Of a DNA stretch of 64,000 bases, positions 1-64,000 are shown one piece after another (the stretch's first letter is position 1; the number at the start of each line of letters is the position of its first letter). The position numbers were made by a program, and so were the translations under genes. The DNA is from an uncultured Candidatus Babeliaceae bacterium. Lineage in GTDB: Bacteria; Babelota; Babeliae; Babelales; Babelaceae. The notes beneath the pieces are model-generated. The model worked only from the letters and a program-made list of their open reading frames with translations. It was not told the DNA's origin and ran no database searches. The stretch is from assembly GCA_963704655.1 (NCBI GenBank), contig OY969927.1, positions 292,222-356,221 on the forward strand, read 5' to 3'.

Positions 1-608
1 TCAACTGCGTCGCACACATAGGCATATTGACCACTTGGAATTATTGCCATGGCAGCAGGGTTATTAACAGTAGTAAAGGTATTGTATGCGCTTGCTGATT
101 CAGGAGTTGAATAGAAAATTACATAGCCGGTGTTGCTTGATTCATTGAGTACATACAGATAATAACCGGCACCAGGGTACATTGCGGTTACTACTGGTGT
201 AACCAATGATGGAAATGTATAAAAAATTCCATATGATGGTTCAGCAGGATCTGTGAACGCGAAGTAATATATAATGCCTGTTGCACCATTGTTAGTGCCT
301 ATATAACCATATTGGCCCCCGTATAATCCGCCGGGTATAATAGTTAGGTTGCTCGTTGGTTCTAAAGGAAATGTAATGTAATAACCAACGATACTTGGTG
401 CTGCAGGATTTGTTAGATCAAGACTATTAAGTGCTGGAGTGCTTGAAATAGTATCTATCACATACGCAAAGTCACCTTGTGGGCGTATGGCAATTGTGCT
501 TGGGGTATCTAATGGGCCTGCTGTATTGACAATGGTATTTGGTGGGTTAAGAGCATAGACAATGTTTGATAATGTCACTAGCGCACTTAAAAATATTTTT
601 TTATTCAT
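1..608 (-). CDS. secreted beta-propeller-repeat protein (YVTN/LVIVD-like), N-terminal part; ORF continues beyond window start
   Basis: Hand translation of the minus strand from ATG at 608-606 gives MNKKIFLSALVTLSNIVYALNPP..., open down to position 3. It has a signal-peptide-like N-terminus, then recurring units such as TIAIRPQGDFAYVIDT and AMAIIPSGQYAYVCDA. It is absent from the ORF track because it has no stop in the window. Confidence 0.6.
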   Translation of the reverse strand, partial: MNKKIFLSALVTLSNIVYALNPPNTIVNTAGPLDTPSTIAIRPQGDFAYVIDTISSTPALNSLDLTNPAAPSIVGYYITFPLEPTSNLTIIPGGLYGGQYGYIGTNNGATGIIYYFAFTDPAEPSYGIFYTFPSLVTPVVTAMYPGAGYYLYVLNESSNTGYVIFYSTPESASAYNTFTTVNNPAAMAIIPSGQYAYVCDAV

Positions 609-676
609 AGGTTTTTTCCTTTGTTTTTTGAATACATGCTTGATAGAAAGTTACCTAATAGCAGCTTTACAAGTCA

Positions 677-708
677 AGTTGCATAAGGATTTTCTGCGTT
701 CTGATAAT
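677..708 (+). promoter_or_regulatory. conserved 24-nt box with candidate sigma70-like promoter upstream of fibre gene 1
   Basis: AGTTGCATAAGGATTTTCTGCGTT (677-700) recurs 22/24 at 6783-6806. It contains TTGCAT (679-684), an 18-nt spacer and GATAAT (703-708). Confidence 0.35.
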
Positions 709-831
709 TTACGGTGTCGTTTATACGCAAATACATTAAGAGCTGTTATTGATTATGTATTGACTCATGTCATATTTGCATGTTAATAACAACTACAATA
801 TCTACATTTTAAAAAAAGAGAGTTAGTAGTT

Positions 832-3800
832 ATGAAGCAATATCTTTATGCAGCAGTCGCTGCAGCCATGTTATGTGTATCTTTACAAGCAGAAATAATC
901 TCATTGGAACAGGCTTATGTGGTTTTACAAGAGCTTGAAATGTTCGCACAAGGCGATCAACTTGATGCATCGAGTGATACTATTATGTTCGCGCTTGATG
1001 AACTTATAGGTTATCTTGAAAGTGATACACAGCTTTCAGCAGATGTTCGTTTGGATATTTCAAAAAAGATTAATCTGCTTGTTAAAAAAATTAATCTGCA
1101 GACACGTGCGCCACGTTTAGATGCACCAGAAATACGTGAAACTACAATACTTAATGAAAATTATTACCCAACGCGCGATCTCTATTTACGCAACTTACTC
1201 ATTACCGGCTCGCTTATTTTAAATGGCCAGCAGATCGGCGGTGGCGGCAGTGTGCCAAGTAATCTCTATGTATTAAAAGCTGGCGACACCATGACGGGCG
1301 ATTTAACCATGGCAGACCAGCATGGCATTGTATTAGAAGATGCTTCTGGCGCCAATGCAATTACCGTGCAAGCCCCAAATACTACCGAAACTTATAGCTT
1401 TACGTTGCCAGATAGTGCTGGCGCTGCAAACCAAGCGCTTACTACAGACGGCTTTGGGAATTTAACGTGGGCATCTGCGATTGCAACAACCTCTGGATTA
1501 CAAAGTATTAATAATCTCACAACACCGCACCAATATCTTCTTACCAGCACGGGGACATCAACTGCATTTCAGTTTATCGAAACAAGTTCTTCGCATATTT
1601 TAAATATTCCATACGTTCAGGATTCTAGCCAAGGGTATGGTCTTCTAGATTCTGCTGATTACAATAATTTTGTTAATGCCGCAAACATGGTTAATGCTGC
1701 AACCAGCGACGACGTTTGTGGCACACTTGTAAAGCGTGATGCTAATTGTAATTTTTCAGCTAATATAATTACGGCAACCGTAACGTATGCTAACTTTGCC
1801 TTAACGTCTTCAAGTGCATTAACGGCAGTAACATCAACAACGGCACAATATGCACAGGTAGCAAACAGCGCCAACTATCTTTGTGGCGTACCTGCATGTA
1901 ATTTAGTAAGTACCTATTCACAAGTTCTTTCCGGGACAAGTTTTGATATTCCATTAACACTCGTCTTGCGTGATAGCACCGGCAGCTTTGCAGCAACAAC
2001 TATTACACTCACCGGTGAATTGTTGTTACAAAATGCAAATGGTAATCTAACAGCGCTTCAAGCAGGTGCGCAAAGTTTTGCTCCAGTGTATACACTGATA
2101 TTGCCAACAACAATTGGTGGTGATAATCAGGTATTAACAACAGACGGTAATAACCCAGCAAATCTTTTTTGGCAGCCTGTTTCTGCAATTGTAACTTCTA
2201 CAATTGAACTTTATGGCGATGTTATGGGGTCATCAACTGCAAATATCGTTAATACTATATGCGGACAAAGTGCATGTTCAATTGTTACCACCGTTACCAC
2301 TGCAACAAGTGACAATATCTGTGGTACTTTGGTAAAACGTGACAGTAACTGTAACTTTTCTGCTAATTTAATTACTGCAACGGTGACAAATGCACTTCTT
2401 TCACAAACAGCATTATATGCAACTAATGCGCTACTTTCGGTAACTTCGCAATATGCGCAAAACGCAGGTTCGACTAACTTTGCTTACACGTCATCGCTTG
2501 CACAATATGCACAGGTAGCAAACAGTGCCAACTATCTTTGTGGTGTGCCTGCATGTAATTTAGTAAATACATATTCACAGGTACTTTCCGGGACAAGTTT
2601 TGATATTCCATTAACACTCGTCTTGCGTGATAGCACCGGCAGCTTTGCAGCAACAACTATTACACTCACCGGTGAATTGTTGTTACAAAATGCAAATGGT
2701 AATCTAACAGCGCTTGAAGCTGGTGCGCAAAGTTTTGCTCCAGTCTATACATTAATATTGCCAACAACAATTGGTGGTGATAATCAGGTATTAACAACAG
2801 ACGGTAATAACCCAGCAAATCTTTTTTGGCAGCCTGTTTCTGCAATTGTAACTTCTACAATTGAACTTTATGGCGATGTTATGGGGTCATCAACTGCAAA
2901 TCATGTTGCATTTGTATGTGGCGTGCCTGCATGTGCACTCGCACAAACGTATTCAACGGTTCTTTCAGCAACTGCATGTGATATTCCACTCACGCTTATA
3001 TTGCGTGACAGCACGGGCAGCTTTGCGGCAACAACTATTACACTCACGGGAAACAGTTTAATAAATTACAGCTCTGTCGGCGGATGCAACACTGGAGCTG
3101 GCTTTGTCTTTGCTCCGACAAAACAAAACACCATTATCGGGCTTGGTGCTGGTAATAATAACGTTCTCACTGGAACATCAAACATTGCAGTTGGATATCA
3201 GGCACTTGCAAAAAATACTTCTGGTTATAATAATGTGGCTCTTGGATTTAAGGCACTTGCAAATGGCAATACGATCAATAACTTTGACAATATCGCCATT
3301 GGCGCCAATACGCTTTCTGGCGCATCTATTTTAGGTGATAACGTTGCAGTTGGAACAAATGCGCTTTCTGCGTCGGGTTATACCGGCGGGCAGCAGATAG
3401 CAATTGGAACGGGTGCGTTACAAGCAAATACCACCGGTACTGGAAACATCGCAATTGGTTATGATGCATTACAAACAAATACAAGTGGGGTAAATAATAT
3501 AGCAATAGGCGCTTATGCACTGAGTAAGTTAAACTATAACCTACCGTTTCTTGGTATACCTAGCGGGGCAAATAATATTGCTATAGGCTCCAATGCATTA
3601 AGTAATATAGCTATAGCTGGTGAAAATGTCGCTATAGGCTCAAATACCTTACAGAATGGATCTTTTTCATACGGAAATGTTGCTATTGGTTATAACGCAT
3701 TTGTTTTTGGCAATTCAGCATTCAATGTGGCTGTTGGTAATTCGAGTATGGTCAGCAATAATACGGGCGCAAGCAACACAGCTGTTGGTTATTATTCACT

Positions 3801-6720
3801 TTCTGGTAACATAAGTGGCAATAGCAATACAGCTATAGGTTCTTATTCACTTTCTGGTAACATAACTGGCTTTAATAACACTGCAGTTGGTTATAATGCT
3901 CTAACGGCTTCAGTTGGCAGTGACCTTACTGCTGTGGGAGCTCAAGCTTTACAAAATAATACCTTAGGTACTCAAAACGTTGGCGTGGGTTATAGCGCAC
4001 TACAAGACAATACTATAGGATCTAATAGTACTGCTGTTGGATACAATGCTCTTATCAATGCAGTAAGCTCAAACAATAATACTGCCATTGGTAATTTTAC
4101 ACTTAACAATGCGGCTGTTGGTTCAGACAATACCGCTGTTGGTAATCAGGCTCTATCAAATACCCAAACAAGTTCGTTGGTTGGAATAGGTTCTGGTGCG
4201 CTATTCAATAATAGCACCGGCGCACAAAATGTTGCTGTTGGTTATTATGCACTTAATGCAAATACAACTGGTGGATCAAACACTGCGTTAGGATACAATG
4301 TGCTCAACCAATCAACCGGCAGCAATAACACGGTAGTCGGCGCAAACTCTGGCACCGGCATAACATCTGGAGCACATAATATTTATCTTGGTGACAGCAT
4401 TAATAATGGCAATGAAAGTAATACTATACGAATTGGCAACAGTAACCAAACTGAAGCATATGTTGCGGGCATTTATGGAACATCATTACCAAGTGGTTCA
4501 CCTGTTGTTGTTACATCAAGTGGCCAGCTTGGCATCGGTTCTTCAACAACAGTCACCGGCACCAGCTGCGATACAGCACTCACGTTTATATTGCGTGACA
4601 GCACGGGCAGCTTTGCAGCAACAACCGTCACACTCACCGGCCACAGCTTAATTAATTACAGCTCTGTGGGCGGGTGCGATACGGGCGCTGGCTTTGTCTG
4701 GGCGCCAACAAACCAAAATACTATTATCGGCTTAAACGCAGGAAATAATAATGTCATTACTGGCACATCAAACGTTGCTTTAGGCTACCATGCACTTGCA
4801 AATGCAAAAACTATAAATAACTTTGACAATATAGCTATCGGCGCATTTACCCTTACTGGAACTGCCGTGCTTGGCGACAATATCGCAATTGGGGTGAATG
4901 CCCTTTCAAATGTGAACTATAACAAAGGCCAGCAGATTGCTATTGGTACTGGAGCATTGCAAAATAATACAAGCGGTATACAAAATACTGCAGTGGGTTA
5001 TTATGCGTTAAACTTAAATACAACCGGAACATCAAACGTCGCTCTAGGTTATAATGCTGGAAGTGGTTTAATTACTGGTACAGGGAACATTATCATTGGC
5101 GCATATACCGCCCAAGGTTTAACCTCTGGAGCAAATAATATTATTATCGGGCAAGGCGCTACCGCAGCAGCATCAACCGCAAGTAATAATACTACTATTG
5201 GTACACTTGTAGGTGTTAATAGTACCTCGAGTAATAATGTCGTAGTTGGTTATCAAGCATTACAAAATGATACGGCCGGAAACCAAGTTGCTGTTGGATA
5301 TCAAGCATTACAAAATAACACTGACGGTTCACAAAATACTGCTGTTGGGTACCAAGCGCTTAATGCGAATACTACTGGAACATCAAATGTGGCTCTTGGG
5401 TTTAAGGCACTTGCAAATGGCAATACTATCAATAATTCTCGCAATATAGCAATTGGGGCCAATGCCCTTTCTGGATCTGCCGTGCTTGGTGACAATGTCG
5501 CAATTGGGGTGAATGCACTTTCAAATGTGAACTATAACCAGAAGCAGCAGATAGCTATCGGAACAGGTGCATTGCAAGATAATACAAACGGTACGCAAAA
5601 TATTGCTATAGGATATCAAGCGCTTAATGCAAATACTGGGTCAGGACAGAACGTTGTTATAGGGACCGAAGCATTATCATCTGTTAATGATGCTAGTTCG
5701 TTTTCTAATGTAGTAATAGGGCATCAAGCTCTACAAACTGGGAACAATACCATATATGAAAACGTGGCCATTGGTTATCAAGCAATGCAAGCGAATAATG
5801 CTAGTGCCCAATGCGTTGCTATCGGTTGTCAGGCACTTCTAAATAATCAAAATCCGTATATAACCGCTATAGGTTATCAGGCACTTCAAATGAATAATGC
5901 GGGAGCGCTAAACACGGCAGTGGGAGCAGGTGCATTAAGTCAATCAAGTGGTCAAGCTAACAATACAGCCGTGGGCTATAGTGCATTAGCTAATAATTCC
6001 AATGGTAATAATAATACCGCGGTGGGTACTTATGCTTTATCCGGAGGAGCTGTAAGTACTGGTTATTACAATGTTGGAGTTGGGGTTGGGGCTGGTACAC
6101 AAATAACATCTGGAAATTCAAATACGCTTATTGGTTGTATCGCAGGTACAAATCTTGACTCAGGCAACAATAATACCATGATTGGTTATAATACAGGCGG
6201 CAGCGTTACTACTGGAAACAACGTTATTGTTATTGGAGCAGGCCTGCCCGGTTCAAACACTGCAAACAGCACATATATAGCTGGCATTTCTGGGGCAACG
6301 GCAAGTGGTGGCGTAGAGGTATATTGTAATACCAGCAGTCAACTTGGAACTGTTAATTCTTCTCGACGTTATAAAGAAAATATTAAGGACCTAGGTAATT
6401 TTTCAGATAATATCTATAAATTACGTCCCGTGCAATTTAATTACATAAGTGATCAAGAAAAGTGGTTTGAAGCTGGTTTAATAGCAGAAGAAGTAGAGGA
6501 TGTTTATCCAGAAATAATTGTTTATAACAAAGATGGTGAAGTTGAAACGATACGCTATAAACAGGTGTATATGATGATGCTTAATGAACAGCAAAAAGAT
6601 CATGCACGCATTGCCACCCTTGAAGATCAATGTAGTGCATTGCAACAAACCAATAACCTGATGTCCGCACAGATCGCCGATCTCCAAGCAAAAATTGAGA
6701 TGTTATTAGCAAAGGCATAA
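832..6720 (+). CDS. fibre protein 1 (1962 aa): signal peptide, tail-fibre-like motifs, N-x-A-V/I-G beta-roll repeats, C-terminal Peptidase_S74 chaperone
   Basis: ORF track. Signal peptide MKQYLYAAVAAAMLCVSLQA. The helical N-domain resembles those of the 48450 and 51207 products. Motifs present are YSFTLPDSAGAANQALTTDGFGNLTW and repeated LTLVLRDSTGSFAATTITLTG. There are dozens of NTAVGYxAL-type repeats. An internal neck reads TIRIGNSNQTEAYVAGIYGT..PVVVTSSGQLGIG. The C-terminus is SSRRYKENIKDL..GLIAEEVEDVYPE..MMLNEQQKD. Confidence 0.92.
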   Translation: MKQYLYAAVAAAMLCVSLQAEIISLEQAYVVLQELEMFAQGDQLDASSDTIMFALDELIGYLESDTQLSADVRLDISKKINLLVKKINLQTRAPRLDAPEIRETTILNENYYPTRDLYLRNLLITGSLILNGQQIGGGGSVPSNLYVLKAGDTMTGDLTMADQHGIVLEDASGANAITVQAPNTTETYSFTLPDSAGAANQALTTDGFGNLTWASAIATTSGLQSINNLTTPHQYLLTSTGTSTAFQFIETSSSHILNIPYVQDSSQGYGLLDSADYNNFVNAANMVNAATSDDVCGTLVKRDANCNFSANIITATVTYANFALTSSSALTAVTSTTAQYAQVANSANYLCGVPACNLVSTYSQVLSGTSFDIPLTLVLRDSTGSFAATTITLTGELLLQNANGNLTALQAGAQSFAPVYTLILPTTIGGDNQVLTTDGNNPANLFWQPVSAIVTSTIELYGDVMGSSTANIVNTICGQSACSIVTTVTTATSDNICGTLVKRDSNCNFSANLITATVTNALLSQTALYATNALLSVTSQYAQNAGSTNFAYTSSLAQYAQVANSANYLCGVPACNLVNTYSQVLSGTSFDIPLTLVLRDSTGSFAATTITLTGELLLQNANGNLTALEAGAQSFAPVYTLILPTTIGGDNQVLTTDGNNPANLFWQPVSAIVTSTIELYGDVMGSSTANHVAFVCGVPACALAQTYSTVLSATACDIPLTLILRDSTGSFAATTITLTGNSLINYSSVGGCNTGAGFVFAPTKQNTIIGLGAGNNNVLTGTSNIAVGYQALAKNTSGYNNVALGFKALANGNTINNFDNIAIGANTLSGASILGDNVAVGTNALSASGYTGGQQIAIGTGALQANTTGTGNIAIGYDALQTNTSGVNNIAIGAYALSKLNYNLPFLGIPSGANNIAIGSNALSNIAIAGENVAIGSNTLQNGSFSYGNVAIGYNAFVFGNSAFNVAVGNSSMVSNNTGASNTAVGYYSLSGNISGNSNTAIGSYSLSGNITGFNNTAVGYNALTASVGSDLTAVGAQALQNNTLGTQNVGVGYSALQDNTIGSNSTAVGYNALINAVSSNNNTAIGNFTLNNAAVGSDNTAVGNQALSNTQTSSLVGIGSGALFNNSTGAQNVAVGYYALNANTTGGSNTALGYNVLNQSTGSNNTVVGANSGTGITSGAHNIYLGDSINNGNESNTIRIGNSNQTEAYVAGIYGTSLPSGSPVVVTSSGQLGIGSSTTVTGTSCDTALTFILRDSTGSFAATTVTLTGHSLINYSSVGGCDTGAGFVWAPTNQNTIIGLNAGNNNVITGTSNVALGYHALANAKTINNFDNIAIGAFTLTGTAVLGDNIAIGVNALSNVNYNKGQQIAIGTGALQNNTSGIQNTAVGYYALNLNTTGTSNVALGYNAGSGLITGTGNIIIGAYTAQGLTSGANNIIIGQGATAAASTASNNTTIGTLVGVNSTSSNNVVVGYQALQNDTAGNQVAVGYQALQNNTDGSQNTAVGYQALNANTTGTSNVALGFKALANGNTINNSRNIAIGANALSGSAVLGDNVAIGVNALSNVNYNQKQQIAIGTGALQDNTNGTQNIAIGYQALNANTGSGQNVVIGTEALSSVNDASSFSNVVIGHQALQTGNNTIYENVAIGYQAMQANNASAQCVAIGCQALLNNQNPYITAIGYQALQMNNAGALNTAVGAGALSQSSGQANNTAVGYSALANNSNGNNNTAVGTYALSGGAVSTGYYNVGVGVGAGTQITSGNSNTLIGCIAGTNLDSGNNNTMIGYNTGGSVTTGNNVIVIGAGLPGSNTANSTYIAGISGATASGGVEVYCNTSSQLGTVNSSRRYKENIKDLGNFSDNIYKLRPVQFNYISDQEKWFEAGLIAEEVEDVYPEIIVYNKDGEVETIRYKQVYMMMLNEQQKDHARIATLEDQCSALQQTNNLMSAQIADLQAKIEMLLAKA
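1843..2901 (+). repeat. two near-identical in-frame 402-bp copies (1843-2244 and 2500-2901), period 657 bp
   Basis: Protein segments AQYAQVANSANYLCGVPACNLV..LYGDVMGSSTAN occur twice with 2 aa differences. The antisense ORFs 1790-1999 and 2474-2656 mirror each other. Confidence 0.9.
6358..6717 (+). other. Peptidase_S74-like intramolecular chaperone domain (fibre 1 C-terminus)
   Basis: S-S-R-R-Y-K-E-N-I places Ser at 0 and Lys at +5. It is followed by LRPVQFNY, GLIAEEVEDVYPE, YKQVYMMMLNEQQKD and a terminal coiled coil. This pattern matches the endosialidase/tail-fibre chaperone family. Confidence 0.8.
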
Positions 6721-6737
6721 TGATACTATTGTTATAA

Positions 6738-6777
6738 CAAGGGGGGCCGTGGAGATATCCATGGCCCCTTGTTTTTA
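6738..6777 (+). terminator. rho-independent terminator after fibre gene 1
   Basis: The GC-rich hairpin CAAGGGGGGCCGTGGA / TCCATGGCCCCTTG is followed by TTTTT. Confidence 0.65.
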
Positions 6778-6782
6778 TGTGC

Positions 6783-6813
6783 AGTTGCATAAGAATTGTC
6801 TGCGTTGTATGCT
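6783..6813 (+). promoter_or_regulatory. second copy of the 24-nt box with candidate promoter, upstream of the GT2 gene
   Basis: AGTTGCATAAGAATTGTCTGCGTT spans 6783-6806. TTGCAT (6785-6790), a 17-nt spacer and TATGCT (6808-6813) follow. The leader AAAAAAAGGGAGTTAGTTGTATG (6824-6846) parallels AAAAAAAGAGAGTTAGTAGTTATG (811-834). Confidence 0.35.
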
Positions 6814-6843
6814 TTCCCCAAATAAAAAAAGGGAGTTAGTTGT

Positions 6844-7737
6844 ATGATGCAGATGTATAAAAAAATATTTTTTTTAATCGTAGTGTGTGTGTCGCTTTTT
6901 CATGCGCGGGATTCTCATGCTCTGGATATGATTTCTTTTATTATGCCCTGTTATAATGCAGACAAATTAGAACATGCGCTTGCAAGTATTTATCGGCAAA
7001 AAATAGATTGCCCGTTTGAAGTTATCTGTTGTGACGATGGCTCGACAGATGATACCTTTAAAAGGCTTTTAAGTTGTAAGCGAATGTACCCAAATCTTAA
7101 AGTGGTTCGCCATGGTACCAATAAAGGTGCCGGCGCTGCAGCAAATACCTGTGTACAATACAGCAAGGGTAAGTGGTTATACCGATTAGATTCTGATAAT
7201 ATGTTGCCCGAACCAGAGCTTGAAGTGATTAATAAGTTAGTTGCACTTTTAGAGAGCAGTGGGTGCGATGCGGCTATGGTTGAAACGATGGTGCTCTTTG
7301 AAGGTGACAGAAATATTAAAGCGCTGTGGCGCTATGAATCAGCAAGTGGTATGTGTGACCTTGAACATTGTATTACCGTGCCACATGATCCTGCAATGTC
7401 AGGTAATTTTTTAATGCGCAAAAGTGCCTATCTGCGCGTAGGCGGTTACCCAGAGGATCACGGTTCTGATACCTTTAGATTCGGCTTTAAATTATATGCA
7501 ACCGGTGGCAAAGTGGCGATTTTACGCGGTGCGTGGTACTGGCACTTTTATAACCCACATGGTTACTGGTGGCGCGAACAAAAATCAGGTAATAATGACG
7601 CTAAAGCGTTGCAGACCGTTATGGAACATAAAGATCTTTTTACACGCACTTCGCAACGGTATTTACATGATGCGCAAATGGGAAAAACAACACTATTTTT
7701 ATTGATACATAATAAATTACTTCAATTAAAAAACTAA
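6844..7737 (+). CDS. family-2 (GT-A) glycosyltransferase with N-terminal hydrophobic anchor
   Basis: ISFIMPCYNADKLEHALASIYRQ..VICCDDGSTDDT and LDSDNM (DxD) form a GT2 signature. The N-terminus is KKIFFLIVVCVSLF. The start could be 6844, 6847 or 6853. Confidence 0.8.
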   Translation: MMQMYKKIFFLIVVCVSLFHARDSHALDMISFIMPCYNADKLEHALASIYRQKIDCPFEVICCDDGSTDDTFKRLLSCKRMYPNLKVVRHGTNKGAGAAANTCVQYSKGKWLYRLDSDNMLPEPELEVINKLVALLESSGCDAAMVETMVLFEGDRNIKALWRYESASGMCDLEHCITVPHDPAMSGNFLMRKSAYLRVGGYPEDHGSDTFRFGFKLYATGGKVAILRGAWYWHFYNPHGYWWREQKSGNNDAKALQTVMEHKDLFTRTSQRYLHDAQMGKTTLFLLIHNKLLQLKN

Positions 7738-7778
7738 TAGTATATTTAAAATATAATGCATTATATTGGTATTTTGGT

Positions 7779-7811
7779 AAAATGGTTATATAAAAAAATT
7801 ATAACCATTTT
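7779..7811 (+). terminator. hairpin downstream of the GT2 gene
   Basis: AAAATGGTTATA (7779-7790) pairs perfectly with TATAACCATTTT (7800-7811) across a 9-nt loop. The stem is AT-rich, so terminator function is uncertain. Confidence 0.4.
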
Positions 7812-7825
7812 TACCTGAGTACTCT

Positions 7826-8299
7826 ATGAAAACATTGTATTTATTTTTAGTATCTGTAGTAATTTTGAGCATTTCAGCCATGCAGCATGAAGAATTTTTT
7901 ATTGCCCCGACTTTGGAAAATGATAAATTGTCATTGTTTCAAGAAGTATGTGGCCGTAATGATAAAGATTTTCTCTGCAATTTACATGATGAAATTGAGC
8001 AATTGACTCCGGAGATAAGACAGAAGATAGACGAAGAAATAAACCGGCTAGAATTTCAAGTTGCTGGTTTGTCTGACAATAAACCTGCCTTATTGACGGT
8101 AAATTCGAAGCTTATGTTTTTTGAGAGAAAACGATTAAATATTTCGATTGCGGCTATTTATGCACAAAATGTTTTAGAGTTGTATAAGCAATTTCCGTTG
8201 TGTGAGAGTAGTGACAACAATGCTAGCTTAATCCAGAGTTCTCTCAAAAATGCTCGTTTAATAATGCTACAAAATAAATCTTTGCTTAGATTTTATTAA
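7826..8299 (+). CDS. hypothetical secreted protein
   Basis: ORF track, 157 aa. The N-terminus MKTLYLFLVSVVILSISA is hydrophobic. No recognisable motif. Confidence 0.55.
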   Translation: MKTLYLFLVSVVILSISAMQHEEFFIAPTLENDKLSLFQEVCGRNDKDFLCNLHDEIEQLTPEIRQKIDEEINRLEFQVAGLSDNKPALLTVNSKLMFFERKRLNISIAAIYAQNVLELYKQFPLCESSDNNASLIQSSLKNARLIMLQNKSLLRFY

Positions 8300-8304
8300 T
8301 ATAA

Positions 8305-8410
8305 CGTGAGTTCGATGAAAAGCCTTTTAATTTAAGCAATTTTTGATCCCGTCAGTATCATGGAGCGCTATGTGCTCTACTGGTGCGTTTAGCGCACTAT
8401 TTTCGGGCTT
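8305..8410 (+). mobile_element. truncated copy (left end only) of the CGTGAGTTCGA-ended MITE-like element
   Basis: CGTGAGTTCGATGAAAAGCC..CCCGTCAGTATCATGGAGCGCTATGTGCTCTAC aligns with 20800-20875. No right end is found before the tatD stop at 8427. Confidence 0.55.
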
Positions 8411-8426
8411 AATGATGATTAAGATG

Positions 8427-9266
8427 TTAGCGATTGTTTGTAAACTTAAAAAGCGTCTCAGCATTTGCACTGGTGATGCGTGCAACGTCTTCTATGTTGC
8501 TCTGTGTAAGTTCAGCGATATAGTCCGCAATGGTCGCAATCTGTTCAGGTGAATTTGTTTTGCCGCGAATAACTTGTGGCGGCAAAAATGGCGCATCTGT
8601 TTCTAACACAATATGTTCAACACCAACAGTTTTAACAATCTCACGCAATGCATTATTTTTTGGATAGGTCACCGTGCCACCAATTCCCAAAAACCATCCC
8701 CATGCGGTGACCGCTTGTGCAAATTGCATGTCATTAGAATAACAATGAATCGTTACTCTTTTTAATTGATCTTTATACTGCTCAAGAACCGCGTAGGTTT
8801 CGTCTTGCGCGTCGCGGGTGTGGACGACAAGCGCTTTGTCATAGTGAAGCGCTAGCTCGATTTGTGCCCTAAATAAATCGATTTGCGCGGTGATGTTATA
8901 ATCCGGGTAATGTTTATCAAGTCCACATTCGCCAACGCCAACAATTTTTTCATGATGCGACGCAAGAAGATTTTTTAAAAAGAGAGCATCTTCTTTCCAA
9001 TTTCCTTGTGCTTCATGAGGGTGTATTCCGACAACGGAGGAGACAGTTTCAAAAAGTTTTGCAATTTCTATTGCTAAAGCGCTGTCGATTTTAGTGGTGC
9101 CAATTTCTATAATATGGGTAACATTCTTGAGTGAGGCTTGATGTAGAATTTTACGAATCTCTTGAATCTCATTGTCTGAAAATGCGCTTATAGACGTTTT
9201 ATCGATCATGTGTAAAAGATGGCAGTGGGTGTCGACAAGTTGAAAAGCAGAATCGTATTTTTTCAT
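8427..9266 (-). CDS. tatD: TatD-family metal-dependent hydrolase (DNase)
   Basis: The motifs VDTHCHL, GIHPHEA, GECGLD, VVHTRDA, IHCYS and ETDAPF occur in the canonical order. Length 279 aa. Confidence 0.9.
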   Translation of the reverse strand: MKKYDSAFQLVDTHCHLLHMIDKTSISAFSDNEIQEIRKILHQASLKNVTHIIEIGTTKIDSALAIEIAKLFETVSSVVGIHPHEAQGNWKEDALFLKNLLASHHEKIVGVGECGLDKHYPDYNITAQIDLFRAQIELALHYDKALVVHTRDAQDETYAVLEQYKDQLKRVTIHCYSNDMQFAQAVTAWGWFLGIGGTVTYPKNNALREIVKTVGVEHIVLETDAPFLPPQVIRGKTNSPEQIATIADYIAELTQSNIEDVARITSANAETLFKFTNNR

Positions 9267-9305
9267 GAAGTTTCTCTTTATGTTATAAATTTTTTTTAGT
9301 TTTTA

Positions 9306-9336
9306 TTGACAAAGTATTAAATGAAATTAGTATATT
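9306..9336 (+). promoter_or_regulatory. candidate sigma70-like promoter for hup
   Basis: TTGACA lies at 9306-9311. The -10 element is either TAGTAT (9328-9333, 16-nt spacer) or TATATT (9331-9336). Confidence 0.4.
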
Positions 9337-9466
9337 TTAGTGGTCATAATAAGCTATGTGTTATATGCAAGTCAATTAATACCTAGTTTATCTGATCACA
9401 AGCAGTGTTACAAACAAAAAAAATGTGAGTGTGACTCACAATAACCTATATCTCAAGGAGCGTCTT

Positions 9467-9745
9467 ATGAATAAGACTGAGTTAATAGATTCGTTAAGCG
9501 AAGAAACAACTTTCAGCAAAAAAGATATTACTCGTGTACTCGATGCGTTAACACGCATTGTTATGCGTACATTAAAAAAGGGTAATAAATTACAATGGTC
9601 TGGCTTTGGAACATTTTCTTTAGCACAGCGTCCAGAACGTAATGGAATTAATCCTGCTACTAAAGAAAAAATTCGTCTTCCACAAACGAATGTTCCTAAG
9701 TTCAAAGCAGGTAAAAACTTCAAAGAAGCTGTACGCCAAGTTTAA
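9467..9745 (+). CDS. hup: HU/IHF-family DNA-binding protein
   Basis: MNKTELIDSLSEE..FGTFSLAQRPERNGINPATKEKIRLPQTNVPKFKAGKNFKEAV. AAGGAG (9455-9460) lies 6 nt before the ATG at 9467. The GTG at 9425 listed in the ORF track is probably not used. Confidence 0.9.
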   Translation: MNKTELIDSLSEETTFSKKDITRVLDALTRIVMRTLKKGNKLQWSGFGTFSLAQRPERNGINPATKEKIRLPQTNVPKFKAGKNFKEAVRQV

Positions 9746-9782
9746 GTAGATGTTGCTTTAAATATCAAGCTTTTACCCTTTC

Positions 9783-9810
9783 AAAAAGCCGCTTTTATAG
9801 CGGCTTTTTC
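9783..9810 (+). terminator. rho-independent terminator after hup
   Basis: AAAAAGCCGCT / AGCGGCTTTTT forms a hairpin with a 5-nt loop and a T-run. Confidence 0.7.
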
Positions 9811-9845
9811 TTTGCATCTTTCATTTTTTTCAAGTATTCTTTATG

Positions 9846-9990
9846 GTGTCATTCCGGACCTATAAGTGTCATCCCGGACTTGCCTGTCCGCCATAGCCCT
9901 TCGGCAAGCTCAGGAGTAAACCCGAGGTGACGGCTGGGATCTGGGATCTTATACGTTAATTAAGAGACCCTGAGACACGCTCAGGGTGAC
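9846..9990. repeat. GC-rich hairpin repeat cluster (GTGTCATYCCGGAC family plus CCCTGAG hairpin)
   Basis: GTGTCATTCCGGAC lies at 9846 and GTGTCATCCCGGACTTGCCTGTCCGCCATAGCCCTTCGGCAAGC at 9866. The cluster ends with GACCCTGAGACACGCTCAGGGTGAC. Related copies lie at 11342-11412, 11654-11754, 16442-16511, 16715-16788, 19147-19180, 20849-21019, 37810-37868 and 62620-62768. Confidence 0.8.
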
Positions 9991-10014
9991 TAGTGAAATT
10001 AAGAAAGAGCCTCT

Positions 10015-11253
10015 ATGATAGATTTAGCACTTGTACGTGAAAACCCAGATACGTTTAAGCAATTGATTTTAAAAAAAGATCCAGAATTTCCAGTGGATCG
10101 TTTTATAGAACTTGAAAAAAAACAGTCCAGTCTAAAACGTGAAATTGAACATCTTCGTTCAGAAAAAAACCGCCTTGCAAAAGAAGCACAAAAAGGTGTA
10201 ACTCCAGAAATTCGTCAAGAGTCTCAAAAAATTGGCGCAGAACTTAAAGAAAAAGAATCACTTTTTGAAACTGTTGAAGCTGAATTTAATAACCTCTATT
10301 TACACTGCCCAAACTTGCCAGCAGAAGATATCCCAGTTGGGAATAAAGAGTCTAATAAAGTAGTTAAAGTGGTTGGTGAACAACCAACATTTATGTTTGA
10401 GCCAAAAAACCATGTTGAATTAGGTAAGCAGCTTGGTTGGTTCGATTTTGAAGCTGCCGCTGCAATGACCGGCAGTAACTTTGCCCTTTATAAAGGTGAC
10501 GCTGTCCGTATGCTCTACTCTTTAACTATGATGATGTTAAATAACAATTCTCAGCACGGCTATAGTCCAGTGCTGCCTCCCTATTTGGTGACTGAACAAT
10601 CGTTGACCAATGCAAGTAATTTTCCACGATTTAAAGATAATGTATACAAGGTCAGTGATGAAAATTTGTATTTAACGCCAACAGCGGAAGTTAATATTAC
10701 CAATTTGTACCGCGATACCATTTTTGCAGCCCAAGATTTGCCGCAACGCACTACTGCCTGGACAAGCTGTTTCAGAAAAGAGGCCGGCACCTATGGCGCT
10801 ACAGAGCGTGGGCTTATTCGTATTCATCAATTTGAAAAGGTTGAGGCTTATACTGTTTGTACGCCAGAACAGGCTCAAGCTGAACATGAGCGTATGCTTG
10901 CATGTGCAGAATCTATTTTGCAAAAATTAGGGTTACATTATCGCGTGAGTCTTTTGGCTGCGCAGGACTGTTCTTTTGCGGCATTTAAAACGTATGATAT
11001 TGAGGTCTGGATGCCCGGGCAAAAGGCTTACTATGAAGTTTCATCTTCAAGTAACTGTACCGATTTTCAGGCGCGGCGTACGGGTATCCGTTTTAAAAAT
11101 CAGCCAGCCGATAAGGCCCAATATGCGTATACGCTTAATACATCATCACTTGCAGTTCCGCGATTGATGGTTGCGCTTATGGAAACATATCAGCAGGCAG
11201 ATGGCTCGATAGTTTGGCCGGAGGCACTTAAAAATATTTCGATACAGTTTTAA
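10015..11253 (+). CDS. serS: seryl-tRNA synthetase
   Basis: 412 aa with an N-terminal coiled-coil arm. Class II motifs are FRKEAG, GLIRIHQFEKVE and SSSNCTDFQARR. Confidence 0.95.
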   Translation: MIDLALVRENPDTFKQLILKKDPEFPVDRFIELEKKQSSLKREIEHLRSEKNRLAKEAQKGVTPEIRQESQKIGAELKEKESLFETVEAEFNNLYLHCPNLPAEDIPVGNKESNKVVKVVGEQPTFMFEPKNHVELGKQLGWFDFEAAAAMTGSNFALYKGDAVRMLYSLTMMMLNNNSQHGYSPVLPPYLVTEQSLTNASNFPRFKDNVYKVSDENLYLTPTAEVNITNLYRDTIFAAQDLPQRTTAWTSCFRKEAGTYGATERGLIRIHQFEKVEAYTVCTPEQAQAEHERMLACAESILQKLGLHYRVSLLAAQDCSFAAFKTYDIEVWMPGQKAYYEVSSSSNCTDFQARRTGIRFKNQPADKAQYAYTLNTSSLAVPRLMVALMETYQQADGSIVWPEALKNISIQF

Positions 11254-11271
11254 AACACAGTTTTCATAATC

Positions 11272-11300
11272 AAGCCTTGCGTTATGTGAGGCTTTTTTTT
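11272..11300 (+). terminator. candidate terminator after serS
   Basis: AAGCCT (11272-11277) pairs with AGGCTT (11289-11294) and is followed by T8. The stem is short. Confidence 0.5.
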
Positions 11301-11341
11301 CTGGCGTGTGCGTTATTGTATATTCTTTGGTGGCACATCAT

Positions 11342-11412
11342 GTGTCAGCCGAGCGAGTCACAGGCTCTCTTTGGCGTTATACCACGTGTCACCCTGAGCG
11401 TGTCTCAGGGTC
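11342..11412. repeat. hairpin repeat copy (GTGTCACCCTGAGCGTGTCTCAGGGTC)
   Basis: The perfect stem ACCCTGAG/CTCAGGGT has a 5-nt loop at 11390-11410. It is preceded by the GTGTCAGCCGAGCG variant at 11342. Confidence 0.8.
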
Positions 11413-11572
11413 TTTTTATTAGATTAAAGACTGACAGGGATATTTTTTTTGTAAAAGCGCTTCCACTTTGGTGAATATGCTCAAATAATCTTCGCGCAAG
11501 ATTATTAGTGATACCAATATATAAAGTTCCGTGAGGTTTGTTTGTAAGAATATAAACATAATAAATTTTCAT
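11405..11572 (-). pseudogene. truncated GIY-YIG nuclease-family gene (N-terminal ~45 aa conserved)
   Basis: MKIYYVYILTNKPHGTLYIGITNNLARRLFEHIHQSGSAFTKK carries the GIY..YIG motifs. It then diverges and stops inside the hairpin repeat. Complete members of this small-protein family are roughly twice as long. The ATG is at 11572. Confidence 0.65.
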
Positions 11573-11653
11573 AGTATGATTTATTATATTGTTTTTTGTT
11601 GTTAAAAAAATATTCTTATCATGAAATACAACATGATGCTTTAAGTTAACAAA

Positions 11654-11754
11654 GAGACCCTGAGACGCGCTCAGGGAAGCGGAGTTTATCGTACCGCGTC
11701 CGCCATAGCTCGCGAGAGCGCCGGTCGAAACAGAGCACACAATGCCTCATGACA
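11654..11754. repeat. GC-rich hairpin repeat copy, inverted relative to 11386-11412
   Basis: GACCCTGAGACGCGCTCAGGG..CGTCCGCCATAGCTCGCGAGAGC..GCCTCATGACA. Its reverse complement starts TGTCATGAGGC and ends CCCTGAGCGCGTCTCAGGGTC. Confidence 0.75.
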
Positions 11755-11839
11755 TTAATATGCTTCTGCTACGCATTATTTTTATAATTATGATATACTT
11801 TAACTCAATAAATTTTTTAAACTTAAACTCATATTAATT

Positions 11840-13009
11840 ATGTTATTTAGTTCATCTTGTGACGTTGCGTCATTGTATATTCATTGGCCATTTTGCCCCT
11901 ATAAATGCCATTTTTGTCCCTTTGTAGCACTTGCGTCACATGATGAATACATGGAGCAGTACCATAATGCACTTACTAAAGAGATTATGCTTTATGGCGA
12001 CTATGCCCAGAAAGTGCCTATTAAAACAATCTTTTTTGGGGGTGGCACTCCAAGTACGTATCCACCAAAGTTGCTACTTGACACGTTTGGTATACTAAGA
12101 AGTACATTCGAGTTTGACCCTGCGTGTGAGATTACGCTTGAGGTGAATCCTGGAACCGTGACCCCGGAAAAAATACGTGCCTGGAAAGATGCTGGAATAA
12201 CAAGATTGAGTATTGGTGTGCAGAGTTTAAATAACGATGTATTAACGTCACTTAATCGGCATCAAAAAGCCGCTGATGTTTTAGAACTGCTTAAGCAGGC
12301 GTCGCCGCATTTTGAAGTTCTTTCAGTTGATTTGATTTTGGGGCTGCCTGGAATTAGTTTTGCTGAATGGCAAGAGCTTATAAGAACTGTTGTTACGTGG
12401 CCGATTAAGCATCTTTCGGTATATTTTTTGACGGTGCATGAAGATACACCGTTATATTATGGGGTTGCGCGGAAAAAGATTCATCTACCAACTGATGATG
12501 TGATGGTTGATACGTATCAATGGACGGCACAAGTATTAGAAGAGCATGGTTTTATGCAGTATGAAGTTTCAAATTTTGCCCGTACTGGTTTTGAATCTCG
12601 TCACAATAGTATCTATTGGAAGCGATTGCCTTATAAGGGCTTTGGAATGGGCGCCTGTTCGTTTGATGGCGCATCCCGGTTTCAGACAGAAAAGAACCTT
12701 ATGAACTATTTAAAAATAGTTGAGCAGGCAAACTCTATGCAAGAGCTTGAAAAACTTTCTATAGTGGCAGAAACCTTAACTGAAAACCAAGTTTGGATTG
12801 AAGAGCTTATGTTGGGCCTTCGTCAAAAAAATGGCATTGCCTGGCAGGTAATTCAGGTAAAGCTACCAATAGAAAAGCAAGCTTTTTTTAAAAATAAGAT
12901 TGCTGAATTTGTTGCATTGGGATACGTCGTGGATGATCAGCAGCGGTTTTGGCTCACTACATTAGGGCGCGCAGTAGAAAATGAAATTGTAGTTGCACTC
13001 TTGCAGTAG
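11840..13009 (+). CDS. hemW: radical SAM HemW/HemN-like protein (heme chaperone / oxygen-independent coproporphyrinogen oxidase family)
   Basis: LYIHWPFCPYKCHFCPF carries the CxxxCxxC motif. GGGTPS and a HemN_C-like tail are present. Length 389 aa. Confidence 0.85.
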   Translation: MLFSSSCDVASLYIHWPFCPYKCHFCPFVALASHDEYMEQYHNALTKEIMLYGDYAQKVPIKTIFFGGGTPSTYPPKLLLDTFGILRSTFEFDPACEITLEVNPGTVTPEKIRAWKDAGITRLSIGVQSLNNDVLTSLNRHQKAADVLELLKQASPHFEVLSVDLILGLPGISFAEWQELIRTVVTWPIKHLSVYFLTVHEDTPLYYGVARKKIHLPTDDVMVDTYQWTAQVLEEHGFMQYEVSNFARTGFESRHNSIYWKRLPYKGFGMGACSFDGASRFQTEKNLMNYLKIVEQANSMQELEKLSIVAETLTENQVWIEELMLGLRQKNGIAWQVIQVKLPIEKQAFFKNKIAEFVALGYVVDDQQRFWLTTLGRAVENEIVVALLQ

Positions 13010-13044
13010 AAAAATAATTATAACCACAAGATTAAAGGATAGTC

Positions 13045-13506
13045 ATGGCAAAAAACGTAGGCATTAAGTTGCCAGAAGATCTGGTAAAGATACTTAAGCA
13101 GGAAAAGACCGTTGCGATTTTGGCAACTTTTTCTGAAAAAGGGCTCCCGCATACTACCCCTATTCAATGTGTTTATCCAAAAGGGCTTGAAAGTATTTTA
13201 ATGACCATTAATAAAGAGCATATTGGCTACCACAATATGGTTTGGCAAAAAAAAGTTATGCTCTGTTTTCTTGATGAAGGCAACGTTGCTTATAGCATTT
13301 TGGGACGTGCTGGCGTAGTTCGCGCACCTTCTTTGGTTCATCCGCTTATGAACGTTGTGCGTATTGATATTATTGATATCAAGTGTGACCGATCAATTGT
13401 TACCCGTGTTGATTCTGGCGTCCGTTGGAGTTATACTTCTTCAGAAGCAGAAGAATTATCAGTTGCGTTAATGGATGAGCTTAAGGAGCTTGCACGTACG
13501 TTATAA
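13045..13506 (+). CDS. hypothetical protein, possibly a pyridoxamine-5'-phosphate-oxidase-like split-barrel
   Basis: ORF track, 153 aa. TVAILATFSEKGLPHTTPI resembles PNPOx-family N-termini. The assignment is weak. Confidence 0.55.
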   Translation: MAKNVGIKLPEDLVKILKQEKTVAILATFSEKGLPHTTPIQCVYPKGLESILMTINKEHIGYHNMVWQKKVMLCFLDEGNVAYSILGRAGVVRAPSLVHPLMNVVRIDIIDIKCDRSIVTRVDSGVRWSYTSSEAEELSVALMDELKELARTL

Positions 13507-13517
13507 GGAGCTACTTG

Positions 13518-14603
13518 ATGAACAAAAAAAAGTTTGTATATATTGGATTATTACTACCGTTAGTTTGCAGGGCGCAGGAGCAAGAAGCTCCTGCTCCGGT
13601 ACTTTCACGCAAGGCTGATGAACAAGAAATGGTCGCTTTGCAACCAGATGTTGGGGTATCAGAAGATCTTAAAAATCAGCAAGCCAGTGGTGAACAAGCC
13701 GAGGGTCTGGAAGATGAGAGTCTGGATGACGAGCAGGATGACGAAGGTCAGGATGACTCGTCAGAATCAGACATAGATTTAACCGAGTCCCCTGAGTATG
13801 CGCGGGGTAACTGGTATGAAAAACAACAGACACTTAAACAGGCCCATGATGTTTACCAAGAGGTTCGTCAAAAAGAGGCTGGTGTCGCTCAGTTTGAAAC
13901 TACGTTTATCACTAAGAAAAATGAGTTGACCAACAAGTTTGAAGAGTTTTCACAGTCGTTAAACGTTGCTTTGCCGAGTTTACATAAGGCCATTGTTGAC
14001 GAGCTTGAAAAGCTTGAGGCTATACCTAAACCCACTGGGCAATTAACGCAAGAAGAACGTATTAAAATTACGCAGGATCAAGAAACAAAGAATGTTCTTA
14101 CGCAGTTGAAAAAAGATCTTGATGCGATAACTGAACTATATAAAGCAGCAGACCAAGCTATGGTTGTTCTTATGCAACAAATTACCGCGACTCATAATTT
14201 CGAACAAAAAGCATTTGAATCGTACGAAAAAATTGCACAGGTACTGAGTGACCAAGTAGCTAAGCAGCTTTATGCAGAGATAGTAGCCGCGCGTGAAAAT
14301 ATATCCGGAATTGCTGAGTATATTAAGGGTGATTTTTCACGTTATTTTGATGAGCTATCTGAAAATATTACAAAATCTATTACCTTGGTGCATCAACAGC
14401 TTGCGACATTGAAAGAGCGTGGATTGGATCTCACCAAAACGCATGATGAAAAAATTGTTGAGGTAAAGGTGGTTGTACCTGAGCCGGCAAAGCCATCGCA
14501 AAGTTATTTTAGTACATTCATTTCTGGCGTCTATAATTTTTGGTTCGCTTTAGCGAACTACTTTGTGGGAATTTGGCGCTGGTTTGTAGGATTTTTTGCG
14601 TAA
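13518..14603 (+). CDS. secreted acidic coiled-coil protein with C-terminal hydrophobic tail
   Basis: AAGGAG (13505-13510) lies 7 nt before the ATG at 13518. Features are the signal peptide MNKKKFVYIGLLLPLVCRA, a D/E-rich stretch, long heptad-like regions and the C-terminal FWFALANYFVGIWRWFVGFF. Confidence 0.65.
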   Translation: MNKKKFVYIGLLLPLVCRAQEQEAPAPVLSRKADEQEMVALQPDVGVSEDLKNQQASGEQAEGLEDESLDDEQDDEGQDDSSESDIDLTESPEYARGNWYEKQQTLKQAHDVYQEVRQKEAGVAQFETTFITKKNELTNKFEEFSQSLNVALPSLHKAIVDELEKLEAIPKPTGQLTQEERIKITQDQETKNVLTQLKKDLDAITELYKAADQAMVVLMQQITATHNFEQKAFESYEKIAQVLSDQVAKQLYAEIVAARENISGIAEYIKGDFSRYFDELSENITKSITLVHQQLATLKERGLDLTKTHDEKIVEVKVVVPEPAKPSQSYFSTFISGVYNFWFALANYFVGIWRWFVGFFA

Positions 14604-14634
14604 AAGGTGAGCGTTAAATTTTCGATGATTTTAT

Positions 14635-14663
14635 TTGCAAGAATAAAGGTTATCTGGTACATT
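14635..14663 (+). promoter_or_regulatory. candidate promoter for tRNA-Leu
   Basis: TTGCAA (14635-14640), a 17-nt spacer and TACATT (14658-14663). Confidence 0.35.
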
Positions 14664-14736
14664 TAATGACATGTAAATCCCCAAGTCTTTGCTTATTCAG
14701 GCCTACAGGCTTGGCAAGCTTCTACGGGGCTAACGC

Positions 14737-14822
14737 GCGGAAGTGGTGAAATGGTATACACGCAGCCTTGAGGTGGCTGTGGGAGAAATCCCGTGGGGGT
14801 TCGAGTCCCTTCTTCCGCACCA
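14737..14822 (+). tRNA. tRNA-Leu (anticodon GAG), class II with long variable arm, CCA encoded
   Basis: Hand fold: acceptor GCGGAAG/CTTCCGC, anticodon stem CAGCC/GGCTG with loop TTGAGGT, variable arm TGGGAGAAATCCCGT, T arm GGGGG-TTCGAGT-CCCTT, discriminator A, then CCA. Confidence 0.9.
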
Positions 14823-14987
14823 TCCTGCACTTATCCGGGCGTAAACGCTCGGCAAGTTTCGGATGGCAGGCCAGTTTACGTTTCTTCTCAACCTGCTACT
14901 TTGATTATGTTCAGTAATGGGGCCCGCGCCGCTCGTGGTGAGCGAAGTCGAATCCATGGCGAAGGCCGGGTGAAAGTGTTAGCGAAA
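14823..14987. repeat. GC-rich repeat block directly 3' of tRNA-Leu
   Basis: 14820-14880 aligns ungapped at 41/61 with 16622-16682. The distal part GTGAGCGAAGTCGAATCCATGGCGAAGGCCGGGTGAAAGTGTTAGCGAAA resembles 16760-16788. Confidence 0.7.
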
Positions 14988-15024
14988 ATAAGTTATTCTT
15001 ACAAACAAAAAAAGGGTTTTGAGT

Positions 15025-16431
15025 ATGACAGTTTCTTTAAAAAGAGTTCTATTTTCCCAGTTGGGCGTTTGGTTTTTAATCACGCTTTTTGGGGTCTATT
15101 TTCTCCTGAATTTACGACAAAATTTAAACTTTGGTATCGATCTTGTAGGTGGAACCTATATAACACTTGAAGTAAAAACAGATTTATTACTTGAGCATGA
15201 ACAGGCGTTGCGTGGCAAAGAGGGCAAACCCCTTAATGATCGCGAAAAGCAAGAAGTTGTAAGAAATGCAGTTCATGACAATATCGAAGTTCTGCGTTCA
15301 CGTTTAGATAAATCGGGTGTTGGCGAAGTAACTATCGCGGCACATGGTGACAAAAATATATTGATTGAACTTCCTAATGTGCATAATCCTGAACAAGCAA
15401 AGGCTATGATCGGCAAATCTGCATTATTAGAAGTTAAACTTGTTGAAGATTCAGCTAGTTCAGAAGAAGAGCTTTTAGAAAAATATAAAGGTAAACTTCC
15501 TGATGATAAAATCATTGTTAAAGAGATCAGAAACCGTGGTTACAGCGCTCAACCAATGGCAACCTATCATGTTGTAGCTAAATTTACCGATCTTACGGGT
15601 AAATTATTAAAAACGGCACAAGCTCGTTTAAGTGATGCGAAAAGTCTTTCAATTGCGCCGGTTATTGCTTTTGAATTTAAACCAGAAGGTGCTGAAAAGT
15701 TTTACCAACTTACAAAGAAAAATGTAGGTAAATCGATTGCTCTTATTCTTGATAATGAAGTTATTACCGCTCCTCGAGTTAATGAGCCTATTAATGGTTC
15801 TGGTCAAATTAGCGGTGACTTTGATATGCAAGAGGCAAAAGATATTGCACTTATGTTGCGTACCGGTGCTTTTACCGCTCCAGTTCAGATTGTTGAAGAA
15901 CGTCACATTGGGCCATCTTTAGGTGAGGCTGCAATTTCACAAGGGCTCACTTCATGCCTTATTGGCTTGGCTCTGTTATTCCTGTTCAGTATAATCTTTT
16001 ATAAAGTTGCTGGCCTTTTTGCTTTTATCGTATTATTGTACAATTTATTGCTGATACTTTTTGCTCTTTCTTGGTTCCAAGCGGCGCTTACGCTTCCTGG
16101 TATTGCTGGGATAGTGTTGAGTATCGGTATGGCAATTGATGCTTCAATTTTAATTTATGAGCGTATCAAAGAGGTCCTGGCAAGTGGGGCATCTCTCAAA
16201 AAAGCTGTTGATGAAGGCTTTTCCGGTGCACTTACGGTAATTTTAGATGCTAATATTACCCACTTTATCGTTGCGGTTGTATTATACTATCTTGGTGCTG
16301 GCCCTATTCAAGGTTTTGCTGTAACCATGATTATTGGTATCATTGCAACGTTGTTGACCGGGATACTCTTATTACGTGCTATTTTTGAATTTTATACCTC
16401 AGTTTTAGGTATACAAAAAATTTCAATTTAG
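15025..16431 (+). CDS. secD: protein translocase subunit SecD
   Basis: LNFGIDLVGGTYITLEV is followed by a periplasmic domain and six C-terminal TM segments (..LPGIAGIVLSIGMAIDASILIYERI..). The ATG is at 15025. The track start at 15019 is a TTG. Confidence 0.9.
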   Translation: MTVSLKRVLFSQLGVWFLITLFGVYFLLNLRQNLNFGIDLVGGTYITLEVKTDLLLEHEQALRGKEGKPLNDREKQEVVRNAVHDNIEVLRSRLDKSGVGEVTIAAHGDKNILIELPNVHNPEQAKAMIGKSALLEVKLVEDSASSEEELLEKYKGKLPDDKIIVKEIRNRGYSAQPMATYHVVAKFTDLTGKLLKTAQARLSDAKSLSIAPVIAFEFKPEGAEKFYQLTKKNVGKSIALILDNEVITAPRVNEPINGSGQISGDFDMQEAKDIALMLRTGAFTAPVQIVEERHIGPSLGEAAISQGLTSCLIGLALLFLFSIIFYKVAGLFAFIVLLYNLLLILFALSWFQAALTLPGIAGIVLSIGMAIDASILIYERIKEVLASGASLKKAVDEGFSGALTVILDANITHFIVAVVLYYLGAGPIQGFAVTMIIGIIATLLTGILLLRAIFEFYTSVLGIQKISI

Positions 16432-16441
16432 TATAATATAC

Positions 16442-16511
16442 GTGTCACCATGGACTCGTTTCAGAGTCTCTTTATTAGCGAATAAGATGCTGAACCACGT
16501 TCAGCATGACA
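16442..16511. repeat. hairpin repeat copy upstream of tRNA(CAT)
   Basis: GTGTCACCATGGACTCGTTTCAGAGTCTC is followed by the perfect 9-bp hairpin ATGCTGAAC-CAC-GTTCAGCAT. The copy ends ..CATGACA. Confidence 0.7.
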
Positions 16512-16547
16512 ATGCGGACAAGTAGGTATTGAAATAAAGTTTTATGT

Positions 16548-16624
16548 GGCGGCGTAGCTCAGCTGGTTAGAGCGACGGAATCATAACCCGTAGGTCCGGG
16601 GTTCGAGTCCCTGCGCCGCCACCA
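16548..16624 (+). tRNA. tRNA with anticodon CAT (elongator Met or lysidine-modified Ile2; not an initiator type), CCA encoded
   Basis: Hand fold: acceptor GGCGGCG/CGCCGCC with 1-72 paired, D arm GCTC-AGCTGGTTA-GAGC, anticodon loop ATCATAA, T arm CGGGG-TTCGAGT-CCCTG. Pair 31-39 is A-C. Confidence 0.88.
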
Positions 16625-16685
16625 TCTTGCGCATATCCACGCCTGCAAACTTGGCATGCTACAGATGGCGGGCCATATTCGGGCC
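16625..16685. repeat. GC-rich trailer directly 3' of tRNA(CAT), homologous to 14823-14880
   Basis: See the alignment reported for 14820-14880. Confidence 0.7.
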
Positions 16686-16714
16686 TTATATAAAGTAAAT
16701 TTACAGTTCCAAAA

Positions 16715-16788
16715 GTGTCATTCTAGTACTTAGATAAATAAAGTATTCAATACTCGCTCATCCTGAGCGTGTCGAAGGGTTAGCGAAA
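16715..16788. repeat. degenerate hairpin repeat copy upstream of pgsA
   Basis: GTGTCATTCTAGTAC..CTCATCCTGAGCGTGTCGAAGGGTTAGCGAAA. Confidence 0.65.
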
Positions 16789-16791
16789 TTA

Positions 16792-17304
16792 ATGAACATA
16801 TCCCTTATTTTTACTCTCTTACGTCTTTTTCTTTCGCCATTACTCTTGGCGCCACTTATCGCGCTGCAAGCGCCTGTTCTTCTTACTTTTTCTTTGTATG
16901 TCTTTTTAGCATTAACAGATTTTTTTGACGGTTTTTTTGCGCGTAAATTTAATCAAGTTAGTGGGTTAGGTGCGTTTCTTGACCAATTTGCCGATAAGAT
17001 TTTTCTCTTCTCTGTTGTTTTTGCAACATTGTATACGCATCAATTGCCATTACATATCGCGTTATTGTTAGCGTTTCGTGAACTTGGGGTTATGGGCATG
17101 CGTGAGTATGGTATGCAAAAAAATATCCAATTGCCTGTTATTTTTTCAGCAAAATTAAAAACGGCGTTTCAGATGATTCTTTTTGGCTGGATTATTTTAA
17201 ATCAGCACTTTCCTGGAGCAGAATATATCACCGCGTCTCTCTTTTTTATTACCATTGGATTATCGTATTATTCTGCATATTTTTATGTAAGAAAATTTTT
17301 GTAA
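16792..17304 (+). CDS. pgsA: CDP-alcohol phosphatidyltransferase (phosphatidylglycerophosphate synthase-like)
   Basis: DFFDGFFARKFNQVSGLGAFLDQFADK fits D-x2-D-G-x2-A-R-x8-G-x3-D-x3-D exactly. The protein is a 170-aa polytopic membrane protein. Confidence 0.85.
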   Translation: MNISLIFTLLRLFLSPLLLAPLIALQAPVLLTFSLYVFLALTDFFDGFFARKFNQVSGLGAFLDQFADKIFLFSVVFATLYTHQLPLHIALLLAFRELGVMGMREYGMQKNIQLPVIFSAKLKTAFQMILFGWIILNQHFPGAEYITASLFFITIGLSYYSAYFYVRKFL

Positions 17305-17366
17305 TTTTCATGCTGCGGTATGGTATACTAATTGTAACGTAAAGCTATTTAAAAATTGGATTATCT

Positions 17367-19136
17367 ATGAAATTTCAAGAAGTAGTATCTGTCTTTGAGT
17401 CTATAGAAAAACTGGCGTCACGTAATGCTATCATGGAACTTCTAGCAGATATTTTCAAGCGCGCTACGCCTCATGAAGCACAAATGCTTACCTATCTTTC
17501 TGTTGGGCAGGTTCGCCCGACCTATTTAGGGAGCCAGTTTAATATTGCCGATAAGACACTTAAAAAAGTTATTCAAGAGATCACTCAGCTTTCACCAACT
17601 GATTTTGCGCATCAAGTAAAAGAGTTTGGTGATCTGGGGACGTTGTTGGCTGCACAAAGTTGGCAACCGAATGAAACCCTGACACTTAAATATGTCTTTG
17701 ATGCTCTTGTCGAGTTACAAACTATCTCTGGCGAAGGTTCACAAGATGTACGTGCACAATTCCTGGAAAAGCTTTTGCGCCAATTGAGTCCTGCCGGCGC
17801 AGGCTTTGTGGTACGTATTATTTTAGGTAAACTGCGTACCGGATTTTCTGATATGACCATTATTGATGCATTCTCTTGGATGCTTGCCGGTAATAAAAGC
17901 CTAAGCAAAGAGATCGAGCATGCCTATAATGTCTGTGCCGATTTGGGGCTTATTGCCTATACGTTAAAAAAAGATGGGCAAGCGGGTCTTGAACATATTC
18001 ATATTACCGTTGGTATACCTATTTTGCCCTCACTTGCAGAACGTTTGGCAACAGCGTTAGAGATTGTCGATAAATTGGGTCACTGTGCCGCACAGCCAAA
18101 ACTTGATGGGTTTAGACTCCAAGTGCATATTGTGCATAGTGACAAAACCAAAGGACCGAAGGTCTATTTTTACTCACGTAATTTAATAAACATGACGCAT
18201 ATGTTTCCCGATCTTACCCGCGCAGCTGAAAAGCTGCCAGTTGAAGATGCGATCTTTGAAGGTGAAGCTATTGTCTTTGACGAGTCAACCGGGGCATTTC
18301 TGCCTTTTCAAGAGACGGTAAAACGTAAACGAAAACATGACATTGAAACTGTTGCACAAGAGTTCCCTTTAAAACTTTTTGTTTTTGATCTTTTGTATCT
18401 TAATGGTGAATCGATGCTCAATAAAGGGCACGAAACCCGCAGAAAAGCAGCGCTTACATTTTTATCAGCTGATCATGCCGATACTCTTTCATTAATCGAT
18501 GAGCGTGAGGTTAACACACCACAAGAGCTTGAAGATTATTTTCTTGAATGCATAGAAGAGGGTCTTGAAGGTTTGGTGGTAAAAAAAATGAATGCGCATT
18601 ATCAGCCGGGTAAACGAAATTTTAATTGGATAAAACTAAAACGTACACAAGAGTCCGGAACGCTTACTGACACTATCGACGCAGTAGTTTTAGGCTATTA
18701 TCATGGCCGCGGAAGACGTGCCGCTTTTGGCATCGGCGCCTTTTTAATTGGCGTTTATGACAAAAAACATGACCGTTTTGAAACACTTGCTAAAGTGGGT
18801 ACCGGGCTTTCCGACCAGGGCTTTAAAGATATAAAAAAAATGTGCGATGGAATAAAAATTGATCATAAACCTTTTAATGTAGTTTGCGCAAAAGAGCTTT
18901 TTCCCGATGTTTGGGTGGTACCAAAGCTTGTGTGGGTAGTTATTGCTGATGAAATTACTCGTTCACCACTGCATACAGCTGGCAAGACAGAACATGAATT
19001 GGGCTATGCCTTACGTTTTCCACGGGCGATTGAATATCGTGCGGATAAAGATGAAAATCAAGCCACTACGGTTGATGAAATAATTCATATGTTTAATAAT
19101 TCGCATCTTAAAAAAGCTGAAAATAGAAAACAGTGA
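17367..19136 (+). CDS. ATP-dependent DNA ligase, three-domain (DBD + adenylation + OB) type
   Basis: Motif I is AQPKLDGFRLQVH (KxDG), III is FEGEAIVFD, IIIa is LFVFDLLYLNG, IV is EGLVVKK and V is NWIKLKR. About 230 aa lie N-terminal to motif I. Confidence 0.9.
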   Translation: MKFQEVVSVFESIEKLASRNAIMELLADIFKRATPHEAQMLTYLSVGQVRPTYLGSQFNIADKTLKKVIQEITQLSPTDFAHQVKEFGDLGTLLAAQSWQPNETLTLKYVFDALVELQTISGEGSQDVRAQFLEKLLRQLSPAGAGFVVRIILGKLRTGFSDMTIIDAFSWMLAGNKSLSKEIEHAYNVCADLGLIAYTLKKDGQAGLEHIHITVGIPILPSLAERLATALEIVDKLGHCAAQPKLDGFRLQVHIVHSDKTKGPKVYFYSRNLINMTHMFPDLTRAAEKLPVEDAIFEGEAIVFDESTGAFLPFQETVKRKRKHDIETVAQEFPLKLFVFDLLYLNGESMLNKGHETRRKAALTFLSADHADTLSLIDEREVNTPQELEDYFLECIEEGLEGLVVKKMNAHYQPGKRNFNWIKLKRTQESGTLTDTIDAVVLGYYHGRGRRAAFGIGAFLIGVYDKKHDRFETLAKVGTGLSDQGFKDIKKMCDGIKIDHKPFNVVCAKELFPDVWVVPKLVWVVIADEITRSPLHTAGKTEHELGYALRFPRAIEYRADKDENQATTVDEIIHMFNNSHLKKAENRKQ

Positions 19137-19146
19137 GCTGGAGAGC

Positions 19147-19180
19147 GGTGTTACCATGGGCGTGTCTCAGTTCTTCAAGG
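19147..19180. repeat. degenerate hairpin repeat copy between the convergent ligase and hxlA genes
   Basis: GGTGTTACCATGGGCGTGTCTCAG resembles 16442-16466 and 11386-11408. Confidence 0.55.
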
Positions 19181-19211
19181 ATGGATATTTTAGTAGTCGT
19201 GAGTAATTTAG

Positions 19212-19835
19212 TTAATCGTGAATTAATTTATAAAACTTTTCAGCCTCAGCTGCTGGGTTAGCGGCAGAAGTTATCTCCTTGCCAATAACTATTGCAGCAG
19301 GGTTAAGTTCGATAATTGTAGGTAAGGTTTCAGGTGAGATATTGCCCGAAATATATACCGGCAATGGTGTGTTACCCTTAACCATATCCCAGGTTTCCAA
19401 AAAGGTAAGTTGAGAAGAATCTTGTGTTGGCATAGGCAATAATAATGCATCAACACCAAAACTTTTAGCTTCGAGTGCAGATTGCCCTAATGAGCTTGCA
19501 TCGATAAGATCAAGCATCACCTTTTTGCCGCGTTCATGTGCAGCATTGCATGCGCTATGTATCACATTGCGACGCGTGCCTGCAAGAACTGTTACCCAGT
19601 CTGCTCCAGCATCTGAACATAAAAGAGTTGCCTCTTTTGCGCGATCGGCGATTTTTACATCAGCAAGAATCGTTTTGTGGGGAAACTGCTGTTTAAAGCG
19701 TGTTACTGCCTGCATGCCGTTTTTGTAGATAAGCAGAGAGCCGACCTCAAAAATATCAGCGTATTTTTCTATGCTCTGCGCGATTGAAAGGGCGGTTTCA
19801 AGATCTGTAAGATCAAATGCAATGTGCAACTTCAT
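19212..19835 (-). CDS. hxlA: 3-hexulose-6-phosphate synthase / KGPDC-family decarboxylase (OMPDC fold)
   Basis: MKLHIAFDLTDLETALSIAQSI..ADIFEVGSLLI..ILADVKIADRA..GADWVTVLAG follows the HPS/UlaD pattern. Length 207 aa. Confidence 0.75.
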   Translation of the reverse strand: MKLHIAFDLTDLETALSIAQSIEKYADIFEVGSLLIYKNGMQAVTRFKQQFPHKTILADVKIADRAKEATLLCSDAGADWVTVLAGTRRNVIHSACNAAHERGKKVMLDLIDASSLGQSALEAKSFGVDALLLPMPTQDSSQLTFLETWDMVKGNTPLPVYISGNISPETLPTIIELNPAAIVIGKEITSAANPAAEAEKFYKLIHD

Positions 19836-19919
19836 ATCTTAATAATCCTTTAGTGGTACCTGAAAATGGTCGAATACTTCAAAAAAAGTATAGCAGCAAC
19901 TAGAATAATTATCTATTAT

Positions 19920-20651
19920 TTATGCTTTAATTGCTTGCGCAAAAGATTGCGGTTCAACCTTTTTCTCAATAACCAATGGCGCAAAAAAGCGGTTAATCTT
20001 TAAAAATTTTAAAACGCAAAATGGCGTATCGATAGATGTATGCACAAAGATATCGGGTAATATGAAATTCGGCCCAGGGACACTTTCATGGGTACCTTGT
20101 GTAATTTCTATATCTTTTGGTTTTGCCATAATAATAAGTGCGTGACTGTCTATCTGTGATTTTGCCGGACGTTCAAGCTGTGTGATATTCCAGTACCATT
20201 TTTTATGCTGTTCATCATGCTTAAGATTATAACGGTAAAATGTGGCATTAACTTCTTCTGGAACTTCAAAATGGTGCACCGTGTTCCCCTGGAACATTAC
20301 CGGGTATATCTGGCTTGTTACCACTACCGTTAAAGAATTACTGCTTTCTTTATTGGGCAACAGTATTTCGCCCTGATAATCGGTATATGTTATATACCCT
20401 ACATAATTAACATAAACTCCCTGTACTAAGGGACTTGTTAAATGGCGCTGTAATATCATGTTGCTGATATCGGCATGCGAGCTGATAAGTCCAGTTAATT
20501 TGTCTGCGGGGAACTTTTTAGCGCATGCGGGGTTGCTGGCGCAGGGCACCATAAAAAAGCTGATAACATGTGGCGTTGGCGCAGATTGCCCATAGGTTGT
20601 AAGCGGTATAAAACTACTTAACCAAAAAAGAAGAAATAAGATTTTTTTCAT
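19920..20651 (-). CDS. hypothetical secreted protein
   Basis: ORF track. The ATG at 20651 gives MKKILFLLFWLSSFIPLTTYG. No recognisable motif. Confidence 0.55.
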   Translation of the reverse strand: MKKILFLLFWLSSFIPLTTYGQSAPTPHVISFFMVPCASNPACAKKFPADKLTGLISSHADISNMILQRHLTSPLVQGVYVNYVGYITYTDYQGEILLPNKESSNSLTVVVTSQIYPVMFQGNTVHHFEVPEEVNATFYRYNLKHDEQHKKWYWNITQLERPAKSQIDSHALIIMAKPKDIEITQGTHESVPGPNFILPDIFVHTSIDTPFCVLKFLKINRFFAPLVIEKKVEPQSFAQAIKA

Positions 20652-20795
20652 TGACACTTCCCCCCAGAAATAGACTATTTGCTTTCAGTTTACTTAATTA
20701 CAATGGCAGATTGCAACTTTTAAATAAGATCCCACCCATTTTTATTAATTACCAAATGTTAACTAGACTTAACATATAGTTCAACTAAGTGTTAA

Positions 20796-21090
20796 TTAAC
20801 GTGAGTTCGACTAAAATAAGCCATACTTAAAGCCTCTTATTTCCCGTAGTGTCATGGAGCACTATGTGCTCTACTTTCGGGCAGTGACCCGGAATCTATC
20901 TATTAAAGTAAATTTCGATAATAATATTGATCTATTCGATTTTTTTTTACAAAGTAAGATAGACCCCGACTCCAGCCGTCGCTTATCCAGGCCTTCCTAT
21001 CGAAGTACGGGGGTGACACCTTAATAATTCGTAATTAAACTTTGAAACAACAATATTTTCTGCTATTTTTTATCATCGAACTCATGTTAA
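20796..21090. mobile_element. MITE-like element (287 bp, 20800-21086) flanked by TTAA on both sides, carrying an inner GTGTCA..TGACAC GC-rich repeat (20849-21019)
   Basis: The ends are CGTGAGTTCGAC at left and TCGAACTCATG at right, an imperfect inverted repeat. TTAA lies at 20796-20799 and at 21087-21090. No ORF inside. Same family as 62554-62815 and 8305-8410. Confidence 0.7.
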
Positions 21091-21095
21091 CTTAA

Positions 21096-22550
21096 TTACT
21101 CACCAGTTCTTTTTGCCTGAACCTTTCCCGTTCCAAAAAGCCTTTGGAATAGAGTTTTTTCCTTTTTCTCTTCTTCCTCTTGCTCTTGCTCAGGCTCAAG
21201 GTTTGCTTGTGAAGATGATGCTGATGTTTTTGCCGGCTTACGCTCAGGTTCATGGCCAGCGAGTCTCGATGTAACACGTTCATAACTCTGAGTTGAAGCA
21301 ATGTTTTTGCGACTTTTAATTATTGCATTTTTTTGTGCTTGACTCATAAGACCTTCAAGTATAGCCTTTTCAAATTCATCCCCAGAAAGCCTTAAGGCCT
21401 TTTGAGCATGACCAATTGCAAGAGCATATTCCTCTTTATTAAAATATATCTTTGCTAATTCAGACTCTACATAAAAGTTCTTATCAGTTTTTAATGTAGC
21501 ATCTTTAAGTATAAGAAACACTTCGTCCTCAATGTCTTTTTGTGAGCGTTGTGACTTATTTTCACGTATTTCGCGAACTCTTATTGCATAAGATTCATTT
21601 TTAAGTGCACCAGACAATTCCAGAGCCTGTGTTTTTAAATGTTCAGGTGCCAATGGTATTGCATAATCTATATATTTTTTTGCTAAATCCAAGTTCCCGT
21701 TTTCATAATATAATTTTGCTAAATTATACTCTACATTATAAAGGGAATGGTTAGTTCTTTTACTCGCTTGCAAAAGCAACTGCAAAGCTTCATTCTTTAA
21801 GCTAAGGCGCTTTGTTACATCATTTTCTTGCTCAGCATTACCTAGAATGATTAATGCTTGCGATGCAAGATCAAGAGCCTCTTTATCCCAAATCTCTTTG
21901 GCTTTTCCTTTGCCACGAGCAGCTTCTTTGGCTAATTGAGCACGATATAGCTTTTCTTTGCTTGCTAACCATTTTTTATGTTTTGGCTCCAAGTCTAAAG
22001 AATAACGCGTACCAGATAAATTTTTATATTTCCCATCTTTTATAATATCAAGTAAAATTTGTGCAAATGTAGTAGTATCCTCTTTTTGCAACTGTGCAAG
22101 CAGAAAAAGCTCATCATAACATTTAACTATTTTGAAAGAATATACTTTTACACTTTCTGGATCTTGCTCTTGGCCTTTTTGATAATATTCCTTGACAGCT
22201 TCAGCTGCTTTAATTTTTGCAATATACCCAGGAATACTATTTGTGTGCGCCTCAGCAGCCTGCTTTAACGTTTGCAAGGCCTCAGTTTTTCTATTTGCTT
22301 TATTAAGAGCTAAAGCATTTTCATAAAGAAGCTCAGGCTCTTGCTTTTGTGCTGGTATAAACATACGGTTACCACTGCTTGAACTGGCAACAGTTTTTTG
22401 TGTTACTACAGGCATTCGGCTACTACTACTACTACTACTTGAACCTGCTTGACGATAATCACCTAAAAGATCTAAATCGAACTCACCGGCAAAAGCTGGT
22501 GCACTAGCATATAACGCTAGCAGATATACTTTATTTTTCATATTCTTCAT
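21096..22550 (-). CDS. secreted TPR-repeat protein with poly-Ser tract and acidic C-terminus
   Basis: AAGGAG lies 6 nt before the ATG at 22550, giving MKNMKNKVYLLALYASAPAFA. TPR-like units include YNLAKLYYENGNLDLAKKYIDYAI and LAKIYFNKEEYALAIGHAQKAL. An S8 run is also present. Confidence 0.75.
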   Translation of the reverse strand: MKNMKNKVYLLALYASAPAFAGEFDLDLLGDYRQAGSSSSSSSSRMPVVTQKTVASSSSGNRMFIPAQKQEPELLYENALALNKANRKTEALQTLKQAAEAHTNSIPGYIAKIKAAEAVKEYYQKGQEQDPESVKVYSFKIVKCYDELFLLAQLQKEDTTTFAQILLDIIKDGKYKNLSGTRYSLDLEPKHKKWLASKEKLYRAQLAKEAARGKGKAKEIWDKEALDLASQALIILGNAEQENDVTKRLSLKNEALQLLLQASKRTNHSLYNVEYNLAKLYYENGNLDLAKKYIDYAIPLAPEHLKTQALELSGALKNESYAIRVREIRENKSQRSQKDIEDEVFLILKDATLKTDKNFYVESELAKIYFNKEEYALAIGHAQKALRLSGDEFEKAILEGLMSQAQKNAIIKSRKNIASTQSYERVTSRLAGHEPERKPAKTSASSSQANLEPEQEQEEEEKKEKTLFQRLFGTGKVQAKRTGE

Positions 22551-22683
22551 AACACTCTCCTTAATGGCCATATAATATCCTATTTATTCACTCTATTTCT
22601 CTATTTTTTTCAGCTTAAACAAAGCGTAAACGCAGAGTCAACAATTTCAAATATATATTTATAGAAATTCCCCTAATACCTTT

Positions 22684-25600
22684 CTATGCCACCAACTTCT
22701 CTATTTTTGTTTGAAGATCAGCAATTTGCTCCTGCATAGTCGCAATTGTTTCCTTATAACATATTTCTAACGTCTCTAAACGTTTTCTATAGTCAAGTAA
22801 CATTGCACGATCTTTTTGCAGCTCATTAAGCATCATCAAAGGGATATACTGATATTGCACTGTTTGAGGCTGTCCATAAGCATCCTTAATAACAATGCCA
22901 GGATAGATTTCTTCAACCTCTTCAGCAATAAGACCATATTCTAGATGATCTTCATAACCATCCCAAATATAATTAAATGTTACCGGGCGTAGCTTATGCA
23001 GATCTTCTGTAATATTATCCATATCTTGAATATTTTTCTTAACACGTCGCGTTGATGCTGTTGTACCAAGCTTTCCATTAGACCCTATGCTAACTGCTGC
23101 TCCCCCTGTGGTATAGGTCTGTCCAAAGATACCTTGAATATAACAAGCACCCGAGCCCGCACCATACAGAGCTCCTATACGAATCGTATCACTTTCAGCT
23201 GTGGATGTTGTTATTGCACCAGCATATACGTTGGCACCAATATAAATATTACCCGTACCTGTCAATAAATTTGTTCCAGCATTATAACCAATAGCAACAT
23301 TATTTGTGCCAGTAGTTAAAGCAGCAAGTGCATCGGCGCCAATTGCGGTGTTATTGCCCCCATAGGTGATCGTGCCACTCAATTTAGTAAGTGCATAACA
23401 TCCGACAGCAACGTTATTGACACTTGCAGTATTTGCAGCAAGTGTTTGGTGCCCAATAGCAACGTTAGATGTGCCGGTGGTGTTTGCATTTAATGCATAA
23501 TACCCAACAGCGGTATTTTGAATGCCAGTAGTAGCATTTGCTAATGCACCTGAACCAACTGCGGTGAGCTGACTTGCTGTACTATTTGCCAGAGCATTTG
23601 TACCAATTGCTGTATTATCATTGCCACTAATATTAATGGTTAATGCTTCATTTCCAAGCGCCACATTGTTTGACCCAATGGTATTTGCATCTAATACTTG
23701 GTAACCGATACCAACGTTTGCCGTGCCTGTGGTATTAAATTGTAACACGCCGGTTCCAATACCAGTTTGCTGGCCGCCAGTATAGTTTGCGCTTGATAAT
23801 GCGTTATAACCAATAGCAATATTATCACCAAGTATACTTGCTCCGGAAAGTGCAAATGCGCCGATGGCAATATTGTCAAAGTTATTTATAGTTTTAGCAT
23901 TTGCAAGTGCTTGATAACCAATTGCAACGTTTGATGTTCCGGTTGTATTTGCATTAAGCGCATAATACCCCTCAGCATGATTTTGTACACCACTCGTGTT
24001 ATTTTGCAATGCACCAGTACCAATAGCAATCTGCTGACCCTTATTATAGTTTGCGCTTGATAATGCGTTATAACCAATTGCTATATTATCACCAAGCACT
24101 GCAGTTCCGGTTAATGTAAATGCGCCAATGGCAATATTGTCAAAGTTATTAATTGTTCTTGCATTTGCAAGCGCTTGGTAACCAATTGCAATATTTGAAG
24201 TTCCGGTGGTATTTAAGTTTAATGCATTGAAACCAACTGCGGTATTTTGAATGCCAGTAGTAGCATTTGCTAATGCACCTGAACCAACTGCGGTGAGCCG
24301 ACTTGCGGTGCTATTTGCCAGAGCATTTGTACCAATTGCCGTATTATCATTGCCACTAATATTAATGGTTAATGCTTCATTTCCAAGCGCCACATTGTTT
24401 GACCCAATGGTATTTGCATCTAATACTTGGTAACCGATACCAACGTTTGCCGTGCCAGTGGTGTTAAACTGTAACACGCCCGTCCCAATAGCAGTCTGCT
24501 GGCCCTTTGTGTAGTTTGCGCTTGATAATGCGTTATAACCAATTGCGATATTATCACCTAAAATAGATGCCCCAGAAAGCGTATTTGCACCGATAGCAAT
24601 ATTATCAAAGTTATTTGCAGTGTTAGCATTTGCAAGCGCTTGGTAACCAAGTGCGGTGTTATTGAACCCAGTAATATTAGCATTTAATGCATAATAACCA
24701 ACGGCAACATTTTGTGCGCCGGTGGTATTATTGAATAATGCACCAGAACCTATTCCAACCAACGAGCTTGTTTGGTTAGTTGATAAAGCCTGGTTACCAA
24801 CTGCGGTATTGTCTGAACCAACAGCCGCATTGTTAAGTGTTAAATTTCCGATGGCAGTATTATTGTTTGAAAATTGTGATAATGACAGCGCATTGAATCC
24901 AACAGCAGTATTATTAGACCCTGATGTATTTGATTGTAAGGTACTATAACCCACGCCAACGTTTTGAGTGCCTAAGGTATTATATTGTAAAGCTCCAGAC
25001 CCCACAGCAGTAAGGGCATTGCCAACTGAAGCCGTGAGAAGAGCATTATAACCAACTGCAGTGTTATTAAAGCCAATTATGTTACCAGAAAGTGAATAAG
25101 AACCTATAGCTGTATTGCTATTGCCAGTTGTGTTACCAGAAAGTGAATAGTAACCAACAGCTGTGTTGCTTGCGCCCGTATTATTGCTGCCCATACTCGA
25201 ATTACCAACAGCCACATTGAACGCTGAATTGCCAAAAACAAATGCATTATAACCAATAGCAACGTTTCCGTATGAAAAAGATCCATTCTGTAAGGTATTT
25301 GAGCCTATAGCGACATTTTCACCAGCTTGAATTATATTACTTAATGCATTGGAGCCTATAGCAATATTATTTGCCCCGCTAGGTATACCAAGAAACGGTA
25401 GGTTATAGTTTAACTTACTCAGTGCATAAGCGCCTATTGCAATATTATTTACCCCACTTGTATTTGTTTGTAATGCATCATAACCAATTGCGATGTTTCC
25501 AGTACCTGTAGTATTTGCCTGTAACGCGCCCGTTCCAATTGCTATCTGCTGCCCGCCGGTATAACCCGACGCAGAAAGCGCATTTGTTCCAACAGCGATG

Positions 25601-28600
25601 TTATCACCTAAAATAGATGCGCCAGAAAGCGTATTTGCCCCAATTGCAATATTGTCAAAATTATTAATACCTGCAGCATTTGCTAATGCTTGATAGCCTA
25701 ATGCAACGTTTGATGTGCCGGTTGTATTTGAGCCAAGAGCATTATACCCAAGAGCAGTATTTTGAATACCTGTAGTATTCGAACCAAGCGCATAATACCC
25801 AACCGCTGTTAAATTATTTGCACGATTGCTATAAAGACTTTGGTACCCAACTCCAACGTTATTACTTACATTCTTGGCAGCACTAGCGCCATTTCCAAAT
25901 AATGCACTAGTACCAAGAGCAACATTATAAGATCCAGAAGTATTTGTTCCTAGCGAAGAGATACCCATAGCAACGTTATTAACGCCTGTAGTGTTATTAG
26001 TCATGCTACTGAAACCTATTGCAATATTAAAACCTATAGTATCGCTTGGTAATGTAAGCGCCCCGATTGCTATATCTTGACCATTTATTGGCGTGGCATT
26101 CTGCATTGCTAAACTGCCAATAGCAATATTAGCTCCTTGACCATTATCTTTTTGCAATGCACTGTATCCTATAGCAATATCTGAAGCAGCAGCATTTAAT
26201 GGTGTAGCATTTTGCATTGCACCAGAACCAATCGCCACATTTTGACCAATTGCACCATTGAAAGTCGCTAATGCATTATTGCCAAGTGCAACATTATCAC
26301 TAGATGTCATATTAGATTTTGCAGCTTGATATCCTACTGCAGTATTATTTTTTCCCGTTGTATTTGCATTAAGTGCTTGATTACCTAATGCGACATTTAA
26401 TGTGCCGGTGAGGGTATTATTATTTCCTGCATTCAAGCCGATAATGGTATTACCATATGTTGGCGCAAAGACAAAGCCCTGACCAATATTGCAACCGCCG
26501 ACAGAACTGTAATTAATTAAACTATTACCGGTGAGTGTGACTGTTGTTGCTTCAAAGCTGCCGGTGCTATCACGTAAAATGAGTGTTAATGCGGTGTCAC
26601 ATGATGTTGCCGTGTTAATAAGATTTGAGTATGAGCCTATGCCAAGTTGGCCGCTGCTGGTAACAACCACCGGTTCACCCACTTGTAAGTTATTGTAAAT
26701 GCCAGCAACATATGCAGCAGTTTGCGTTCCTTGTGTACCGATATACGTAACGTTACTATCAGTTGAATTACCTTGATTTGCAATATAAATACTATTTGAA
26801 GTGCTTGTTCCTGCGTTTACGCCAGCTTCATAACCAAGTGCAACATTGTAAGTTCCCGTTATTATGTTAGATAAAGTTGCCTCCCCAACAGCTACATTAA
26901 ACCCTGCACTATCTAGTCCTAATGAATTATATCCAATAGCAACGTCATGAGAAGCCTGTGCGCTGTTCATCGCATTAATTCCAAGCGCGGTATTATAATA
27001 ACCAGCTGTTGTTGCGTACATTGCTTGCGAACCAACTGCAGTATTATAATTACCAATCATATTAGCATTGAGTGCCAAAGTGCCAATTGCGGTATTTGAA
27101 CCGCCGGATGTATTTGCTGATAACGCAAAAGCACCAAATGCGCTGTTTCCTAACCCTGAGTTATTGTCTTGTAAAGCAAATGTGCCAACTGCTGTATTAT
27201 CATATCCGGTAGTATTTGCACTTAATGCTTGTGAGCCAACGGCAACGTTGTAGCCAGAGCTATCATGAGCAAGTGCTTGATAGCCAATTGCAACAGAGTT
27301 TCCAAAATATGGATTAGCCGAGGCCATTGCGTTGGTACCGATAGCAACGTTGTTGCTCTTATTAGTATTGGTTGCAAGCGTGCCAAACCCGAGTGCAGTG
27401 TTATTATACCCAGTGATATTGTTTGCAAGCGCTTGATAACCAAGTGCAACATTTGATGTTCCAGTTAAGTTATTACTATTGCCTGCTCCAAGACCAATAA
27501 GGGTATTTTGTTTTGTTGGTGCCCAGACAAAACCAGCGCCTGTATCGCATCCGCCAACAGAGCTATAATTGATTAAGCTGTTGCCCGTGAGTGTGATAGT
27601 GGTTGCTGCAAAGCTGCCCGTGCTGTCGCGCAGCACAAGTGCTAATGCATTGTCACATGATGTTGCGGTGTTAATAAGATTTGAATATGATCCCACACCA
27701 AGTTGTCCGTTGCTGGTAATAACTACCGGTTCACCCACTTGTAAGTTATTGTAAATGCCCGCAACATACGTTTGGGTTTGTCCATTACCAATTTTTATAA
27801 GATTGTTATCTCCTGCAGAGCCAACAACATTTGCTCCTAAGTAGATATTGTTTGATCCTGTAAGGCAATTAAGCCCTGCATAGTAACCTAGGGCAGTATT
27901 AGCATAGCCGCTGTTGTTATAATAGAGTGAATAGTACCCTATCCCGACGTTACTAGTGCCAGTTATGTTAGATTGCAATGCTCTTGAACCAATTGCAACT
28001 TGCTGTTGCCCCTGTGTATTATTAGTGAGGCTATATATACCAATAGCTATATTGTCACCAGAATTACTATTTGCCAGCGTAGATATTCCAATGCCGATGT
28101 TAGAGCTGCCTACAGTATTATTTTGTAATGAATAGTCGCCAATAGCTGTGTTAAATTGCCCAGCGGTATTGTTTGCAAGTGCATAATATCCTGCGGCAAA
28201 GTTATTGGTTCCTGTATTATTTTGTAATGCGTTAGTCCCCAGAGCTATTTGATATGGTCCAGTATTATTTTGTAATGCATTTAAGCCAATGCCGATATTG
28301 TCATGTCCTGAGCTATTAAGCTGTAACGCATTATAACCAATGGCTATATTACTTGTCCCTGTGGCAATTAATTGTAAAGCATTTTGTCCAATAGCGATAT
28401 TTCCGCTACCCGTTAATGTGTTGTTATTACCAGCATTTAATCCAATAATAGTATTATTATGTGTTGGCGCAAAGATAAAGCCTTGGCCAGTATTGCATCC
28501 GCCGAGCGAGCTGTAATTAATTAAGCTCTTTCCCGAAAGCGCAACTGTTGTAGCTTCAAATGTGCCCGTGTTATCACGCAAGACAAGGGTTGATGGAGTG

Positions 28601-31600
28601 TCGCATGCTGTTGCAGCCGTAAGTAAGGTATATGTTGGAAGCGTTGACCAAGAAAGTTGTGCTGGATTATTTCCATCTGTTGTCAATAATTGACCAAAAG
28701 CACCTTGGTTAATAGGCATTTGTAAGGTGTACGTAAACGCATATGTTGCAGATGGTGCAGTAATGCCTGCGTAGTTTGTATTACCACTATCGTAAATATT
28801 AAACTGTTTTGCCAGCACGTTATTAAAAAGGTTATTTGGAGCATACCCAAGGTTTGTGCTATTTATTGTGCCACTTGGCATAATATACCGCACTGAGCTG
28901 TTACCCAGCATGACGCTGTTATCAACGAATGCAGCAGCGCCTGCGCCTATGGCCGTTCTATTTTGCGCTGGTTCACCAACATCTGCGCCAGTACCTAGTG
29001 CCGTGTTGTTACTACCAGAAGTTACCGTTAATAATGCCGAATAGCCCACTGCAGTATTAGAACCCCCAAGTACATTAGCGCTTAATGCCGAATAGCCCTC
29101 TGCGGTGTTATAACTTCCAATTACATTGGCGCTTAATGCGTTGTTGCCAACGGCGGTATTATAATTGCCCGATATATTATTTGTTAAGGCAAAACTTCCT
29201 ATTGCAGTATTAATAATTGGTTCTGGTCGTGGGTCAAAAATTGAATCTCCAAAAAACTGATAAGCAATTGCATTCATCGATGCTTGATACCCAATGGCAA
29301 CATTATATTGCATCGGATAAGTTCCAGCAAAGATGCCACCATTTACCACCAAATCGGTTCCGGTCATCAATGCCGAAGTTCCTATAGCAACATTAGAAAA
29401 ACCTTGTTGCGTTGATGCTAATGCGCCTGTACCAATAGCGATATTATCTGCTGCGCCATTAAAAATATAAGAGTTATTCTCACCCTCTCCACCTATAAGA
29501 CTTTGTCCAGCAAATGCGCCAATGGCGATATTGTCAAAACCTGCGGTGATACTTGCAAGAGCATCAAAACCAAGTGCAACGTTTGATGTGCCCGTTAAGA
29601 TATTATTATTGCCTGCATTCAAACCAATAAGAGTATTTTGATTTGTTGGCGCAAAGACAAAGCCTTGGCCAGTATTGCATCCGCCAATTGTGCTGTAATT
29701 AATTAAACTGTTTCCCGTGAGTGTGATAGTTGTTGCTGCAAAGCTGCCCGTGCTGTCGCGCAGAACCAGCGACAATATATTGTCGCATGATGTTGCGGTG
29801 TTAATAAGATCTGAATATGTCCCCACACCAAGTCGTCCGCTGCTGGTAACAACTACCGGTTCACCAACAAGTAGAGTGTTATAAATGCCCGCAACATATG
29901 CAGCAGTTTGTGTGCCTTGTGTACCGATATACGTGACGTTATTATCTGTTGAATTACCTAAATTTGATATATAAATACTATTAGAAGTATTTGACCCTGC
30001 ATTCTGACCCGCTGCATAGCCAAGTGCCACATTCGAGTTTCCCGATGTTATAAGCTCTATTGCATTAACTCCGACTGCGGTATTATATTGACCTGTAGTT
30101 AAGTCTAGCAATGCGTTCGTTCCAACTGCTGTGTTATAACTTCCTCCAATATTATTATTAAGTGCTGAAGCGCCAATGCCAGTATTTTGTACACCAGTTG
30201 TATTAGTTGTCAGTGCATTAAAACCAAGGGCCGTATTGAAATTACCAGTAGTGTTAGCTTGTAATGCAAACGTACCAACTGCGGCATTATATGGGCTTAA
30301 ATTTGCGCTTAATGCTTGCGAACCAACGGCAACGTTGTAGCCAAAACTATCATGGGCAAGTGCTTGATAGCCAATTGCAACAGAGTTTCCTGAAAGGGGA
30401 TTAGCCGAGGCCATAGCCTGGGTGCCAATAGCAACGTTGTTGCTCTTATTAACATTGGTTGCAAGCGTGCCAAATCCGAGTGCCGTGTTATTGCTGCCAG
30501 ACGTATTGAGTGCCAATGCATTAAACCCAAGCGCAAGATTACCTGTGCCGGTGATATTGATATTATTATTTCCAGCATTTAAACCAATAATGGTATTACC
30601 CTTTGTTGGCGCAAAGACAAAGCCAGCGCCGGTATTGCAACCGCCCACCGTGCTGTAATTAATTAAGCTATTGCCAGTTAACGTTATTGTTGTTGCTGCA
30701 AAGCTGCCCGTGCTGTCGCGCAGCACAAGTGTTGATGCATTATCGCATGATGTTGCAGTGTTAAGTAAATTAAGTTGAGCACTATTAGTTACCGTGGTAA
30801 TCCAGCTTAATTGTGCAGGTGCGCCACCATTTGTGGATAATACTTGGCCATTCGCGCCATGTGATGTTGGTAAAATAAGGCCATATGATGAAGAAAAGCT
30901 TGAGGGCACGGTAAATGTTATGTTACCGGTGCTATTTCCTTGGAATACTAAACCACTTTGTGCACGGATATTAAAGGTATCATTTGATGTTGATGCAAAT
31001 GATGAGCCTTGTGAATCGGCAAAGACAAATGCACCATTGTTTGCAGCATTTGCTTGTTGGCCAAGTGCCACAGAATATTCCCCATTTGCTTGGTTGTTAT
31101 AACCGCCGGGTACTGTTGCATATTGTCCGCCTGCTGCGTTGCCATTACCGCCACCAACTGTTCCAGCATAACCCGCAGAATTATTCTGGCCACCACCAAC
31201 TGTTGCATATGAACTTGATGTGCTATTATTATAGCCACCGGTTATAACCGCGTAATAGCCATTTAGATTATTCGACAAACCCCCGCCGATAATGGACCAA
31301 TTTCCTAGTGAACTTCCTAGAGTATTATTTTGGCCACCAACAACAACAGAATAATCACTATTTGCGGTATTGGTATATCCAGCGCCTACAAATGAGCTGT
31401 TACCAGATGCGGTGTTATAAGTTCCACCGCCAACAACAGCATAATAATTAGATGCGTTATTATAATAGCCCCCTGTTATAACCGAGTAATCACTATTTGC
31501 GGTATTGGTATATCCAGCGCCTACAAATGAACTGTTACCAGATGCGGTGTTATAATTTCCACCGCCAACAACAGCATAATAATTAGATGCTTTATTTTGA

Positions 31601-34600
31601 TAACCACCAACAACTGTGGCGTAATCATCTGTAGCATTGTGGTTTTGGCCACCGCCTATAAATGAGCTGTTTCCTGCAGCCTTATTGTTAAAACCACCAA
31701 CGACAATTCCATAGGTATTTGATGCGGTGTTGGCAGATCCGCCAACAACTGTGGCGAAAGTATTTGAAGCACTATTTCCTTCGCCGCCCACAATAACAGC
31801 TTGGTCGCCTGTTGTATTGGAGTTGCCGATGCCACCGCCAATAAATGAGCTATTACCTGCAGCGTTATTGCCAAAACCACCAACAACAACTCCGTAGGTA
31901 TTAGAAGCAGTGTTGCTTTGGCCACCAAGTATAGCAGCGTTAGTATTTGATGCGTGGTTATACTGTCCACCGCCAACAACAGCATAATTACCAGATGCTG
32001 TATTTTCATAACCGCCAGTTACCGATGAGTAATCACCTGAAGCAGTGTGGTGTTCACCATTACCGACAAATGAGCTATTTCCTGTAGAGTTATTATAACT
32101 GCCACCAACAACAATTCCATAGGAATTTGATGCAGTGTTATTTTGTCCACCAAGTATAGCAGCGTAACTATTTGATGCGGTGTTGCTTTGTCCGCCTGCA
32201 ATAACAGCGTAAGAACCGGATGCAACATCAGACCCGCTTGCATTAATTTGTAAATCAACAGCATATGTTCCGCGTGTGTTACCACTTGCAGATGCTTGTA
32301 ATGCGCGAGAACCTTGCGGAGCTACTGTAAGTGCTGAAATGCTACCACAGATTTGTCCTGCAGGTGAAAGGGTAGGGTCATTTACTGTTAAACATCCATC
32401 TGCTGTTATGTTGTATGCGGCAAAGCTGCCTGTATTGTCCCGTAACACAAGTGTGTTTGGAATATCTGCGCTTGTTGCGGTGTAAATCCAATTTAATTCT
32501 GTTGAATTAGTTACCGTTGTTATCCAGCCAAGCTGTTCTGTTTTTCCTGGTCCTGAAACGACCCCAAGAACTTGATACAATCCAGGGGCAGCGTTAGTTG
32601 GCAATATTAATGTGTACGTATTAGTTAGATTTCCAGCGGTTAATGACACTGAACCAGCGCCTGTTGAGCCTTGGAAAACTTGATATCCTGTTACGGTAAT
32701 ATTTGTTGCCGCAAAGCTTCCCGTACTATCGCGTTCTACTATTGTTCCTTGAATATCAAGTGGTGTTGCATTATAAACACCGTTATAAGCAAACTCAAAG
32801 TTTTGATAGTCAATGCCAGAAATTAAACCAACGCTGGTTGTGCCAATTAAGTTACCTGCGTAGGGAATGTTCAATTCATGTGTTCCAGGTTCAATGTCAT
32901 TCCATACAACAAGTGTTAAATTACCGGTATTTGTAGTTAAAAATTGTTCTGGTGCTGTTAAGCCATTAAGACTTTCAATGCCACCTGTTAATGTTGCAAC
33001 CCAGCTTAATTGCCCAGAGCCGTTATTAAACAATGCTTGATTTGGTCCAGTAGCCTGTGCTGCTGGCAATATTAATGTGTACGTATTAGTTAGATTTCCA
33101 GCGGTTAATGACACTGAACCAGCGCCTGTTGAGCCTTGGAAAACTTGATATCCTGTTACGGTGATATTGGTTGCTGCGAAGCTTCCCGTACTATCGCGTT
33201 CTACTATTGTTCCTTGAATATCAAGTGGTGTTGCATTATAAACACCGTTATAAGCAAACTCAAAGTTTTGATAGTCAATGCCAGAAATTAAACCAACGCT
33301 GGTTGTGCCAATTAAGTTACCTGCGTAGGGAATGTTCAATTCATGTGTTCCAGGCTCAATGTCATTCCATACAACAAGTGTTAAATTACCGGTATTTGTA
33401 GTTAAAAATTGTTCTGGTGCCGTTAAGCCATTAAGACTTTCAATGCCACCTGTTAATGTTGCAACCCAGCTTAATTGCCCAGAGCCGTTATTAAACAATG
33501 CTTGATTTGGTCCAGTAGCCTGTGCTGCTGGCAATATTAATGTGTACGTATTAGTTAGATTTCCAGCGGTTAATGACACTGAACCAGCGCCTGTTGAGCC
33601 TTCGAATACTTGATATCCTGTTACGGTGATATTGGTTGCTGCAAAGCTTCCAGTACTATCGCGTTCTACTATTGTTCCTTGAATATCAAGTGGTGTTGCA
33701 TTATAAACACCATTATAAGCAAACTCAAAGTTTTGATAATCTTCACCGGTGATTAAACCAACATGGTTATTGTCATCAGGTAAATTACCAGCATATGGGA
33801 TATCTAATTGATGTACGCCAGTTACTGCGTTATCAGTCCAACCAAAGAATGTTTCAGCTGTGTAGGTAGTTAAGAATTGATTTACAACAGTTACACTATT
33901 CAAGCTTTCAATTGCTGAACCAATAACAACGGTCTGCCATGAAAGATTACCGAACCCATCATTAATAAGTGTCTGACTTGAGTTACCCTGTGCTTGTGGA
34001 AGAGTTACACCATAACTTGTTGAAACTGTTGCTGGGCCAGTAATAGAGACAGTACCACTGTTATCTTTTGCTTCAAACGCTACCGTTGTTACCGTTACAG
34101 TTGTTGCTGCAAAGCTGCCGGTAGAATCGCGTAATACGAGTGTTAATGGAATATCTGCGCTTGTTGCAGACAGCACGGTTGAATAGGTTTGTGCAAGTGC
34201 GCATGCAGGAATGCCACAGACAAATGCAACGTGTGTTGCAGTTTGCGTGCCGATGACATCACCATATAATTGTCCGGTAAATGAAGTGGTAGTTATTGTC
34301 CCCACGCCAAGTTGCCCAAGTGAAGTTACTACAACAGGTGAACCGGTTACCGGTGTTCCATAAATACCAGCAACATATGCAGAAGTTTGTGTGCCTTGTG
34401 TGCCAATGCGAATGGTATTTTGGTCACCAGGTGCGCCACCACTGCTTATTAAAATATTATTACTTTCATTAGAAGTATAAGGATAACCAGCATTTAAGCC
34501 CAATGCAATATTATTAACACCTGTTAATACATTACCTAATGCAGAGTGACCAAGTGCAAGGTTTTGTCCACCAACATCTTTAGCAAGTGCGCCGTTACCC

Positions 34601-37023
34601 AGGGCTATATCAAAACCATTTGAAGGAGACGCAGATTGCATAGCTTCATAACCGATAGCGATGTTTGATCCCAAACCGTTATCATTTTGAAGCGCGCTAT
34701 TACCAATAGCAATGTCGGTAGTTGGATTTTGTGTCAAGTTTAATGCAGAATACCCAAGTGCGATATTGCCATTACCATGTAAATTTGCCGCCATTGCATT
34801 GTTGCCGATTGCAGTGTTATTTTCACCTGTGGAATTATTTGTTAAAGCAAAACTGCCCACAGCGGTGTTGATGAAAGGGCTAAATCCACCGTGGCCACCG
34901 ATTATACCCGCTTGAGTATTTGCAAGTGTTTGATACCCAACAGCAACATTAAATACAAGTGGCCCATATACACCACCTGCTGCTATATCAACGGCATTGC
35001 TGAGTGCGCCGCTGCCAAGAGCAACATTGCCAAAGCCGTGCGTTGTTGTTGCAAGTGCGTTTACGCCGATGGCAACGTTTTCTGCGCCACCGATGGCTGT
35101 TATTTGGTTGTCTAAATAATTATAATAGGTAAATTGTGCGCCGCCTTGCAGTGTCTGTGCACTGTTGGCACCAATTGCAACGTTATCACATGCAACTGTT
35201 GCGGTCATGAGCGCATTAAAGCCAAGTGCAACATTGCTTGTGCCGGTAAGTGTATTATTATTGCCTGCATTAAGACCAATAATGGTATTTTGATGTGTCG
35301 GTGCAAAGACGAATCCAGAACCAGTGTCGCATCCGCCAACAGAACTATAATTAATTAAGCTGTTACCAGTAAGAGTAATAGTTGTTGCTGCAAAGCTGCC
35401 GGTGCTGTCACGCAAAACAAGTGTGAGTGCAGAATTACAACTTGTGCCAGTAGCAGTAGATGATGTCCCTACGCCAAGTTGCCCAAGTGAAGTTACTACA
35501 ACAGGTGAACCGGTTACCGGTGTTCCATAAATACCAGCAACATATGCAGAAGTTTGTGTGCCTTGTGTGCCAATGCGAATGGTATTTTGGTCACCAGGTG
35601 CGCCACCACTGCTTATTAAAATATTATTACTTTCATTAGAAGTATAAGGATAACCAGCATTTAAGCCCAATGCAATATTATTAACACCTGTTAATACATT
35701 ACCTAATGCAGAGTGACCAAGTGCAAGGTTTTGTCCACCAACATCTTTAGCAAGTGCGCCGTTACCCAGGGCTATATCAAAACCATTTGAAGGAGACGCA
35801 GATTGCATAGCTTCATAACCGATAGCGATGTTTGATCCCAAACCGTTATCATTTTGAAGCGCGCTATTACCAATAGCAATGTCGGTAGTTGGATTTTGTG
35901 TCAAGTTTAATGCAGAATACCCAAGTGCGATATTGCCATTACCATGTAAATTTGCCGCCATTGCATTGTTGCCGATTGCAGTGTTATTTTCACCTGTGGA
36001 ATTATTTGTTAAAGCAAAACTGCCCACAGCGGTGTTGATGAAAGGGCTAAATCCACCGTGGCCACCGATTATACCCGCTTGAGTATTTGCAAGTGTTTGA
36101 TACCCAACAGCAACATTAAATACAAGTGGCCCATATACACCACCTGCTGCTATATCAACGGCATTGCTGAGTGCGCCGCTGCCAAGAGCAACATTGCCAA
36201 AGCCTTGCGTTGTTGTAGCAAGTGCGTTTATGCCGATGGCAACGTTTTCTGCGCCACCGATGGCTGTTATTTGGTTGTCTAAATAATTATAATAGGTAAA
36301 TTGTGCGCCGCCTTGCAGTGTCTGTGCACTGTTGACACCAATTGCAACGTTATCACATGCAACTGTTGCGGTCATAAGCGCATTAAAGCCAAGTGCAACG
36401 TTGCTTGTGCCGGTAAGTGTATTATTATTGCCTGCATTAAGACCAATAATGGTATTTTGATGTGTTGGTGCAAAGACGAATCCAGAACCAGTGTCGCATC
36501 CGCCAACAGAACTATAATTAATTAAGCTGTTACCAGTAAGAGTAATAGTTGTTGCTGCAAAGCTGCCGGTGCTATCGCGCAAAATGAGTGTGAGTGGCTT
36601 GTCGCATGATGTTGCAGTATATATAAAATTGAGTTGGTTAGAATTTGTCAGTGTTGTGAGCCAGGTTAAGGTGCCAGCATTATCTGCTAATCCTAAAACT
36701 TGGCCCTGAAGCCCTTCTGCCGAGGGTAATACTAATTGATATGACGTTGTTGGTGTGCATGCACGTGTTGGGAGCATTTCTTCTGTGCTTAAATAGTAGC
36801 TTGGTGATTCGGATAAGCTGTTACCATTTTCGTCAAGAATATAGAGTGGTATATAGGTATCGGATAGAATCATATTTTTGTTATGCTCAAGATTTTTATT
36901 AATCGGTTCAAGTGCTTGAGCAAGAATGTGCAAATCATTAAAATTTGTTGACTCTGTTTGCAGTAAATTTGGAAAAAGCCCTATAGAAAGGGCATAGATT
37001 AAGTGATTGTACTTCATATACAT
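22684..37023 (-). CDS. giant fibre protein (4779 aa): concatenated fibre modules, YadA-head-like segment, C-terminal Peptidase_S74 chaperone
   Basis: A single 14,340-nt ORF. At least 5 internal necks (..YVAGIY..VVVTS.GQLGVG..) are each followed by a new collar and cap (TSCD..LVLRDSTGSFAATTITLTGNSLINYS..GGC). The central segment GGQSNTASNSYAAILGGQNNTASNSYGIVVGG has Hep_Hag-like repeats. The protein ends ASTRRVKKNIQDM..GLIAEEVEEIYPG..MMLNELQKD. Confidence 0.9.
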   Translation of the reverse strand: MYMKYNHLIYALSIGLFPNLLQTESTNFNDLHILAQALEPINKNLEHNKNMILSDTYIPLYILDENGNSLSESPSYYLSTEEMLPTRACTPTTSYQLVLPSAEGLQGQVLGLADNAGTLTWLTTLTNSNQLNFIYTATSCDKPLTLILRDSTGSFAATTITLTGNSLINYSSVGGCDTGSGFVFAPTHQNTIIGLNAGNNNTLTGTSNVALGFNALMTATVACDNVAIGVNSAQTLQGGAQFTYYNYLDNQITAIGGAENVAIGINALATTTQGFGNVALGSGALSNAVDIAAGGVYGPLVFNVAVGYQTLANTQAGIIGGHGGFSPFINTAVGSFALTNNSTGENNTAIGNNAMAANLHGNGNIALGYSALNLTQNPTTDIAIGNSALQNDNGLGSNIAIGYEAMQSASPSNGFDIALGNGALAKDVGGQNLALGHSALGNVLTGVNNIALGLNAGYPYTSNESNNILISSGGAPGDQNTIRIGTQGTQTSAYVAGIYGTPVTGSPVVVTSLGQLGVGTSSTATGTSCNSALTLVLRDSTGSFAATTITLTGNSLINYSSVGGCDTGSGFVFAPTHQNTIIGLNAGNNNTLTGTSNVALGFNALMTATVACDNVAIGANSAQTLQGGAQFTYYNYLDNQITAIGGAENVAIGVNALATTTHGFGNVALGSGALSNAVDIAAGGVYGPLVFNVAVGYQTLANTQAGIIGGHGGFSPFINTAVGSFALTNNSTGENNTAIGNNAMAANLHGNGNIALGYSALNLTQNPTTDIAIGNSALQNDNGLGSNIAIGYEAMQSASPSNGFDIALGNGALAKDVGGQNLALGHSALGNVLTGVNNIALGLNAGYPYTSNESNNILISSGGAPGDQNTIRIGTQGTQTSAYVAGIYGTPVTGSPVVVTSLGQLGVGTITTTSFTGQLYGDVIGTQTATHVAFVCGIPACALAQTYSTVLSATSADIPLTLVLRDSTGSFAATTVTVTTVAFEAKDNSGTVSITGPATVSTSYGVTLPQAQGNSSQTLINDGFGNLSWQTVVIGSAIESLNSVTVVNQFLTTYTAETFFGWTDNAVTGVHQLDIPYAGNLPDDNNHVGLITGEDYQNFEFAYNGVYNATPLDIQGTIVERDSTGSFAATNITVTGYQVFEGSTGAGSVSLTAGNLTNTYTLILPAAQATGPNQALFNNGSGQLSWVATLTGGIESLNGLTAPEQFLTTNTGNLTLVVWNDIEPGTHELNIPYAGNLIGTTSVGLISGIDYQNFEFAYNGVYNATPLDIQGTIVERDSTGSFAATNITVTGYQVFQGSTGAGSVSLTAGNLTNTYTLILPAAQATGPNQALFNNGSGQLSWVATLTGGIESLNGLTAPEQFLTTNTGNLTLVVWNDIEPGTHELNIPYAGNLIGTTSVGLISGIDYQNFEFAYNGVYNATPLDIQGTIVERDSTGSFAATNITVTGYQVFQGSTGAGSVSLTAGNLTNTYTLILPTNAAPGLYQVLGVVSGPGKTEQLGWITTVTNSTELNWIYTATSADIPNTLVLRDNTGSFAAYNITADGCLTVNDPTLSPAGQICGSISALTVAPQGSRALQASASGNTRGTYAVDLQINASGSDVASGSYAVIAGGQSNTASNSYAAILGGQNNTASNSYGIVVGGSYNNSTGNSSFVGNGEHHTASGDYSSVTGGYENTASGNYAVVGGGQYNHASNTNAAILGGQSNTASNTYGVVVGGFGNNAAGNSSFIGGGIGNSNTTGDQAVIVGGEGNSASNTFATVVGGSANTASNTYGIVVGGFNNKAAGNSSFIGGGQNHNATDDYATVVGGYQNKASNYYAVVGGGNYNTASGNSSFVGAGYTNTANSDYSVITGGYYNNASNYYAVVGGGTYNTASGNSSFVGAGYTNTANSDYSVVVGGQNNTLGSSLGNWSIIGGGLSNNLNGYYAVITGGYNNSTSSSYATVGGGQNNSAGYAGTVGGGNGNAAGGQYATVPGGYNNQANGEYSVALGQQANAANNGAFVFADSQGSSFASTSNDTFNIRAQSGLVFQGNSTGNITFTVPSSFSSSYGLILPTSHGANGQVLSTNGGAPAQLSWITTVTNSAQLNLLNTATSCDNASTLVLRDSTGSFAATTITLTGNSLINYSTVGGCNTGAGFVFAPTKGNTIIGLNAGNNNINITGTGNLALGFNALALNTSGSNNTALGFGTLATNVNKSNNVAIGTQAMASANPLSGNSVAIGYQALAHDSFGYNVAVGSQALSANLSPYNAAVGTFALQANTTGNFNTALGFNALTTNTTGVQNTGIGASALNNNIGGSYNTAVGTNALLDLTTGQYNTAVGVNAIELITSGNSNVALGYAAGQNAGSNTSNSIYISNLGNSTDNNVTYIGTQGTQTAAYVAGIYNTLLVGEPVVVTSSGRLGVGTYSDLINTATSCDNILSLVLRDSTGSFAATTITLTGNSLINYSTIGGCNTGQGFVFAPTNQNTLIGLNAGNNNILTGTSNVALGFDALASITAGFDNIAIGAFAGQSLIGGEGENNSYIFNGAADNIAIGTGALASTQQGFSNVAIGTSALMTGTDLVVNGGIFAGTYPMQYNVAIGYQASMNAIAYQFFGDSIFDPRPEPIINTAIGSFALTNNISGNYNTAVGNNALSANVIGSYNTAEGYSALSANVLGGSNTAVGYSALLTVTSGSNNTALGTGADVGEPAQNRTAIGAGAAAFVDNSVMLGNSSVRYIMPSGTINSTNLGYAPNNLFNNVLAKQFNIYDSGNTNYAGITAPSATYAFTYTLQMPINQGAFGQLLTTDGNNPAQLSWSTLPTYTLLTAATACDTPSTLVLRDNTGTFEATTVALSGKSLINYSSLGGCNTGQGFIFAPTHNNTIIGLNAGNNNTLTGSGNIAIGQNALQLIATGTSNIAIGYNALQLNSSGHDNIGIGLNALQNNTGPYQIALGTNALQNNTGTNNFAAGYYALANNTAGQFNTAIGDYSLQNNTVGSSNIGIGISTLANSNSGDNIAIGIYSLTNNTQGQQQVAIGSRALQSNITGTSNVGIGYYSLYYNNSGYANTALGYYAGLNCLTGSNNIYLGANVVGSAGDNNLIKIGNGQTQTYVAGIYNNLQVGEPVVITSNGQLGVGSYSNLINTATSCDNALALVLRDSTGSFAATTITLTGNSLINYSSVGGCDTGAGFVWAPTKQNTLIGLGAGNSNNLTGTSNVALGYQALANNITGYNNTALGFGTLATNTNKSNNVAIGTNAMASANPYFGNSVAIGYQALAHDSSGYNVAVGSQALSANTTGYDNTAVGTFALQDNNSGLGNSAFGAFALSANTSGGSNTAIGTLALNANMIGNYNTAVGSQAMYATTAGYYNTALGINAMNSAQASHDVAIGYNSLGLDSAGFNVAVGEATLSNIITGTYNVALGYEAGVNAGTSTSNSIYIANQGNSTDSNVTYIGTQGTQTAAYVAGIYNNLQVGEPVVVTSSGQLGIGSYSNLINTATSCDTALTLILRDSTGSFEATTVTLTGNSLINYSSVGGCNIGQGFVFAPTYGNTIIGLNAGNNNTLTGTLNVALGNQALNANTTGKNNTAVGYQAAKSNMTSSDNVALGNNALATFNGAIGQNVAIGSGAMQNATPLNAAASDIAIGYSALQKDNGQGANIAIGSLAMQNATPINGQDIAIGALTLPSDTIGFNIAIGFSSMTNNTTGVNNVAMGISSLGTNTSGSYNVALGTSALFGNGASAAKNVSNNVGVGYQSLYSNRANNLTAVGYYALGSNTTGIQNTALGYNALGSNTTGTSNVALGYQALANAAGINNFDNIAIGANTLSGASILGDNIAVGTNALSASGYTGGQQIAIGTGALQANTTGTGNIAIGYDALQTNTSGVNNIAIGAYALSKLNYNLPFLGIPSGANNIAIGSNALSNIIQAGENVAIGSNTLQNGSFSYGNVAIGYNAFVFGNSAFNVAVGNSSMGSNNTGASNTAVGYYSLSGNTTGNSNTAIGSYSLSGNIIGFNNTAVGYNALLTASVGNALTAVGSGALQYNTLGTQNVGVGYSTLQSNTSGSNNTAVGFNALSLSQFSNNNTAIGNLTLNNAAVGSDNTAVGNQALSTNQTSSLVGIGSGALFNNTTGAQNVAVGYYALNANITGFNNTALGYQALANANTANNFDNIAIGANTLSGASILGDNIAIGYNALSSANYTKGQQTAIGTGVLQFNTTGTANVGIGYQVLDANTIGSNNVALGNEALTINISGNDNTAIGTNALANSTASRLTAVGSGALANATTGIQNTAVGFNALNLNTTGTSNIAIGYQALANARTINNFDNIAIGAFTLTGTAVLGDNIAIGYNALSSANYNKGQQIAIGTGALQNNTSGVQNHAEGYYALNANTTGTSNVAIGYQALANAKTINNFDNIAIGAFALSGASILGDNIAIGYNALSSANYTGGQQTGIGTGVLQFNTTGTANVGIGYQVLDANTIGSNNVALGNEALTINISGNDNTAIGTNALANSTASQLTAVGSGALANATTGIQNTAVGYYALNANTTGTSNVAIGHQTLAANTASVNNVAVGCYALTKLSGTITYGGNNTAIGADALAALTTGTNNVAIGYNAGTNLLTGTGNIYIGANVYAGAITTSTAESDTIRIGALYGAGSGACYIQGIFGQTYTTGGAAVSIGSNGKLGTTASTRRVKKNIQDMDNITEDLHKLRPVTFNYIWDGYEDHLEYGLIAEEVEEIYPGIVIKDAYGQPQTVQYQYIPLMMLNELQKDRAMLLDYRKRLETLEICYKETIATMQEQIADLQTKIEKLVA
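22687..23055 (-). other. Peptidase_S74-like chaperone domain (giant fibre C-terminus)
   Basis: S-T-R-R-V-K places Ser at 0 and Lys at +5. The domain is ~75% identical in protein to the 56469-56813 domain. Confidence 0.8.
23500..24610 (-). repeat. two ~380-bp near-identical copies spaced 729 bp (approx 23500-23880 and 24229-24609)
   Basis: AATGCCAGTAGTAGCATTTGCTAATGCACCTGAACCAACTGCGGTGAG occurs at 23521 and 24250. The protein block GQQT.IGTGVLQFNTTGTANVGIGYQVLDANTIGSNNVALGNEALTINISGNDNTAIGTNALANSTAS occurs twice. Confidence 0.85.
32590..33750 (-). repeat. ~2.5 tandem copies of a 468-bp (156-aa) unit
   Basis: The anchor GCAAAGCTTCC.GTACTATCGCGTTCTAC occurs at ~32703, ~33171 and ~33639. The unit runs DYQNFEFAYNGVYNATPLDIQGTIVERDSTGSFAATNITVTG...SVGLISGI. 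Boundaries are approximate. Confidence 0.85.
34279..36612 (-). repeat. two tandem near-identical copies of a complete 1167-bp (389-aa) fibre module
   Basis: The antisense ORFs 34712-34915 and 35879-36082 translate identically and are offset by exactly 1167 bp. The protein aa ~138-526 repeats as aa ~527-915. Boundaries are approximate. Confidence 0.9.
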
Positions 37024-37129
37024 ACTCTTTTTTTTATAGGATACCTTTTGAAAGCAATGTTAGTATGCCAAACTGTTTTTGGCAAATGCAAGATAGTTAT
37101 GTTTTTAAAAATTGATATACTGTTTTGTT

Positions 37130-37750
37130 ATGGAACATACAAATGCACTATGGCAAAAATTTGCCCAAAAAAATAATCTTACAGAAAAGCAACTTACTCA
37201 ATTTCAGCGTTATTACGATCTTTTAATAGCTGCAAATGAGCTTTTTAATATTACTGCCATTACTGATGTAGAATCGGTGATAGCGTACCATTTTGAAGAT
37301 TCCCTGAAGCTTGGGCAAGCTTTAGATATTAATGCTATTAAAAGTTTATGTGATATCGGTACTGGTGGCGGTTTTCCTGGGATCCCCCTTAAAATAGTCT
37401 ATCCGCACCTAAAAGTTCTTTTGTTAGAAGTATCACAGAAAAAGATTAATTTTTTAGAAACTGTGGTTCAGGAGCTTGGTTTGCAAGATGTTGAAACGTG
37501 TGATTATGATTGGCGGACGTTTTTACGAAAAACTGAAGGGGCCATAGATCTATTTTGTGCACGTGCGTCATTGCATCCAGATGAATTACTACGCATGTTT
37601 GCAGGCTCATCGTCATATCAAAGTAGTACGTTAGTTTATTGGGCATCGCAAGAATGGAAAGCCTCTGAAAAAGAGAAGCCATTTTTGAAGACGATGTACG
37701 AATATACTGTTGGTGATCGTAAGCGCTTTTACGTGATTTTCAAAAAATAA
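37130..37750 (+). CDS. rsmG: 16S rRNA (guanine527-N7)-methyltransferase RsmG (GidB)
   Basis: LFNITAITDVESVIAYHFEDSL..DIGTGGGFPGIPLKI..LLEVSQKKINFL. The likely start is the ATG at 37130. The track start at 37112 is a TTG. Confidence 0.85.
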   Translation: MEHTNALWQKFAQKNNLTEKQLTQFQRYYDLLIAANELFNITAITDVESVIAYHFEDSLKLGQALDINAIKSLCDIGTGGGFPGIPLKIVYPHLKVLLLEVSQKKINFLETVVQELGLQDVETCDYDWRTFLRKTEGAIDLFCARASLHPDELLRMFAGSSSYQSSTLVYWASQEWKASEKEKPFLKTMYEYTVGDRKRFYVIFKK

Positions 37751-37809
37751 TAATTCATATTTTTATACAGTTGTTTTGATTGCAATTTTTCAGCATAAAG
37801 CTAAGATAT

Positions 37810-37868
37810 CCCTACTTCGCACCTTGTGGGTGCTTCGAAGGGCAGGCATGTCAGGACATAGTGTCGGG
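37810..37868. repeat. degenerate GC-rich repeat relic upstream of the MATE gene
   Basis: The reverse complement ..GTCCTGACATGCCTGCCCTTCGAAGCACCC.. resembles GTCATTCCGGACGTGCCTGCCCGCC of the 62.7-kb copy. Confidence 0.5.
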
Positions 37869-37873
37869 AGATT

Positions 37874-39277
37874 ATGATGAAACATACGCAATCACTTTTT
37901 GCAAGTTACCTTTCTGGTATCAAAGATTCTGATAACGGTAATTCATATAGCACTATTTTGGCGCTCTTTTTCCCCGAGCTGATTACCGCCTTTGTTTTAA
38001 TGATTAATATTGTTGATATGAAATTTGTTGCGCAGCTGAACTCAACCGGTTTATATAATGCCTTGGGTGTTACCTATACGCTGCTGCATACTATCACCAA
38101 AATTGCAGAGGGCCTTTCTGTGGGCGCGGTGATTATGTGTGGCCATTATAATGGCGCTGACGATAAAAAAAATGTGGGTAACTCATTAAGTGCGGCTCTG
38201 TGGGTTTCACTGCTTGTAGGCGGCTTGATCGCATGGGCGCTTTTTGTGGGCGCGCATTCAATTTTTGTGTGGTACAACTTGCCTGAACGGTTAATAACTA
38301 TTGGCGCTGCATATTTAAAAGTTCGTTGTCTCAGTATTTTTTGTATGTTTGTCAGTTACGGTATCGTAGGTTTTTTACGTGGTGTAAAAAATACACGGGT
38401 ACCCATGAACCTTTTTCTTTTTGGCGCAGGGCTTTTTGTTGTTTTTGATTATCTTTTAATTTTTGGAAAATTTGGGTTTCCCCAGTTGGGTATTATGGGT
38501 TCTGCATGGGCCGCCGTGATCCAGTATGTGGTTATTAGTATTATTGGCCTGATTTATATATTTATGAGTAAGTACCATAAACTGTATGACGTTCAGATCT
38601 TTAACCTCCAGATTTTATGGCTCATGGGCAAGATCTTTATGGTCAGTTTGCCGGTTATGGTGGATAAGGCCACGCTCGCTATTGCAAAGATTTGGTTGTG
38701 TAGTTTGATTAACCCATTGGGTAAGGTTGCTATGGGTACATTTAATGTGATTAAAGATATGGAGCAGTTTGCCTTTGCCCCGGCAGTTGCCTTTGCACAA
38801 GTGATAACACTTTTGGTAAGTAATGATTACGGAAGTAAAAATTGGCAGGGGATTAAAAGCACGATTAAAAAAATTCTCTTTTTAAGTTCGCTCATGGTCT
38901 TTGTTATTTTAGTGGCCTTTTCTGTGATGCCGCACCTTGTTATTAGCCATTTTGATACTAAACAGGTATTTACCGATTTTGCAGCAACGGCATTTCCATT
39001 TATTAGTATTTTAGTGTTTTTTGATATTTTGCAGATTATTTTGGCTGCAGCGTTACGTGGTGCATCTAATGTGCGGGTGGTTATGATCGTGCGGTTGGTC
39101 TCACTATTATTTTTTTTCATGCCCGTTTCATACGCTTTTTCACTCTTGCCGCTTGAAAATACGCTCATTAAGTTTATCCTGATATACAGTACATTTTATA
39201 TTGGCAACGGGCTTATGGGTATTATATATCTTATGCGGTTCCGTTCAGAAAGTTGGAAGAGCATATCATGGAGATAA
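37874..39277 (+). CDS. MATE-family efflux transporter
   Basis: 467 aa with ~12 hydrophobic segments. The N-terminal pattern ..ALFFPELITAFVLMINIVDMKFVAQL..ALGVTYTL.. is typical of NorM/MATE proteins. Confidence 0.8.
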   Translation: MMKHTQSLFASYLSGIKDSDNGNSYSTILALFFPELITAFVLMINIVDMKFVAQLNSTGLYNALGVTYTLLHTITKIAEGLSVGAVIMCGHYNGADDKKNVGNSLSAALWVSLLVGGLIAWALFVGAHSIFVWYNLPERLITIGAAYLKVRCLSIFCMFVSYGIVGFLRGVKNTRVPMNLFLFGAGLFVVFDYLLIFGKFGFPQLGIMGSAWAAVIQYVVISIIGLIYIFMSKYHKLYDVQIFNLQILWLMGKIFMVSLPVMVDKATLAIAKIWLCSLINPLGKVAMGTFNVIKDMEQFAFAPAVAFAQVITLLVSNDYGSKNWQGIKSTIKKILFLSSLMVFVILVAFSVMPHLVISHFDTKQVFTDFAATAFPFISILVFFDILQIILAAALRGASNVRVVMIVRLVSLLFFFMPVSYAFSLLPLENTLIKFILIYSTFYIGNGLMGIIYLMRFRSESWKSISWR

Positions 39278-39570
39278 AGGCGGTAAGATTAATTACGCAG
39301 GAAGAACTATTAAAACTTGCAAAACTTTCGTGCATTAAACTCGAGTCGCATGAAGTTGAACCTTTACGTGAGAGTTTGGATGCCGTTTTGGGATACGCAT
39401 CACGGTTAAATGGTGTGGCGGCGCAATATCCTGACATTACTGCGCAGCAGAAATTGTCTAATGTCTTTCGTCCCGATGTGGCGACCTTATGCACTGAGCC
39501 TATTGTTGAGTGTGCCAAGGCGCATGAAAATAATTATTTTGTTGTACCCGTGATCATCAAGCAGTCATAG
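39268..39570 (+). CDS. gatC: Asp/Glu-tRNA(Asn/Gln) amidotransferase subunit C
   Basis: MEIKAVRLITQEELLKLAKLSCIKLESHEVEPLRESLDAVLGYASRLN. It lies directly upstream of gatA. The ATG at 39268 overlaps the MATE gene end. Confidence 0.85.
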   Translation: MEIKAVRLITQEELLKLAKLSCIKLESHEVEPLRESLDAVLGYASRLNGVAAQYPDITAQQKLSNVFRPDVATLCTEPIVECAKAHENNYFVVPVIIKQS

Positions 39571-39587
39571 CAGGAGAGCCCATTTTT

Positions 39588-41060
39588 ATGAAAGATTTAG
39601 CATTTGCTACTATACAAGAGCTTTCTCAAGCGCTTGAAGATAAAAAAATTTCCGTCTCAGAGCTTACAGACTATTTTACCAAACGATTCGCTGAGCACGA
39701 TGATAAAATCGGCAGCGCACTGGAAATATTTGATGCCCCTTCGATACATTCCCTTGCAGGGAACACTCAGGGTGCACGGGGGGAGAAGAGCAAGTTAACC
39801 GGTATCCCTGGCTTAATTAAAGACAATATCTGTCAAAAAGGGCGTGTCGCGTCATGTGCTTCAAAGATGTTAGAAAATTACCAAGCGTCGTATGATGCAA
39901 CGGTTGTTGAACGTCTAAAAGCTGTTGGTGCGCCATTGATTGGTCGTGCTAACATGGACGAATTCGCCATGGGAAGTTCAACAGAAACTTCAGCCTTTAA
40001 AAAGACCGCAAACCCATGGGATCTTTCTCGTGTTCCGGGTGGTTCAAGTGGTGGTTCTGCTGCCGCAGTTGCCGCTGGTTTAGTTCCCTGGTCGCTCGGT
40101 TCCGATACGGGCGGTTCAATTCGTCAGCCCGCATCGTTTTGTAATTTAGTAGGAAGTAAGCCAACGTATGGTTTAGTTTCACGTTATGGGTTGATCGCCT
40201 ATGCGTCATCGCTTGATCAAATTGGTGCATTTACACGTACCGTGTATGACAATGCTATAGTGTTGTCTGAAATTGCCGGACATGATAAACGTGATGGTAC
40301 AAGCTTGCCCGTGCAGAAAAAAGATTATACCAAGTCCCTTGATAAAAAAATTCCTGCTGGGCTTAAGATCGGTATCGTTACTAATGCGTTACAAGCAGAA
40401 GGTATTGATGCTGATGTACTTAACCTATTAGATGATGTTATTAAAGTGTATGAAAAATCTGGCGCAACTATCAAGCACCTTGCTGTTCCTGCTATGGATT
40501 ATGCGGCCGCTGTGTATTTTATGGTAAGTCGTGCAGAAGCAGCTTCAAACTTGGCCCGCTTTGATGGTATTCGTTATGGGTACCGTGATATGCAGGCTGA
40601 GACATTGTCTGATGTGTATGTAAATGACCGCTCGCGTGGGTTTGGTGCAGAGGTTAAGCGTCGTATCCTGATTGGCAACTATGCGTTGTCTAGTGGGCAC
40701 GCTGATGCATATTATCAAAGCGCTAAAACGGTTCAGGCGGTAATGCGGCAAGAGTTCTTGGACGCTTTTAAAGAAGTTGATCTTCTTTTTATGCCTACTA
40801 CGCCATCTGGTGCGTTTACGTTTGGCGCGTTTGATAATGACCGTCTTAAAATGGATTTACAAGATTACTTTAACGCAAGTGCGAACTTGACCGGATTGCC
40901 GGCACTTTCTGTTCCTGCTGGTTTTACCCGTAACGGGTTACCGGTTGGTTTCCAGTTGATGGGGCCCGATTTATCTGAAGAATTACTATTTAAAGTTGCA
41001 TATGCATATGAGCAGCAAACTTCATGGCACACCATGGTTCCTGAACAATTCAAAATATAA
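39588..41060 (+). CDS. gatA: Asp/Glu-tRNA(Asn/Gln) amidotransferase subunit A
   Basis: The amidase signature GGSSGGSAAAVAAG..GSDTGGSIRQPA is present. Length 490 aa. Confidence 0.95.
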   Translation: MKDLAFATIQELSQALEDKKISVSELTDYFTKRFAEHDDKIGSALEIFDAPSIHSLAGNTQGARGEKSKLTGIPGLIKDNICQKGRVASCASKMLENYQASYDATVVERLKAVGAPLIGRANMDEFAMGSSTETSAFKKTANPWDLSRVPGGSSGGSAAAVAAGLVPWSLGSDTGGSIRQPASFCNLVGSKPTYGLVSRYGLIAYASSLDQIGAFTRTVYDNAIVLSEIAGHDKRDGTSLPVQKKDYTKSLDKKIPAGLKIGIVTNALQAEGIDADVLNLLDDVIKVYEKSGATIKHLAVPAMDYAAAVYFMVSRAEAASNLARFDGIRYGYRDMQAETLSDVYVNDRSRGFGAEVKRRILIGNYALSSGHADAYYQSAKTVQAVMRQEFLDAFKEVDLLFMPTTPSGAFTFGAFDNDRLKMDLQDYFNASANLTGLPALSVPAGFTRNGLPVGFQLMGPDLSEELLFKVAYAYEQQTSWHTMVPEQFKI

Positions 41061-41074
41061 ACATGAGGAGTTTT

Positions 41075-41659
41075 ATGAAAAAGATGTTGGTTTTATTATT
41101 GAGCATAAGTACACTGTATGCTACGCAAGAGCCTGAAAATCCTGTTGGCCCAGAAATGGGTATTAATATCCCCATGCAAGAACAAGTTGATATAAGTAAA
41201 AATGTTACACTTGAAGAAAAAGTTACAACAGATGCTGAAAAAATGCGCAATAAAATTAATGGTTTTTTGGAATCAGAGGAAGTTAAGGCTGTGCAGAGTG
41301 CAACGTTAACCATTGCAAAAACTGGATGGGGATTAACGAAATCGCTTTTTTATGATGAGCAAAGCGGTCCTAATTATCGGAATATCGGCATTGCTGCAAC
41401 TTTTATTTCGATAATTGCAGCAAAAAGATATTTTTTTGGTTTAGGTGGATTAAAAAGACAAATGCAACAGAATCAGGCACATTTAATCAAACTGAATCAA
41501 AAGAACCAAGCAGCATTAATGGAGCAGCATCAAGCAACGCAAGAGCTCATTGCAAATAGTATGCGGATTCTAAATAATAACTTAACTAACAAAGAAATTG
41601 CGGCGAATGCACGACTTAATGAGCTTGCATCAAAAATGAGTGCGCAAACGGTGAAATAA
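41075..41659 (+). CDS. hypothetical secreted/membrane protein with C-terminal coiled coil
   Basis: GAGGAG lies 4 nt before the ATG at 41075, giving MKKMLVLLLSISTLYA. A central hydrophobic segment NIGIAATFISIIAA is present. Confidence 0.55.
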   Translation: MKKMLVLLLSISTLYATQEPENPVGPEMGINIPMQEQVDISKNVTLEEKVTTDAEKMRNKINGFLESEEVKAVQSATLTIAKTGWGLTKSLFYDEQSGPNYRNIGIAATFISIIAAKRYFFGLGGLKRQMQQNQAHLIKLNQKNQAALMEQHQATQELIANSMRILNNNLTNKEIAANARLNELASKMSAQTVK

Positions 41660-41682
41660 GAAGTTAATTATTTCAGAAAATT

Positions 41683-41728
41683 ATTAAGTAAAAAGCCCTA
41701 GACAAAAATCTAGGGCTTTTTACTTAAT
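41683..41728. terminator. bidirectional terminator: 20-bp perfect hairpin between convergent genes
   Basis: ATTAAGTAAAAAGCCCTAGA (41683-41702) is followed by the loop CAAAAA and TCTAGGGCTTTTTACTTAAT (41709-41728). Confidence 0.8.
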
Positions 41729-41730
41729 AG

Positions 41731-42366
41731 TTACTTTGTTGTAAAGCGTGTCAAAAGTGATGCGATGCCAAAGTTGCTAGTTTTTTGGTTTTCTTCAAGT
41801 GTCTTTATGCGGCTTAGAACTTGTTTAATGTGTATGTTTTGTAACATTACAAGGCGTTTTACTTCTTCTATATTTGCATTACCGTGAACTACTTTAGATT
41901 GTAATGCGTGTATCTGGCGGGCCAAGTCTGCATTGCCCGTTGCGATATTCACGTTTATACGGTCCACATTTTTATGTAACGCTGCTATATCATCGTGGGT
42001 TTTTTTGTGAGCTTGTGAGCTTTGTACGGCATGTTCAGCGATATCAGCATGTACTCTTTTAAAGTTAGATCTAACGGCTTCAGATAATGCGCTGAGATTT
42101 TTTAATATTTGTGACGTATCTTTTTTAATTTTCCAAGATATCGCGATATTTGCAAGACCAATGGCCTGCACTGTGCCAAAGCGCATAAGATGTGGCCCAA
42201 CAAGAGCTGCGGTCATAGTGACTCCACCGATAGCGTTACCTGAAGAGGCGCCGTGAGCGATAGCTTCTGAAATAGCAACAATAGAGTGAGTACTTATTGC
42301 CTGTACTGTGTAATTATTAAGTAAACTAGCAGCAATAAATAGTGAAAGTACCCGTTTCTTTTTCAT
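41731..42366 (-). CDS. hypothetical secreted coiled-coil protein
   Basis: ORF track, 211 aa. Signal peptide MKKKRVLSLFIAASLL. No recognisable motif. Confidence 0.55.
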   Translation of the reverse strand: MKKKRVLSLFIAASLLNNYTVQAISTHSIVAISEAIAHGASSGNAIGGVTMTAALVGPHLMRFGTVQAIGLANIAISWKIKKDTSQILKNLSALSEAVRSNFKRVHADIAEHAVQSSQAHKKTHDDIAALHKNVDRINVNIATGNADLARQIHALQSKVVHGNANIEEVKRLVMLQNIHIKQVLSRIKTLEENQKTSNFGIASLLTRFTTK

Positions 42367-42533
42367 GCGATTTACCCCTTTAAATGTAAGTTAAATAGTG
42401 ATTTAATTATAGTAAATATTATCAGTTTGTCAATTTTGCGCTAGATGAGGCTTTAGATGCAGATTTAGAATGTTGAATCTCGTACGCGCCCTGTTGTAAG
42501 CTAAATCAAGGGATTATCGTTAAAGGGCGATCC

Positions 42534-43346
42534 ATGAAACGTATTACGCGTAGTTTCTGTATAGTAGTATTGATATTTTTAGCAAGGGGTATAAAAATAA
42601 CTGCATCCTATCAGGAGTATACAGAAAGAAATACCCCCTTGACTCATTTTATGCAGAATTTAGTCAGCGATATGGTCCATTTTAATAAGTATCTCTTTTT
42701 AACTTCTGATACGTATAAAATACTTATGGTAAGTAGCCCATTTTATATGGCAGGGCGTGCTGCAGATAAGCCAACACATAATTATTTTTATAATAAAACG
42801 GACCATCGCAATATTCACCAGATCGCACCTGTTTTTAAATATAGTGTCGATCCTATTATGGGTGTATCCATAACAACGTTATTGTTATTACAATTTTTTT
42901 CTAAAGATGCGCATACCCGTAAAGTATCTGAAGTTTTTCTTGCAGCATTGCCTTTTTTATGGCTCTATAAAGATGCTCTTAAACTCTTGTTGATTAAAGC
43001 TGCTTTACGACCTAAAAATCAATGTTTTTCTGCCTGTAAAAAATATTATGGTGGGTTTCCTTCTGGACATATGTTTGAGGCAACTTTTATGGCCTATCTT
43101 TTTGGTGCAGAACTAGGACCCGATTACGCTGTTCCGCTGGGTGCATTTGCAACATTGGTAGCAATCCAATCGGTCGCTATTAACCGGCATACCATATCAC
43201 AAGTGGTTGCAGGTACAGCGCTTGGGGTTATTTTTGGAGTGGCGTCGCAAAAAGTAGTGCATCGCGCCTTACATCAAGATAGTTCCTATGCTATTCTAGT
43301 AAACAAATCTGGTGGAGTTACCTTCACGCTTGAAAAAACATTTTAA
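42534..43346 (+). CDS. PAP2-superfamily membrane protein with a non-canonical third motif
   Basis: FPSGHM supplies the PSGH motif. AINRHTISQVVAG aligns with SRxxxxxHxxxD but carries QS in place of SR and Q in place of D. Confidence 0.6.
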   Translation: MKRITRSFCIVVLIFLARGIKITASYQEYTERNTPLTHFMQNLVSDMVHFNKYLFLTSDTYKILMVSSPFYMAGRAADKPTHNYFYNKTDHRNIHQIAPVFKYSVDPIMGVSITTLLLLQFFSKDAHTRKVSEVFLAALPFLWLYKDALKLLLIKAALRPKNQCFSACKKYYGGFPSGHMFEATFMAYLFGAELGPDYAVPLGAFATLVAIQSVAINRHTISQVVAGTALGVIFGVASQKVVHRALHQDSSYAILVNKSGGVTFTLEKTF

Positions 43347-43363
43347 AAAAGTTATGTATAACT

Positions 43364-44194
43364 ATGCGCATAAAAAATTTTATTATAGGCTCGTGTATTG
43401 TTTTGTTTTTCTGTTATGGGTTTATATGGCGCCCGCGTATTATCGTGTATCCGCTGGTTACTGCTATTAGTTTGGTGCAGTATCCCTTTTTATGTATGTA
43501 TGCTCTGTTTGTTGAACCAGTTTTTGATGTGATTAGATCAGTTAAAACACATGCTGAATATCACCACATACTAGAATCTAATTATCGTGAACGTTCACGT
43601 TTACTTAAAGAACTTATTGAGGTTCGTGGGCAGCTTGTTTATTATAAAGATCTGCAAGACGCTGGGATAACCTGCGATAAAAATACCGTATGTACGGGAC
43701 AAATTATTTATAAACAACTGCACCAAGGCGATTCTTTTTTTATTATCGATAAAGGATCTTCTGATGGTGTAACTGTTGATATGCTTGCGGTACTTAACAA
43801 TACTCTATTAGGCAGAGTCACTGCCGTGTATGCATCGTATGCGCAGGTAATGCCTATAAGTAATCCGCAATGTCATGTTCCTAGTGTATGCGTAGAATCA
43901 CGGGCACATGGTGTTTTTCATGGTGGTTTAGCTTCGACTGGTCAGTTAGATTTCATTAGCCACCTTGAGCCATTGGTGCTTGATGAAATGGTGATAACTT
44001 CTGGTGACGGTTTAATTTATCCGCAAGGGCTTGCGCTTGGACGTATAAAGAAATTTACGCTTAATGAATTAGGCTTTTTGTATGAAGTTGACGTTGAGCC
44101 GCTCTATGATCTTGAAAAAATATCGTACTGTTCGATTATATCTAAAAACTGCCAGCACGCATTAACCCAGCAGGTTCAGCAGGAATCTCAATGA
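43364..44194 (+). CDS. mreC: rod-shape-determining protein MreC
   Basis: An N-terminal TM segment is followed by the coiled coil RSRLLKELIEVRGQL. The motif VITSGDGLIYPQGLALGRI is characteristic of MreC. Confidence 0.78.
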   Translation: MRIKNFIIGSCIVLFFCYGFIWRPRIIVYPLVTAISLVQYPFLCMYALFVEPVFDVIRSVKTHAEYHHILESNYRERSRLLKELIEVRGQLVYYKDLQDAGITCDKNTVCTGQIIYKQLHQGDSFFIIDKGSSDGVTVDMLAVLNNTLLGRVTAVYASYAQVMPISNPQCHVPSVCVESRAHGVFHGGLASTGQLDFISHLEPLVLDEMVITSGDGLIYPQGLALGRIKKFTLNELGFLYEVDVEPLYDLEKISYCSIISKNCQHALTQQVQQESQ

Positions 44195-45912
44195 TTATTC
44201 AAGGGCTTAAGTTTCAATGGAAAATTCCTGACGTTGATAGTGCGGCCGTTGCGCAACTTGCAGCTGATGTGGCACTGCCTATGCCACTTGCGTATGCGCT
44301 TTATGCGCGCGGGTTTACCCAAAAAGAGCAGTTACAAGATTATTTAATAAGTTCCTATGAAAAGGATGTTGCTGATCCAAAATTACTCAAAGATGGTCAA
44401 AAGGCGGTGGACCGGTTAATTTCTGCGTTACAGAATAATGAAAAAATTCTTATTGCTGGTGATTATGACGTTGATGGCATAACTTCATCGGCGCTTATGA
44501 TGATCTGCCTGTTGCCCTTGGGCGCGCAGGTTAATTTCTTTTTGCCCAATCGTGTAAAAGATGGTTATGGCTTATCGGTAAAAACAGTTGATCGTGCGCA
44601 TGAAAATGAGTACAAAATAATTATCACAGTAGATAACGGCATTAGTGCTTTTAAGCCGGCCGAACGAGCCAACGAGCTTGGAATCGATCTTATTATTACC
44701 GATCATCACAGACCCCATGGGCAGTTACCTGCAGCATATGCAATTATTGACCCGCACCAAGAAGATTGTGCCTATCCGTATAAATATTTTGCGGGTGTTG
44801 GCGTAAGTTTTAAACTTATGTCACTGTTATATGCGCAACTTGGCAAAGAGTTGCCCGGCGAAGTATACGAGCTATTGCTTTTGGGAACTGTTGCTGACGT
44901 GGTGCCTCTCACTGGTGAAAATAGATTTTGGGTGCGCCATGGATTACAGAAAATAAAGAATGGTCATAGTTATAGTTTAAGCGTGCTTAAAAGAAATGCT
45001 CGGGTTACTAAACCAGTTTTAAATTCTCTTGATATCGGCTTTTTTATAACGCCACAAATTAATGCCCTTGGCAGACTTGAAGATGCTCGTTCAGGAGTTA
45101 AGTTTCTGGTGGGAACCGATCTTGAAGTTACTGAAACTGTTGGCACACTGTTGCACCAGTTAAATGAAGCAAGAAAAACTATTGAAAAAAATATTTATGA
45201 GGGTGTGCAAGCTCAGATTAAACAGGGGCTTATTAAACCGCATGAGGACCGTATGATTGTTGTTGCGCATGATGACTGGCCAACGGGTGTCATTGGACTG
45301 GTTGCCGGTAAATTAGTTGCTGCGCATAACGTGCCGACCATATTATTACACAAATCATCTAATGGTATGTTAAAAGGCTCGTGCCGTTCTATAGGTGATT
45401 GTGATATGTTTAAAGCGTTAAGTTCGGTGAAAGATCTTCTGATAAGTTTTGGTGGTCATCCGATGGCTGCCGGCCTTGCGTTAGCGCAAGAAGATTTTGA
45501 TGAATTTAAAAGGCGTCTGTCTGAATATATTGTTCAGTTTGTCACGCCTGAATCACTTATTAAAAAAATTACCTGTGATGCGCCTTTATTGTTGACCGAT
45601 GTAACACAAAAACTTTCACAAGGGTTACACTATCTTGAGCCATTTGGATGTGAAAACCCACAACCCCTTTTTATTCTCAAAAATGTCATGTTGATTGAGC
45701 CGCCACAGTTACTCAAAGAGCAGCATGTTAAGGCGCGACTGTTTTCTGACGGAGTTATAAAACCGGTTGTTTTTTTTAATAGACCAGATTTGTTTGAATG
45801 GCTCATTGAACATCAAAGTGATTCTTTCTCTGTCGCTTGTTATGTTACTGAAAATCATTGGAATGGGAAAGTATCAGTTGAGCTTCAGGGTGTAGATATT
45901 TCTTGCGTATAG
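44191..45912 (+). CDS. recJ: single-stranded-DNA-specific exonuclease RecJ
   Basis: GDYDVDGITS, VDNGIS, ITDHHRP (DHH) and FGGHPMAAG (DHHA1) are present. The ATGA start overlaps the mreC stop. Confidence 0.9.
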   Translation: MIIQGLKFQWKIPDVDSAAVAQLAADVALPMPLAYALYARGFTQKEQLQDYLISSYEKDVADPKLLKDGQKAVDRLISALQNNEKILIAGDYDVDGITSSALMMICLLPLGAQVNFFLPNRVKDGYGLSVKTVDRAHENEYKIIITVDNGISAFKPAERANELGIDLIITDHHRPHGQLPAAYAIIDPHQEDCAYPYKYFAGVGVSFKLMSLLYAQLGKELPGEVYELLLLGTVADVVPLTGENRFWVRHGLQKIKNGHSYSLSVLKRNARVTKPVLNSLDIGFFITPQINALGRLEDARSGVKFLVGTDLEVTETVGTLLHQLNEARKTIEKNIYEGVQAQIKQGLIKPHEDRMIVVAHDDWPTGVIGLVAGKLVAAHNVPTILLHKSSNGMLKGSCRSIGDCDMFKALSSVKDLLISFGGHPMAAGLALAQEDFDEFKRRLSEYIVQFVTPESLIKKITCDAPLLLTDVTQKLSQGLHYLEPFGCENPQPLFILKNVMLIEPPQLLKEQHVKARLFSDGVIKPVVFFNRPDLFEWLIEHQSDSFSVACYVTENHWNGKVSVELQGVDISCV

Positions 45913-45966
45913 AGCGGGAGTTTTTGTAGCCTGTATAGGGAGATGCTTTTACAAGGGAGTAGGGTG

Positions 45967-47106
45967 ATGAATTTCAAAAAAGTCTTTGCATTATTATTAG
46001 TAAGTTGGGTGCCCGTTGTGCACGCTGTTCAATGGGTTGTTGTTGGTGCCGGCCCAGCAGGAATTGTTATAGTAGGTTTATTATTAGATCTCGGAATTCC
46101 GCGAGAAGATATCTTGTGGGTGGACCCTGAATTTAATGTTGGGCGCCTAGGGCAGTATTACCAAACAGTACCGGGAAACACAAAAACGCAATTATATATA
46201 AATTTTATTAATTCATGCAGAACGTTTCAACAATGCAATTCGCCCTATGTTCAAGAGTTGTATAACTATGAACTTTTAAAAGAGTATCCGCTTTCAATTA
46301 TTGTAAAGCCGTTGCAGGATATCACCGATTATATATGTTCTTTAGTTAATGCGCAGCAGACAACTATGACCGGTTTAGAATTTAGTGGTGATGTGTGGCA
46401 CATAGAACTTGCAAATGGGTTAGAATTTAGTGCAGATCGCGTTGTGCTTGCAACAGGATCCCGTCCAAGGTCATTGAATTATGCCTGTTCACAAGAGATT
46501 CCTTTAGATATCGCGCTTAACCAGCAAGCACTTTCTCAAGAAGTTGCACCAGACGATACTGTTGCAGTTATTGGCAGTGCGCATTCAGCAGTGTTAGTGC
46601 TTAAATTTTTAAGTGAGGTTCCTGTTGGTAGAATTATTAACTTTTATAAGAACCCGTTAGTGTATACACAAGATATGGGCGGCTGGCTTTTGTATAGCAG
46701 CTCTGGTTTAAAGGGTATTGCTGCTGAGTGGGCAAAAAATGTTTTAGAAAAAAATCCACCATGCAATTTAGTGCGTGTATATAATTCAGAAAAGGCTCGC
46801 GCGGCGTGGTTGCCACTTTGTAATAAAATTATTTATGCAGCTGGTTATGAACGTAACCCGATTCCAGGGTGTATGCCAGACATGGCTTATGATACGCATA
46901 CAGGCGCCATAGCCCCGGGACTTTTTGGTATCGGTATTGCATTTCCAGAAGTTATTGTTGATCAAGCGGGACATGAAGAGCATAAAATAGGGCTTAATAG
47001 CTTTATGGAACATGCTCTTGAAATGTTGCCAGAATGGATGCGGACAAAAGATGCGCTTTGTCGATTTAAAGGGTTTGAAGAGTTGTTCGATATCCAGATT
47101 TTATAA
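45967..47106 (+). CDS. FAD/NAD(P)-binding oxidoreductase (two-dinucleotide-binding-domain type)
   Basis: WVVVGAGPAGIV carries the GxGxxG motif. A second Rossmann-like motif is VAVIGSAHSA, and VVLATGSRP is also present. The likely start is the ATG at 45967. Confidence 0.65.
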   Translation: MNFKKVFALLLVSWVPVVHAVQWVVVGAGPAGIVIVGLLLDLGIPREDILWVDPEFNVGRLGQYYQTVPGNTKTQLYINFINSCRTFQQCNSPYVQELYNYELLKEYPLSIIVKPLQDITDYICSLVNAQQTTMTGLEFSGDVWHIELANGLEFSADRVVLATGSRPRSLNYACSQEIPLDIALNQQALSQEVAPDDTVAVIGSAHSAVLVLKFLSEVPVGRIINFYKNPLVYTQDMGGWLLYSSSGLKGIAAEWAKNVLEKNPPCNLVRVYNSEKARAAWLPLCNKIIYAAGYERNPIPGCMPDMAYDTHTGAIAPGLFGIGIAFPEVIVDQAGHEEHKIGLNSFMEHALEMLPEWMRTKDALCRFKGFEELFDIQIL

Positions 47107-47123
47107 AATACGTTCTTTATTAT

Positions 47124-47154
47124 AAAAAGGGGGATTTAAAAATCCCCCTTTTTG
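47124..47154 (+). terminator. rho-independent terminator separating the oxidoreductase gene from the fibre operon
   Basis: AAAAAGGGGGATTT / AAATCCCCCTTTTT forms a hairpin with a T-run. Confidence 0.75.
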
Positions 47155-47230
47155 TTTGTTGCAAATTTTTTTTTCATGTGCAAGTATCTCTACTGATCTG
47201 ACTAAAATTTTTAAATGGGATATTTGTAGT

Positions 47231-48418
47231 ATGAAGCTTCTCCAAAATATCGTTCTAGTCTGCTTATTTTCTACGGCACATGCTCAAATGCAGCAGGTTA
47301 ATTTTTTAGAACCGCTTCATGATAATGATGGTGCGTTGCAAGACATTACTCGTGCATGCAGTCAGATTTCGTCATCTTATACGTTGTTATTGCCCGCAAG
47401 CCAGGGTGAGCCCTATCAGGTTCTTGGGTTGATTGATGATATGGGAACACTTTCTTGGATCACCACGGTTACTGATGCAAGTCAGCTCAATTTATTATAC
47501 ACCGCAACTTCAGCAGACATTCCCTTAACGCTTGTTTTACGTGACAGTACTGGTTCATTTGCCGCAACTAATATTACACTTACGGGAAATTTAACGCTTG
47601 CAACTCTTACAGGTGTGTTGGTTGCACAAGATGGTTTGGTCTCTGCAACAATTGGCATAGATGGAACACGTCTAGCATCGTTTCCGTTAACAGACGTCCC
47701 CGCTGTTAATTTTTTTCAACCGGTTGAACCATCACGAGAATCATATTTCTTTGATGATTTTATTGCATTTAATGCATCGGCTGGTGGCGTTTTTTATGGT
47801 GATACACCATGGGTTATTTCTAACAATTCTTACCCATCACGCGTTACGTCGTTAAAAAACACCAGCAGCTCTGTTGGTGTTACTCGCCTTTCAACGGGCA
47901 ATATGCAAGATAGTTTGAACTATCTTATTAAGCAAATAAATGCAGACGGTACCAGTAATGGTGTTGGATTTGGCCTTGGTCCCTGCTTGAATGAATGGCG
48001 CGTATCAATTCCTGGTTCAACTCTTTCTTTGGCAAACAGTTTTACAGTATGTTGTGGCATGGGCGATAATTTGGGAACCGCACCTTACGTGCCACAAAAT
48101 GGTATTTATTTTTCATACACAAATACGGGTTCTGGGGCTGTATGGCAAATTAACACAGCTTTTGGTGGAACAATAACGCAAAATACAAGTCCAGCTGTAA
48201 CTCCACTGGCTGGGGTGTTCCAGAGGCTTGCATATGTTGTTGATGCAAGTAGCTCACAGGTAGATTTTTTTATTGATGATCTTTACGTTGGCACACTTTA
48301 TAACATTCCTAGTGGTAATGATTGTTCAGCATTTGCATCGATACGAACAGGAGGTTCTTCAGGCTCGATTGACTTAGATTATTGGTATTATCATTATACT
48401 TTTAATCTGCGGCGTTAA
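47231..48418 (+). CDS. minimal fibre protein (395 aa): signal peptide, one address motif, one LRDSTGSFAAT collar, shared C-terminal head domain
   Basis: The ATG at 47231 gives MKLLQNIVLVCLFSTAHA. Motifs are SYTLLLPASQGEPYQVLGLIDDMGTLSW and TSADIPLTLVLRDSTGSFAATNITLTG. The C-terminal 254 aa is homologous to the ends of the 48450 and 56816 products. Confidence 0.82.
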   Translation: MKLLQNIVLVCLFSTAHAQMQQVNFLEPLHDNDGALQDITRACSQISSSYTLLLPASQGEPYQVLGLIDDMGTLSWITTVTDASQLNLLYTATSADIPLTLVLRDSTGSFAATNITLTGNLTLATLTGVLVAQDGLVSATIGIDGTRLASFPLTDVPAVNFFQPVEPSRESYFFDDFIAFNASAGGVFYGDTPWVISNNSYPSRVTSLKNTSSSVGVTRLSTGNMQDSLNYLIKQINADGTSNGVGFGLGPCLNEWRVSIPGSTLSLANSFTVCCGMGDNLGTAPYVPQNGIYFSYTNTGSGAVWQINTAFGGTITQNTSPAVTPLAGVFQRLAYVVDASSSQVDFFIDDLYVGTLYNIPSGNDCSAFASIRTGGSSGSIDLDYWYYHYTFNLRR

Positions 48419-48449
48419 TATAATAAAACTAAAAAAAAAGGGTTTTGTA

Positions 48450-51179
48450 ATGAGTAATAGATTATTTATTTTTGCAGTATTTTTGATCAGTTTATTTGTT
48501 CCGATATATGCGGAAATAACAAGTGTAGATGAAGCGCTTAAGGTTGTGGGTTTTCTTGATGCGCTTGAAGAAAATTATAAAGATGCATTTAAAGAAAAAA
48601 ATATACGCTATGCATTGGAAGATTTATTAGCTTTTTATGAAAATTCAAATGAATTTACTCCAGAACAACGTGCAGGACTATTTAATAAATTATATCGCTA
48701 TTTCCAGCTGGTTGAAAAATTTGATGCTGAAAATGGCTCTGCAACAAAGTTTTTAAATTCAGATCAAAGTTTAGTAACCTACTGGACACAAATGGTAGCT
48801 GCTACTCATACTATACTTGATACGAATAATAGTTCTACGAGTAATGCATTAAATTTAATTGCGCCAATTTCTGGTGGATTTAACTACACCTATACGTTGC
48901 AAATGCCGGTTAACCAGGGATCTTTTGGACAAGTTTTGTCAACTGATGGTAACAACCCTGCGCAACTTTCTTGGCTTACTACTATAACTGCAGATGTAAG
49001 TCTTATTTACTCTGCAACAAGTTGTGATAATGTAAATACCATAGTATTACGTGATAATAATGGCAGTTTTGTAGCAACAAATATCGCGCTGATGGGCAAT
49101 ACAAATAACAGCTTAATAAATTATAGTACAACTTCATGTGGTCCGGGTACGTCGATGTTGAGTATTCCTGGAACACAAAATATATTCTTAGGCACATCCG
49201 TTGGCAATTCAGCTGTATCGGGCCCAGGTAACGTAGCAGTTGGTAATACAACACTCAATGCTATAACTTCAGGCTCTGGTAACACTGCTATTGGTGTTAA
49301 TGCATTAGCTGCAGTAGTGACAGGCTCTAATAATACTGCAGTTGGTTATGGCGCTAACGTAACTGGCGCAAATGCTCTGAATCAGACAGCAGTTGGTGCC
49401 GGCGCAGTTGCACCATTTAATAACAGCGTGGTATTAGGTAACGCTGCTGTAACCAATGTGGTCCCTATGGCAAGCGGTGTTACAAGTCTTGGTGGTGCAA
49501 GTAATATTTGGTCAACCCTCAATACCTATTCAACTAATTACTATGATAGATCAGGTGATGTAGTTACTATTGCAGCAACGCCAGGTGGAACAGGAACTTA
49601 TACAATGTATTGGCCAACTTCTGTAGGTCAAGCAGGGTATGTGCTTGAAGCAACCACCAGTAGTAGTCCGCAACAGCTTAATTGGATTCCTATTACCGCA
49701 TTGCTGAGCGGTACCTATTGTGATTTCCCAAGCACCTACGTGCAGCGCGATCCAAATGGTAAATTTGCAGCAACAACGATTACGTTAACGGGTGTATCGT
49801 TACTTAACTACAGCACTCTTGGTGGTTGTGACCTCGGTAACCCATTCTTGAGCGTTCCAGGAACAAACAACTTGTTCTTAGGCACTTCTGCTGGTAAACA
49901 AACAGTATCAGGCAGTGCCAACGTTGCTGTGGGTAACCAAGCATTAACAAGCATTAGTACTGGTACGTCTAATACTGCAATTGGTTATAATGCTCTTGCT
50001 GCAGCAGCTGCCGGCTATAATAATGCTGCATTGGGTTATTATGCATTAGCTATTGCTACCGGAAATAATAACGTTGCAGTAGGTTATAATGCCGGTTCAG
50101 CAAGTACCGGATCTAATAATATCTATGTTGGTACAGGAGTAACCGGAAATTCTGGTGATGCCAGTGTTATCAGTATCGGTATTCAAAATGCTGGAACAAG
50201 TGGCACCTATATGGGTGGTATTTATAATACTACGCCTACAGGATTAAACTCTCTTGTAGGTATTACCAGCAGTGGTCAACTTGGTGTTGCAACGTCAGCA
50301 ACTATTACCACACTTACGGTATCAGGAAGTCTTACTGTTGATAATCTTAATGGTGCAGTTATTGCAACTAACGGGTTATTAACAGCGACTATTGGTATTG
50401 ACGGCACACGCCTTGCATCATTTATATTAACCGATACACCTGCAGTAAGCTTCTTCCAACCGGTTGAGCCATCACGTGAATCATACTTCTTTGATGACTT
50501 TATGGCATTTAATTCTACTGCTGGCGACTTGTTCTATGGTGATACACAATGGGTAATTGGTAATAATACTGCCGGACGTGTTACGGCAATTGCACCGCTT
50601 GCATCTAATGGCGCAATTGGTGTGACTCGTTTAACATCTGGCGCTGCTGTAAATAACAGTAATTATATTACCAAACAGCTTACGGGCACAACGTCATTAA
50701 GCTTGTCGCTAGGATATGGCCCATGCTTGAATGAATGGCGTGTTTCTGTTCCAGCAACTTCAAGCGGAACAAATAGTTTCTATACTCGTGTTGGCTTTGG
50801 AGATAGTCCTGCTGCTACAGCAGTAAACCCAACAGGTGCGCCAAGTAATGGTATTTACTTCCAATGCCTTGATAGCATCAACAGTGGTTCATGGACGGTT
50901 AATACCGCAAGTAATGGAAGCAGAACATCGGCAAATACAGCAGTTGCTCCTACTCCAGGCGTATTCCAACGATTGAGTTTTCAAGTTAATGGAAATGCAT
51001 CAAGTGTTACGTTCTACATAAATGATGTTTCGGTAGGAACTATTACGACAACGATACCAACAATAGCCAATGGTAACTATTGTTCACCATATGCGTCTGT
51101 GGTGCGAAATGCTGGTACTGGAGGATCTCTTGATCTTGATTATTGGTATTTCCATTATACCTTTAATTCACGACGTTAA
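48450..51179 (+). CDS. fibre protein (909 aa) with two short beta-roll modules and the shared C-terminal head domain
   Basis: Signal peptide MSNRLFIFAVFLISLFVPIYA plus an N-terminal helical domain. Motifs are YTYTLQMPVNQGSFGQVLSTDGNNPAQLSW, TSCDNVNTIVLRDNNGSFVAT and YCDFPSTYVQRDPNGKFAATTITLTG. The protein ends LDLDYWYFHYTFNSRR. Confidence 0.88.
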   Translation: MSNRLFIFAVFLISLFVPIYAEITSVDEALKVVGFLDALEENYKDAFKEKNIRYALEDLLAFYENSNEFTPEQRAGLFNKLYRYFQLVEKFDAENGSATKFLNSDQSLVTYWTQMVAATHTILDTNNSSTSNALNLIAPISGGFNYTYTLQMPVNQGSFGQVLSTDGNNPAQLSWLTTITADVSLIYSATSCDNVNTIVLRDNNGSFVATNIALMGNTNNSLINYSTTSCGPGTSMLSIPGTQNIFLGTSVGNSAVSGPGNVAVGNTTLNAITSGSGNTAIGVNALAAVVTGSNNTAVGYGANVTGANALNQTAVGAGAVAPFNNSVVLGNAAVTNVVPMASGVTSLGGASNIWSTLNTYSTNYYDRSGDVVTIAATPGGTGTYTMYWPTSVGQAGYVLEATTSSSPQQLNWIPITALLSGTYCDFPSTYVQRDPNGKFAATTITLTGVSLLNYSTLGGCDLGNPFLSVPGTNNLFLGTSAGKQTVSGSANVAVGNQALTSISTGTSNTAIGYNALAAAAAGYNNAALGYYALAIATGNNNVAVGYNAGSASTGSNNIYVGTGVTGNSGDASVISIGIQNAGTSGTYMGGIYNTTPTGLNSLVGITSSGQLGVATSATITTLTVSGSLTVDNLNGAVIATNGLLTATIGIDGTRLASFILTDTPAVSFFQPVEPSRESYFFDDFMAFNSTAGDLFYGDTQWVIGNNTAGRVTAIAPLASNGAIGVTRLTSGAAVNNSNYITKQLTGTTSLSLSLGYGPCLNEWRVSVPATSSGTNSFYTRVGFGDSPAATAVNPTGAPSNGIYFQCLDSINSGSWTVNTASNGSRTSANTAVAPTPGVFQRLSFQVNGNASSVTFYINDVSVGTITTTIPTIANGNYCSPYASVVRNAGTGGSLDLDYWYFHYTFNSRR

Positions 51180-51206
51180 TAAGTAGATAAAAAAAAGGGT
51201 AAAAAG

Positions 51207-54200
51207 ATGAAAATAAACATACTAGTTTTCACATTAACGTTAGTAACATTTTTGCCATTTTATGCTGCCATAAACAGTTTAAAAGAAGCACGAATTGTTT
51301 CGCGGTATCTTGGTGTTATTAAACAACATGACACTATCCTTTTTTCAGACCCTTTGGTGATTCAGACGGTAAACGATCTTATTGATTTTTGTGAAAATAA
51401 TAATCAATTAAGTGAACAAGAAAAATTGGAGTTTGTAACGAAATTAGAAGAGTTTATTTTGTTGGTCCCCGCTGATAGCAGTGGGGATCAACAGATCGGA
51501 GATCAATTGGTGGGGAAAGCAAACCCGCTGTCTGTTAATGGGCAGACATTGGTTGCTTATTGGAGTCAAATTTTTAGCTCGACAGAATTTTTATTTGATA
51601 GCACAGGGAACAACACCGTAGCATTATCTGCTCCATTGGTGTTAAATGATAGTTATACTTTACAATTTCCTGTATCAGAAGGTTCTGCTTATCAAGTGCT
51701 GGGAACATTGGGTGGCAATCCCGCACAACTTGCTTGGCTTACTACTGTTACTAATACGAGTCAATTAAATTTACTGAATACCGCAACAAATTGTGATGTT
51801 GCAAATACATTAGTATTGCGTGATACAACTGGCAGCTTTGCAGCAACAACAATCACGTTAACCGGCAATAGTTTAATTAATTTCAGTACTGTTGGTGGCT
51901 GCGATATCGGACAAGGCTTTGTCTTTGCGCCAACACATCAAAATACCATTATCGGCCTAAATGCAGGAAATAATAACACCCTTACCGGCACAAGTAATGT
52001 TGCATTAGGTTATAATGCGCTAGCAGCGAACATTATTGGACATGACAATATCGCATTAGGTACCAATGCGCTTGCAAATAACACCACCAACCTATCTACT
52101 GCTGTAGGCTCAGGAACTTTACAAAGTAATGTTTCTGGTAGCCAAAATACTGCTGTTGGATATTATGCATTGAATAAAGTTGTTGCCAATGGTAACAATA
52201 CCGCAGTTGGATATTACGCCCTTTTGAATAATACTAATAACCAGCTTACCGCTGTTGGTGCTGGTGCATTACAAACGAATGTCAACGGCTCAGCAAATGT
52301 TGCAGTTGGCTATAACGCATTGAATCAAAATAACGGAGCAAACAATACGGGTCTTGGTTTTCAGGCAGCGCAGGGAACAACTGCTGCAGGTAATATTGTT
52401 GCAGTAGGTGCAAATGCTTTTGCAGCAGGCGTTGCTACTGGTGCACAAACGGTTGCAGTTGGCTCAGCTGCGATGCAGAATGCAAAACCAGCTTTGGGTG
52501 CAGATATTGCCATAGGTTATCAAGCATTGCAGAATGATAATCAAGGGCTCAATGTTGCAGTTGGTACATCGAGCATGACCACTAATAATACCGGCGCTTA
52601 TAACACTGCTGTTGGAATATCAACATTGCAAAACAATGGTAGTGGGATTCAAAATACTGCTATCGGATATTATGCACTTCAAGCAAATACAACGGGAACA
52701 TCAAACATTGCATTAGGCTACCAAGCACTTGCAAATGCAAACACCATAAATAACTTTGATAATATTGCAATTGGAGCATTTACGCTTACTGGAACTGCGG
52801 TATTGGGTGATAATATTGCGGTGGGGGTCAATGCGCTTTCTGCGCCTGGCTATAACCAAGGTCAGCAGATAGCAATTGGAACAAATGCATTACAACTTAA
52901 TACAACTGGAACGGCAAATATTGCAATCGGTTACGAAGTGCTTGATGCAAACACGGCTGGTTCATCAAACGTTGGGCTTGGGTATCAAGCTTTAGGTACT
53001 AATGTTAGTGGTAATGATAATACAGCTGTTGGAACATTAGCTCTTTTCAATAACACAACAAATCAGATCACCGCGGTTGGTTCTGGTGCACTACAAAATA
53101 ATACTACTGGTATTCAAAATACTGCAATTGGTTATAAAGCGCTTAATGCTAATACCACAGGGACATCAAATGTTGCTATCGGATATAAAGCGTTACAGAC
53201 AAATACTATTGGTGATGATAATATTGCTATAGGTTATAACGCATTAAACACCTTCAATTCTGCTATTGGAAAAAATATAGCTATTGGTTCGCTAGCATTG
53301 CAAAGTTTAAATACTACCAATGCGCAGAGTGTTGCCATTGGTTATCAGTCAGGGCTAATTTCTACAGGTGCTAGCAATACTATTGTTGGTTCAAATGCGG
53401 CGACTGGTTTAACAACAGGCGGAAGTAGTGTTGTTATTGGTGCAACTGCCGGCGCAGGCACAACAGTAAGTAATAACGTTGTTGTTGGCGCAGGCGCAGG
53501 AAACCAGACATTAACGGGTGCAACTAACGTTGTTGTAGGGCAGGGTTCCGGAACTGGATTAACTTCTGGCGCAAGTAATACCATTTTAGGACAAGCTGCC
53601 GGAACCGGTTTAACGTCAGGTGGAAGCAGTGTTGTTATAGGCGCAACTGCAGGTGCAGGTACAACAGTAAGTAATAACGTTGTTGTTGGCGCAGGCGCAG
53701 GAAACCAGACATTAACGGGTGCAACTAACGTTGTTGTAGGGCAGGGTTCCGGAACTGGATTAACTTCTGGCGCAAGTAATACCATTTTAGGACAAGCTGC
53801 CGGAACCGGTTTAACGTCAGGTGGAAGCAGTGTTGTTATAGGCGCAACTGCAGGTGCAGGTACAACAGTAAGTAATAACGTGGTTGTTGGTGCTGGTGCG
53901 GGAAACCAGACATTAACCGGCGCTAGCAATGTTATTGTTGGTCAGGGAACAGCTACGGGATTAACTTCAGGTGGAAGCAATATTATTATTGGTCAAGGAA
54001 ACACGGGCGGTACATTAACTACAGGAGCTAATAATATTATTATTAGTACCGGCAATAATGCTACGTACCCAATCGCTAATGGTTCGAATGGTATCATTAT
54101 AGGCTTTGGAACAACTTCTACAACAGCCTGTTGGATCGATGGGATTCTGCCTTTTGCCGCTGGCGCAAATACTGTACGTATAACTGCTGCTGGCAGATTG

Positions 54201-56816
54201 GGTACAGCTGCTTCGTCTGCACGTTATAAAACTAATATAAAACCGATGACAAGTGAGTCTTCAAATATATATCAGTTAAGTCCTGTTTCATTTACGTTTA
54301 TTCCAAGTATTGATCCAACACAAACAACCTACTATGGTTTAATAGCCGAAAATACTGTTGGTCTTTACCCAAGTTTAGTTGTTACAGATACAGCAGGTCT
54401 TCCTTGGGCGATTAACTATGATTTATTGTCACCGATAGTTTTAAATGAAACACTTAAGCTTAACGCCTTTGTGCCGATAACATTAAATTATACAAGTACG
54501 CAAAATACGGTTATTGGTAAAAATGCGTTGCAGGCAATTACTACTGGTTCGGGTAACACTGTTTTTGGTTATCAAGCGGGGAATTCGATCACAACAGGAT
54601 ACGGTAACACACTTCTTGGCATGGGTGCAGATGTAGCTTCTGGTAACCTGGTAAATGCGACAGCAATTGGTGCTGGTGCAAAGGCCACTAATAATAATAC
54701 TATTGTCTTAGGAAATTCAAATGTTGTTGCTGTAGTACCCGGTTCAACTAATGCTACGCTTGGTGCGCCTGGGCAGATGTGGTCATCTATTATGACAACA
54801 CAATTGACTTCTGCTGGCAGTTTAACATCGCCTACAATTACGTTAACAAGTAATCCATTAATGTATTATTATGATGGCATAACCACGTGGACTATGTTGT
54901 CAGCGCCTGGAACACAAAATACTTTCTTAGGGCAAAGTGCGGGTAATTTATCGGTGACAGGAGCACGTAATGCTGCCTTTGGTTATCAGGCTGCAAAATC
55001 AAACATAACATCAAGTGATAATGTGGCTGTTGGGGTGAATGCATTGGCAACATATAATGGTGCAGGTGGTCAACATGTTGCAATAGGATCAGGTTCTATG
55101 CAAAATGCGACTCCTACCGGACAGTCTGATATTGCAATCGGATATAATACGTTGCAAAAAGATAATGGTCAAGGATCTAATATTGCCATTGGTAACTCAG
55201 CAATGCAGAATGCTACGCCTATAAATGGTCAAGATATTGCAATTGGGTTACTTACATTACCAAGTGATACCATAGGATTTAATATCGCAATCGGTAACAG
55301 TAGTATGACTAATAATACAACTGGTGTTAATAACGTTGCTCTGGGAATTTCTTCATTACAAACTAATACTTCTGGATCGTATAACGTCGCTATCGGTAAT
55401 AGCGCATTATTTGGAAACGCTGCCAATGCTGCAAAAAATGTAAGTAATAACGTTGCTGTTGGGTATCAAAGTTTGTATAACAATCGCGCAAATAATTTAA
55501 CGGCAATTGGTTATTATGCGCTTGGCTCAAATACAACCGGTATTCAAAATACGGCACTTGGTTATTACGCACTTGGCCTGAATACAACCGGCACATCAAA
55601 TATCGCTATCGGTTATCAAGCTTTAGCAAATGCAAACACTATCAATAATTTTGATAATATCGCCATTGGTATAAATACGCTTTCTGGAGCAGGTGTCTTA
55701 GGTGATAATATCGCCATTGGTGCAAATGCGCTTTCTGCATCTGGGTATAGTCAAGGCCAGCAGATTGCTGTTGGCACAAACGCATTGCAAGTTAATACAA
55801 CAGGGACAGCAAATATAGCAATTGGTTATGGGGTGCTTGATGCAAACACGGTTGGGTCGTCGAACGTGGGGCTTGGGTACCAAGCATTAACTACTAATGT
55901 TAGCGGTAATGACAATACTGCAGTTGGAACGAATGCTTTACAGTTTACGACAACATGGCGTTTAACTGCCGTTGGTTCTGGCGCATTACAATATAATACG
56001 ACTGGTTTTCAAAATACCGCCGTTGGCTATCAGGCGCTTAATGCAAATACAACCGGCACATCGAATGTTGCTATTGGTTACCAAGCTCTTTTAACAAATA
56101 CAGGAAGCAGTAGCAATATCGCCATTGGTGCCAATACATTAACAAGATTTAGCAGTGCTTCTAATTTTGGTGGCAATAATACAGCAGTGGGTATCAATGC
56201 GTTAGTTTCACTCATTACGGGAACTGGCAATACAGTTTTGGGCTACAACGCTGGATCAAACTTAACAACTGGTAGTGGAAATATTTATGTCGGTGCATTT
56301 GTTGCCGCAGCAACAACTAACGAGAGCAACACAATACGTATTGGAAGTGTTGGCGGTGCAGGAACAGCAGCTTGCTATATTCAAGGAATTAATGGTAAAA
56401 CAGTTCTTCCTGTAGCTGGTGCGGGCACTGTTAGTGTAAGTACGACTGGACAGCTTGGTACTACCGTTTCATCACGACGTTTTAAGAAAAATATTCAAGA
56501 TATGGGTCTAATCACTGAAGATTTGTATAAATTACGTCCTGTAACATTTAATTATAAAGTTGATGAGGCTGAAGAGCATTTAGAATATGGTCTAATCGCT
56601 GAGGAAGTTGATGAGGTTTATCCAGGGATTATTATTAGGGATGATTATGGAGCGCCATTTTCGGTTCAATACCAATTTCTTCCTATGATGATGCTTAATG
56701 AATTGCAAAAAGATCGTGCACGTATTGTGGTATTAGAAGATAAAATTGTAAGATTGGAACAACAGATTAGCAAGCTTTTGAATAATAGTGAACGACTTTC
56801 AGTAAAGGATGTGTGA
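51207..56816 (+). CDS. double fibre protein (1869 aa) with an internal and a C-terminal Peptidase_S74-like domain
   Basis: Signal peptide MKINILVFTLTLVTFLPFYA. Module 1 ends ..RITAAGRLGTAASSARYKTNIKPM... A second beta-roll module follows. The C-terminus is VSSRRFKKNIQDM..GLIAEEVDEVYPG..MMLNELQKD. Confidence 0.9.
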   Translation: MKINILVFTLTLVTFLPFYAAINSLKEARIVSRYLGVIKQHDTILFSDPLVIQTVNDLIDFCENNNQLSEQEKLEFVTKLEEFILLVPADSSGDQQIGDQLVGKANPLSVNGQTLVAYWSQIFSSTEFLFDSTGNNTVALSAPLVLNDSYTLQFPVSEGSAYQVLGTLGGNPAQLAWLTTVTNTSQLNLLNTATNCDVANTLVLRDTTGSFAATTITLTGNSLINFSTVGGCDIGQGFVFAPTHQNTIIGLNAGNNNTLTGTSNVALGYNALAANIIGHDNIALGTNALANNTTNLSTAVGSGTLQSNVSGSQNTAVGYYALNKVVANGNNTAVGYYALLNNTNNQLTAVGAGALQTNVNGSANVAVGYNALNQNNGANNTGLGFQAAQGTTAAGNIVAVGANAFAAGVATGAQTVAVGSAAMQNAKPALGADIAIGYQALQNDNQGLNVAVGTSSMTTNNTGAYNTAVGISTLQNNGSGIQNTAIGYYALQANTTGTSNIALGYQALANANTINNFDNIAIGAFTLTGTAVLGDNIAVGVNALSAPGYNQGQQIAIGTNALQLNTTGTANIAIGYEVLDANTAGSSNVGLGYQALGTNVSGNDNTAVGTLALFNNTTNQITAVGSGALQNNTTGIQNTAIGYKALNANTTGTSNVAIGYKALQTNTIGDDNIAIGYNALNTFNSAIGKNIAIGSLALQSLNTTNAQSVAIGYQSGLISTGASNTIVGSNAATGLTTGGSSVVIGATAGAGTTVSNNVVVGAGAGNQTLTGATNVVVGQGSGTGLTSGASNTILGQAAGTGLTSGGSSVVIGATAGAGTTVSNNVVVGAGAGNQTLTGATNVVVGQGSGTGLTSGASNTILGQAAGTGLTSGGSSVVIGATAGAGTTVSNNVVVGAGAGNQTLTGASNVIVGQGTATGLTSGGSNIIIGQGNTGGTLTTGANNIIISTGNNATYPIANGSNGIIIGFGTTSTTACWIDGILPFAAGANTVRITAAGRLGTAASSARYKTNIKPMTSESSNIYQLSPVSFTFIPSIDPTQTTYYGLIAENTVGLYPSLVVTDTAGLPWAINYDLLSPIVLNETLKLNAFVPITLNYTSTQNTVIGKNALQAITTGSGNTVFGYQAGNSITTGYGNTLLGMGADVASGNLVNATAIGAGAKATNNNTIVLGNSNVVAVVPGSTNATLGAPGQMWSSIMTTQLTSAGSLTSPTITLTSNPLMYYYDGITTWTMLSAPGTQNTFLGQSAGNLSVTGARNAAFGYQAAKSNITSSDNVAVGVNALATYNGAGGQHVAIGSGSMQNATPTGQSDIAIGYNTLQKDNGQGSNIAIGNSAMQNATPINGQDIAIGLLTLPSDTIGFNIAIGNSSMTNNTTGVNNVALGISSLQTNTSGSYNVAIGNSALFGNAANAAKNVSNNVAVGYQSLYNNRANNLTAIGYYALGSNTTGIQNTALGYYALGLNTTGTSNIAIGYQALANANTINNFDNIAIGINTLSGAGVLGDNIAIGANALSASGYSQGQQIAVGTNALQVNTTGTANIAIGYGVLDANTVGSSNVGLGYQALTTNVSGNDNTAVGTNALQFTTTWRLTAVGSGALQYNTTGFQNTAVGYQALNANTTGTSNVAIGYQALLTNTGSSSNIAIGANTLTRFSSASNFGGNNTAVGINALVSLITGTGNTVLGYNAGSNLTTGSGNIYVGAFVAAATTNESNTIRIGSVGGAGTAACYIQGINGKTVLPVAGAGTVSVSTTGQLGTTVSSRRFKKNIQDMGLITEDLYKLRPVTFNYKVDEAEEHLEYGLIAEEVDEVYPGIIIRDDYGAPFSVQYQFLPMMMLNELQKDRARIVVLEDKIVRLEQQISKLLNNSERLSVKDV
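53367..53969 (+). repeat. three tandem in-frame copies of a 201-bp (67-aa) unit
   Basis: Copies start at 53367, 53568 and 53769. The unit is GASNTI.G...TGLT.GGSSVVIGATAGAGTTVSNNVVVGAGAGNQTLTGA.NV.VGQG..TGLTS. Copies 2 and 3 are almost identical at nucleotide level. Confidence 0.92.
54213..54470 (+). other. internal Peptidase_S74-like domain
   Basis: S-S-A-R-Y-K-T-N-I places Ser aa 1003 at 0 and Lys aa 1008 at +5. It continues ..IYQLSPVSFTF..YYGLIAENTVGLYPSLVV..INYDLLSPIVLNETLKLN. Confidence 0.7.
56469..56813 (+). other. C-terminal Peptidase_S74-like chaperone domain
   Basis: SSRRFKKNIQDMGLITEDLYKLRPVTFNY..EYGLIAEEVDEVYPGIIIRD..QYQFLPMMMLNELQKDRA plus a coiled coil. Confidence 0.8.
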
Positions 56817-59800
56817 TGAAAAGAAAGATGTTATTTTTTTATACTATATTTTTGACGTTAAGTGCCTTAACAACGCTTAACGCAGTTCAAGATAAAGTTG
56901 TTTTGGTTGATAACAATACATTATCTCAGCTAGATATGCATAGATGGTATAATGAAAATATACATCAGCTAGAATCTGTTCCTGCACAAGCGTATGTTCA
57001 TCATAAGATTTTTAAACTGACACATGATAAAGATTCTGAATACATTTTTATATACGGAAATAAAAAATTCGTGTCACGACAAGAAGCACAATTAGATGCG
57101 GGTGATTGTTGTTTAGGGCAACTGCCTGGCGCAACGCTGATCGCAGATTTTCTTGTGCATAATCAAGATCTTTTTGTCCGTAATGCGCAAAAAGTTTCAC
57201 ACCGTGCCGGTCAATTTATTTGGGATCGACTTACTCCTGGATTACCTTTATTGTTAGATTCAAATTTAGATGTTGTTACACAAAACGTTGATATAGCAAG
57301 TCAAACAAGCGGTGCTGTGGCAATAGCATTAGGTGGCACCAATTCAACTTCGCCATTACAGAACAATTGTCTTATGGAATCAGTTGGTGGACAAATAGTT
57401 GAAGCTCCGGCGTTACAAAATGGACAGATTTTTATTGGTGCAACAGGCATGTCGCCAAGTCCTGCAACTATTTCTGGAACAGCTTCTCAAATTAATATAA
57501 CAAATGGCCCTGGATCTATAACACTTTCAACACCACAAAATATCGATTTACTGTCAACGCCGACATTTGTGGGTATTCAGTTTCAACCTAGTGGTTCATC
57601 TAATTATGTTACTCTTCAGGCACCTGCAACAGTAAGTTCAACGTATTCAGTAAGCCTACCAGGCTCTGCGCCAACTGCAGGTCAAGTATTACAGGCAACA
57701 TCTACATCAACAACTCAGTGGGGGAATGTGAGTGACGCGCTTACTTTATATGTTGCTGTCAATGGAAATGATAGCACGGGAAATGGCTCATTAACAGCAC
57801 CTTTTGCAAGCTTAAAGCGGGCACTAGCCGTCGCTAATGCTATTGCATCAGAATATACACCAGTTAAAATCTCAGTGGGGCCTGGTATATTTGTGGAAGA
57901 CACTTCTTCTGGCCCATTAATAATTAATCCTGTAAGTGGTAGTGGTTATATCAACATTGTGGGAACATCAAGTCAAACAACTCTCTTTACTTCTTATACC
58001 CCAACACAAACGTTTATCTATATGCCAGCAAATGGCCGGCTTTCTGATTTGGCAATTTTTGGTATATATGAAGCGCCCGCAGTGTGCGCAGATGGCACTG
58101 GTAATAATTCTGCCTTTATTAACGCTGTTGCAGTTGGTTGCCAGCAGGGTTTTCTTTTTCAAGGTGGTATAACAACTAACTACTATTTACAAGGAGTTGC
58201 TACCGAAAGTTGCGGTGTTGGTGTGCTAGTTGATGATGCTCGCGTGTTGATGTATAACTCAAGTTTTGATGGGGCACTTGAAACAACAATTATTCCTGCA
58301 AATACGGGGGTTATTGTAACAGGTCCGGCAGGGCGTATGGTTGCAGAGTCATGCGCATTTTTATATTGCGGCCTTTGTGGATTGGTAGAAAATCAAGGGA
58401 ACGCTACATTTATAGGCGGCTCGTTTATTAGTTCAACAAGTGGTGTTCAGGCAGCAAGTCAGTCAACGTGTATTGTTAATGGTTCAACATTTTATAGTAA
58501 TACCGCAACGAATATGATCGCTCGAGATTTGGGGACAACTTTGCAGTCAACTGCATGTAATGTTGATGGTAATAGTTTAAATAATCTTCCGCAAGGAACG
58601 GGTCTTTTGGTTACCACCAGTGCTCAGGCTAATATTGCAGTTGCGTCGTTAACTAATTTAATAAATGGTATTATCATTGGTCAAGATGGTGATGATAGCA
58701 CAACGCAGGTTCTTTCAGTTGGAGTAACTATCGATAATTGTGCAGGATCACAAATTATTCAAAATGGGCTTGCGCAATTAACGTATGTTGATGGTGCTCT
58801 TAATAGGAACTTTATAACTATTTCAAATCCTACAAATGTTACCTTTAATACCACGGATGCTTCAAGCGGGCAGGCAACGATTATTGGTCAGCATAGTGAT
58901 GTTGATCAAGATTTGATTCTTGTTGATACTGGGGTTGCGCAGATGCCAGGGTTAGTTTATCAATCAAATTATATGGATTGTAAGGGTATAATTTATCAAA
59001 ATACTAATCCTGCTTTTTCAACCATGCTTGGGGTGCAGGGACAAAACTCTGGCGCAACACTTTCTGCAGTTACTGCTTCAAATGCACAACCTGCAAAAGT
59101 CATGTTATTTTCAAACTCCGGTGCTTTTGGCGGAATGAGTAATATGCGCGGTTGGTTGTTGAATAAAAACGCAACAAACGCTCAATTGGCAGGTGAATTT
59201 TATAATAATGATCTTGATGGTAAACCTGCTATAGATCAATATACAAGTTTTCAATTTGACGGTTTTAATAATATTTTGCAATTCCCGGCAGTAACCACAA
59301 CAAATTTACCAACCAATACCGTGGCACAATTACAATGGGCGGGAGATACGAATCTTTACCGTGCACAAGCAGGTGTGTTACAGACAGATAATAACTTTGC
59401 CATTCAAGGTCTTGCCACCGCAAATAGTGCATTATATGTAGATGGTAATAAGCAGGTTGCTGCAAGTGTTACCTCTTCAAGTGATTTAGCACAACTTGCA
59501 GGAATAACCGGTGGTCCTATTCAGCCGCAACTTAATAATAAAGTTTCAAAGGCTGGCGATGTTATGACCGGCGTGTTAACTATTCCAGATGGCACCGTTG
59601 CAAGACCGGCACTTAGTTTTAATGGTTTTCCTAATACTGGATTAGCGATTATAGGTAACGTTTTTACCTTAATGACTTCAGGCAGTTCACGCTTAACAGT
59701 AGATGCTAACGGTGTTGTGGGTATTAATAGCTCGAATGTTTCAACGGTGTTGAACGTAGGCGGTGATGTATCTGTAGTGGGTGATCTTACGGTGACTAAC

Positions 59801-62281
59801 ACCTTAACTACCAATTGGTTAACTATTCAAAATAGTCCAGTTTTCTCAACAGATGGCGCCAATAAAGCTTATGTCGATGGGGTTGCTCAGGGATTACATG
59901 TTGCAGCGCCATGCACTGCACTTGGAGATTCAAATATCAGTTTGCTCTCTGGCGCCATAACTATTGACGGTGTATCACTTGTTGTTGGCAATCGTGTATT
60001 GCTTATTGGGCAAACAAGCTCAGTTGAAAATGGTATTTGGGTTGTACAATCTGGTTCATGGACACGACCAGTAGATTTTGCAACTGGAAATAGTGCGCAA
60101 GCAATTTATGCATTTATACAATCTGGGTCAACATATGGTGACACCGCATATTTTTGTACTACATTAGACCCGAATGCGGTAATTGATACTGACGCACTTA
60201 CCTTTGTGCAGTTCGGTAATGTTCAGGATGTTACAGGTCAAAACTTAGGAAGTGGAGCGTCAGTATTTGCTCAAAAATATGGACAAACGTTACAATTTAA
60301 ATCACTTGATGCAGGGCAAAATATCTTTATATCTTCTTCTGATACCGATATTACGATAGATCTTCCATCTGCATTAAATATCTCTGGTAAAATAACTGCC
60401 GGCACTGATATTAAGGGCGCAAGTATTAGTGATGGTATTGCGCTATTAACCAGTGGTAATTTGAATCTAAATAATCTTATTTCAACGGCTACGGTTACAA
60501 GTTCTGATGGATCGGCTGCGTATCCAAGTTTTAATTTTGCATCATCGCCACAGACAGGAATTTCTGCACAGACGCCTGACACATTAGTATTATCAACAGC
60601 GGGAGTTAACAACTTGCAAATTAATTCTTCAGGAATTATTCAAATTCCCGCGTTTACATCACCAGGAATTGTGCATAACGATGCTTCAGGAAATCTTTCT
60701 TCGTCATTAATAACCAGTGCCGATATATCAGCAACTGCCGGTATAGCAGATACGCAACTTGGTATTATTCATACTGCGGGTAAAGTTGCTAATAGCGCTA
60801 CAACAGCAACAAATAATAATAATCAAAATACTATTGTCATGCGCGACATGAATGGTAACTTTTCTGCAGGCGCGGTGAGCGCCTCTTTGCAAGCACCGAG
60901 TGGTTCAGTAACTTCGCCATCGGTGGCTTTTGCAAATTCACTTAATGCAGGCTTATCATCGCCCGTTGCAGGCCAGCTGAGCATAAGTGCAGGTGGTGCA
61001 GAATTATTACAATTGCAAGCGGGTGGAAATATCTATGTTCCTGGTTTTGTTTCAAATAATGGGGTGGTAAAATCAACATCGGGTATATTAAGCTCCGCGC
61101 CGTTATATGATGCGGATATCGCAGTTGGCGCTTCTATACAAGATACAAAATTAGCAACCATACAAAGTGCTAATAAAGTTGCAAATAGCGCAACTTCTGC
61201 AACATCGGCTAATAGTGCTAATACTATTGTCGCACGTGATGGATCTGGTAACTTTGTTGCAAATACAGCAACATTTGTTGCAACAAATAATCATCTTGTA
61301 TTGGGCAGTGGTAATACGGTTACCATTAATGCTGCCACTCCTGCAGTTTCACGTACGTATACAGTTCCAGACACCGGTACATCAACTTCTACGTTTATGA
61401 TGGTTGATGGCGCACAAACTATGAATGGTCCACTTACCTGTAATCAACTTTCTGTGACGCCGGGTAGCTTTACGGTGGGTTCACAAACCGGGGTTGTTAC
61501 GGCAAATAGCGGTCTTTATGGTGCATCGGTTGGAAATGCTGGTCAACGTCTTGCAACATTTGGCAGCACACCAACTGTTGGGTGGTACAAGTCAATTGAG
61601 CCATCACGCGAGTCATTATTCTTTGATGATTTTACTGGCCCGCTGTTTGATACGCAGTGGTATGCTGGCGGATCGATTGGTAGTGTAACAGCACCAAGTG
61701 CTTCTGCAACGGGCATGGAGATTGGCGTTATTCAACTTGGCACGGCTGGCGCACCAGATGGTTCTACGGTAATTAATAAACAACTTAATGGCACTGTGCT
61801 TGGCAATGGAACATGTTATGTTGAATGGCGCGTTGCAGTGCCAACATTATCAACAAGTAATCAGCAGTTTACCTTCAGATGTGGTCTTGGTGATAGCAGT
61901 GTTGGCAACGGTGTTCCGCAGGCAAATCCAACAACGGGTATTTGGTTTGAACATAGCGGTACTAATATTTCACCTACATGGATCATTAATTGTGCATCTG
62001 CAGGAAACACTACTTCCATTCCTACTACGCAGGTTATTGCTCAGGGTGTCTATTATCGATTAGGACTTTTAGTAGATGCTGCTGCTGATTCGGTATCATA
62101 CTATATTAATGACGTGCTTGTTGGGGTTAGTTCTGGAACGAATCCAATTACTACAAATATTCCGACTACGGTACAACCTGTTGGTTTATTTGCGCATCTT
62201 ATTAAATCATCAGGAACAACGGCGCGTACGGCAAACTTGGATTATGCAATGTACCAGTATGTTTATACGAGCCAACGATAG
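56816..62281 (+). CDS. fibre/tailspike-like protein (1821 aa): signal peptide, right-handed beta-helix-like region, tail-fibre repeats, shared C-terminal head domain
   Basis: The ATG at 56816 overlaps the upstream TGA by 1 nt. The N-terminus is MKRKMLFFYTIFLTLSALTTLNA. LYVAVNGNDSTGNGSLTAPFASLKRALAVA is a DUF1565/pectate-lyase-type start. Fibre repeats are GKVANSATTATNNNNQNTIVMRDMNGNFSAG and NKVANSATSATSANSANTIVARDGSGNFVAN. The protein ends LDYAMYQYVYTSQR. Confidence 0.88.
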   Translation: MKRKMLFFYTIFLTLSALTTLNAVQDKVVLVDNNTLSQLDMHRWYNENIHQLESVPAQAYVHHKIFKLTHDKDSEYIFIYGNKKFVSRQEAQLDAGDCCLGQLPGATLIADFLVHNQDLFVRNAQKVSHRAGQFIWDRLTPGLPLLLDSNLDVVTQNVDIASQTSGAVAIALGGTNSTSPLQNNCLMESVGGQIVEAPALQNGQIFIGATGMSPSPATISGTASQINITNGPGSITLSTPQNIDLLSTPTFVGIQFQPSGSSNYVTLQAPATVSSTYSVSLPGSAPTAGQVLQATSTSTTQWGNVSDALTLYVAVNGNDSTGNGSLTAPFASLKRALAVANAIASEYTPVKISVGPGIFVEDTSSGPLIINPVSGSGYINIVGTSSQTTLFTSYTPTQTFIYMPANGRLSDLAIFGIYEAPAVCADGTGNNSAFINAVAVGCQQGFLFQGGITTNYYLQGVATESCGVGVLVDDARVLMYNSSFDGALETTIIPANTGVIVTGPAGRMVAESCAFLYCGLCGLVENQGNATFIGGSFISSTSGVQAASQSTCIVNGSTFYSNTATNMIARDLGTTLQSTACNVDGNSLNNLPQGTGLLVTTSAQANIAVASLTNLINGIIIGQDGDDSTTQVLSVGVTIDNCAGSQIIQNGLAQLTYVDGALNRNFITISNPTNVTFNTTDASSGQATIIGQHSDVDQDLILVDTGVAQMPGLVYQSNYMDCKGIIYQNTNPAFSTMLGVQGQNSGATLSAVTASNAQPAKVMLFSNSGAFGGMSNMRGWLLNKNATNAQLAGEFYNNDLDGKPAIDQYTSFQFDGFNNILQFPAVTTTNLPTNTVAQLQWAGDTNLYRAQAGVLQTDNNFAIQGLATANSALYVDGNKQVAASVTSSSDLAQLAGITGGPIQPQLNNKVSKAGDVMTGVLTIPDGTVARPALSFNGFPNTGLAIIGNVFTLMTSGSSRLTVDANGVVGINSSNVSTVLNVGGDVSVVGDLTVTNTLTTNWLTIQNSPVFSTDGANKAYVDGVAQGLHVAAPCTALGDSNISLLSGAITIDGVSLVVGNRVLLIGQTSSVENGIWVVQSGSWTRPVDFATGNSAQAIYAFIQSGSTYGDTAYFCTTLDPNAVIDTDALTFVQFGNVQDVTGQNLGSGASVFAQKYGQTLQFKSLDAGQNIFISSSDTDITIDLPSALNISGKITAGTDIKGASISDGIALLTSGNLNLNNLISTATVTSSDGSAAYPSFNFASSPQTGISAQTPDTLVLSTAGVNNLQINSSGIIQIPAFTSPGIVHNDASGNLSSSLITSADISATAGIADTQLGIIHTAGKVANSATTATNNNNQNTIVMRDMNGNFSAGAVSASLQAPSGSVTSPSVAFANSLNAGLSSPVAGQLSISAGGAELLQLQAGGNIYVPGFVSNNGVVKSTSGILSSAPLYDADIAVGASIQDTKLATIQSANKVANSATSATSANSANTIVARDGSGNFVANTATFVATNNHLVLGSGNTVTINAATPAVSRTYTVPDTGTSTSTFMMVDGAQTMNGPLTCNQLSVTPGSFTVGSQTGVVTANSGLYGASVGNAGQRLATFGSTPTVGWYKSIEPSRESLFFDDFTGPLFDTQWYAGGSIGSVTAPSASATGMEIGVIQLGTAGAPDGSTVINKQLNGTVLGNGTCYVEWRVAVPTLSTSNQQFTFRCGLGDSSVGNGVPQANPTTGIWFEHSGTNISPTWIINCASAGNTTSIPTTQVIAQGVYYRLGLLVDAAADSVSYYINDVLVGVSSGTNPITTNIPTTVQPVGLFAHLIKSSGTTARTANLDYAMYQYVYTSQR
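57740..58860 (+). other. predicted right-handed parallel beta-helix (pectin-lyase-fold) region
   Basis: The entry motif YVAVNGNDSTGNGS..PF.SL..AL is followed by ~350 aa of irregular G/N/T/V-rich ~22-25-aa turns, such as VGCQQGFLFQGG, CGVGVLVDDARV and NTGVIVTGPAG. Boundaries are approximate. Confidence 0.5.
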
Positions 62282-62304
62282 AGATAGTATTAATGCCCCT
62301 TTAA

Positions 62305-62517
62305 TTTGTTGCTACAATTTTAAATCAATGTGGATTTGAAGATGCCTTAGCGATAGAAATGAAAGACGGTAAGATTATTTTGTCAGCTTATAAAAGTAAC
62401 AATGTACGAGAAAATTGGGATAAAGCATTTAAGGCTATGGCTCAAGCAGGAGATGATGAACTTTTAGATTCGGAACTTATGACGTTAGGATCTGATGATA
62501 AGGAATGGACGTGGTAA
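62305..62517 (+). pseudogene. 5'-truncated MazE/AbrB-type antitoxin remnant
   Basis: Hand translation gives FVATILNQCGFEDALAIEMKDGKIILSAYKSNNVRENWDKAFKAMAQAGDDELLDSELMTLGSDDKEWTW*. The tail W-x-KAFK-x-M-x3-GDD-x-LL...EW is typical of MazE-type antitoxins. The ~15-aa GNS-containing N-terminus is missing, with an in-frame TAA at 62302 and no usable start. Confidence 0.6.
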
Positions 62518-62558
62518 AGTGTAAGCAATTTGAAGTTTATCTTGTTAATTTAACGTAA
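62511..62558 (+). pseudogene. MazF/PemK-type toxin remnant (first 15 codons) cut off at the MITE insertion
   Basis: The GTG at 62511 overlaps the antitoxin stop. It reads MVKCKQFEVYLVNLT*. The KxxE/D-(V/I)-(Y/W)-L-V-N-L opening is typical of MazF. The reading frame enters the element at the TTAA (62550). Confidence 0.45.
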
Positions 62559-62819
62559 GTTCGTTGATAAAAAATAGCTGAAATACTATTGTTTCAGAGT
62601 TAAATTGCGAATTATTAAGGTGTCATTCCGGACTTGATTCGGAATCCGCCTAACATGTGTAAAAGTCGAAAATATCACGTTAATTTAATCGATTATATTT
62701 TAGTAGATGGATTCCGGATCCCAGCCTGCGCCAGGGGCTCTGGCGGGCAGGCACGTCCGGAATGACACGGTGGGTTCGAAAAGCTTTTAATTGCAACACA
62801 TTTCATCGAACTTCGTTAA
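62550..62819. mobile_element. MITE-like element (262 bp, 62554-62815) flanked by TTAA, nested with an inner TIR element
   Basis: The ends are CGTAAGTTCGTTGA at left and TCATCGAACTTCG at right. TTAA lies at 62550-62553 and 62816-62819. Same family as 20800-21086. Confidence 0.7.
62620..62768. repeat. 149-bp GC-rich element with perfect 14-bp terminal inverted repeats
   Basis: GTGTCATTCCGGAC (62620-62633) and GTCCGGAATGACAC (62755-62768) are exact reverse complements. The right half matches 9866-9950 in inverted orientation. Confidence 0.85.
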
Positions 62820-62905
62820 AACAAGATCTTCATTAATTTCTTTTATAGTTTTTAATAAGTTTTTTTGTTATTTTTTAAAAGTGGCTAACTATTCTAGGAG
62901 GTTTT

Positions 62906-63460
62906 GTGTCTGTTCCCTTACTTGTGTTTATTGCAAGCCCGTTTATTATTTTTGATTTGCGGTACACGACGCCTGATAACTTTGTTGGAAAAGTTCTTTA
63001 TCCGCCAAATGCACGTGCGTATGCGCGTAAAGAAGTTGCAGCGGCACTTGTTAATGCTGCACAAGAATTGTATGCAAAGCATGGGTATAAGCTCGTGATA
63101 TGGGACGCCTATCGACCACTTTCTGTACAAAAAGAGATGTGGAAAGTTTGTTCAGATGAACGATATGTGGGCAACCCGGCAAAAGGCTCTAATCATAATC
63201 GCGGGTTAGCAATTGACTGTTCTTTGGCCGACAAAGACGGCAACCTATGCGCCATGCCAACTAAGTTTGATGATTTTACTCCCGCAGCTCATCGTGGTGA
63301 TTATAAAAAATGTTCTAAAGATGTTCAAAAACGCATGCATATTTTTGAAGAAGTTATGTATCGACATGGCTTTACCGGTATGCCTACTGAATGGTGGCAC
63401 TTTGATTTTCCGTCACCTGATAGAACTATTCTGGATATCTCTTTTGATGAGCTTGCATGA
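62906..63460 (+). CDS. ddpX: D-alanyl-D-alanine dipeptidase (VanX/DdpX, peptidase M15D)
   Basis: DLRYTTPDNF, IWDAYRP, GSNHNRGLAIDCSL (SxHxxGxAxD) and EWWHFDF are present. AGGAGG (62896-62901) lies 4 nt before the GTG at 62906. Confidence 0.88.
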   Translation: MSVPLLVFIASPFIIFDLRYTTPDNFVGKVLYPPNARAYARKEVAAALVNAAQELYAKHGYKLVIWDAYRPLSVQKEMWKVCSDERYVGNPAKGSNHNRGLAIDCSLADKDGNLCAMPTKFDDFTPAAHRGDYKKCSKDVQKRMHIFEEVMYRHGFTGMPTEWWHFDFPSPDRTILDISFDELA

Positions 63461-64000
63461 AAAATTGTTTATTTAAAAAAATAATTTTCACTTTTTTAAG
63501 TATCGCCAGCTCTACTATCACTGCGCGCTCATGGACAACCACGTATCATTTTACCCCAAAGGTATTCCATGAATATCCAGGCATAATTGTTGTAGAAAAA
63601 AAGGCTCAAGAGCCATTTGCGCAACTTCTTGTTTCTTGGAACGCTGATTTGCCAAGCCATGGGTACTTGCGATTTTATGTAGAAGTTTTTGATGAAAAAA
63701 AACATGAGTGGTTAATATATAAAATGTATGAATGGGGTAACGGTATACAACGTTCATTTGCTGAAAAAAATAAACAGTCTGGTGGTGCGCAGTATACGCA
63801 TGTGCGCTTTGAGGGCGCCCCTGGAAGTTTGTATCATACATTTAAAATAAAAGTTGAATCAGTTGATGGCGCAGAACTTTCTGCTTTACGTCACATAGCG
63901 GTTTGTGCTTGCGATTTGTCTCTTTTTGAAAATGAAACGGTAGGGTTATTGCATGCGACGTATTTTAAAAATAAGTATATGTATCTTGCAGATGTGCCCT
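63457..64000 (+). CDS. hypothetical secreted protein, N-terminal part; ORF continues past window end
   Basis: Hand translation from the ATG at 63457 (ATGA overlap with the ddpX stop) gives MKNCLFKKIIFTFLSIASSTITARSWTTTYHF...YLADVP, open to the window end. It is absent from the ORF track because it has no stop. Confidence 0.6.
   Translation, partial: MKNCLFKKIIFTFLSIASSTITARSWTTTYHFTPKVFHEYPGIIVVEKKAQEPFAQLLVSWNADLPSHGYLRFYVEVFDEKKHEWLIYKMYEWGNGIQRSFAEKNKQSGGAQYTHVRFEGAPGSLYHTFKIKVESVDGAELSALRHIAVCACDLSLFENETVGLLHATYFKNKYMYLADVP

What the first reader, a model, noticed from the sequence alone, without database searches (positions are those of the whole stretch)
47654..62278. A shared ~250-aa C-terminal head domain is the alternative ending to the S74 chaperone
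Three proteins end in a homologous domain, at nt 47654-48415, 50394-51176 and 61541-62278. Conserved landmarks start with G(I)DGTRLASF.LTD.PAV.FFQPVEPSRESYFFDDF.AFN (..WYKSIEPSRESLFFDDFTG in the third). They continue with GDT.WVI.NN, (I/V)GV(T/I)(R/Q)L.(S/T)G, CLNEWRVS.P (CYVEWRVAVP), NSF.....G(F/M)GD, P.NGIYF, W..NTA, GVFQRL...V......V.F.I(D/N)D..VGT, and finally the tail LDLDYWY.HYTFN.RR (LDYAMYQYVYTSQR in the third). The alternation of short beta-like segments and the ..V.F(Y/F)I.D..VG.. signature are reminiscent of ConA-like/LamG jelly-roll lectin domains, but I cannot place it in a named family. It always sits at the distal (C-terminal) end and is never combined with an S74 domain. It is therefore the best candidate for a receptor-binding tip. 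The two closest copies (47654 and 50394) are clearly similar even at nucleotide level around FFQPVEPSRESYFFDDF.
Basis: partly seen in the sequence, partly recalled or inferred. Interest (0 to 1): 0.7.

Follow-up and report, generated by a model that had tools for sequence, protein, structure and literature searches.

The report
Lectin-fold tips on bacterial surface fibres
Three secreted, phage-tail-fibre-like proteins of an uncultured protist-associated bacterium (Babeliaceae, Dependentiae) end in the same ConA-like lectin-fold domain, a divergent branch of the phage tail-fibre tip family SO2946-like_C, and it takes the place that a self-cleaving S74 chaperone holds in their sister proteins; this is a new host and a new tip type for an already described design, not a new kind of system.

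Summary
Exactly three copies of a ~230-260-aa domain occur in the window, each ending at a stop codon. Pairwise BLASTP E-values are 6e-75 to 6e-32.

The fold guess is supported. An AlphaFold2 model (pLDDT 82.8) is a ConA-like jelly roll.

The domain can be placed in a named family. It is a divergent Dependentiae branch of Pfam PF22237 (SO2946-like_C):
- hhalign probability is 100%, E 4.6e-60.
- The copies themselves score at or below Pfam's cutoff.

The family has about 9,100 clusters. It is almost always C-terminal and is typical of uncultured tailed-phage tail-fibre proteins. Its type member lies beside the LambdaSo prophage tail-fibre gene.

The window is a Babeliaceae chromosome, not a phage. 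The carriers have Sec-type signal peptides. They share body modules with S74-ending paralogues, and relatives show direct tip swapping.

Most likely the domain is the distal ligand-binding (probably glycan-binding) tip of surface fibres, as in the non-S74 MAT fibres of Bdellovibrio. Binding, trimerisation and surface display are inferred, not shown.

Novelty is moderate: a new member of a known kind.

The parts
47231..48418 (+). O1: a 395-aa minimal fibre protein. It has a signal peptide (MKLLQNIVLVCLFSTAHA), two short fibre-body modules, a neck and the ConA-like tip.
   Evidence: P0002 is identical from the ATG at 47231; its body module is 65% identical to repeats in the S74-ending 4779-aa protein.
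47654..48415 (+). Tip copy 1. The neck is ~47654-47719 and the SO2946-like ConA-fold domain is ~47720-48415.
   Evidence: (HMM E 1.5e-67).
48450..51179 (+). O2: a 909-aa fibre protein with a signal peptide, a helical N-terminal region, a repeat-rich (NTA(I/V)GY..L) body and the tip.
   Evidence: phrog tail spike / virion structural matches, aa 469-571; aa 1-586 are ~30% identical to O3 aa 1-653.
50394..51176 (+). Tip copy 2, the copy that was modelled. The jelly roll starts at about residue 29 (nt ~50478).
   Evidence: PF22237 at 25.6 bits (cutoff 27), E 1.4e-5; pLDDT 82.8, pTM 0.83..
51207..56816 (+). O3: a 1869-aa sister fibre protein that ends in an S74 intramolecular chaperone instead of the tip.
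   Evidence: Peptidase_S74 at 72.6 bits, two stretches..
54213..54386 (+). Internal S74 module of O3, from aa 1003. The S..R.K.NI motif is intact.
56469..56624 (+). C-terminal S74 module of O3 (aa 1755-1806).
56816..62281 (+). O4: a 1821-aa fibre protein with a signal peptide, a different body (no similarity to the S74-ending proteins) and the tip. Its ATG overlaps the O3 stop codon (TGATG).
   Evidence: phrog_17264 at aa 1040-1158..
61541..62278 (+). Tip copy 3, the most divergent (36% identical to copy 1).
   Evidence: HMM E 5e-68.
832..6720 (+). F1: a 1962-aa S74-ending fibre paralogue with a signal peptide. Its S74 module is at nt ~6358-6516.
22684..37023 (-). F2: a 4779-aa S74-ending fibre paralogue. 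Its S74 module is at nt ~22891-23055. It contains repeats of the body module found in O1.

Best explanation
The three stretches are paralogous copies of one all-beta ConA-like (lectin/glucanase-fold) domain. They form a divergent, Dependentiae-specific branch of the SO2946-like_C family (Pfam PF22237), whose members otherwise cap the C-termini of tail-fibre proteins of uncultured tailed phages.

Here the domain sits on chromosomal genes of a Babeliaceae (Dependentiae) bacterium. These genes encode Sec-exported, phage-tail-fibre-like proteins arranged in an operon-like block.

Inferred mechanism:
- After export, the N-terminal part stays cell-proximal.
- The repeat-rich body forms a (probably trimeric) fibre.
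- The C-terminal domain forms the distal knob. Its conserved beta framework carries variable loops that bind a surface ligand, most likely a glycan, of the protist host or another target.

The S74-ending paralogues fold with a C-terminal chaperone that then cuts itself off. The ConA-tipped paralogues keep their last domain, which must therefore also serve as the C-terminal folding cap.

Tips are exchanged between fibre bodies by recombination, which diversifies specificity.

Shown: homology, fold class, family placement, terminal position, mutual exclusivity with S74, mosaic exchange, chromosomal context and signal-peptide-like N-termini.

Inferred: surface display, trimerisation, ligand binding and the nature of the ligand.
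For: Homology and copy number:
-.

Fold:
- The AF2 model has pLDDT 82.8 and pTM 0.83, with 16 strands.
- Foldseek against PDB gives legume L-type lectins, 2A5Z/SO2946 (best TMq 0.55-0.56), the SraP and Emp46/47 lectin modules and GH16/PL7 enzymes, all at probability 1.00 and E ~1e-8 to 1e-7.
- Foldseek against BFVD gives uncultured Caudovirales proteins at TMq 0.71-0.76, E 1e-19 to 1e-16 and 23-28% identity. These are named 'SO2946-like C-terminal domain-containing', 'Concanavalin A-like' and 'Major tropism determinant N-terminal domain-containing'.

Family placement:
- PF22237 scores 25.6 bits for copy 2.
- It scores 49.6 bits for a Babeliaceae homologue that is 35% identical.
- 6 of 12 subfamily members match at E<=0.01.
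- hhalign of the subfamily against PF22237-positive domains gives 100% probability, E 4.6e-60 over 217 columns.

Distribution and phage context:
- There are 9132 representative clusters at E<=1e-3.
- 72 of 87 top hits are PF22237. PHROG families are tail fibre or minor tail, and BppL_N and PTR partners occur.
- IMG/VR loci lie next to tape-measure and minor-tail genes.
- In Pseudanabaena phage Pan5, gp18 follows the short-tail-fibre gene.
- SO_2946 is annotated as a carbohydrate-binding-module protein beside the LambdaSo tail-fibre gene (PMC4112983).

Terminal position and exclusivity with S74:
- The domain is terminal in 154 of 161 relatives, and none has an S74 module.

Cellular context:
- SerRS is 87% identical to a Babeliaceae MAG protein.
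- The closest tip homologues are in Dependentiae MAGs.
- Housekeeping genes flank the block.
- Another Dependentiae MAG has two adjacent tip-ending genes, an S74-ending gene and the same ATP-dependent ligase.

Module sharing and swapping:
-.

Framework versus loops:
- Strands are more conserved than loops, and indels sit in the loops.

Precedent:
- Bdellovibrio MAT fibres have S74 and non-S74 subfamilies. Lectin-like tips 'substitute for the S74 chaperone', and one of them binds GlcNAc-containing glycans (PMC10769870).
Against: - No ligand, oligomer or localisation data exist for any member of the family. The only solved relative (2A5Z) is a structural-genomics entry of unknown function, and it is too distant to be found by sequence.
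- The ConA-like fold is shared by lectins and by glycoside hydrolases and lyases, and TM-scores to solved structures are only ~0.5. The fold alone therefore does not prove binding.
- The excess conservation of strands over loops is modest (0.62 vs 0.49 majority fraction).
- Signal peptides were judged by eye, because no predictor was available.
- All three window copies fall below Pfam's gathering score.
- The conserved N-terminal beta-rich domain that defines Bdellovibrio MAT proteins was not demonstrated here. O2, O3 and F1 instead share what reads as a helix-rich N-terminal region; no secondary-structure prediction was run on it.
Confidence: 0.6

Rival explanations
1. The domain is mainly a C-terminal folding and trimerisation cap that replaces the S74 chaperone's assembly role. 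Ligand binding would reside elsewhere, for example in clefts of the beta-helical body, as in S74 tailspikes.
For: - It occupies exactly the position of the S74 module and is mutually exclusive with it.
- The very last residue is Arg in 121 of 154 proteins, and a strongly conserved framework fits a structural role.
- In the MAT paper the non-S74 caps 'fold independently' and cap the trimer (PMC10769870).
Against: - It is not exclusive of binding.
- The minimal O1 protein (395 aa) has almost no body, so the tip is its main content.
- Phage relatives join the domain to receptor-binding-protein N-termini (Mtd_N, BppL_N) where the C-terminal part is the specificity determinant.
- Loops are indel-rich.
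- No multimer model could be run.
Confidence: 0.15
2. The domain is an enzymatic tip: a GH16-like glycanase or PL7-like lyase that depolymerises a surface polysaccharide of the target.
For: - GH16 beta-glucanases head the Foldseek PDB lists, and PL7 alginate lyases also appear.
- A weak profile hit to a GH16 laminarinase (5wut, E 1.4) was found.
- Phage fibre tips are often depolymerases.
Against: - None of 30 family sequences has the GH16 ExDxxE catalytic motif.
- No glycoside-hydrolase or lyase family was hit in Pfam or NCBIfam.
- The closest structural relatives by TM-score are SO2946 and lectin modules.
- Family-wide conserved residues are mostly Gly, aromatic and framework positions.
Confidence: 0.1
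3. The genes are ordinary tail-fibre genes of a prophage or a tailocin-like element integrated in the chromosome, not bacterial surface proteins.
For: - The tip family, the S74 modules and several body segments are typical of phage fibres.
Against: - No capsid, terminase, tape-measure, baseplate or integrase gene was seen among the larger ORFs of the window scanned against Pfam. The neighbours are SerRS, GatA-type amidase, RecJ, a MatE transporter, an ATP-dependent ligase and tRNAs.
- All six fibre proteins start with Sec-type signal peptides, which virion proteins do not need.
- A similar gene set with the same ligase neighbour recurs in a different Dependentiae MAG.
Confidence: 0.05

Closest known systems
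Pfam PF22237 SO2946-like_C (ConA-like lectin/glucanase clan). Type structure: PDB 2A5Z, SO_2946 of the Shewanella oneidensis LambdaSo prophage.
   Same: - Homologous by profile-profile comparison (100%, E 4.6e-60).
- Same jelly-roll fold.
- Same C-terminal position.
- Same conserved landmarks: F-DDF, G-V..L.TG, EWRV, G.xD, DG.YF.Y, W, V.T...NIP, DY and a terminal R.
- Same association with fibre-like N-terminal parts.
   Different: - The window copies score at or below Pfam's gathering cutoff (25.6 bits, or no hit).
- They carry a subfamily-specific conserved neck (G.DGTRLASF...FFQPVEPSRES).
- They are encoded by a bacterial chromosome on signal-peptide proteins rather than in phage tail modules.
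- No function has been shown experimentally for any family member.
Bdellovibrio bacteriovorus MAT (mosaic adhesive trimeric) fibres, S74 and non-S74 subfamilies (Caulton et al. 2024, PMC10769870).
   Same: - A host-dependent bacterium encodes many large, signal-peptide-bearing, phage-tail-fibre-like proteins.
- Some end in an autoproteolytic S74 chaperone. Others end in an independently folding beta-rich or lectin-like tip that takes its place.
- Tips are mosaic and swappable.
   Different: - Different phylum (Dependentiae), and the presumed target is a eukaryotic protist rather than Gram-negative prey.
- The ConA-like SO2946-type tip is not among the solved MAT tips (novel beta-sandwiches, TNF-like, C-type lectin). 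It is not mentioned in that paper's held supplements.
- The conserved ~130-aa beta-rich N-terminal MAT domain was not identified here.
Phage receptor-binding proteins with exchangeable C-terminal heads and carbohydrate-binding modules, e.g. BppL/Mtd-type fibres and the CBM2 of the phage J-1 Dit (PDB 5LY8).
   Same: - Modular fibres whose C-terminal or appended beta-sandwich module determines what is bound.
- Relatives of the window domain are fused to BppL_N and Mtd_N modules.
- 5LY8 appears among the fold matches.
   Different: - These are virion components that act in phage adsorption to bacteria.
- Sequence similarity to the solved examples is negligible.
L-type (legume-type) lectin modules of bacterial adhesins, e.g. 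Staphylococcus SraP (PDB 4M00/4M01) and Aap.
   Same: - A ConA-like lectin module presented on a long surface protein for glycan-dependent adhesion.
- They match in Foldseek (E ~1e-7, TM ~0.45-0.5).
   Different: - Only fold-level resemblance (14-16% identity).
- Metal-binding and sugar-binding residues were not assessed.
- Those modules are internal or N-terminal parts of cell-wall-anchored proteins of Gram-positive bacteria.

Membership tests
Pfam PF22237 SO2946-like_C | Score at or above Pfam's gathering cutoff (27 bits). | tested here: not met
   Copy 2 scores 25.6 bits (E 1.4e-5). Copies 1 and 3 have no hit at E<=10. By contrast, 6 of 12 members of the same Dependentiae subfamily match at E<=0.01 (best 3.7e-17), and the Babeliaceae homologue in L005 scores 49.6 bits.
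Pfam PF22237 SO2946-like_C | Homology to bona fide family members over the whole domain. | tested here: met
   hhalign of the subfamily alignment A4 against 21 metagenome C-terminal domains drawn from the top hits (72 of 87 of which match PF22237) gives probability 100%, E 4.6e-60 over 217 aligned columns. The exhaustive HMM search links them continuously.
Pfam PF22237 SO2946-like_C | ConA-like jelly-roll fold resembling 2A5Z. | tested here: met
   The AF2 model has pLDDT 82.8. 2A5Z chains A and C match at E 5e-8 to 3e-7 and TMq 0.55-0.56, the highest TMq in the PDB list. BFVD proteins named SO2946-like match at TMq 0.63-0.72.
Pfam PF22237 SO2946-like_C | Location at the C-terminal end of the protein. 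| tested here: met
   All three copies run to the stop codon. 154 of 161 relatives end within 5 residues of the domain.
MAT-type fibre adhesins (Bdellovibrio; PMC10769870) | N-terminal signal peptide. | tested here: met
   All six fibre proteins begin with a basic n-region, a hydrophobic h-region and an A-x-A-like site. Examples are MSNRLFIFAVFLISLFVPIYA|E and MKINILVFTLTLVTFLPFYA|A. This was judged by reading the sequence, because no predictor was available.
MAT-type fibre adhesins (Bdellovibrio; PMC10769870) | Conserved ~130-aa beta-rich domain directly after the signal peptide. | not testable with these tools
   No Bdellovibrio MAT N-terminal sequence or structure was available, since the solved structures cover only the tips. 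O2, O3 and F1 share an N-terminal region that reads as helix-rich, so this feature may well not be met.
MAT-type fibre adhesins (Bdellovibrio; PMC10769870) | Two subfamilies: an S74-terminated one with the S..(R).K catalytic motif, and a non-S74 one with alternative tips on related bodies. | tested here: met
   F1, F2 and O3 have Peptidase_S74 with an intact S-x-x-R-x-K-x-N-I motif. O1, O2 and O4 have the ConA-like tip. Body modules are shared, and mosaics occur in relatives.
MAT-type fibre adhesins (Bdellovibrio; PMC10769870) | Trimeric fibre displayed on the cell surface. | not testable with these tools
   No multimer prediction or experimental data were available.
GH16 glycoside hydrolases | Catalytic ExDxxE motif on the cleft strand. 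| tested here: not met
   0 of 30 family sequences contain E.D..E. There is no GH16 hit in Pfam.
L-type (legume) lectins | Ca/Mn-binding and sugar-binding loop residues. | not tested
   Only the fold-level match was obtained.

The most novel reading that the evidence does not exclude
Dependentiae, obligate parasites or symbionts of protists, have domesticated the phage tail-fibre toolkit as their own host-attachment organelles. The toolkit comprises S74-chaperoned fibres and SO2946-like lectin tips. The ConA-like tip would then be a phage-derived receptor-binding domain retargeted to eukaryotic surface glycans, and recombinational tip swapping would set protist host range. This would extend the Bdellovibrio MAT principle from bacterial prey to eukaryotic hosts. 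It would also give the large, function-less PF22237 family (about 9,000 clusters) its first assignable role.
Probability: 0.35. Interest if true: 0.6.

Novelty: new member of a known kind. Interest (0 to 1): 0.4.

Why it matters
How Dependentiae (TM6/Babelota) recognise and enter their protist hosts is not known. My searches of the held library found no paper describing fibre adhesins in this phylum.

This locus offers concrete candidates: a compact block of secreted fibres with two kinds of endings, and a short 395-aa member (O1) that should be easy to express.

It also links a very large, uncharacterised phage tail-fibre tip family (PF22237) to a testable binding hypothesis. In addition, it shows that the S74/non-S74 'tip-swapping' design described for Bdellovibrio occurs in an unrelated, eukaryote-associated phylum.

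The practical value is mainly for annotation and for choosing experiments. It does not overturn current understanding.

Tried and rejected
- Sequence search of the PDB with copy 2, with the 6-sequence profile and with a 21-sequence family profile gave nothing meaningful. The results were a designed propeller protein, a GH16 at E 1.4, and no hits. The solved relative 2A5Z is reachable only by fold.
- PHROGs on the three tips gave no hit. NCBIfam on the five fibre proteins gave no hit.
- The word-indexed protein search found only 4 relatives. The exhaustive HMM search was needed to see the family.
- tblastn against 50,697 cultured-phage genomes found a single phage, Pan5. The family is essentially known only from uncultured phages.
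- The first AF2 run, with 6 sequences, was mediocre (pLDDT 67). It was replaced by a 30-sequence run.
- Promoter and terminator scans of the block were no different from shuffled sequence and were not used.
- Literature searches for Dependentiae with endosialidase, adhesin or tail, and for SO2946-like, PF22237 or 2A5Z, found no description of these proteins. The one 'Dependentiae + tail' lead (the cyanophage PA-SR01 paper) was irrelevant.
- phmmer of the full O3 sequence against the PDB gave no hit.
- BLASTP failed to print the obvious 87%-identical tip alignment between P0006 and O2. MAFFT and Smith-Waterman were used instead.
- The prophage, enzyme and chance explanations were considered and ranked low. 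The reasons are given under the rival explanations.
Full report
**1. What is in the sequence**

The finding covers the 3' ends of three ORFs on the + strand:
- O1: 47231-48418. The ORF list gives a TTG at 47156, but the identical database protein P0002 starts at the ATG, MKLLQNIV.
- O2: 48450-51179, 909 aa.
- O4: 56813/56816-62281, about 1821 aa.

Between O2 and O4 lies O3 (51207-56816, 1869 aa). The four genes are separated by 31, 27 and -1 nt, and the O3 stop overlaps the O4 ATG as TGATG. They therefore form one operon-like block.

The three C-terminal stretches align over their whole length. BLASTP between the carrier proteins gives E-values of 6e-75, 6e-32 and 1e-37.

A six-frame scan of all 64 kb with a family HMM finds exactly these three copies, each running to the last codon. 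Copies 1 and 2 are also about three-quarters identical at the nucleotide level over the first 147 nt.

**2. Fold**

A first AlphaFold2 model built from six sequences was mediocre (pLDDT 67). A second, from 30 sequences, reached pLDDT 82.8 and pTM 0.83. It is all-beta, with 16 strands.

The jelly roll starts at ESYFFDDF. This N-terminal piece is conserved only in the Dependentiae subfamily, and I treat it as a neck.

Foldseek against the PDB returns hundreds of ConA-like proteins at probability 1.00 and E ~1e-8 to 1e-7, with TM ~0.45-0.56:
- GH16 glucanases.
- Legume L-type lectins.
- Emp46/47.
- The lectin module of the staphylococcal adhesin SraP.
- PL7 lyases.
- 2A5Z, 'protein of unknown function SO2946', which has the best query-normalised TM-score.

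Against predicted viral structures the matches are much better: TMq 0.71-0.76, E 1e-19 to 1e-16 and 23-28% identity. All of these are proteins of uncultured tailed phages. Some are named 'SO2946-like C-terminal domain-containing', 'Concanavalin A-like lectin/glucanases superfamily' or 'Major tropism determinant N-terminal domain-containing'.

**3. Family**

Pfam gives PF22237 (SO2946-like_C) for copy 2 at 25.6 bits, just under the 27-bit cutoff. It gives nothing for copies 1 and 3. Several independent links show that they nevertheless belong to that family:
- A distant homologue found in the first protein search (P0004) scores 59.8 bits.
- A Babeliaceae protein 35% identical to copy 2 scores 49.6 bits.
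- Six of twelve members of the close subfamily match at E<=0.01.
- A profile of the subfamily aligns to a profile of 21 C-terminal domains taken from the top hits, most of which match PF22237, with probability 100% and E 4.6e-60 over 217 columns.

The exhaustive HMM search found 9132 representative clusters at E<=1e-3 and 5314 at E<=1e-10. Of 87 top hits, 72 are PF22237 and 11 also hit Laminin_G_3. Their N-terminal parts hit PHROG tail-fibre and minor-tail families, BppL_N and phage tail repeats.

Evidence for a phage tail-module context:
- In IMG/VR contigs the genes sit beside tape-measure and minor-tail genes.
- The only cultured phage with a match is Pseudanabaena phage Pan5. There the domain ends a 973-aa protein encoded right after the short-tail-fibre gene.
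[quoted passage not shown] It lies next to the tail-fibre gene SO_2945 of the LambdaSo prophage (PMC4112983).

No member has a demonstrated function. Even a family profile does not reach 2A5Z by sequence.

**4. Position and exclusivity**

The last residue is Arg in 121 of those. The only exception is one cluster (P0010) with two tandem copies and an extra 110 residues.

None of 162 proteins has an S74 module, and none of 87 does by Pfam.

**5. Context: a bacterial chromosome, not a phage**

The window is part of a 1.3-Mb metagenomic contig. Around the fibre genes lie SerRS, a GatA-type amidase, RecJ, an ATP-dependent DNA ligase, a MatE transporter, a radical-SAM enzyme and two tRNAs. No phage structural or integration gene was seen.

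SerRS is 87% identical to that of a 'Candidatus Babeliaceae bacterium' MAG. The next named hits are Dependentiae/Babeliales. The only GTDB genomes with close tip homologues are two Dependentiae MAGs. Dependentiae/Babelota are described as strictly intracellular bacteria of heterotrophic protists (abstract of PMC12172432).

All six large fibre proteins in the window begin with Sec-type signal peptides. These are O1-O4, F1 at 832-6720 and F2 at 22684-37023 on the minus strand.

**6. Alternative ending**

F1, F2 and O3 end in Peptidase_S74 modules with the S-x-x-R-x-K-x-N-I motif intact. O1 and O2 share body modules with them:
- O1 residues 40-120 are 65% identical to repeats in F2 and 52% identical to O3.
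- O2 residues 1-586 align with O3 residues 1-653.

Relatives from other samples are direct mosaics:
- P0009 has an N-terminus 63% identical to that of O3 over 219 residues, but it ends in the ConA-like tip.
- P0006 has an O4-type body (35-39% identity over ~1000 residues) with a tip 87% identical to that of O2. O4's own tip is only ~40% identical to that of O2.

A second Dependentiae MAG (L004) has two adjacent tip-ending genes, an S74-ending gene and the same ligase neighbour. The domain is thus a swappable alternative to the S74 ending on a common fibre scaffold.

**7. Mechanism**

The best-supported reading is that these are exported fibre proteins whose C-terminal ConA-like domain forms the distal knob and binds a ligand, probably a glycan. 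The supporting points are:
- The fold.
- The terminal position.
- The phage relatives, in which the C-terminal module of a fibre is the specificity determinant (Mtd_N and BppL_N fusions).
- The CBM annotation of SO_2946.
- Indel-rich loops on a conserved framework. The majority fraction is 0.62 in strands and 0.49 in loops.
- The mosaic exchange of tips.

The closest functional precedent is the MAT family of Bdellovibrio. It has 13 S74 and 8 non-S74 members. The non-S74 members end in independently folding beta-sandwich, TNF-like or C-type-lectin tips that 'substitute for the S74 chaperone'. One of those tips binds GlcNAc-containing glycans (PMC10769870).

Surface display, trimerisation and binding are inferences here. 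Because S74 chaperones nucleate trimer folding from the C-terminus and then leave, the retained ConA-like domain must at least also act as the folding cap. A purely structural role is the main rival.

An enzymatic role is less likely. No ExDxxE motif occurs in 30 sequences, and there are no hydrolase or lyase family hits. A prophage origin of the block is unlikely, given the signal peptides, the housekeeping context and the recurrence in another MAG.

**8. Comparison and novelty**

The domain is a divergent member of a catalogued but functionally uncharacterised Pfam family. The architecture follows the known phage-fibre and MAT logic. The new elements are:
- The phylum, and with it the presumed eukaryotic target.
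- The use of this particular tip type on bacterial fibres. It is not among the solved MAT tips or in that paper's held supplements.
- The subfamily-specific neck.

I found no paper describing fibre adhesins in Dependentiae.

I rate it a new member of a known kind, with moderate interest (0.4). It is useful for annotation and gives an experimentally tractable lead on host recognition in Dependentiae. It would not surprise a specialist who knows the MAT work.

Noticed in passing
window 51207-56816 (S74 modules at ~54213-54386 and 56469-56624): O3 carries two intact S74 chaperone/protease modules, one internal (aa 1003) and one terminal (aa 1755). It therefore looks like two fibre units fused head to tail. 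Autocleavage at the internal module would split the protein in two.
   Followed up: partly
window 53406-53917: A 201-nt tandem repeat (2.5 copies, 95% identical) lies inside O3. It encodes repeated GGSSVVIGATAGAGTTVSNNVVVGAGAGNQTLTG... units. This suggests recent expansion, or possibly an assembly-prone region.
   Followed up: partly
window 56813-56818: The O3 stop codon and the O4 ATG overlap (TGATG). O1-O4 are separated by only 31, 27 and -1 nt, which suggests co-transcription and translational coupling.
   Followed up: no
family-wide (alignment A6; proteins P0001-P0162): The very last residue of the protein is Arg in 121 of 154 family members whose domain is terminal. It is invariant in the 30-sequence alignment. 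A conserved C-terminal Arg with its free carboxylate has no explanation yet.
   Followed up: partly
P0010 and its cluster (651 aa; metagenome proteins): This is the only exception to the terminal position. It has two tandem copies of the domain followed by about 110 further residues.
   Followed up: no
window 22684-37023 (-) and 832-6720 (+): There are two further giant signal-peptide fibre proteins (4779 and 1962 aa) ending in S74 modules. They are internally repetitive and up to 60% identical to each other over 900 aa. Fibre genes thus occupy about 29 kb of this 64-kb window.
   Followed up: partly
window 17367-19136; L004 5135-6889: An ATP-dependent DNA ligase gene lies near the fibre genes both in the window and in another Dependentiae MAG. 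This may be a conserved neighbourhood.
   Followed up: no
window 56816-62281, aa ~1039-1158 of O4: A segment of the O4 body resembles a phage 'capsid decoration protein' (PDB 9nx3_A, E 5e-7) and phrog_17264. The N-terminal third (aa ~300-700) reads like a right-handed beta-helix domain.
   Followed up: no
BFVD matches to the tip model: Besides tailed phages, long proteins of Marseillevirus LCMAC103 (TMq 0.66) and Fadolivirus (TMq 0.58) match the tip fold. These are giant viruses; as far as I know such viruses infect protists, the kind of host Dependentiae also use (not checked here).
   Followed up: no
P0021 (NCBI MGI0076818.1): A family member is deposited as a protein of a Nitrosopumilaceae archaeon MAG on a 2.8-kb contig. 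It may be a binned viral fragment or an archaeal-virus member of the family.
   Followed up: no

Follow-up and report, generated by a model that had tools for sequence, protein, structure and literature searches.

A truncated S74/ICA domain lying in line between the two beta-roll modules of a fibre protein encoded by a Babeliaceae chromosome

The textbook S74 domain is a chaperone that sits at the C-terminus of a phage fibre and is thrown away. To our knowledge, the only internal S74 domain characterised is that of animal MYRF, in which the internal cut is the key regulatory step. The initial annotation of the region described here had held that internal S74 domains were uncharacterised, which was mistaken, as the MYRF ICA is an internal S74 domain that self-cleaves at P586|S587 by means of S587 and K592 (PMC3742443, PMC3742440, PMC8326128). 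Trimerisation of MYRF is driven by its alpha4, a 36-residue coiled coil on which cleavage also depends, and mutations in the distal part of this helix (L685, L692, I696, L699) block both processes (PMC8326128). MYRF mutants with Ser-to-Ala or Lys-to-Ala changes are uncleaved (PMC8326128), yet the S-to-A proteins of MYRF and T5 were still produced and crystallised (PMC8326128, PMC4690869), and therefore the dyad is needed for cleavage but not for a folded product. The phage chaperones of K1F endoNF (3GW6), T5 pb1 (4UW8, PMC4690869) and GA-1/phi29 gp12 (3GUD) belong to the same Pfam family as the internal domain reported below and have the same catalytic motif. They are placed after a neck or stalk in trimeric, beta-structured fibres, are strictly C-terminal and discarded, and their enzymes use an arginine located 14 residues upstream and supplied by the neighbouring chain (R897 in endoNF, R1250 in T5). 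The C-terminal placement of viral S74 domains, which the initial annotation had taken as the rule, held in all 15 viral loci checked: each of 18 matches, in 17 ORFs, ended at most 75 aa from the end of its ORF. A third described system is that of the mosaic adhesive trimeric (MAT) fibres of Bdellovibrio bacteriovorus, which are cellular, bear signal peptides, measure ~1000 aa or longer and are trimeric; self-cleavage of the MAT fibre Bd3182 at S782 was shown experimentally, and all 13 S74-type MATs were described as S74-terminated, none of them with an internal or truncated copy (PMC10769870).

The window, by which we mean the whole stretch of 64,000 nucleotides analysed, belongs to the chromosome of a Babeliaceae (Dependentiae) bacterium that carries six paralogous, apparently secreted fibres. 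The Dependentiae lineage consists of protist parasites according to the literature, and we know of hardly any experimental study of it. Genes for SerRS, SecD, MreC, RecJ and GatA identify the window as cellular chromosome, and a phage or prophage origin was rejected on these grounds; a search of 50,697 phage records returned weak matches at most. The fibre genes are arranged as follows:

832..6720, + strand: 1962-aa fibre paralogue, S74-terminated (Pfam PF13884 at aa 1843-1895)
22684..37023, - strand: 4779-aa fibre paralogue, S74-terminated (Pfam PF13884 at aa 4657-4711)
47156..51179, + strand: two paralogues of 420 aa and 909 aa, upstream of the 1869-aa gene and without S74 (BLASTP)
51207..56816, + strand: 1869-aa two-module fibre gene (ORF list, translation)
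56816..62281, + strand: 1821-aa paralogue, downstream of the 1869-aa gene and without S74

The 909-aa paralogue ends in an unassigned C-terminal domain of ~260 aa that is also found in the 1821-aa protein, and neither the 420-aa nor the 909-aa paralogue had matches in Pfam, NCBIfam or PHROG. Within the sequence TGATG, the stop codon of the 1869-aa gene and the ATG of the 1821-aa gene overlap. The fibre cluster as a whole is a variable island, which the closest MAG lacks.

The N-terminus of the 1869-aa protein is signal-peptide-like, and the rest of the chain contains two beta-roll modules together with two S74 domains. Pfam matched PF13884 (Peptidase_S74) in two stretches of the whole protein (E 3.2e-20) and no other family. 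Its parts, from the N-terminus to the C-terminus, are:

51207..51971, + strand: N-terminal ~255 aa, comprising a putative leader, MKINILVFTLTLVTFLPFYAA, proposed from the sequence, and a paralogue-shared domain
51894..54086, + strand: beta-roll repeats of module 1, aa ~230-960 (NTAxGxxAL motif in the translation; direct-repeat families D1-D4)
54087..54212, + strand: neck 1, aa 961-1002, IIIGFG..TTACWIDGI..VRITAAGRLGTAA, fitting the family consensus
54213..54470, + strand: internal truncated S74/ICA domain, aa 1003-1088 (Pfam, alignment, AF2/Foldseek)
54459..54527, + strand: junction LNAFVPITLNYTSTQNTVIGKNA, aa 1085-1107, where the short alpha4 finishes and module 2 begins
54471..56348, + strand: module 2, aa 1089-1714, in which a short beta-roll with a connector precedes a beta-roll paralogous to module 1
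56349..56468, + strand: neck 2, aa 1715-1754, ..TAACYIQGI..VSVSTTGQLGTTV (translation; alignment with neck 1)
56469..56816, + strand: terminal complete S74 and coiled coil, aa 1755-1869, with Ser1755 and Lys1760; the stop codon comes next

By BLASTP, the N-terminal domain was 37% identical to that of the 909-aa neighbour (aa 1-255), and the N-terminal region was 72% identical to the 4779-aa protein over aa 149-260. Module 1 contains three tandem 201-nt repeats (53362-53997), and the beta-roll repeats of module 2 are readable from ~aa 1095. In a self-BLAST, aa 1202-1756 aligned with aa 207-823 at 48% identity, reaching ~85% in the core, and at the DNA level repeat D3 showed a 2895-nt offset with 77% nucleotide identity; the sequence thus clearly points to a module duplication as the origin of the 1869-aa protein.

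A genuine S74/ICA domain was confirmed at aa ~1003-1088, where the initial annotation had proposed an internal copy. The translation of 54213-54470 reads SSARYKTNIKPM...NETLKLNAF, and this fragment alone scored 34.2 bits against PF13884 (E 3.1e-8, profile positions 1-57 of 58), above the gathering cut-off of 22 bits. The Pfam match spans aa 1003-1058, with profile position 1 falling on S1003. Ser1003 (codon 54213-54215) and Lys1008 (codon 54228-54230), which the initial annotation had assigned to the catalytic positions, do occupy them in the HMM alignment: they correspond to columns S19 and K24, invariant in our 28-sequence family alignment, of which the internal copy retains all 12 invariant columns and 12 near-invariant ones. 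In the profile built from this alignment, positions 19 and 24 fall on Ser1 and Lys6 of 3GUD, the chaperone of GA-1; the profile also matches the T5-type fibre 8HQZ, 6F45, 8JOV and MYRF 7DC3, and Ser1003 and Lys1008 correspond to the dyad residues of 8HQZ and 6F45 as well. Both AF2 models of the internal copy had a core pLDDT of 86-97, with low confidence outside the S74 core of these monomers, and displayed the ICA order of elements (alpha1, beta1-beta2, alpha3, beta3-beta4 hairpin, alpha4). The best Foldseek match of both models was the MYRF ICA 7DC3 (probability 1.0), followed by 3GUD (0.97-1.0) and 3GW6 of endoNF, with TM-scores that were modest (0.4-0.5, target-normalised) because a monomer model was compared with an intertwined trimer. 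The neck noted before the domain is likewise readable in the sequence and fits the family consensus IRIG...FIAGI...V.V...GQLGT..SS.R.K; it ends at a predicted scissile bond, A1002|S1003, by analogy with P586|S587 of MYRF and T1263|S1264 of T5. The terminal copy recognised in the initial annotation is canonical, scoring 47.9 bits when scanned alone.

What sets the internal copy apart is its last helix. It lacks the C-terminal trimeric coiled coil (~35 residues) characteristic of the S74/ICA family and, as had been noted from the letters, passes straight into the second beta-roll: only 8 residues separate its LNE motif from Pro1091, whereas the three terminal copies in the window have 37-45 helix-compatible residues after this motif (37 without Pro or Gly in that of the 1869-aa protein). 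When the homologues' coiled coils were stripped from the alignment, AF2 placed the last helix at aa 1071-1086 (~16 residues), followed by strands. A further 781 residues (aa 1089-1869) lie beyond the internal copy, or 768 beyond the longer HMM match, which ends at aa 1101. Since the distal alpha4 required in MYRF is missing, a surrogate trimeriser would be needed, and the evident candidate is module 2 together with the terminal coiled coil.

Compared with the described systems, the internal copy resembles the MYRF ICA (PDB 7DC3) in being internal and followed by more protein, in the spacing of its Ser-Lys dyad (five residues, MYRF cutting N-terminal of the Ser), in a short beta3-beta4 hairpin and in having no arginine at the upstream position used by phage enzymes, an arginine that is absent there from both copies of the 1869-aa protein. 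It differs in its alpha4, which gives way to a beta-roll after ~16 residues instead of running on for 36. MYRF is moreover eukaryotic, its ICA flanked by an NDT80-type DNA-binding domain on the upstream side and by a transmembrane segment on the downstream side, whereas the 1869-aa protein is bacterial, apparently secreted and, according to Pfam, without either. Membership of the MYRF family was therefore rejected, PF13884 being the sole Pfam match, without NDT80 or MRF C-terminal domains. The internal copy shares with the phage chaperones its position after a neck; unlike them it is neither C-terminal nor discarded by position, a place held here by the copy at aa 1755-1869, and unlike endoNF it has no long tentacle hairpin. 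The phage-type C-terminal chaperone class was rejected for it, as it is not at the extreme C-terminus and not phage-encoded. For the protein as a whole, the closest analogues are the Bdellovibrio MAT fibres. This likeness rests on architecture and on the split of the paralogues into S74-terminated and other tips, which in the window gives three proteins ending in S74 and two to three without it; Bdellovibrio preys on bacteria, whereas the host of the window belongs to the protist-parasitic Dependentiae. The 1869-aa protein is probably a secreted, trimeric, two-module surface fibre. A YadA-like trimeric autotransporter adhesin was rejected, as Pfam found no YadA_head, Hep_Hag or YadA_anchor in it. 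One JGI source names a homologue 'trimeric autotransporter adhesin', which is that source's label only.

The same truncated copy and the same junction were found in a second organism. The passage from S74 to beta-roll is present in P0121, P0392 and P0391, which lie on three independent JGI contigs from that organism, and the internal S74 domains are 61-63% identical. The junction was the most conserved stretch between the two organisms (87% aa identity, pN 0.057), the segments flanking it showing 35-65% identity. The dN/dS of the S74 core was ~0.19, as low as that of the N-terminal domain. Within the 1869-aa protein, the internal and terminal S74 domains are about 35% identical; as the internal copy is nearer to the internal copy of the other organism than to its own terminal neighbour, the truncated type must be old and maintained, vertically or horizontally. 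Ser1003, Ser1004, Arg1006 and Lys1008 are kept in both truncated copies. These are the only two truncated-type sequences that show the dyad, a third example (P0128) ending before the motif, and the chance of retaining Ser and Lys jointly in two sequences at 63% identity is not negligible.

Tandem multi-S74 bacterial proteins are already present in public databases, uncharacterised. An exhaustive search yielded ten proteins with tandem fibre-plus-S74 modules, such as NCBI HEY2713247.1 (P0122, from Chthoniobacterales, with three S74 domains). In this protein and in P0123, P0124 and P0126 (7103 aa), units of beta-roll, neck and S74 are repeated in one chain and a terminal S74 always comes last, as in the 1869-aa protein. 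Their internal S74 domains differ from that of the window protein in having a long coiled coil of their own before the next module, a shortened helix fused to the next beta-roll being limited to the window protein, the P0121/P0392 cluster and the fragment P0128. Ser and Lys are kept in 15 of the 16 non-terminal S74 copies with an N-terminal motif, drawn from 12 multi-S74 proteins including the one in the window; in the internal domain 1 of P0124, the Lys and the first Ser have been lost. No experimental study of tandem-S74 bacterial proteins was found in the literature searched. Proteins of the P0122 type are annotated in databases as 'tail fiber domain-containing proteins'.

Taken overall, the best reading, to which we give roughly even odds (about 0.5), is that of an in-line, functional S74/ICA domain, kept by selection and probably cleaving, whose catalytic and chaperone core is complete and in which module 2 replaces the coiled coil. 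The self-cleavage documented for Bd3182 supports it as a precedent for a working S74 in a cellular fibre of bacteria. A rival with some claim to attention, which we nevertheless regard as doubtful, is that the domain does not cleave and serves as a trimerisation or registration node, a joint or hinge between the beta-roll modules whose activating coiled coil is gone. Without the helix that MYRF requires for trimerisation and cleavage, the internal copy could indeed be catalytically silent; the strong conservation of the junction (87%) is what a permanent structural transition would be expected to show, an uncut chain would keep module 2 on the paralogue-shared N-terminal domain, and uncleaved C-terminal auto-chaperones exist, such as the P22 tailspike, according to the passage of PMC4690869 that cites it. 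Against such a node, Ser1003, Ser1004, Arg1006 and Lys1008 are all present in both truncated copies, although the dyad serves cleavage and not the folded product, and its retention in 15 of the 16 non-terminal copies (this one included) suggests that such domains are generally catalytic. On the available sequences, cleavage at A1002|S1003 is favoured only moderately over a non-cleaving node.

Rather less probable is a functionless leftover of the tandem duplication or of a gene fusion that has so far escaped decay. The initial annotation had included a fossil of a two-gene fusion among its readings. A module duplication is clear from the alignment of aa 1202-1756 with aa 207-823 and from the 2895-nt offset at 77% identity; the decay in domain 1 of P0124 and the absence of the variable fibre island from the closest MAG would also suit a leftover. 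A fossil is disfavoured because every invariant column is retained, because the stretch between the modules contains no remnant of a signal peptide or N-domain, and because the truncated copy is conserved under purifying selection, with 61-63% identity to the other organism's internal copy against ~35% to the terminal one and a dN/dS of ~0.19 that matches the N-terminal domain. That an assembly or gene-calling artefact fused two fibre genes is very improbable; the gene is rich in repeats and derives from one metagenome contig, but its frame runs on unbroken, neither a stop nor a start signal occurs at the junction, and the same junction sequence occurs on the three independent JGI contigs of another organism.

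For the preferred reading of a functional in-line domain, we propose the following course of events. After Sec export, the terminal S74 coiled coil would start folding, and folding would move on through module 2, which would bring three internal S74 cores into register and so stand in for the lost coiled coil. The internal S74 would then template the neck and beta-roll of module 1, after which the Ser1003-Lys1008 dyad would most likely cut the A1002|S1003 bond; a second cut would fall at the terminal V1754|S1755. The cuts would yield an N-terminally anchored fibre (aa ~24-1002) with its tip freed and a further trimeric piece spanning aa 1003-1754, the chaperone being discarded; module 2, if released, would be without the paralogue-shared N-terminal domain. 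A stricter form of this scheme, which we put forward tentatively, is a relay-activated fibre polyprotein, whose internal S74 would be active only once module 2, nucleated by the terminal S74, had folded, so that two different trimeric products would arise in a fixed order. The first would be a fibre anchored to the cell, its tip unmasked by cleavage, and the other a second fibre, set free with the S74 core as its base.

The 1869-aa protein belongs to a bacterial class of tandem fibre-plus-S74 proteins, in which the internal S74 of at least two lineages no longer has a trimerising helix of its own and would rely on what follows. If the internal site cuts, several trimeric fibres could be obtained from one gene in a simple, genetically encoded way and cleavage would be coupled to the folding of the neighbouring module, with a bearing on fibre engineering, on the evolution of MYRF-like processing and on host attachment in Dependentiae. 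Should the relay hold, it would represent an undescribed use of S74 in bacterial surface fibres, that of a conditional switch for internal processing, with a possible role in host contact in an obligate protist parasite. If the internal site does not cut, the S74 fold can act as a permanent in-line trimer joint. The identical gene was called on ENA contig ERZ25039454:contig_14340, a metagenome contig of 1.307 Mb.

Positions 54213-54470 translate to aa 1003-1088 (SSARYKTNIKPM...LNETLKLNAF) inside one long ORF, as the initial annotation had read them, and the 1869-aa fibre protein that this ORF encodes was also called, in identical form, on a 1.307-Mb ENA metagenome contig. The genome is ~1.3 Mb, and six paralogous, signal-peptide-bearing fibre-like proteins are encoded in the 64-kb window:

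832-6720, plus strand, fibre-like protein
22684-37023, minus strand, fibre-like protein
47156-48418, plus strand, fibre-like protein (ORF of 420 aa)
48450-51179, plus strand, fibre-like protein (909 aa)
51207-56816, plus strand, 1869-aa fibre protein with the internal S74 copy (from the ORF list and translation)
56816-62281, plus strand, fibre-like protein (1821 aa)

The 1869-aa protein consists of a signal-peptide-like leader, an N-terminal domain common to the neighbouring paralogues, beta-roll module 1, neck 1 and the truncated S74 domain, followed by a short beta-roll and connector, beta-roll module 2, neck 2 and a complete S74 domain with its coiled coil. Pfam PF13884 (Peptidase_S74) matched two stretches of the whole protein (E 3.2e-20), and NCBIfam and PHROGs added nothing to this. 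Scanned alone, the internal fragment scored 34.2 bits (E 3.1e-8; cut-off 22 bits) and matched positions 1-57 of the 58-position profile, the first of them falling on S1003; the terminal copy scored 47.9 bits. In an alignment of 28 sequences (A2: the internal copy together with the window's three terminal copies and 24 homologues), S1003 and K1008 occupied invariant columns and the internal copy retained 12/12 invariant and 12/12 near-invariant residues. Searching PDB sequences with each S74 copy as a single sequence gave nothing useful and the 28-sequence profile was needed; it matched the solved S74 chaperones 6F45, 8JOV, 8HQZ, MYRF 7DC3 and GA-1 3GUD, placing position 19 (S1003) on the first residue of the GA-1 chaperone, a serine, and position 24 (K1008) on its Lys6. 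The Ser and Lys picked out from the sequence alone do, therefore, lie in the catalytic columns. Substitution of S to A or K to A abolishes S74 cleavage, and the cut sits N-terminal of this Ser (P586|S587 in MYRF, T1263|S1264 in T5 pb1) (PMC8326128, PMC4690869), so that A1002|S1003 is the predicted scissile bond of the internal copy. An upstream catalytic arginine, as in endoNF/T5, was also considered; the internal copy has Arg at -12 and -6, but the terminal copies have none, indicating that this is not a family feature here.

An AlphaFold2 model of aa 950-1200 (87 aligned sequences) reached a pLDDT of 86-97 over aa ~990-1089, and Foldseek against the PDB ranked the MyRF ICA domain 7DC3 first (probability 1.0), then the GA-1 chaperone 3GUD (0.97-0.99) and the endoNF chaperone 3GW6. 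The same model contained a ~44-residue last helix running into the next module, along which pLDDT fell from 79 to 49. We rejected this helix as an artefact, because homologues had put their coiled coils into the alignment and a second run (aa 900-1230), with homologues trimmed just past the LNE motif, limited it to 16 residues (aa 1071-1086), followed by short strands (pLDDT 62-78), while recovering the same PDB matches. The internal copy has 8 residues between LNE and Pro1091, versus 37, 43 and 45 residues after LNE in the window's three terminal copies, bearing out the original observation that it lacks the C-terminal coiled coil and passes straight into a beta-roll. In MYRF, the main trimerising element is the alpha4 coiled coil (N670-K705), and single mutations at L685, L692, I696 or L699 each block trimerisation and cleavage (PMC8326128); these four positions fall in the part of the helix that is absent from the internal copy. 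We conclude that the internal copy is a genuine S74 core that is fused to the downstream fibre module and is missing only the helix with which it would trimerise on its own.

Searched exhaustively with phmmer, 1.84 billion representative sequences gave 7085 matches. The best of them, P0121 from a second organism (E 6e-51), carries the same truncated internal S74 domain and then the same junction, LKLN[AT]FVPITLNYT[ST]TQNT[VI]IGKNA, beyond which lie a short beta-roll and, at the end, a complete S74. The P0121 cluster includes P0392 (997 aa) and P0391, and the junction is found on three independent JGI contigs, which essentially excludes that the join in the window is an assembly artefact. SS-x-R-[YF]-K is retained by both truncated copies, and the junction is the most conserved piece between the two organisms (87% identity). 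For the S74 core, dN was 0.29 and dS 1.51 (Nei-Gojobori), a ratio of ~0.19 that is approximate because dS is near saturation; the N-terminal part of the protein has an equally low ratio. This comparison shows that the internal S74 core is selectively maintained. Over the junction itself (54459-54527, 23 codons), pS against the locus of the second organism (L010) was 0.25, versus 0.65-0.72 in the adjoining S74 and neck segments, which could reflect chance, given the small number of codons, a patch of recombination or a constraint on the nucleotide sequence. A word-index homologue search with the 230-aa region found only ~350-400-aa single-S74 proteins, missing the query's own protein too, and with the two-sequence junction alignment gave only 13 candidates; this index evidently fails to reach long repeat proteins, and the exhaustive representative search is the informative one. 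Genome contigs scanned with the junction alignment yielded no relative, and metagenome and viral scans only ordinary terminal S74 proteins (27-46% identity).

As to how this arrangement arose, module 2 (aa 1202-1756) aligns to module 1 (aa 207-823) with 48% identity (core ~85%), and the modules repeat at the DNA level with 77% identity 2895 nt apart, so the protein grew by module duplication. Much of the length gap between the modules comes from three 201-nt (67-aa) tandem repeats within module 1 (53362-53997), the later two being 89% and 76% identical to the first. That two complete genes simply fused in recent times, leaving the fossil that had been one of the readings proposed initially, does not fit, since the internal and terminal S74 domains are only ~35% identical and the 1869-aa sequence holds no relic of a signal peptide or N-domain after the internal copy; conservation of the truncated copy elsewhere likewise disfavours it.

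In the reading that we prefer, with a probability of about 0.5, trimerisation of the internal S74 would be provided by the downstream module together with the terminal coiled coil, the internal S74 would template module 1, and the intact Ser-Lys dyad would then cut the A1002|S1003 bond. The main rival is that the internal S74 serves as a permanent, non-cleaving trimer joint, an explanation that we regard as possible but rather unlikely. That the domain is a functionless relic seems improbable, and its conservation in the second organism speaks against it.

Ten of the 270 homologues fetched had an S74 domain more than 150 residues from the C-terminus, and all ten also ended in a terminal S74, being tandem [beta-roll - neck - S74] proteins of two or three units. 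Such tandem proteins include P0122 (NCBI HEY2713247.1, Chthoniobacterales; three units), P0123, P0124 and P0126. Across 12 multi-S74 proteins, that of the window included, Ser and Lys were both kept in 15 of the 16 non-terminal copies with the N-terminal motif present, the sole exception being domain 1 of P0124. In most multi-S74 proteins the internal copy retains its own long helix; among those examined, a helix cut short and joined to the next beta-roll was seen only in the window protein, the P0121 cluster and P0128, an unrelated fragment whose join reads ...MLLNEFLK|VGNTADGAFAL.... The 7103-aa protein P0126 (ENA contigs up to 944 kb) has three S74 domains spaced at ~2350 aa, all of which contain Ser and Lys, and would be, if processed, an extreme fibre polyprotein. 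P0127 (880 aa, Logan assemblies, high-GC bacterium) has a hydrophobic TM-like segment after each of its two S74 domains, and its second half opens with a signal-like segment of its own; this is a MYRF-like layout of fibre, S74 and membrane anchor, or possibly a fusion of two gene calls.

S74 was terminal in every case at 15 viral loci, and matches in the phage collection were all weak and likewise terminal. The strictly C-terminal position assumed in the initial annotation is thus true of phages, but cellular proteins break this rule, as the tandem proteins and MYRF, the best-known exception, illustrate, and its supposition that no internal S74 had been characterised was wrong, because that of MYRF has been, both experimentally and structurally. 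No publication dealing with bacterial S74 domains in tandem or internal positions turned up in literature searches, and the Chromulinavorax paper contained nothing on fibres. Already known are the S74 family, the use of the domain inside a protein (MYRF) and its occurrence on cellular bacterial fibres (MAT), and databases contain tandem multi-S74 bacterial proteins that appear to be uncharacterised; what is new here is an internal S74 copy without a coiled coil, fused to the next module.

The window, with genes for SerRS, SecD, an ATP-dependent DNA ligase, MreC, RecJ and GatA, is cellular chromosome. Its SerRS is 87% identical to a 'Candidatus Babeliaceae bacterium' protein, with many matches named Dependentiae, and its RecJ is 86% identical to that of the closest MAG, also Babeliaceae. 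The ligase (17367-19136) is of the eukaryote/archaeal type, with all three Pfam domains, in a bacterial chromosome. Three of the six fibre paralogues (1962, 4779 and 1869 aa) end in S74 and the remainder have other ends, a split of tips paralleled in the Bdellovibrio MAT fibres, the closest characterised cellular parallel, which comprise 13 S74-terminated and 8 non-S74 members and of which Bd3182 self-cleaves at S782 (PMC10769870). A syntenic ortholog was sought via RecJ, but the closest MAG (L012, 11776-21719) lacks the four-gene fibre cluster 47156-62281 at the corresponding position, behind RecJ and an oxidoreductase, so the cluster looks like a variable island; the large fibre gene upstream on the minus strand is still present in this MAG. 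The 1869-aa gene ends in a stop codon that shares bases with the ATG of the fibre gene following it (TGATG, 56814-56818), which suggests co-transcription and translational coupling of the two. The 909-aa and 1821-aa neighbours share a ~260-aa C-terminal domain (50400-51179 and 61500-62281; 40% identity, starting VEPSRES.FFDDF), without a Pfam, NCBIfam or PHROG match, that is a candidate receptor-binding tip. In the 420-aa ORF (47156-48418), the signal-peptide-like MKLLQNIVLVCLFSTAHA starts at residue 26, and the TTG start listed is probably too far upstream.
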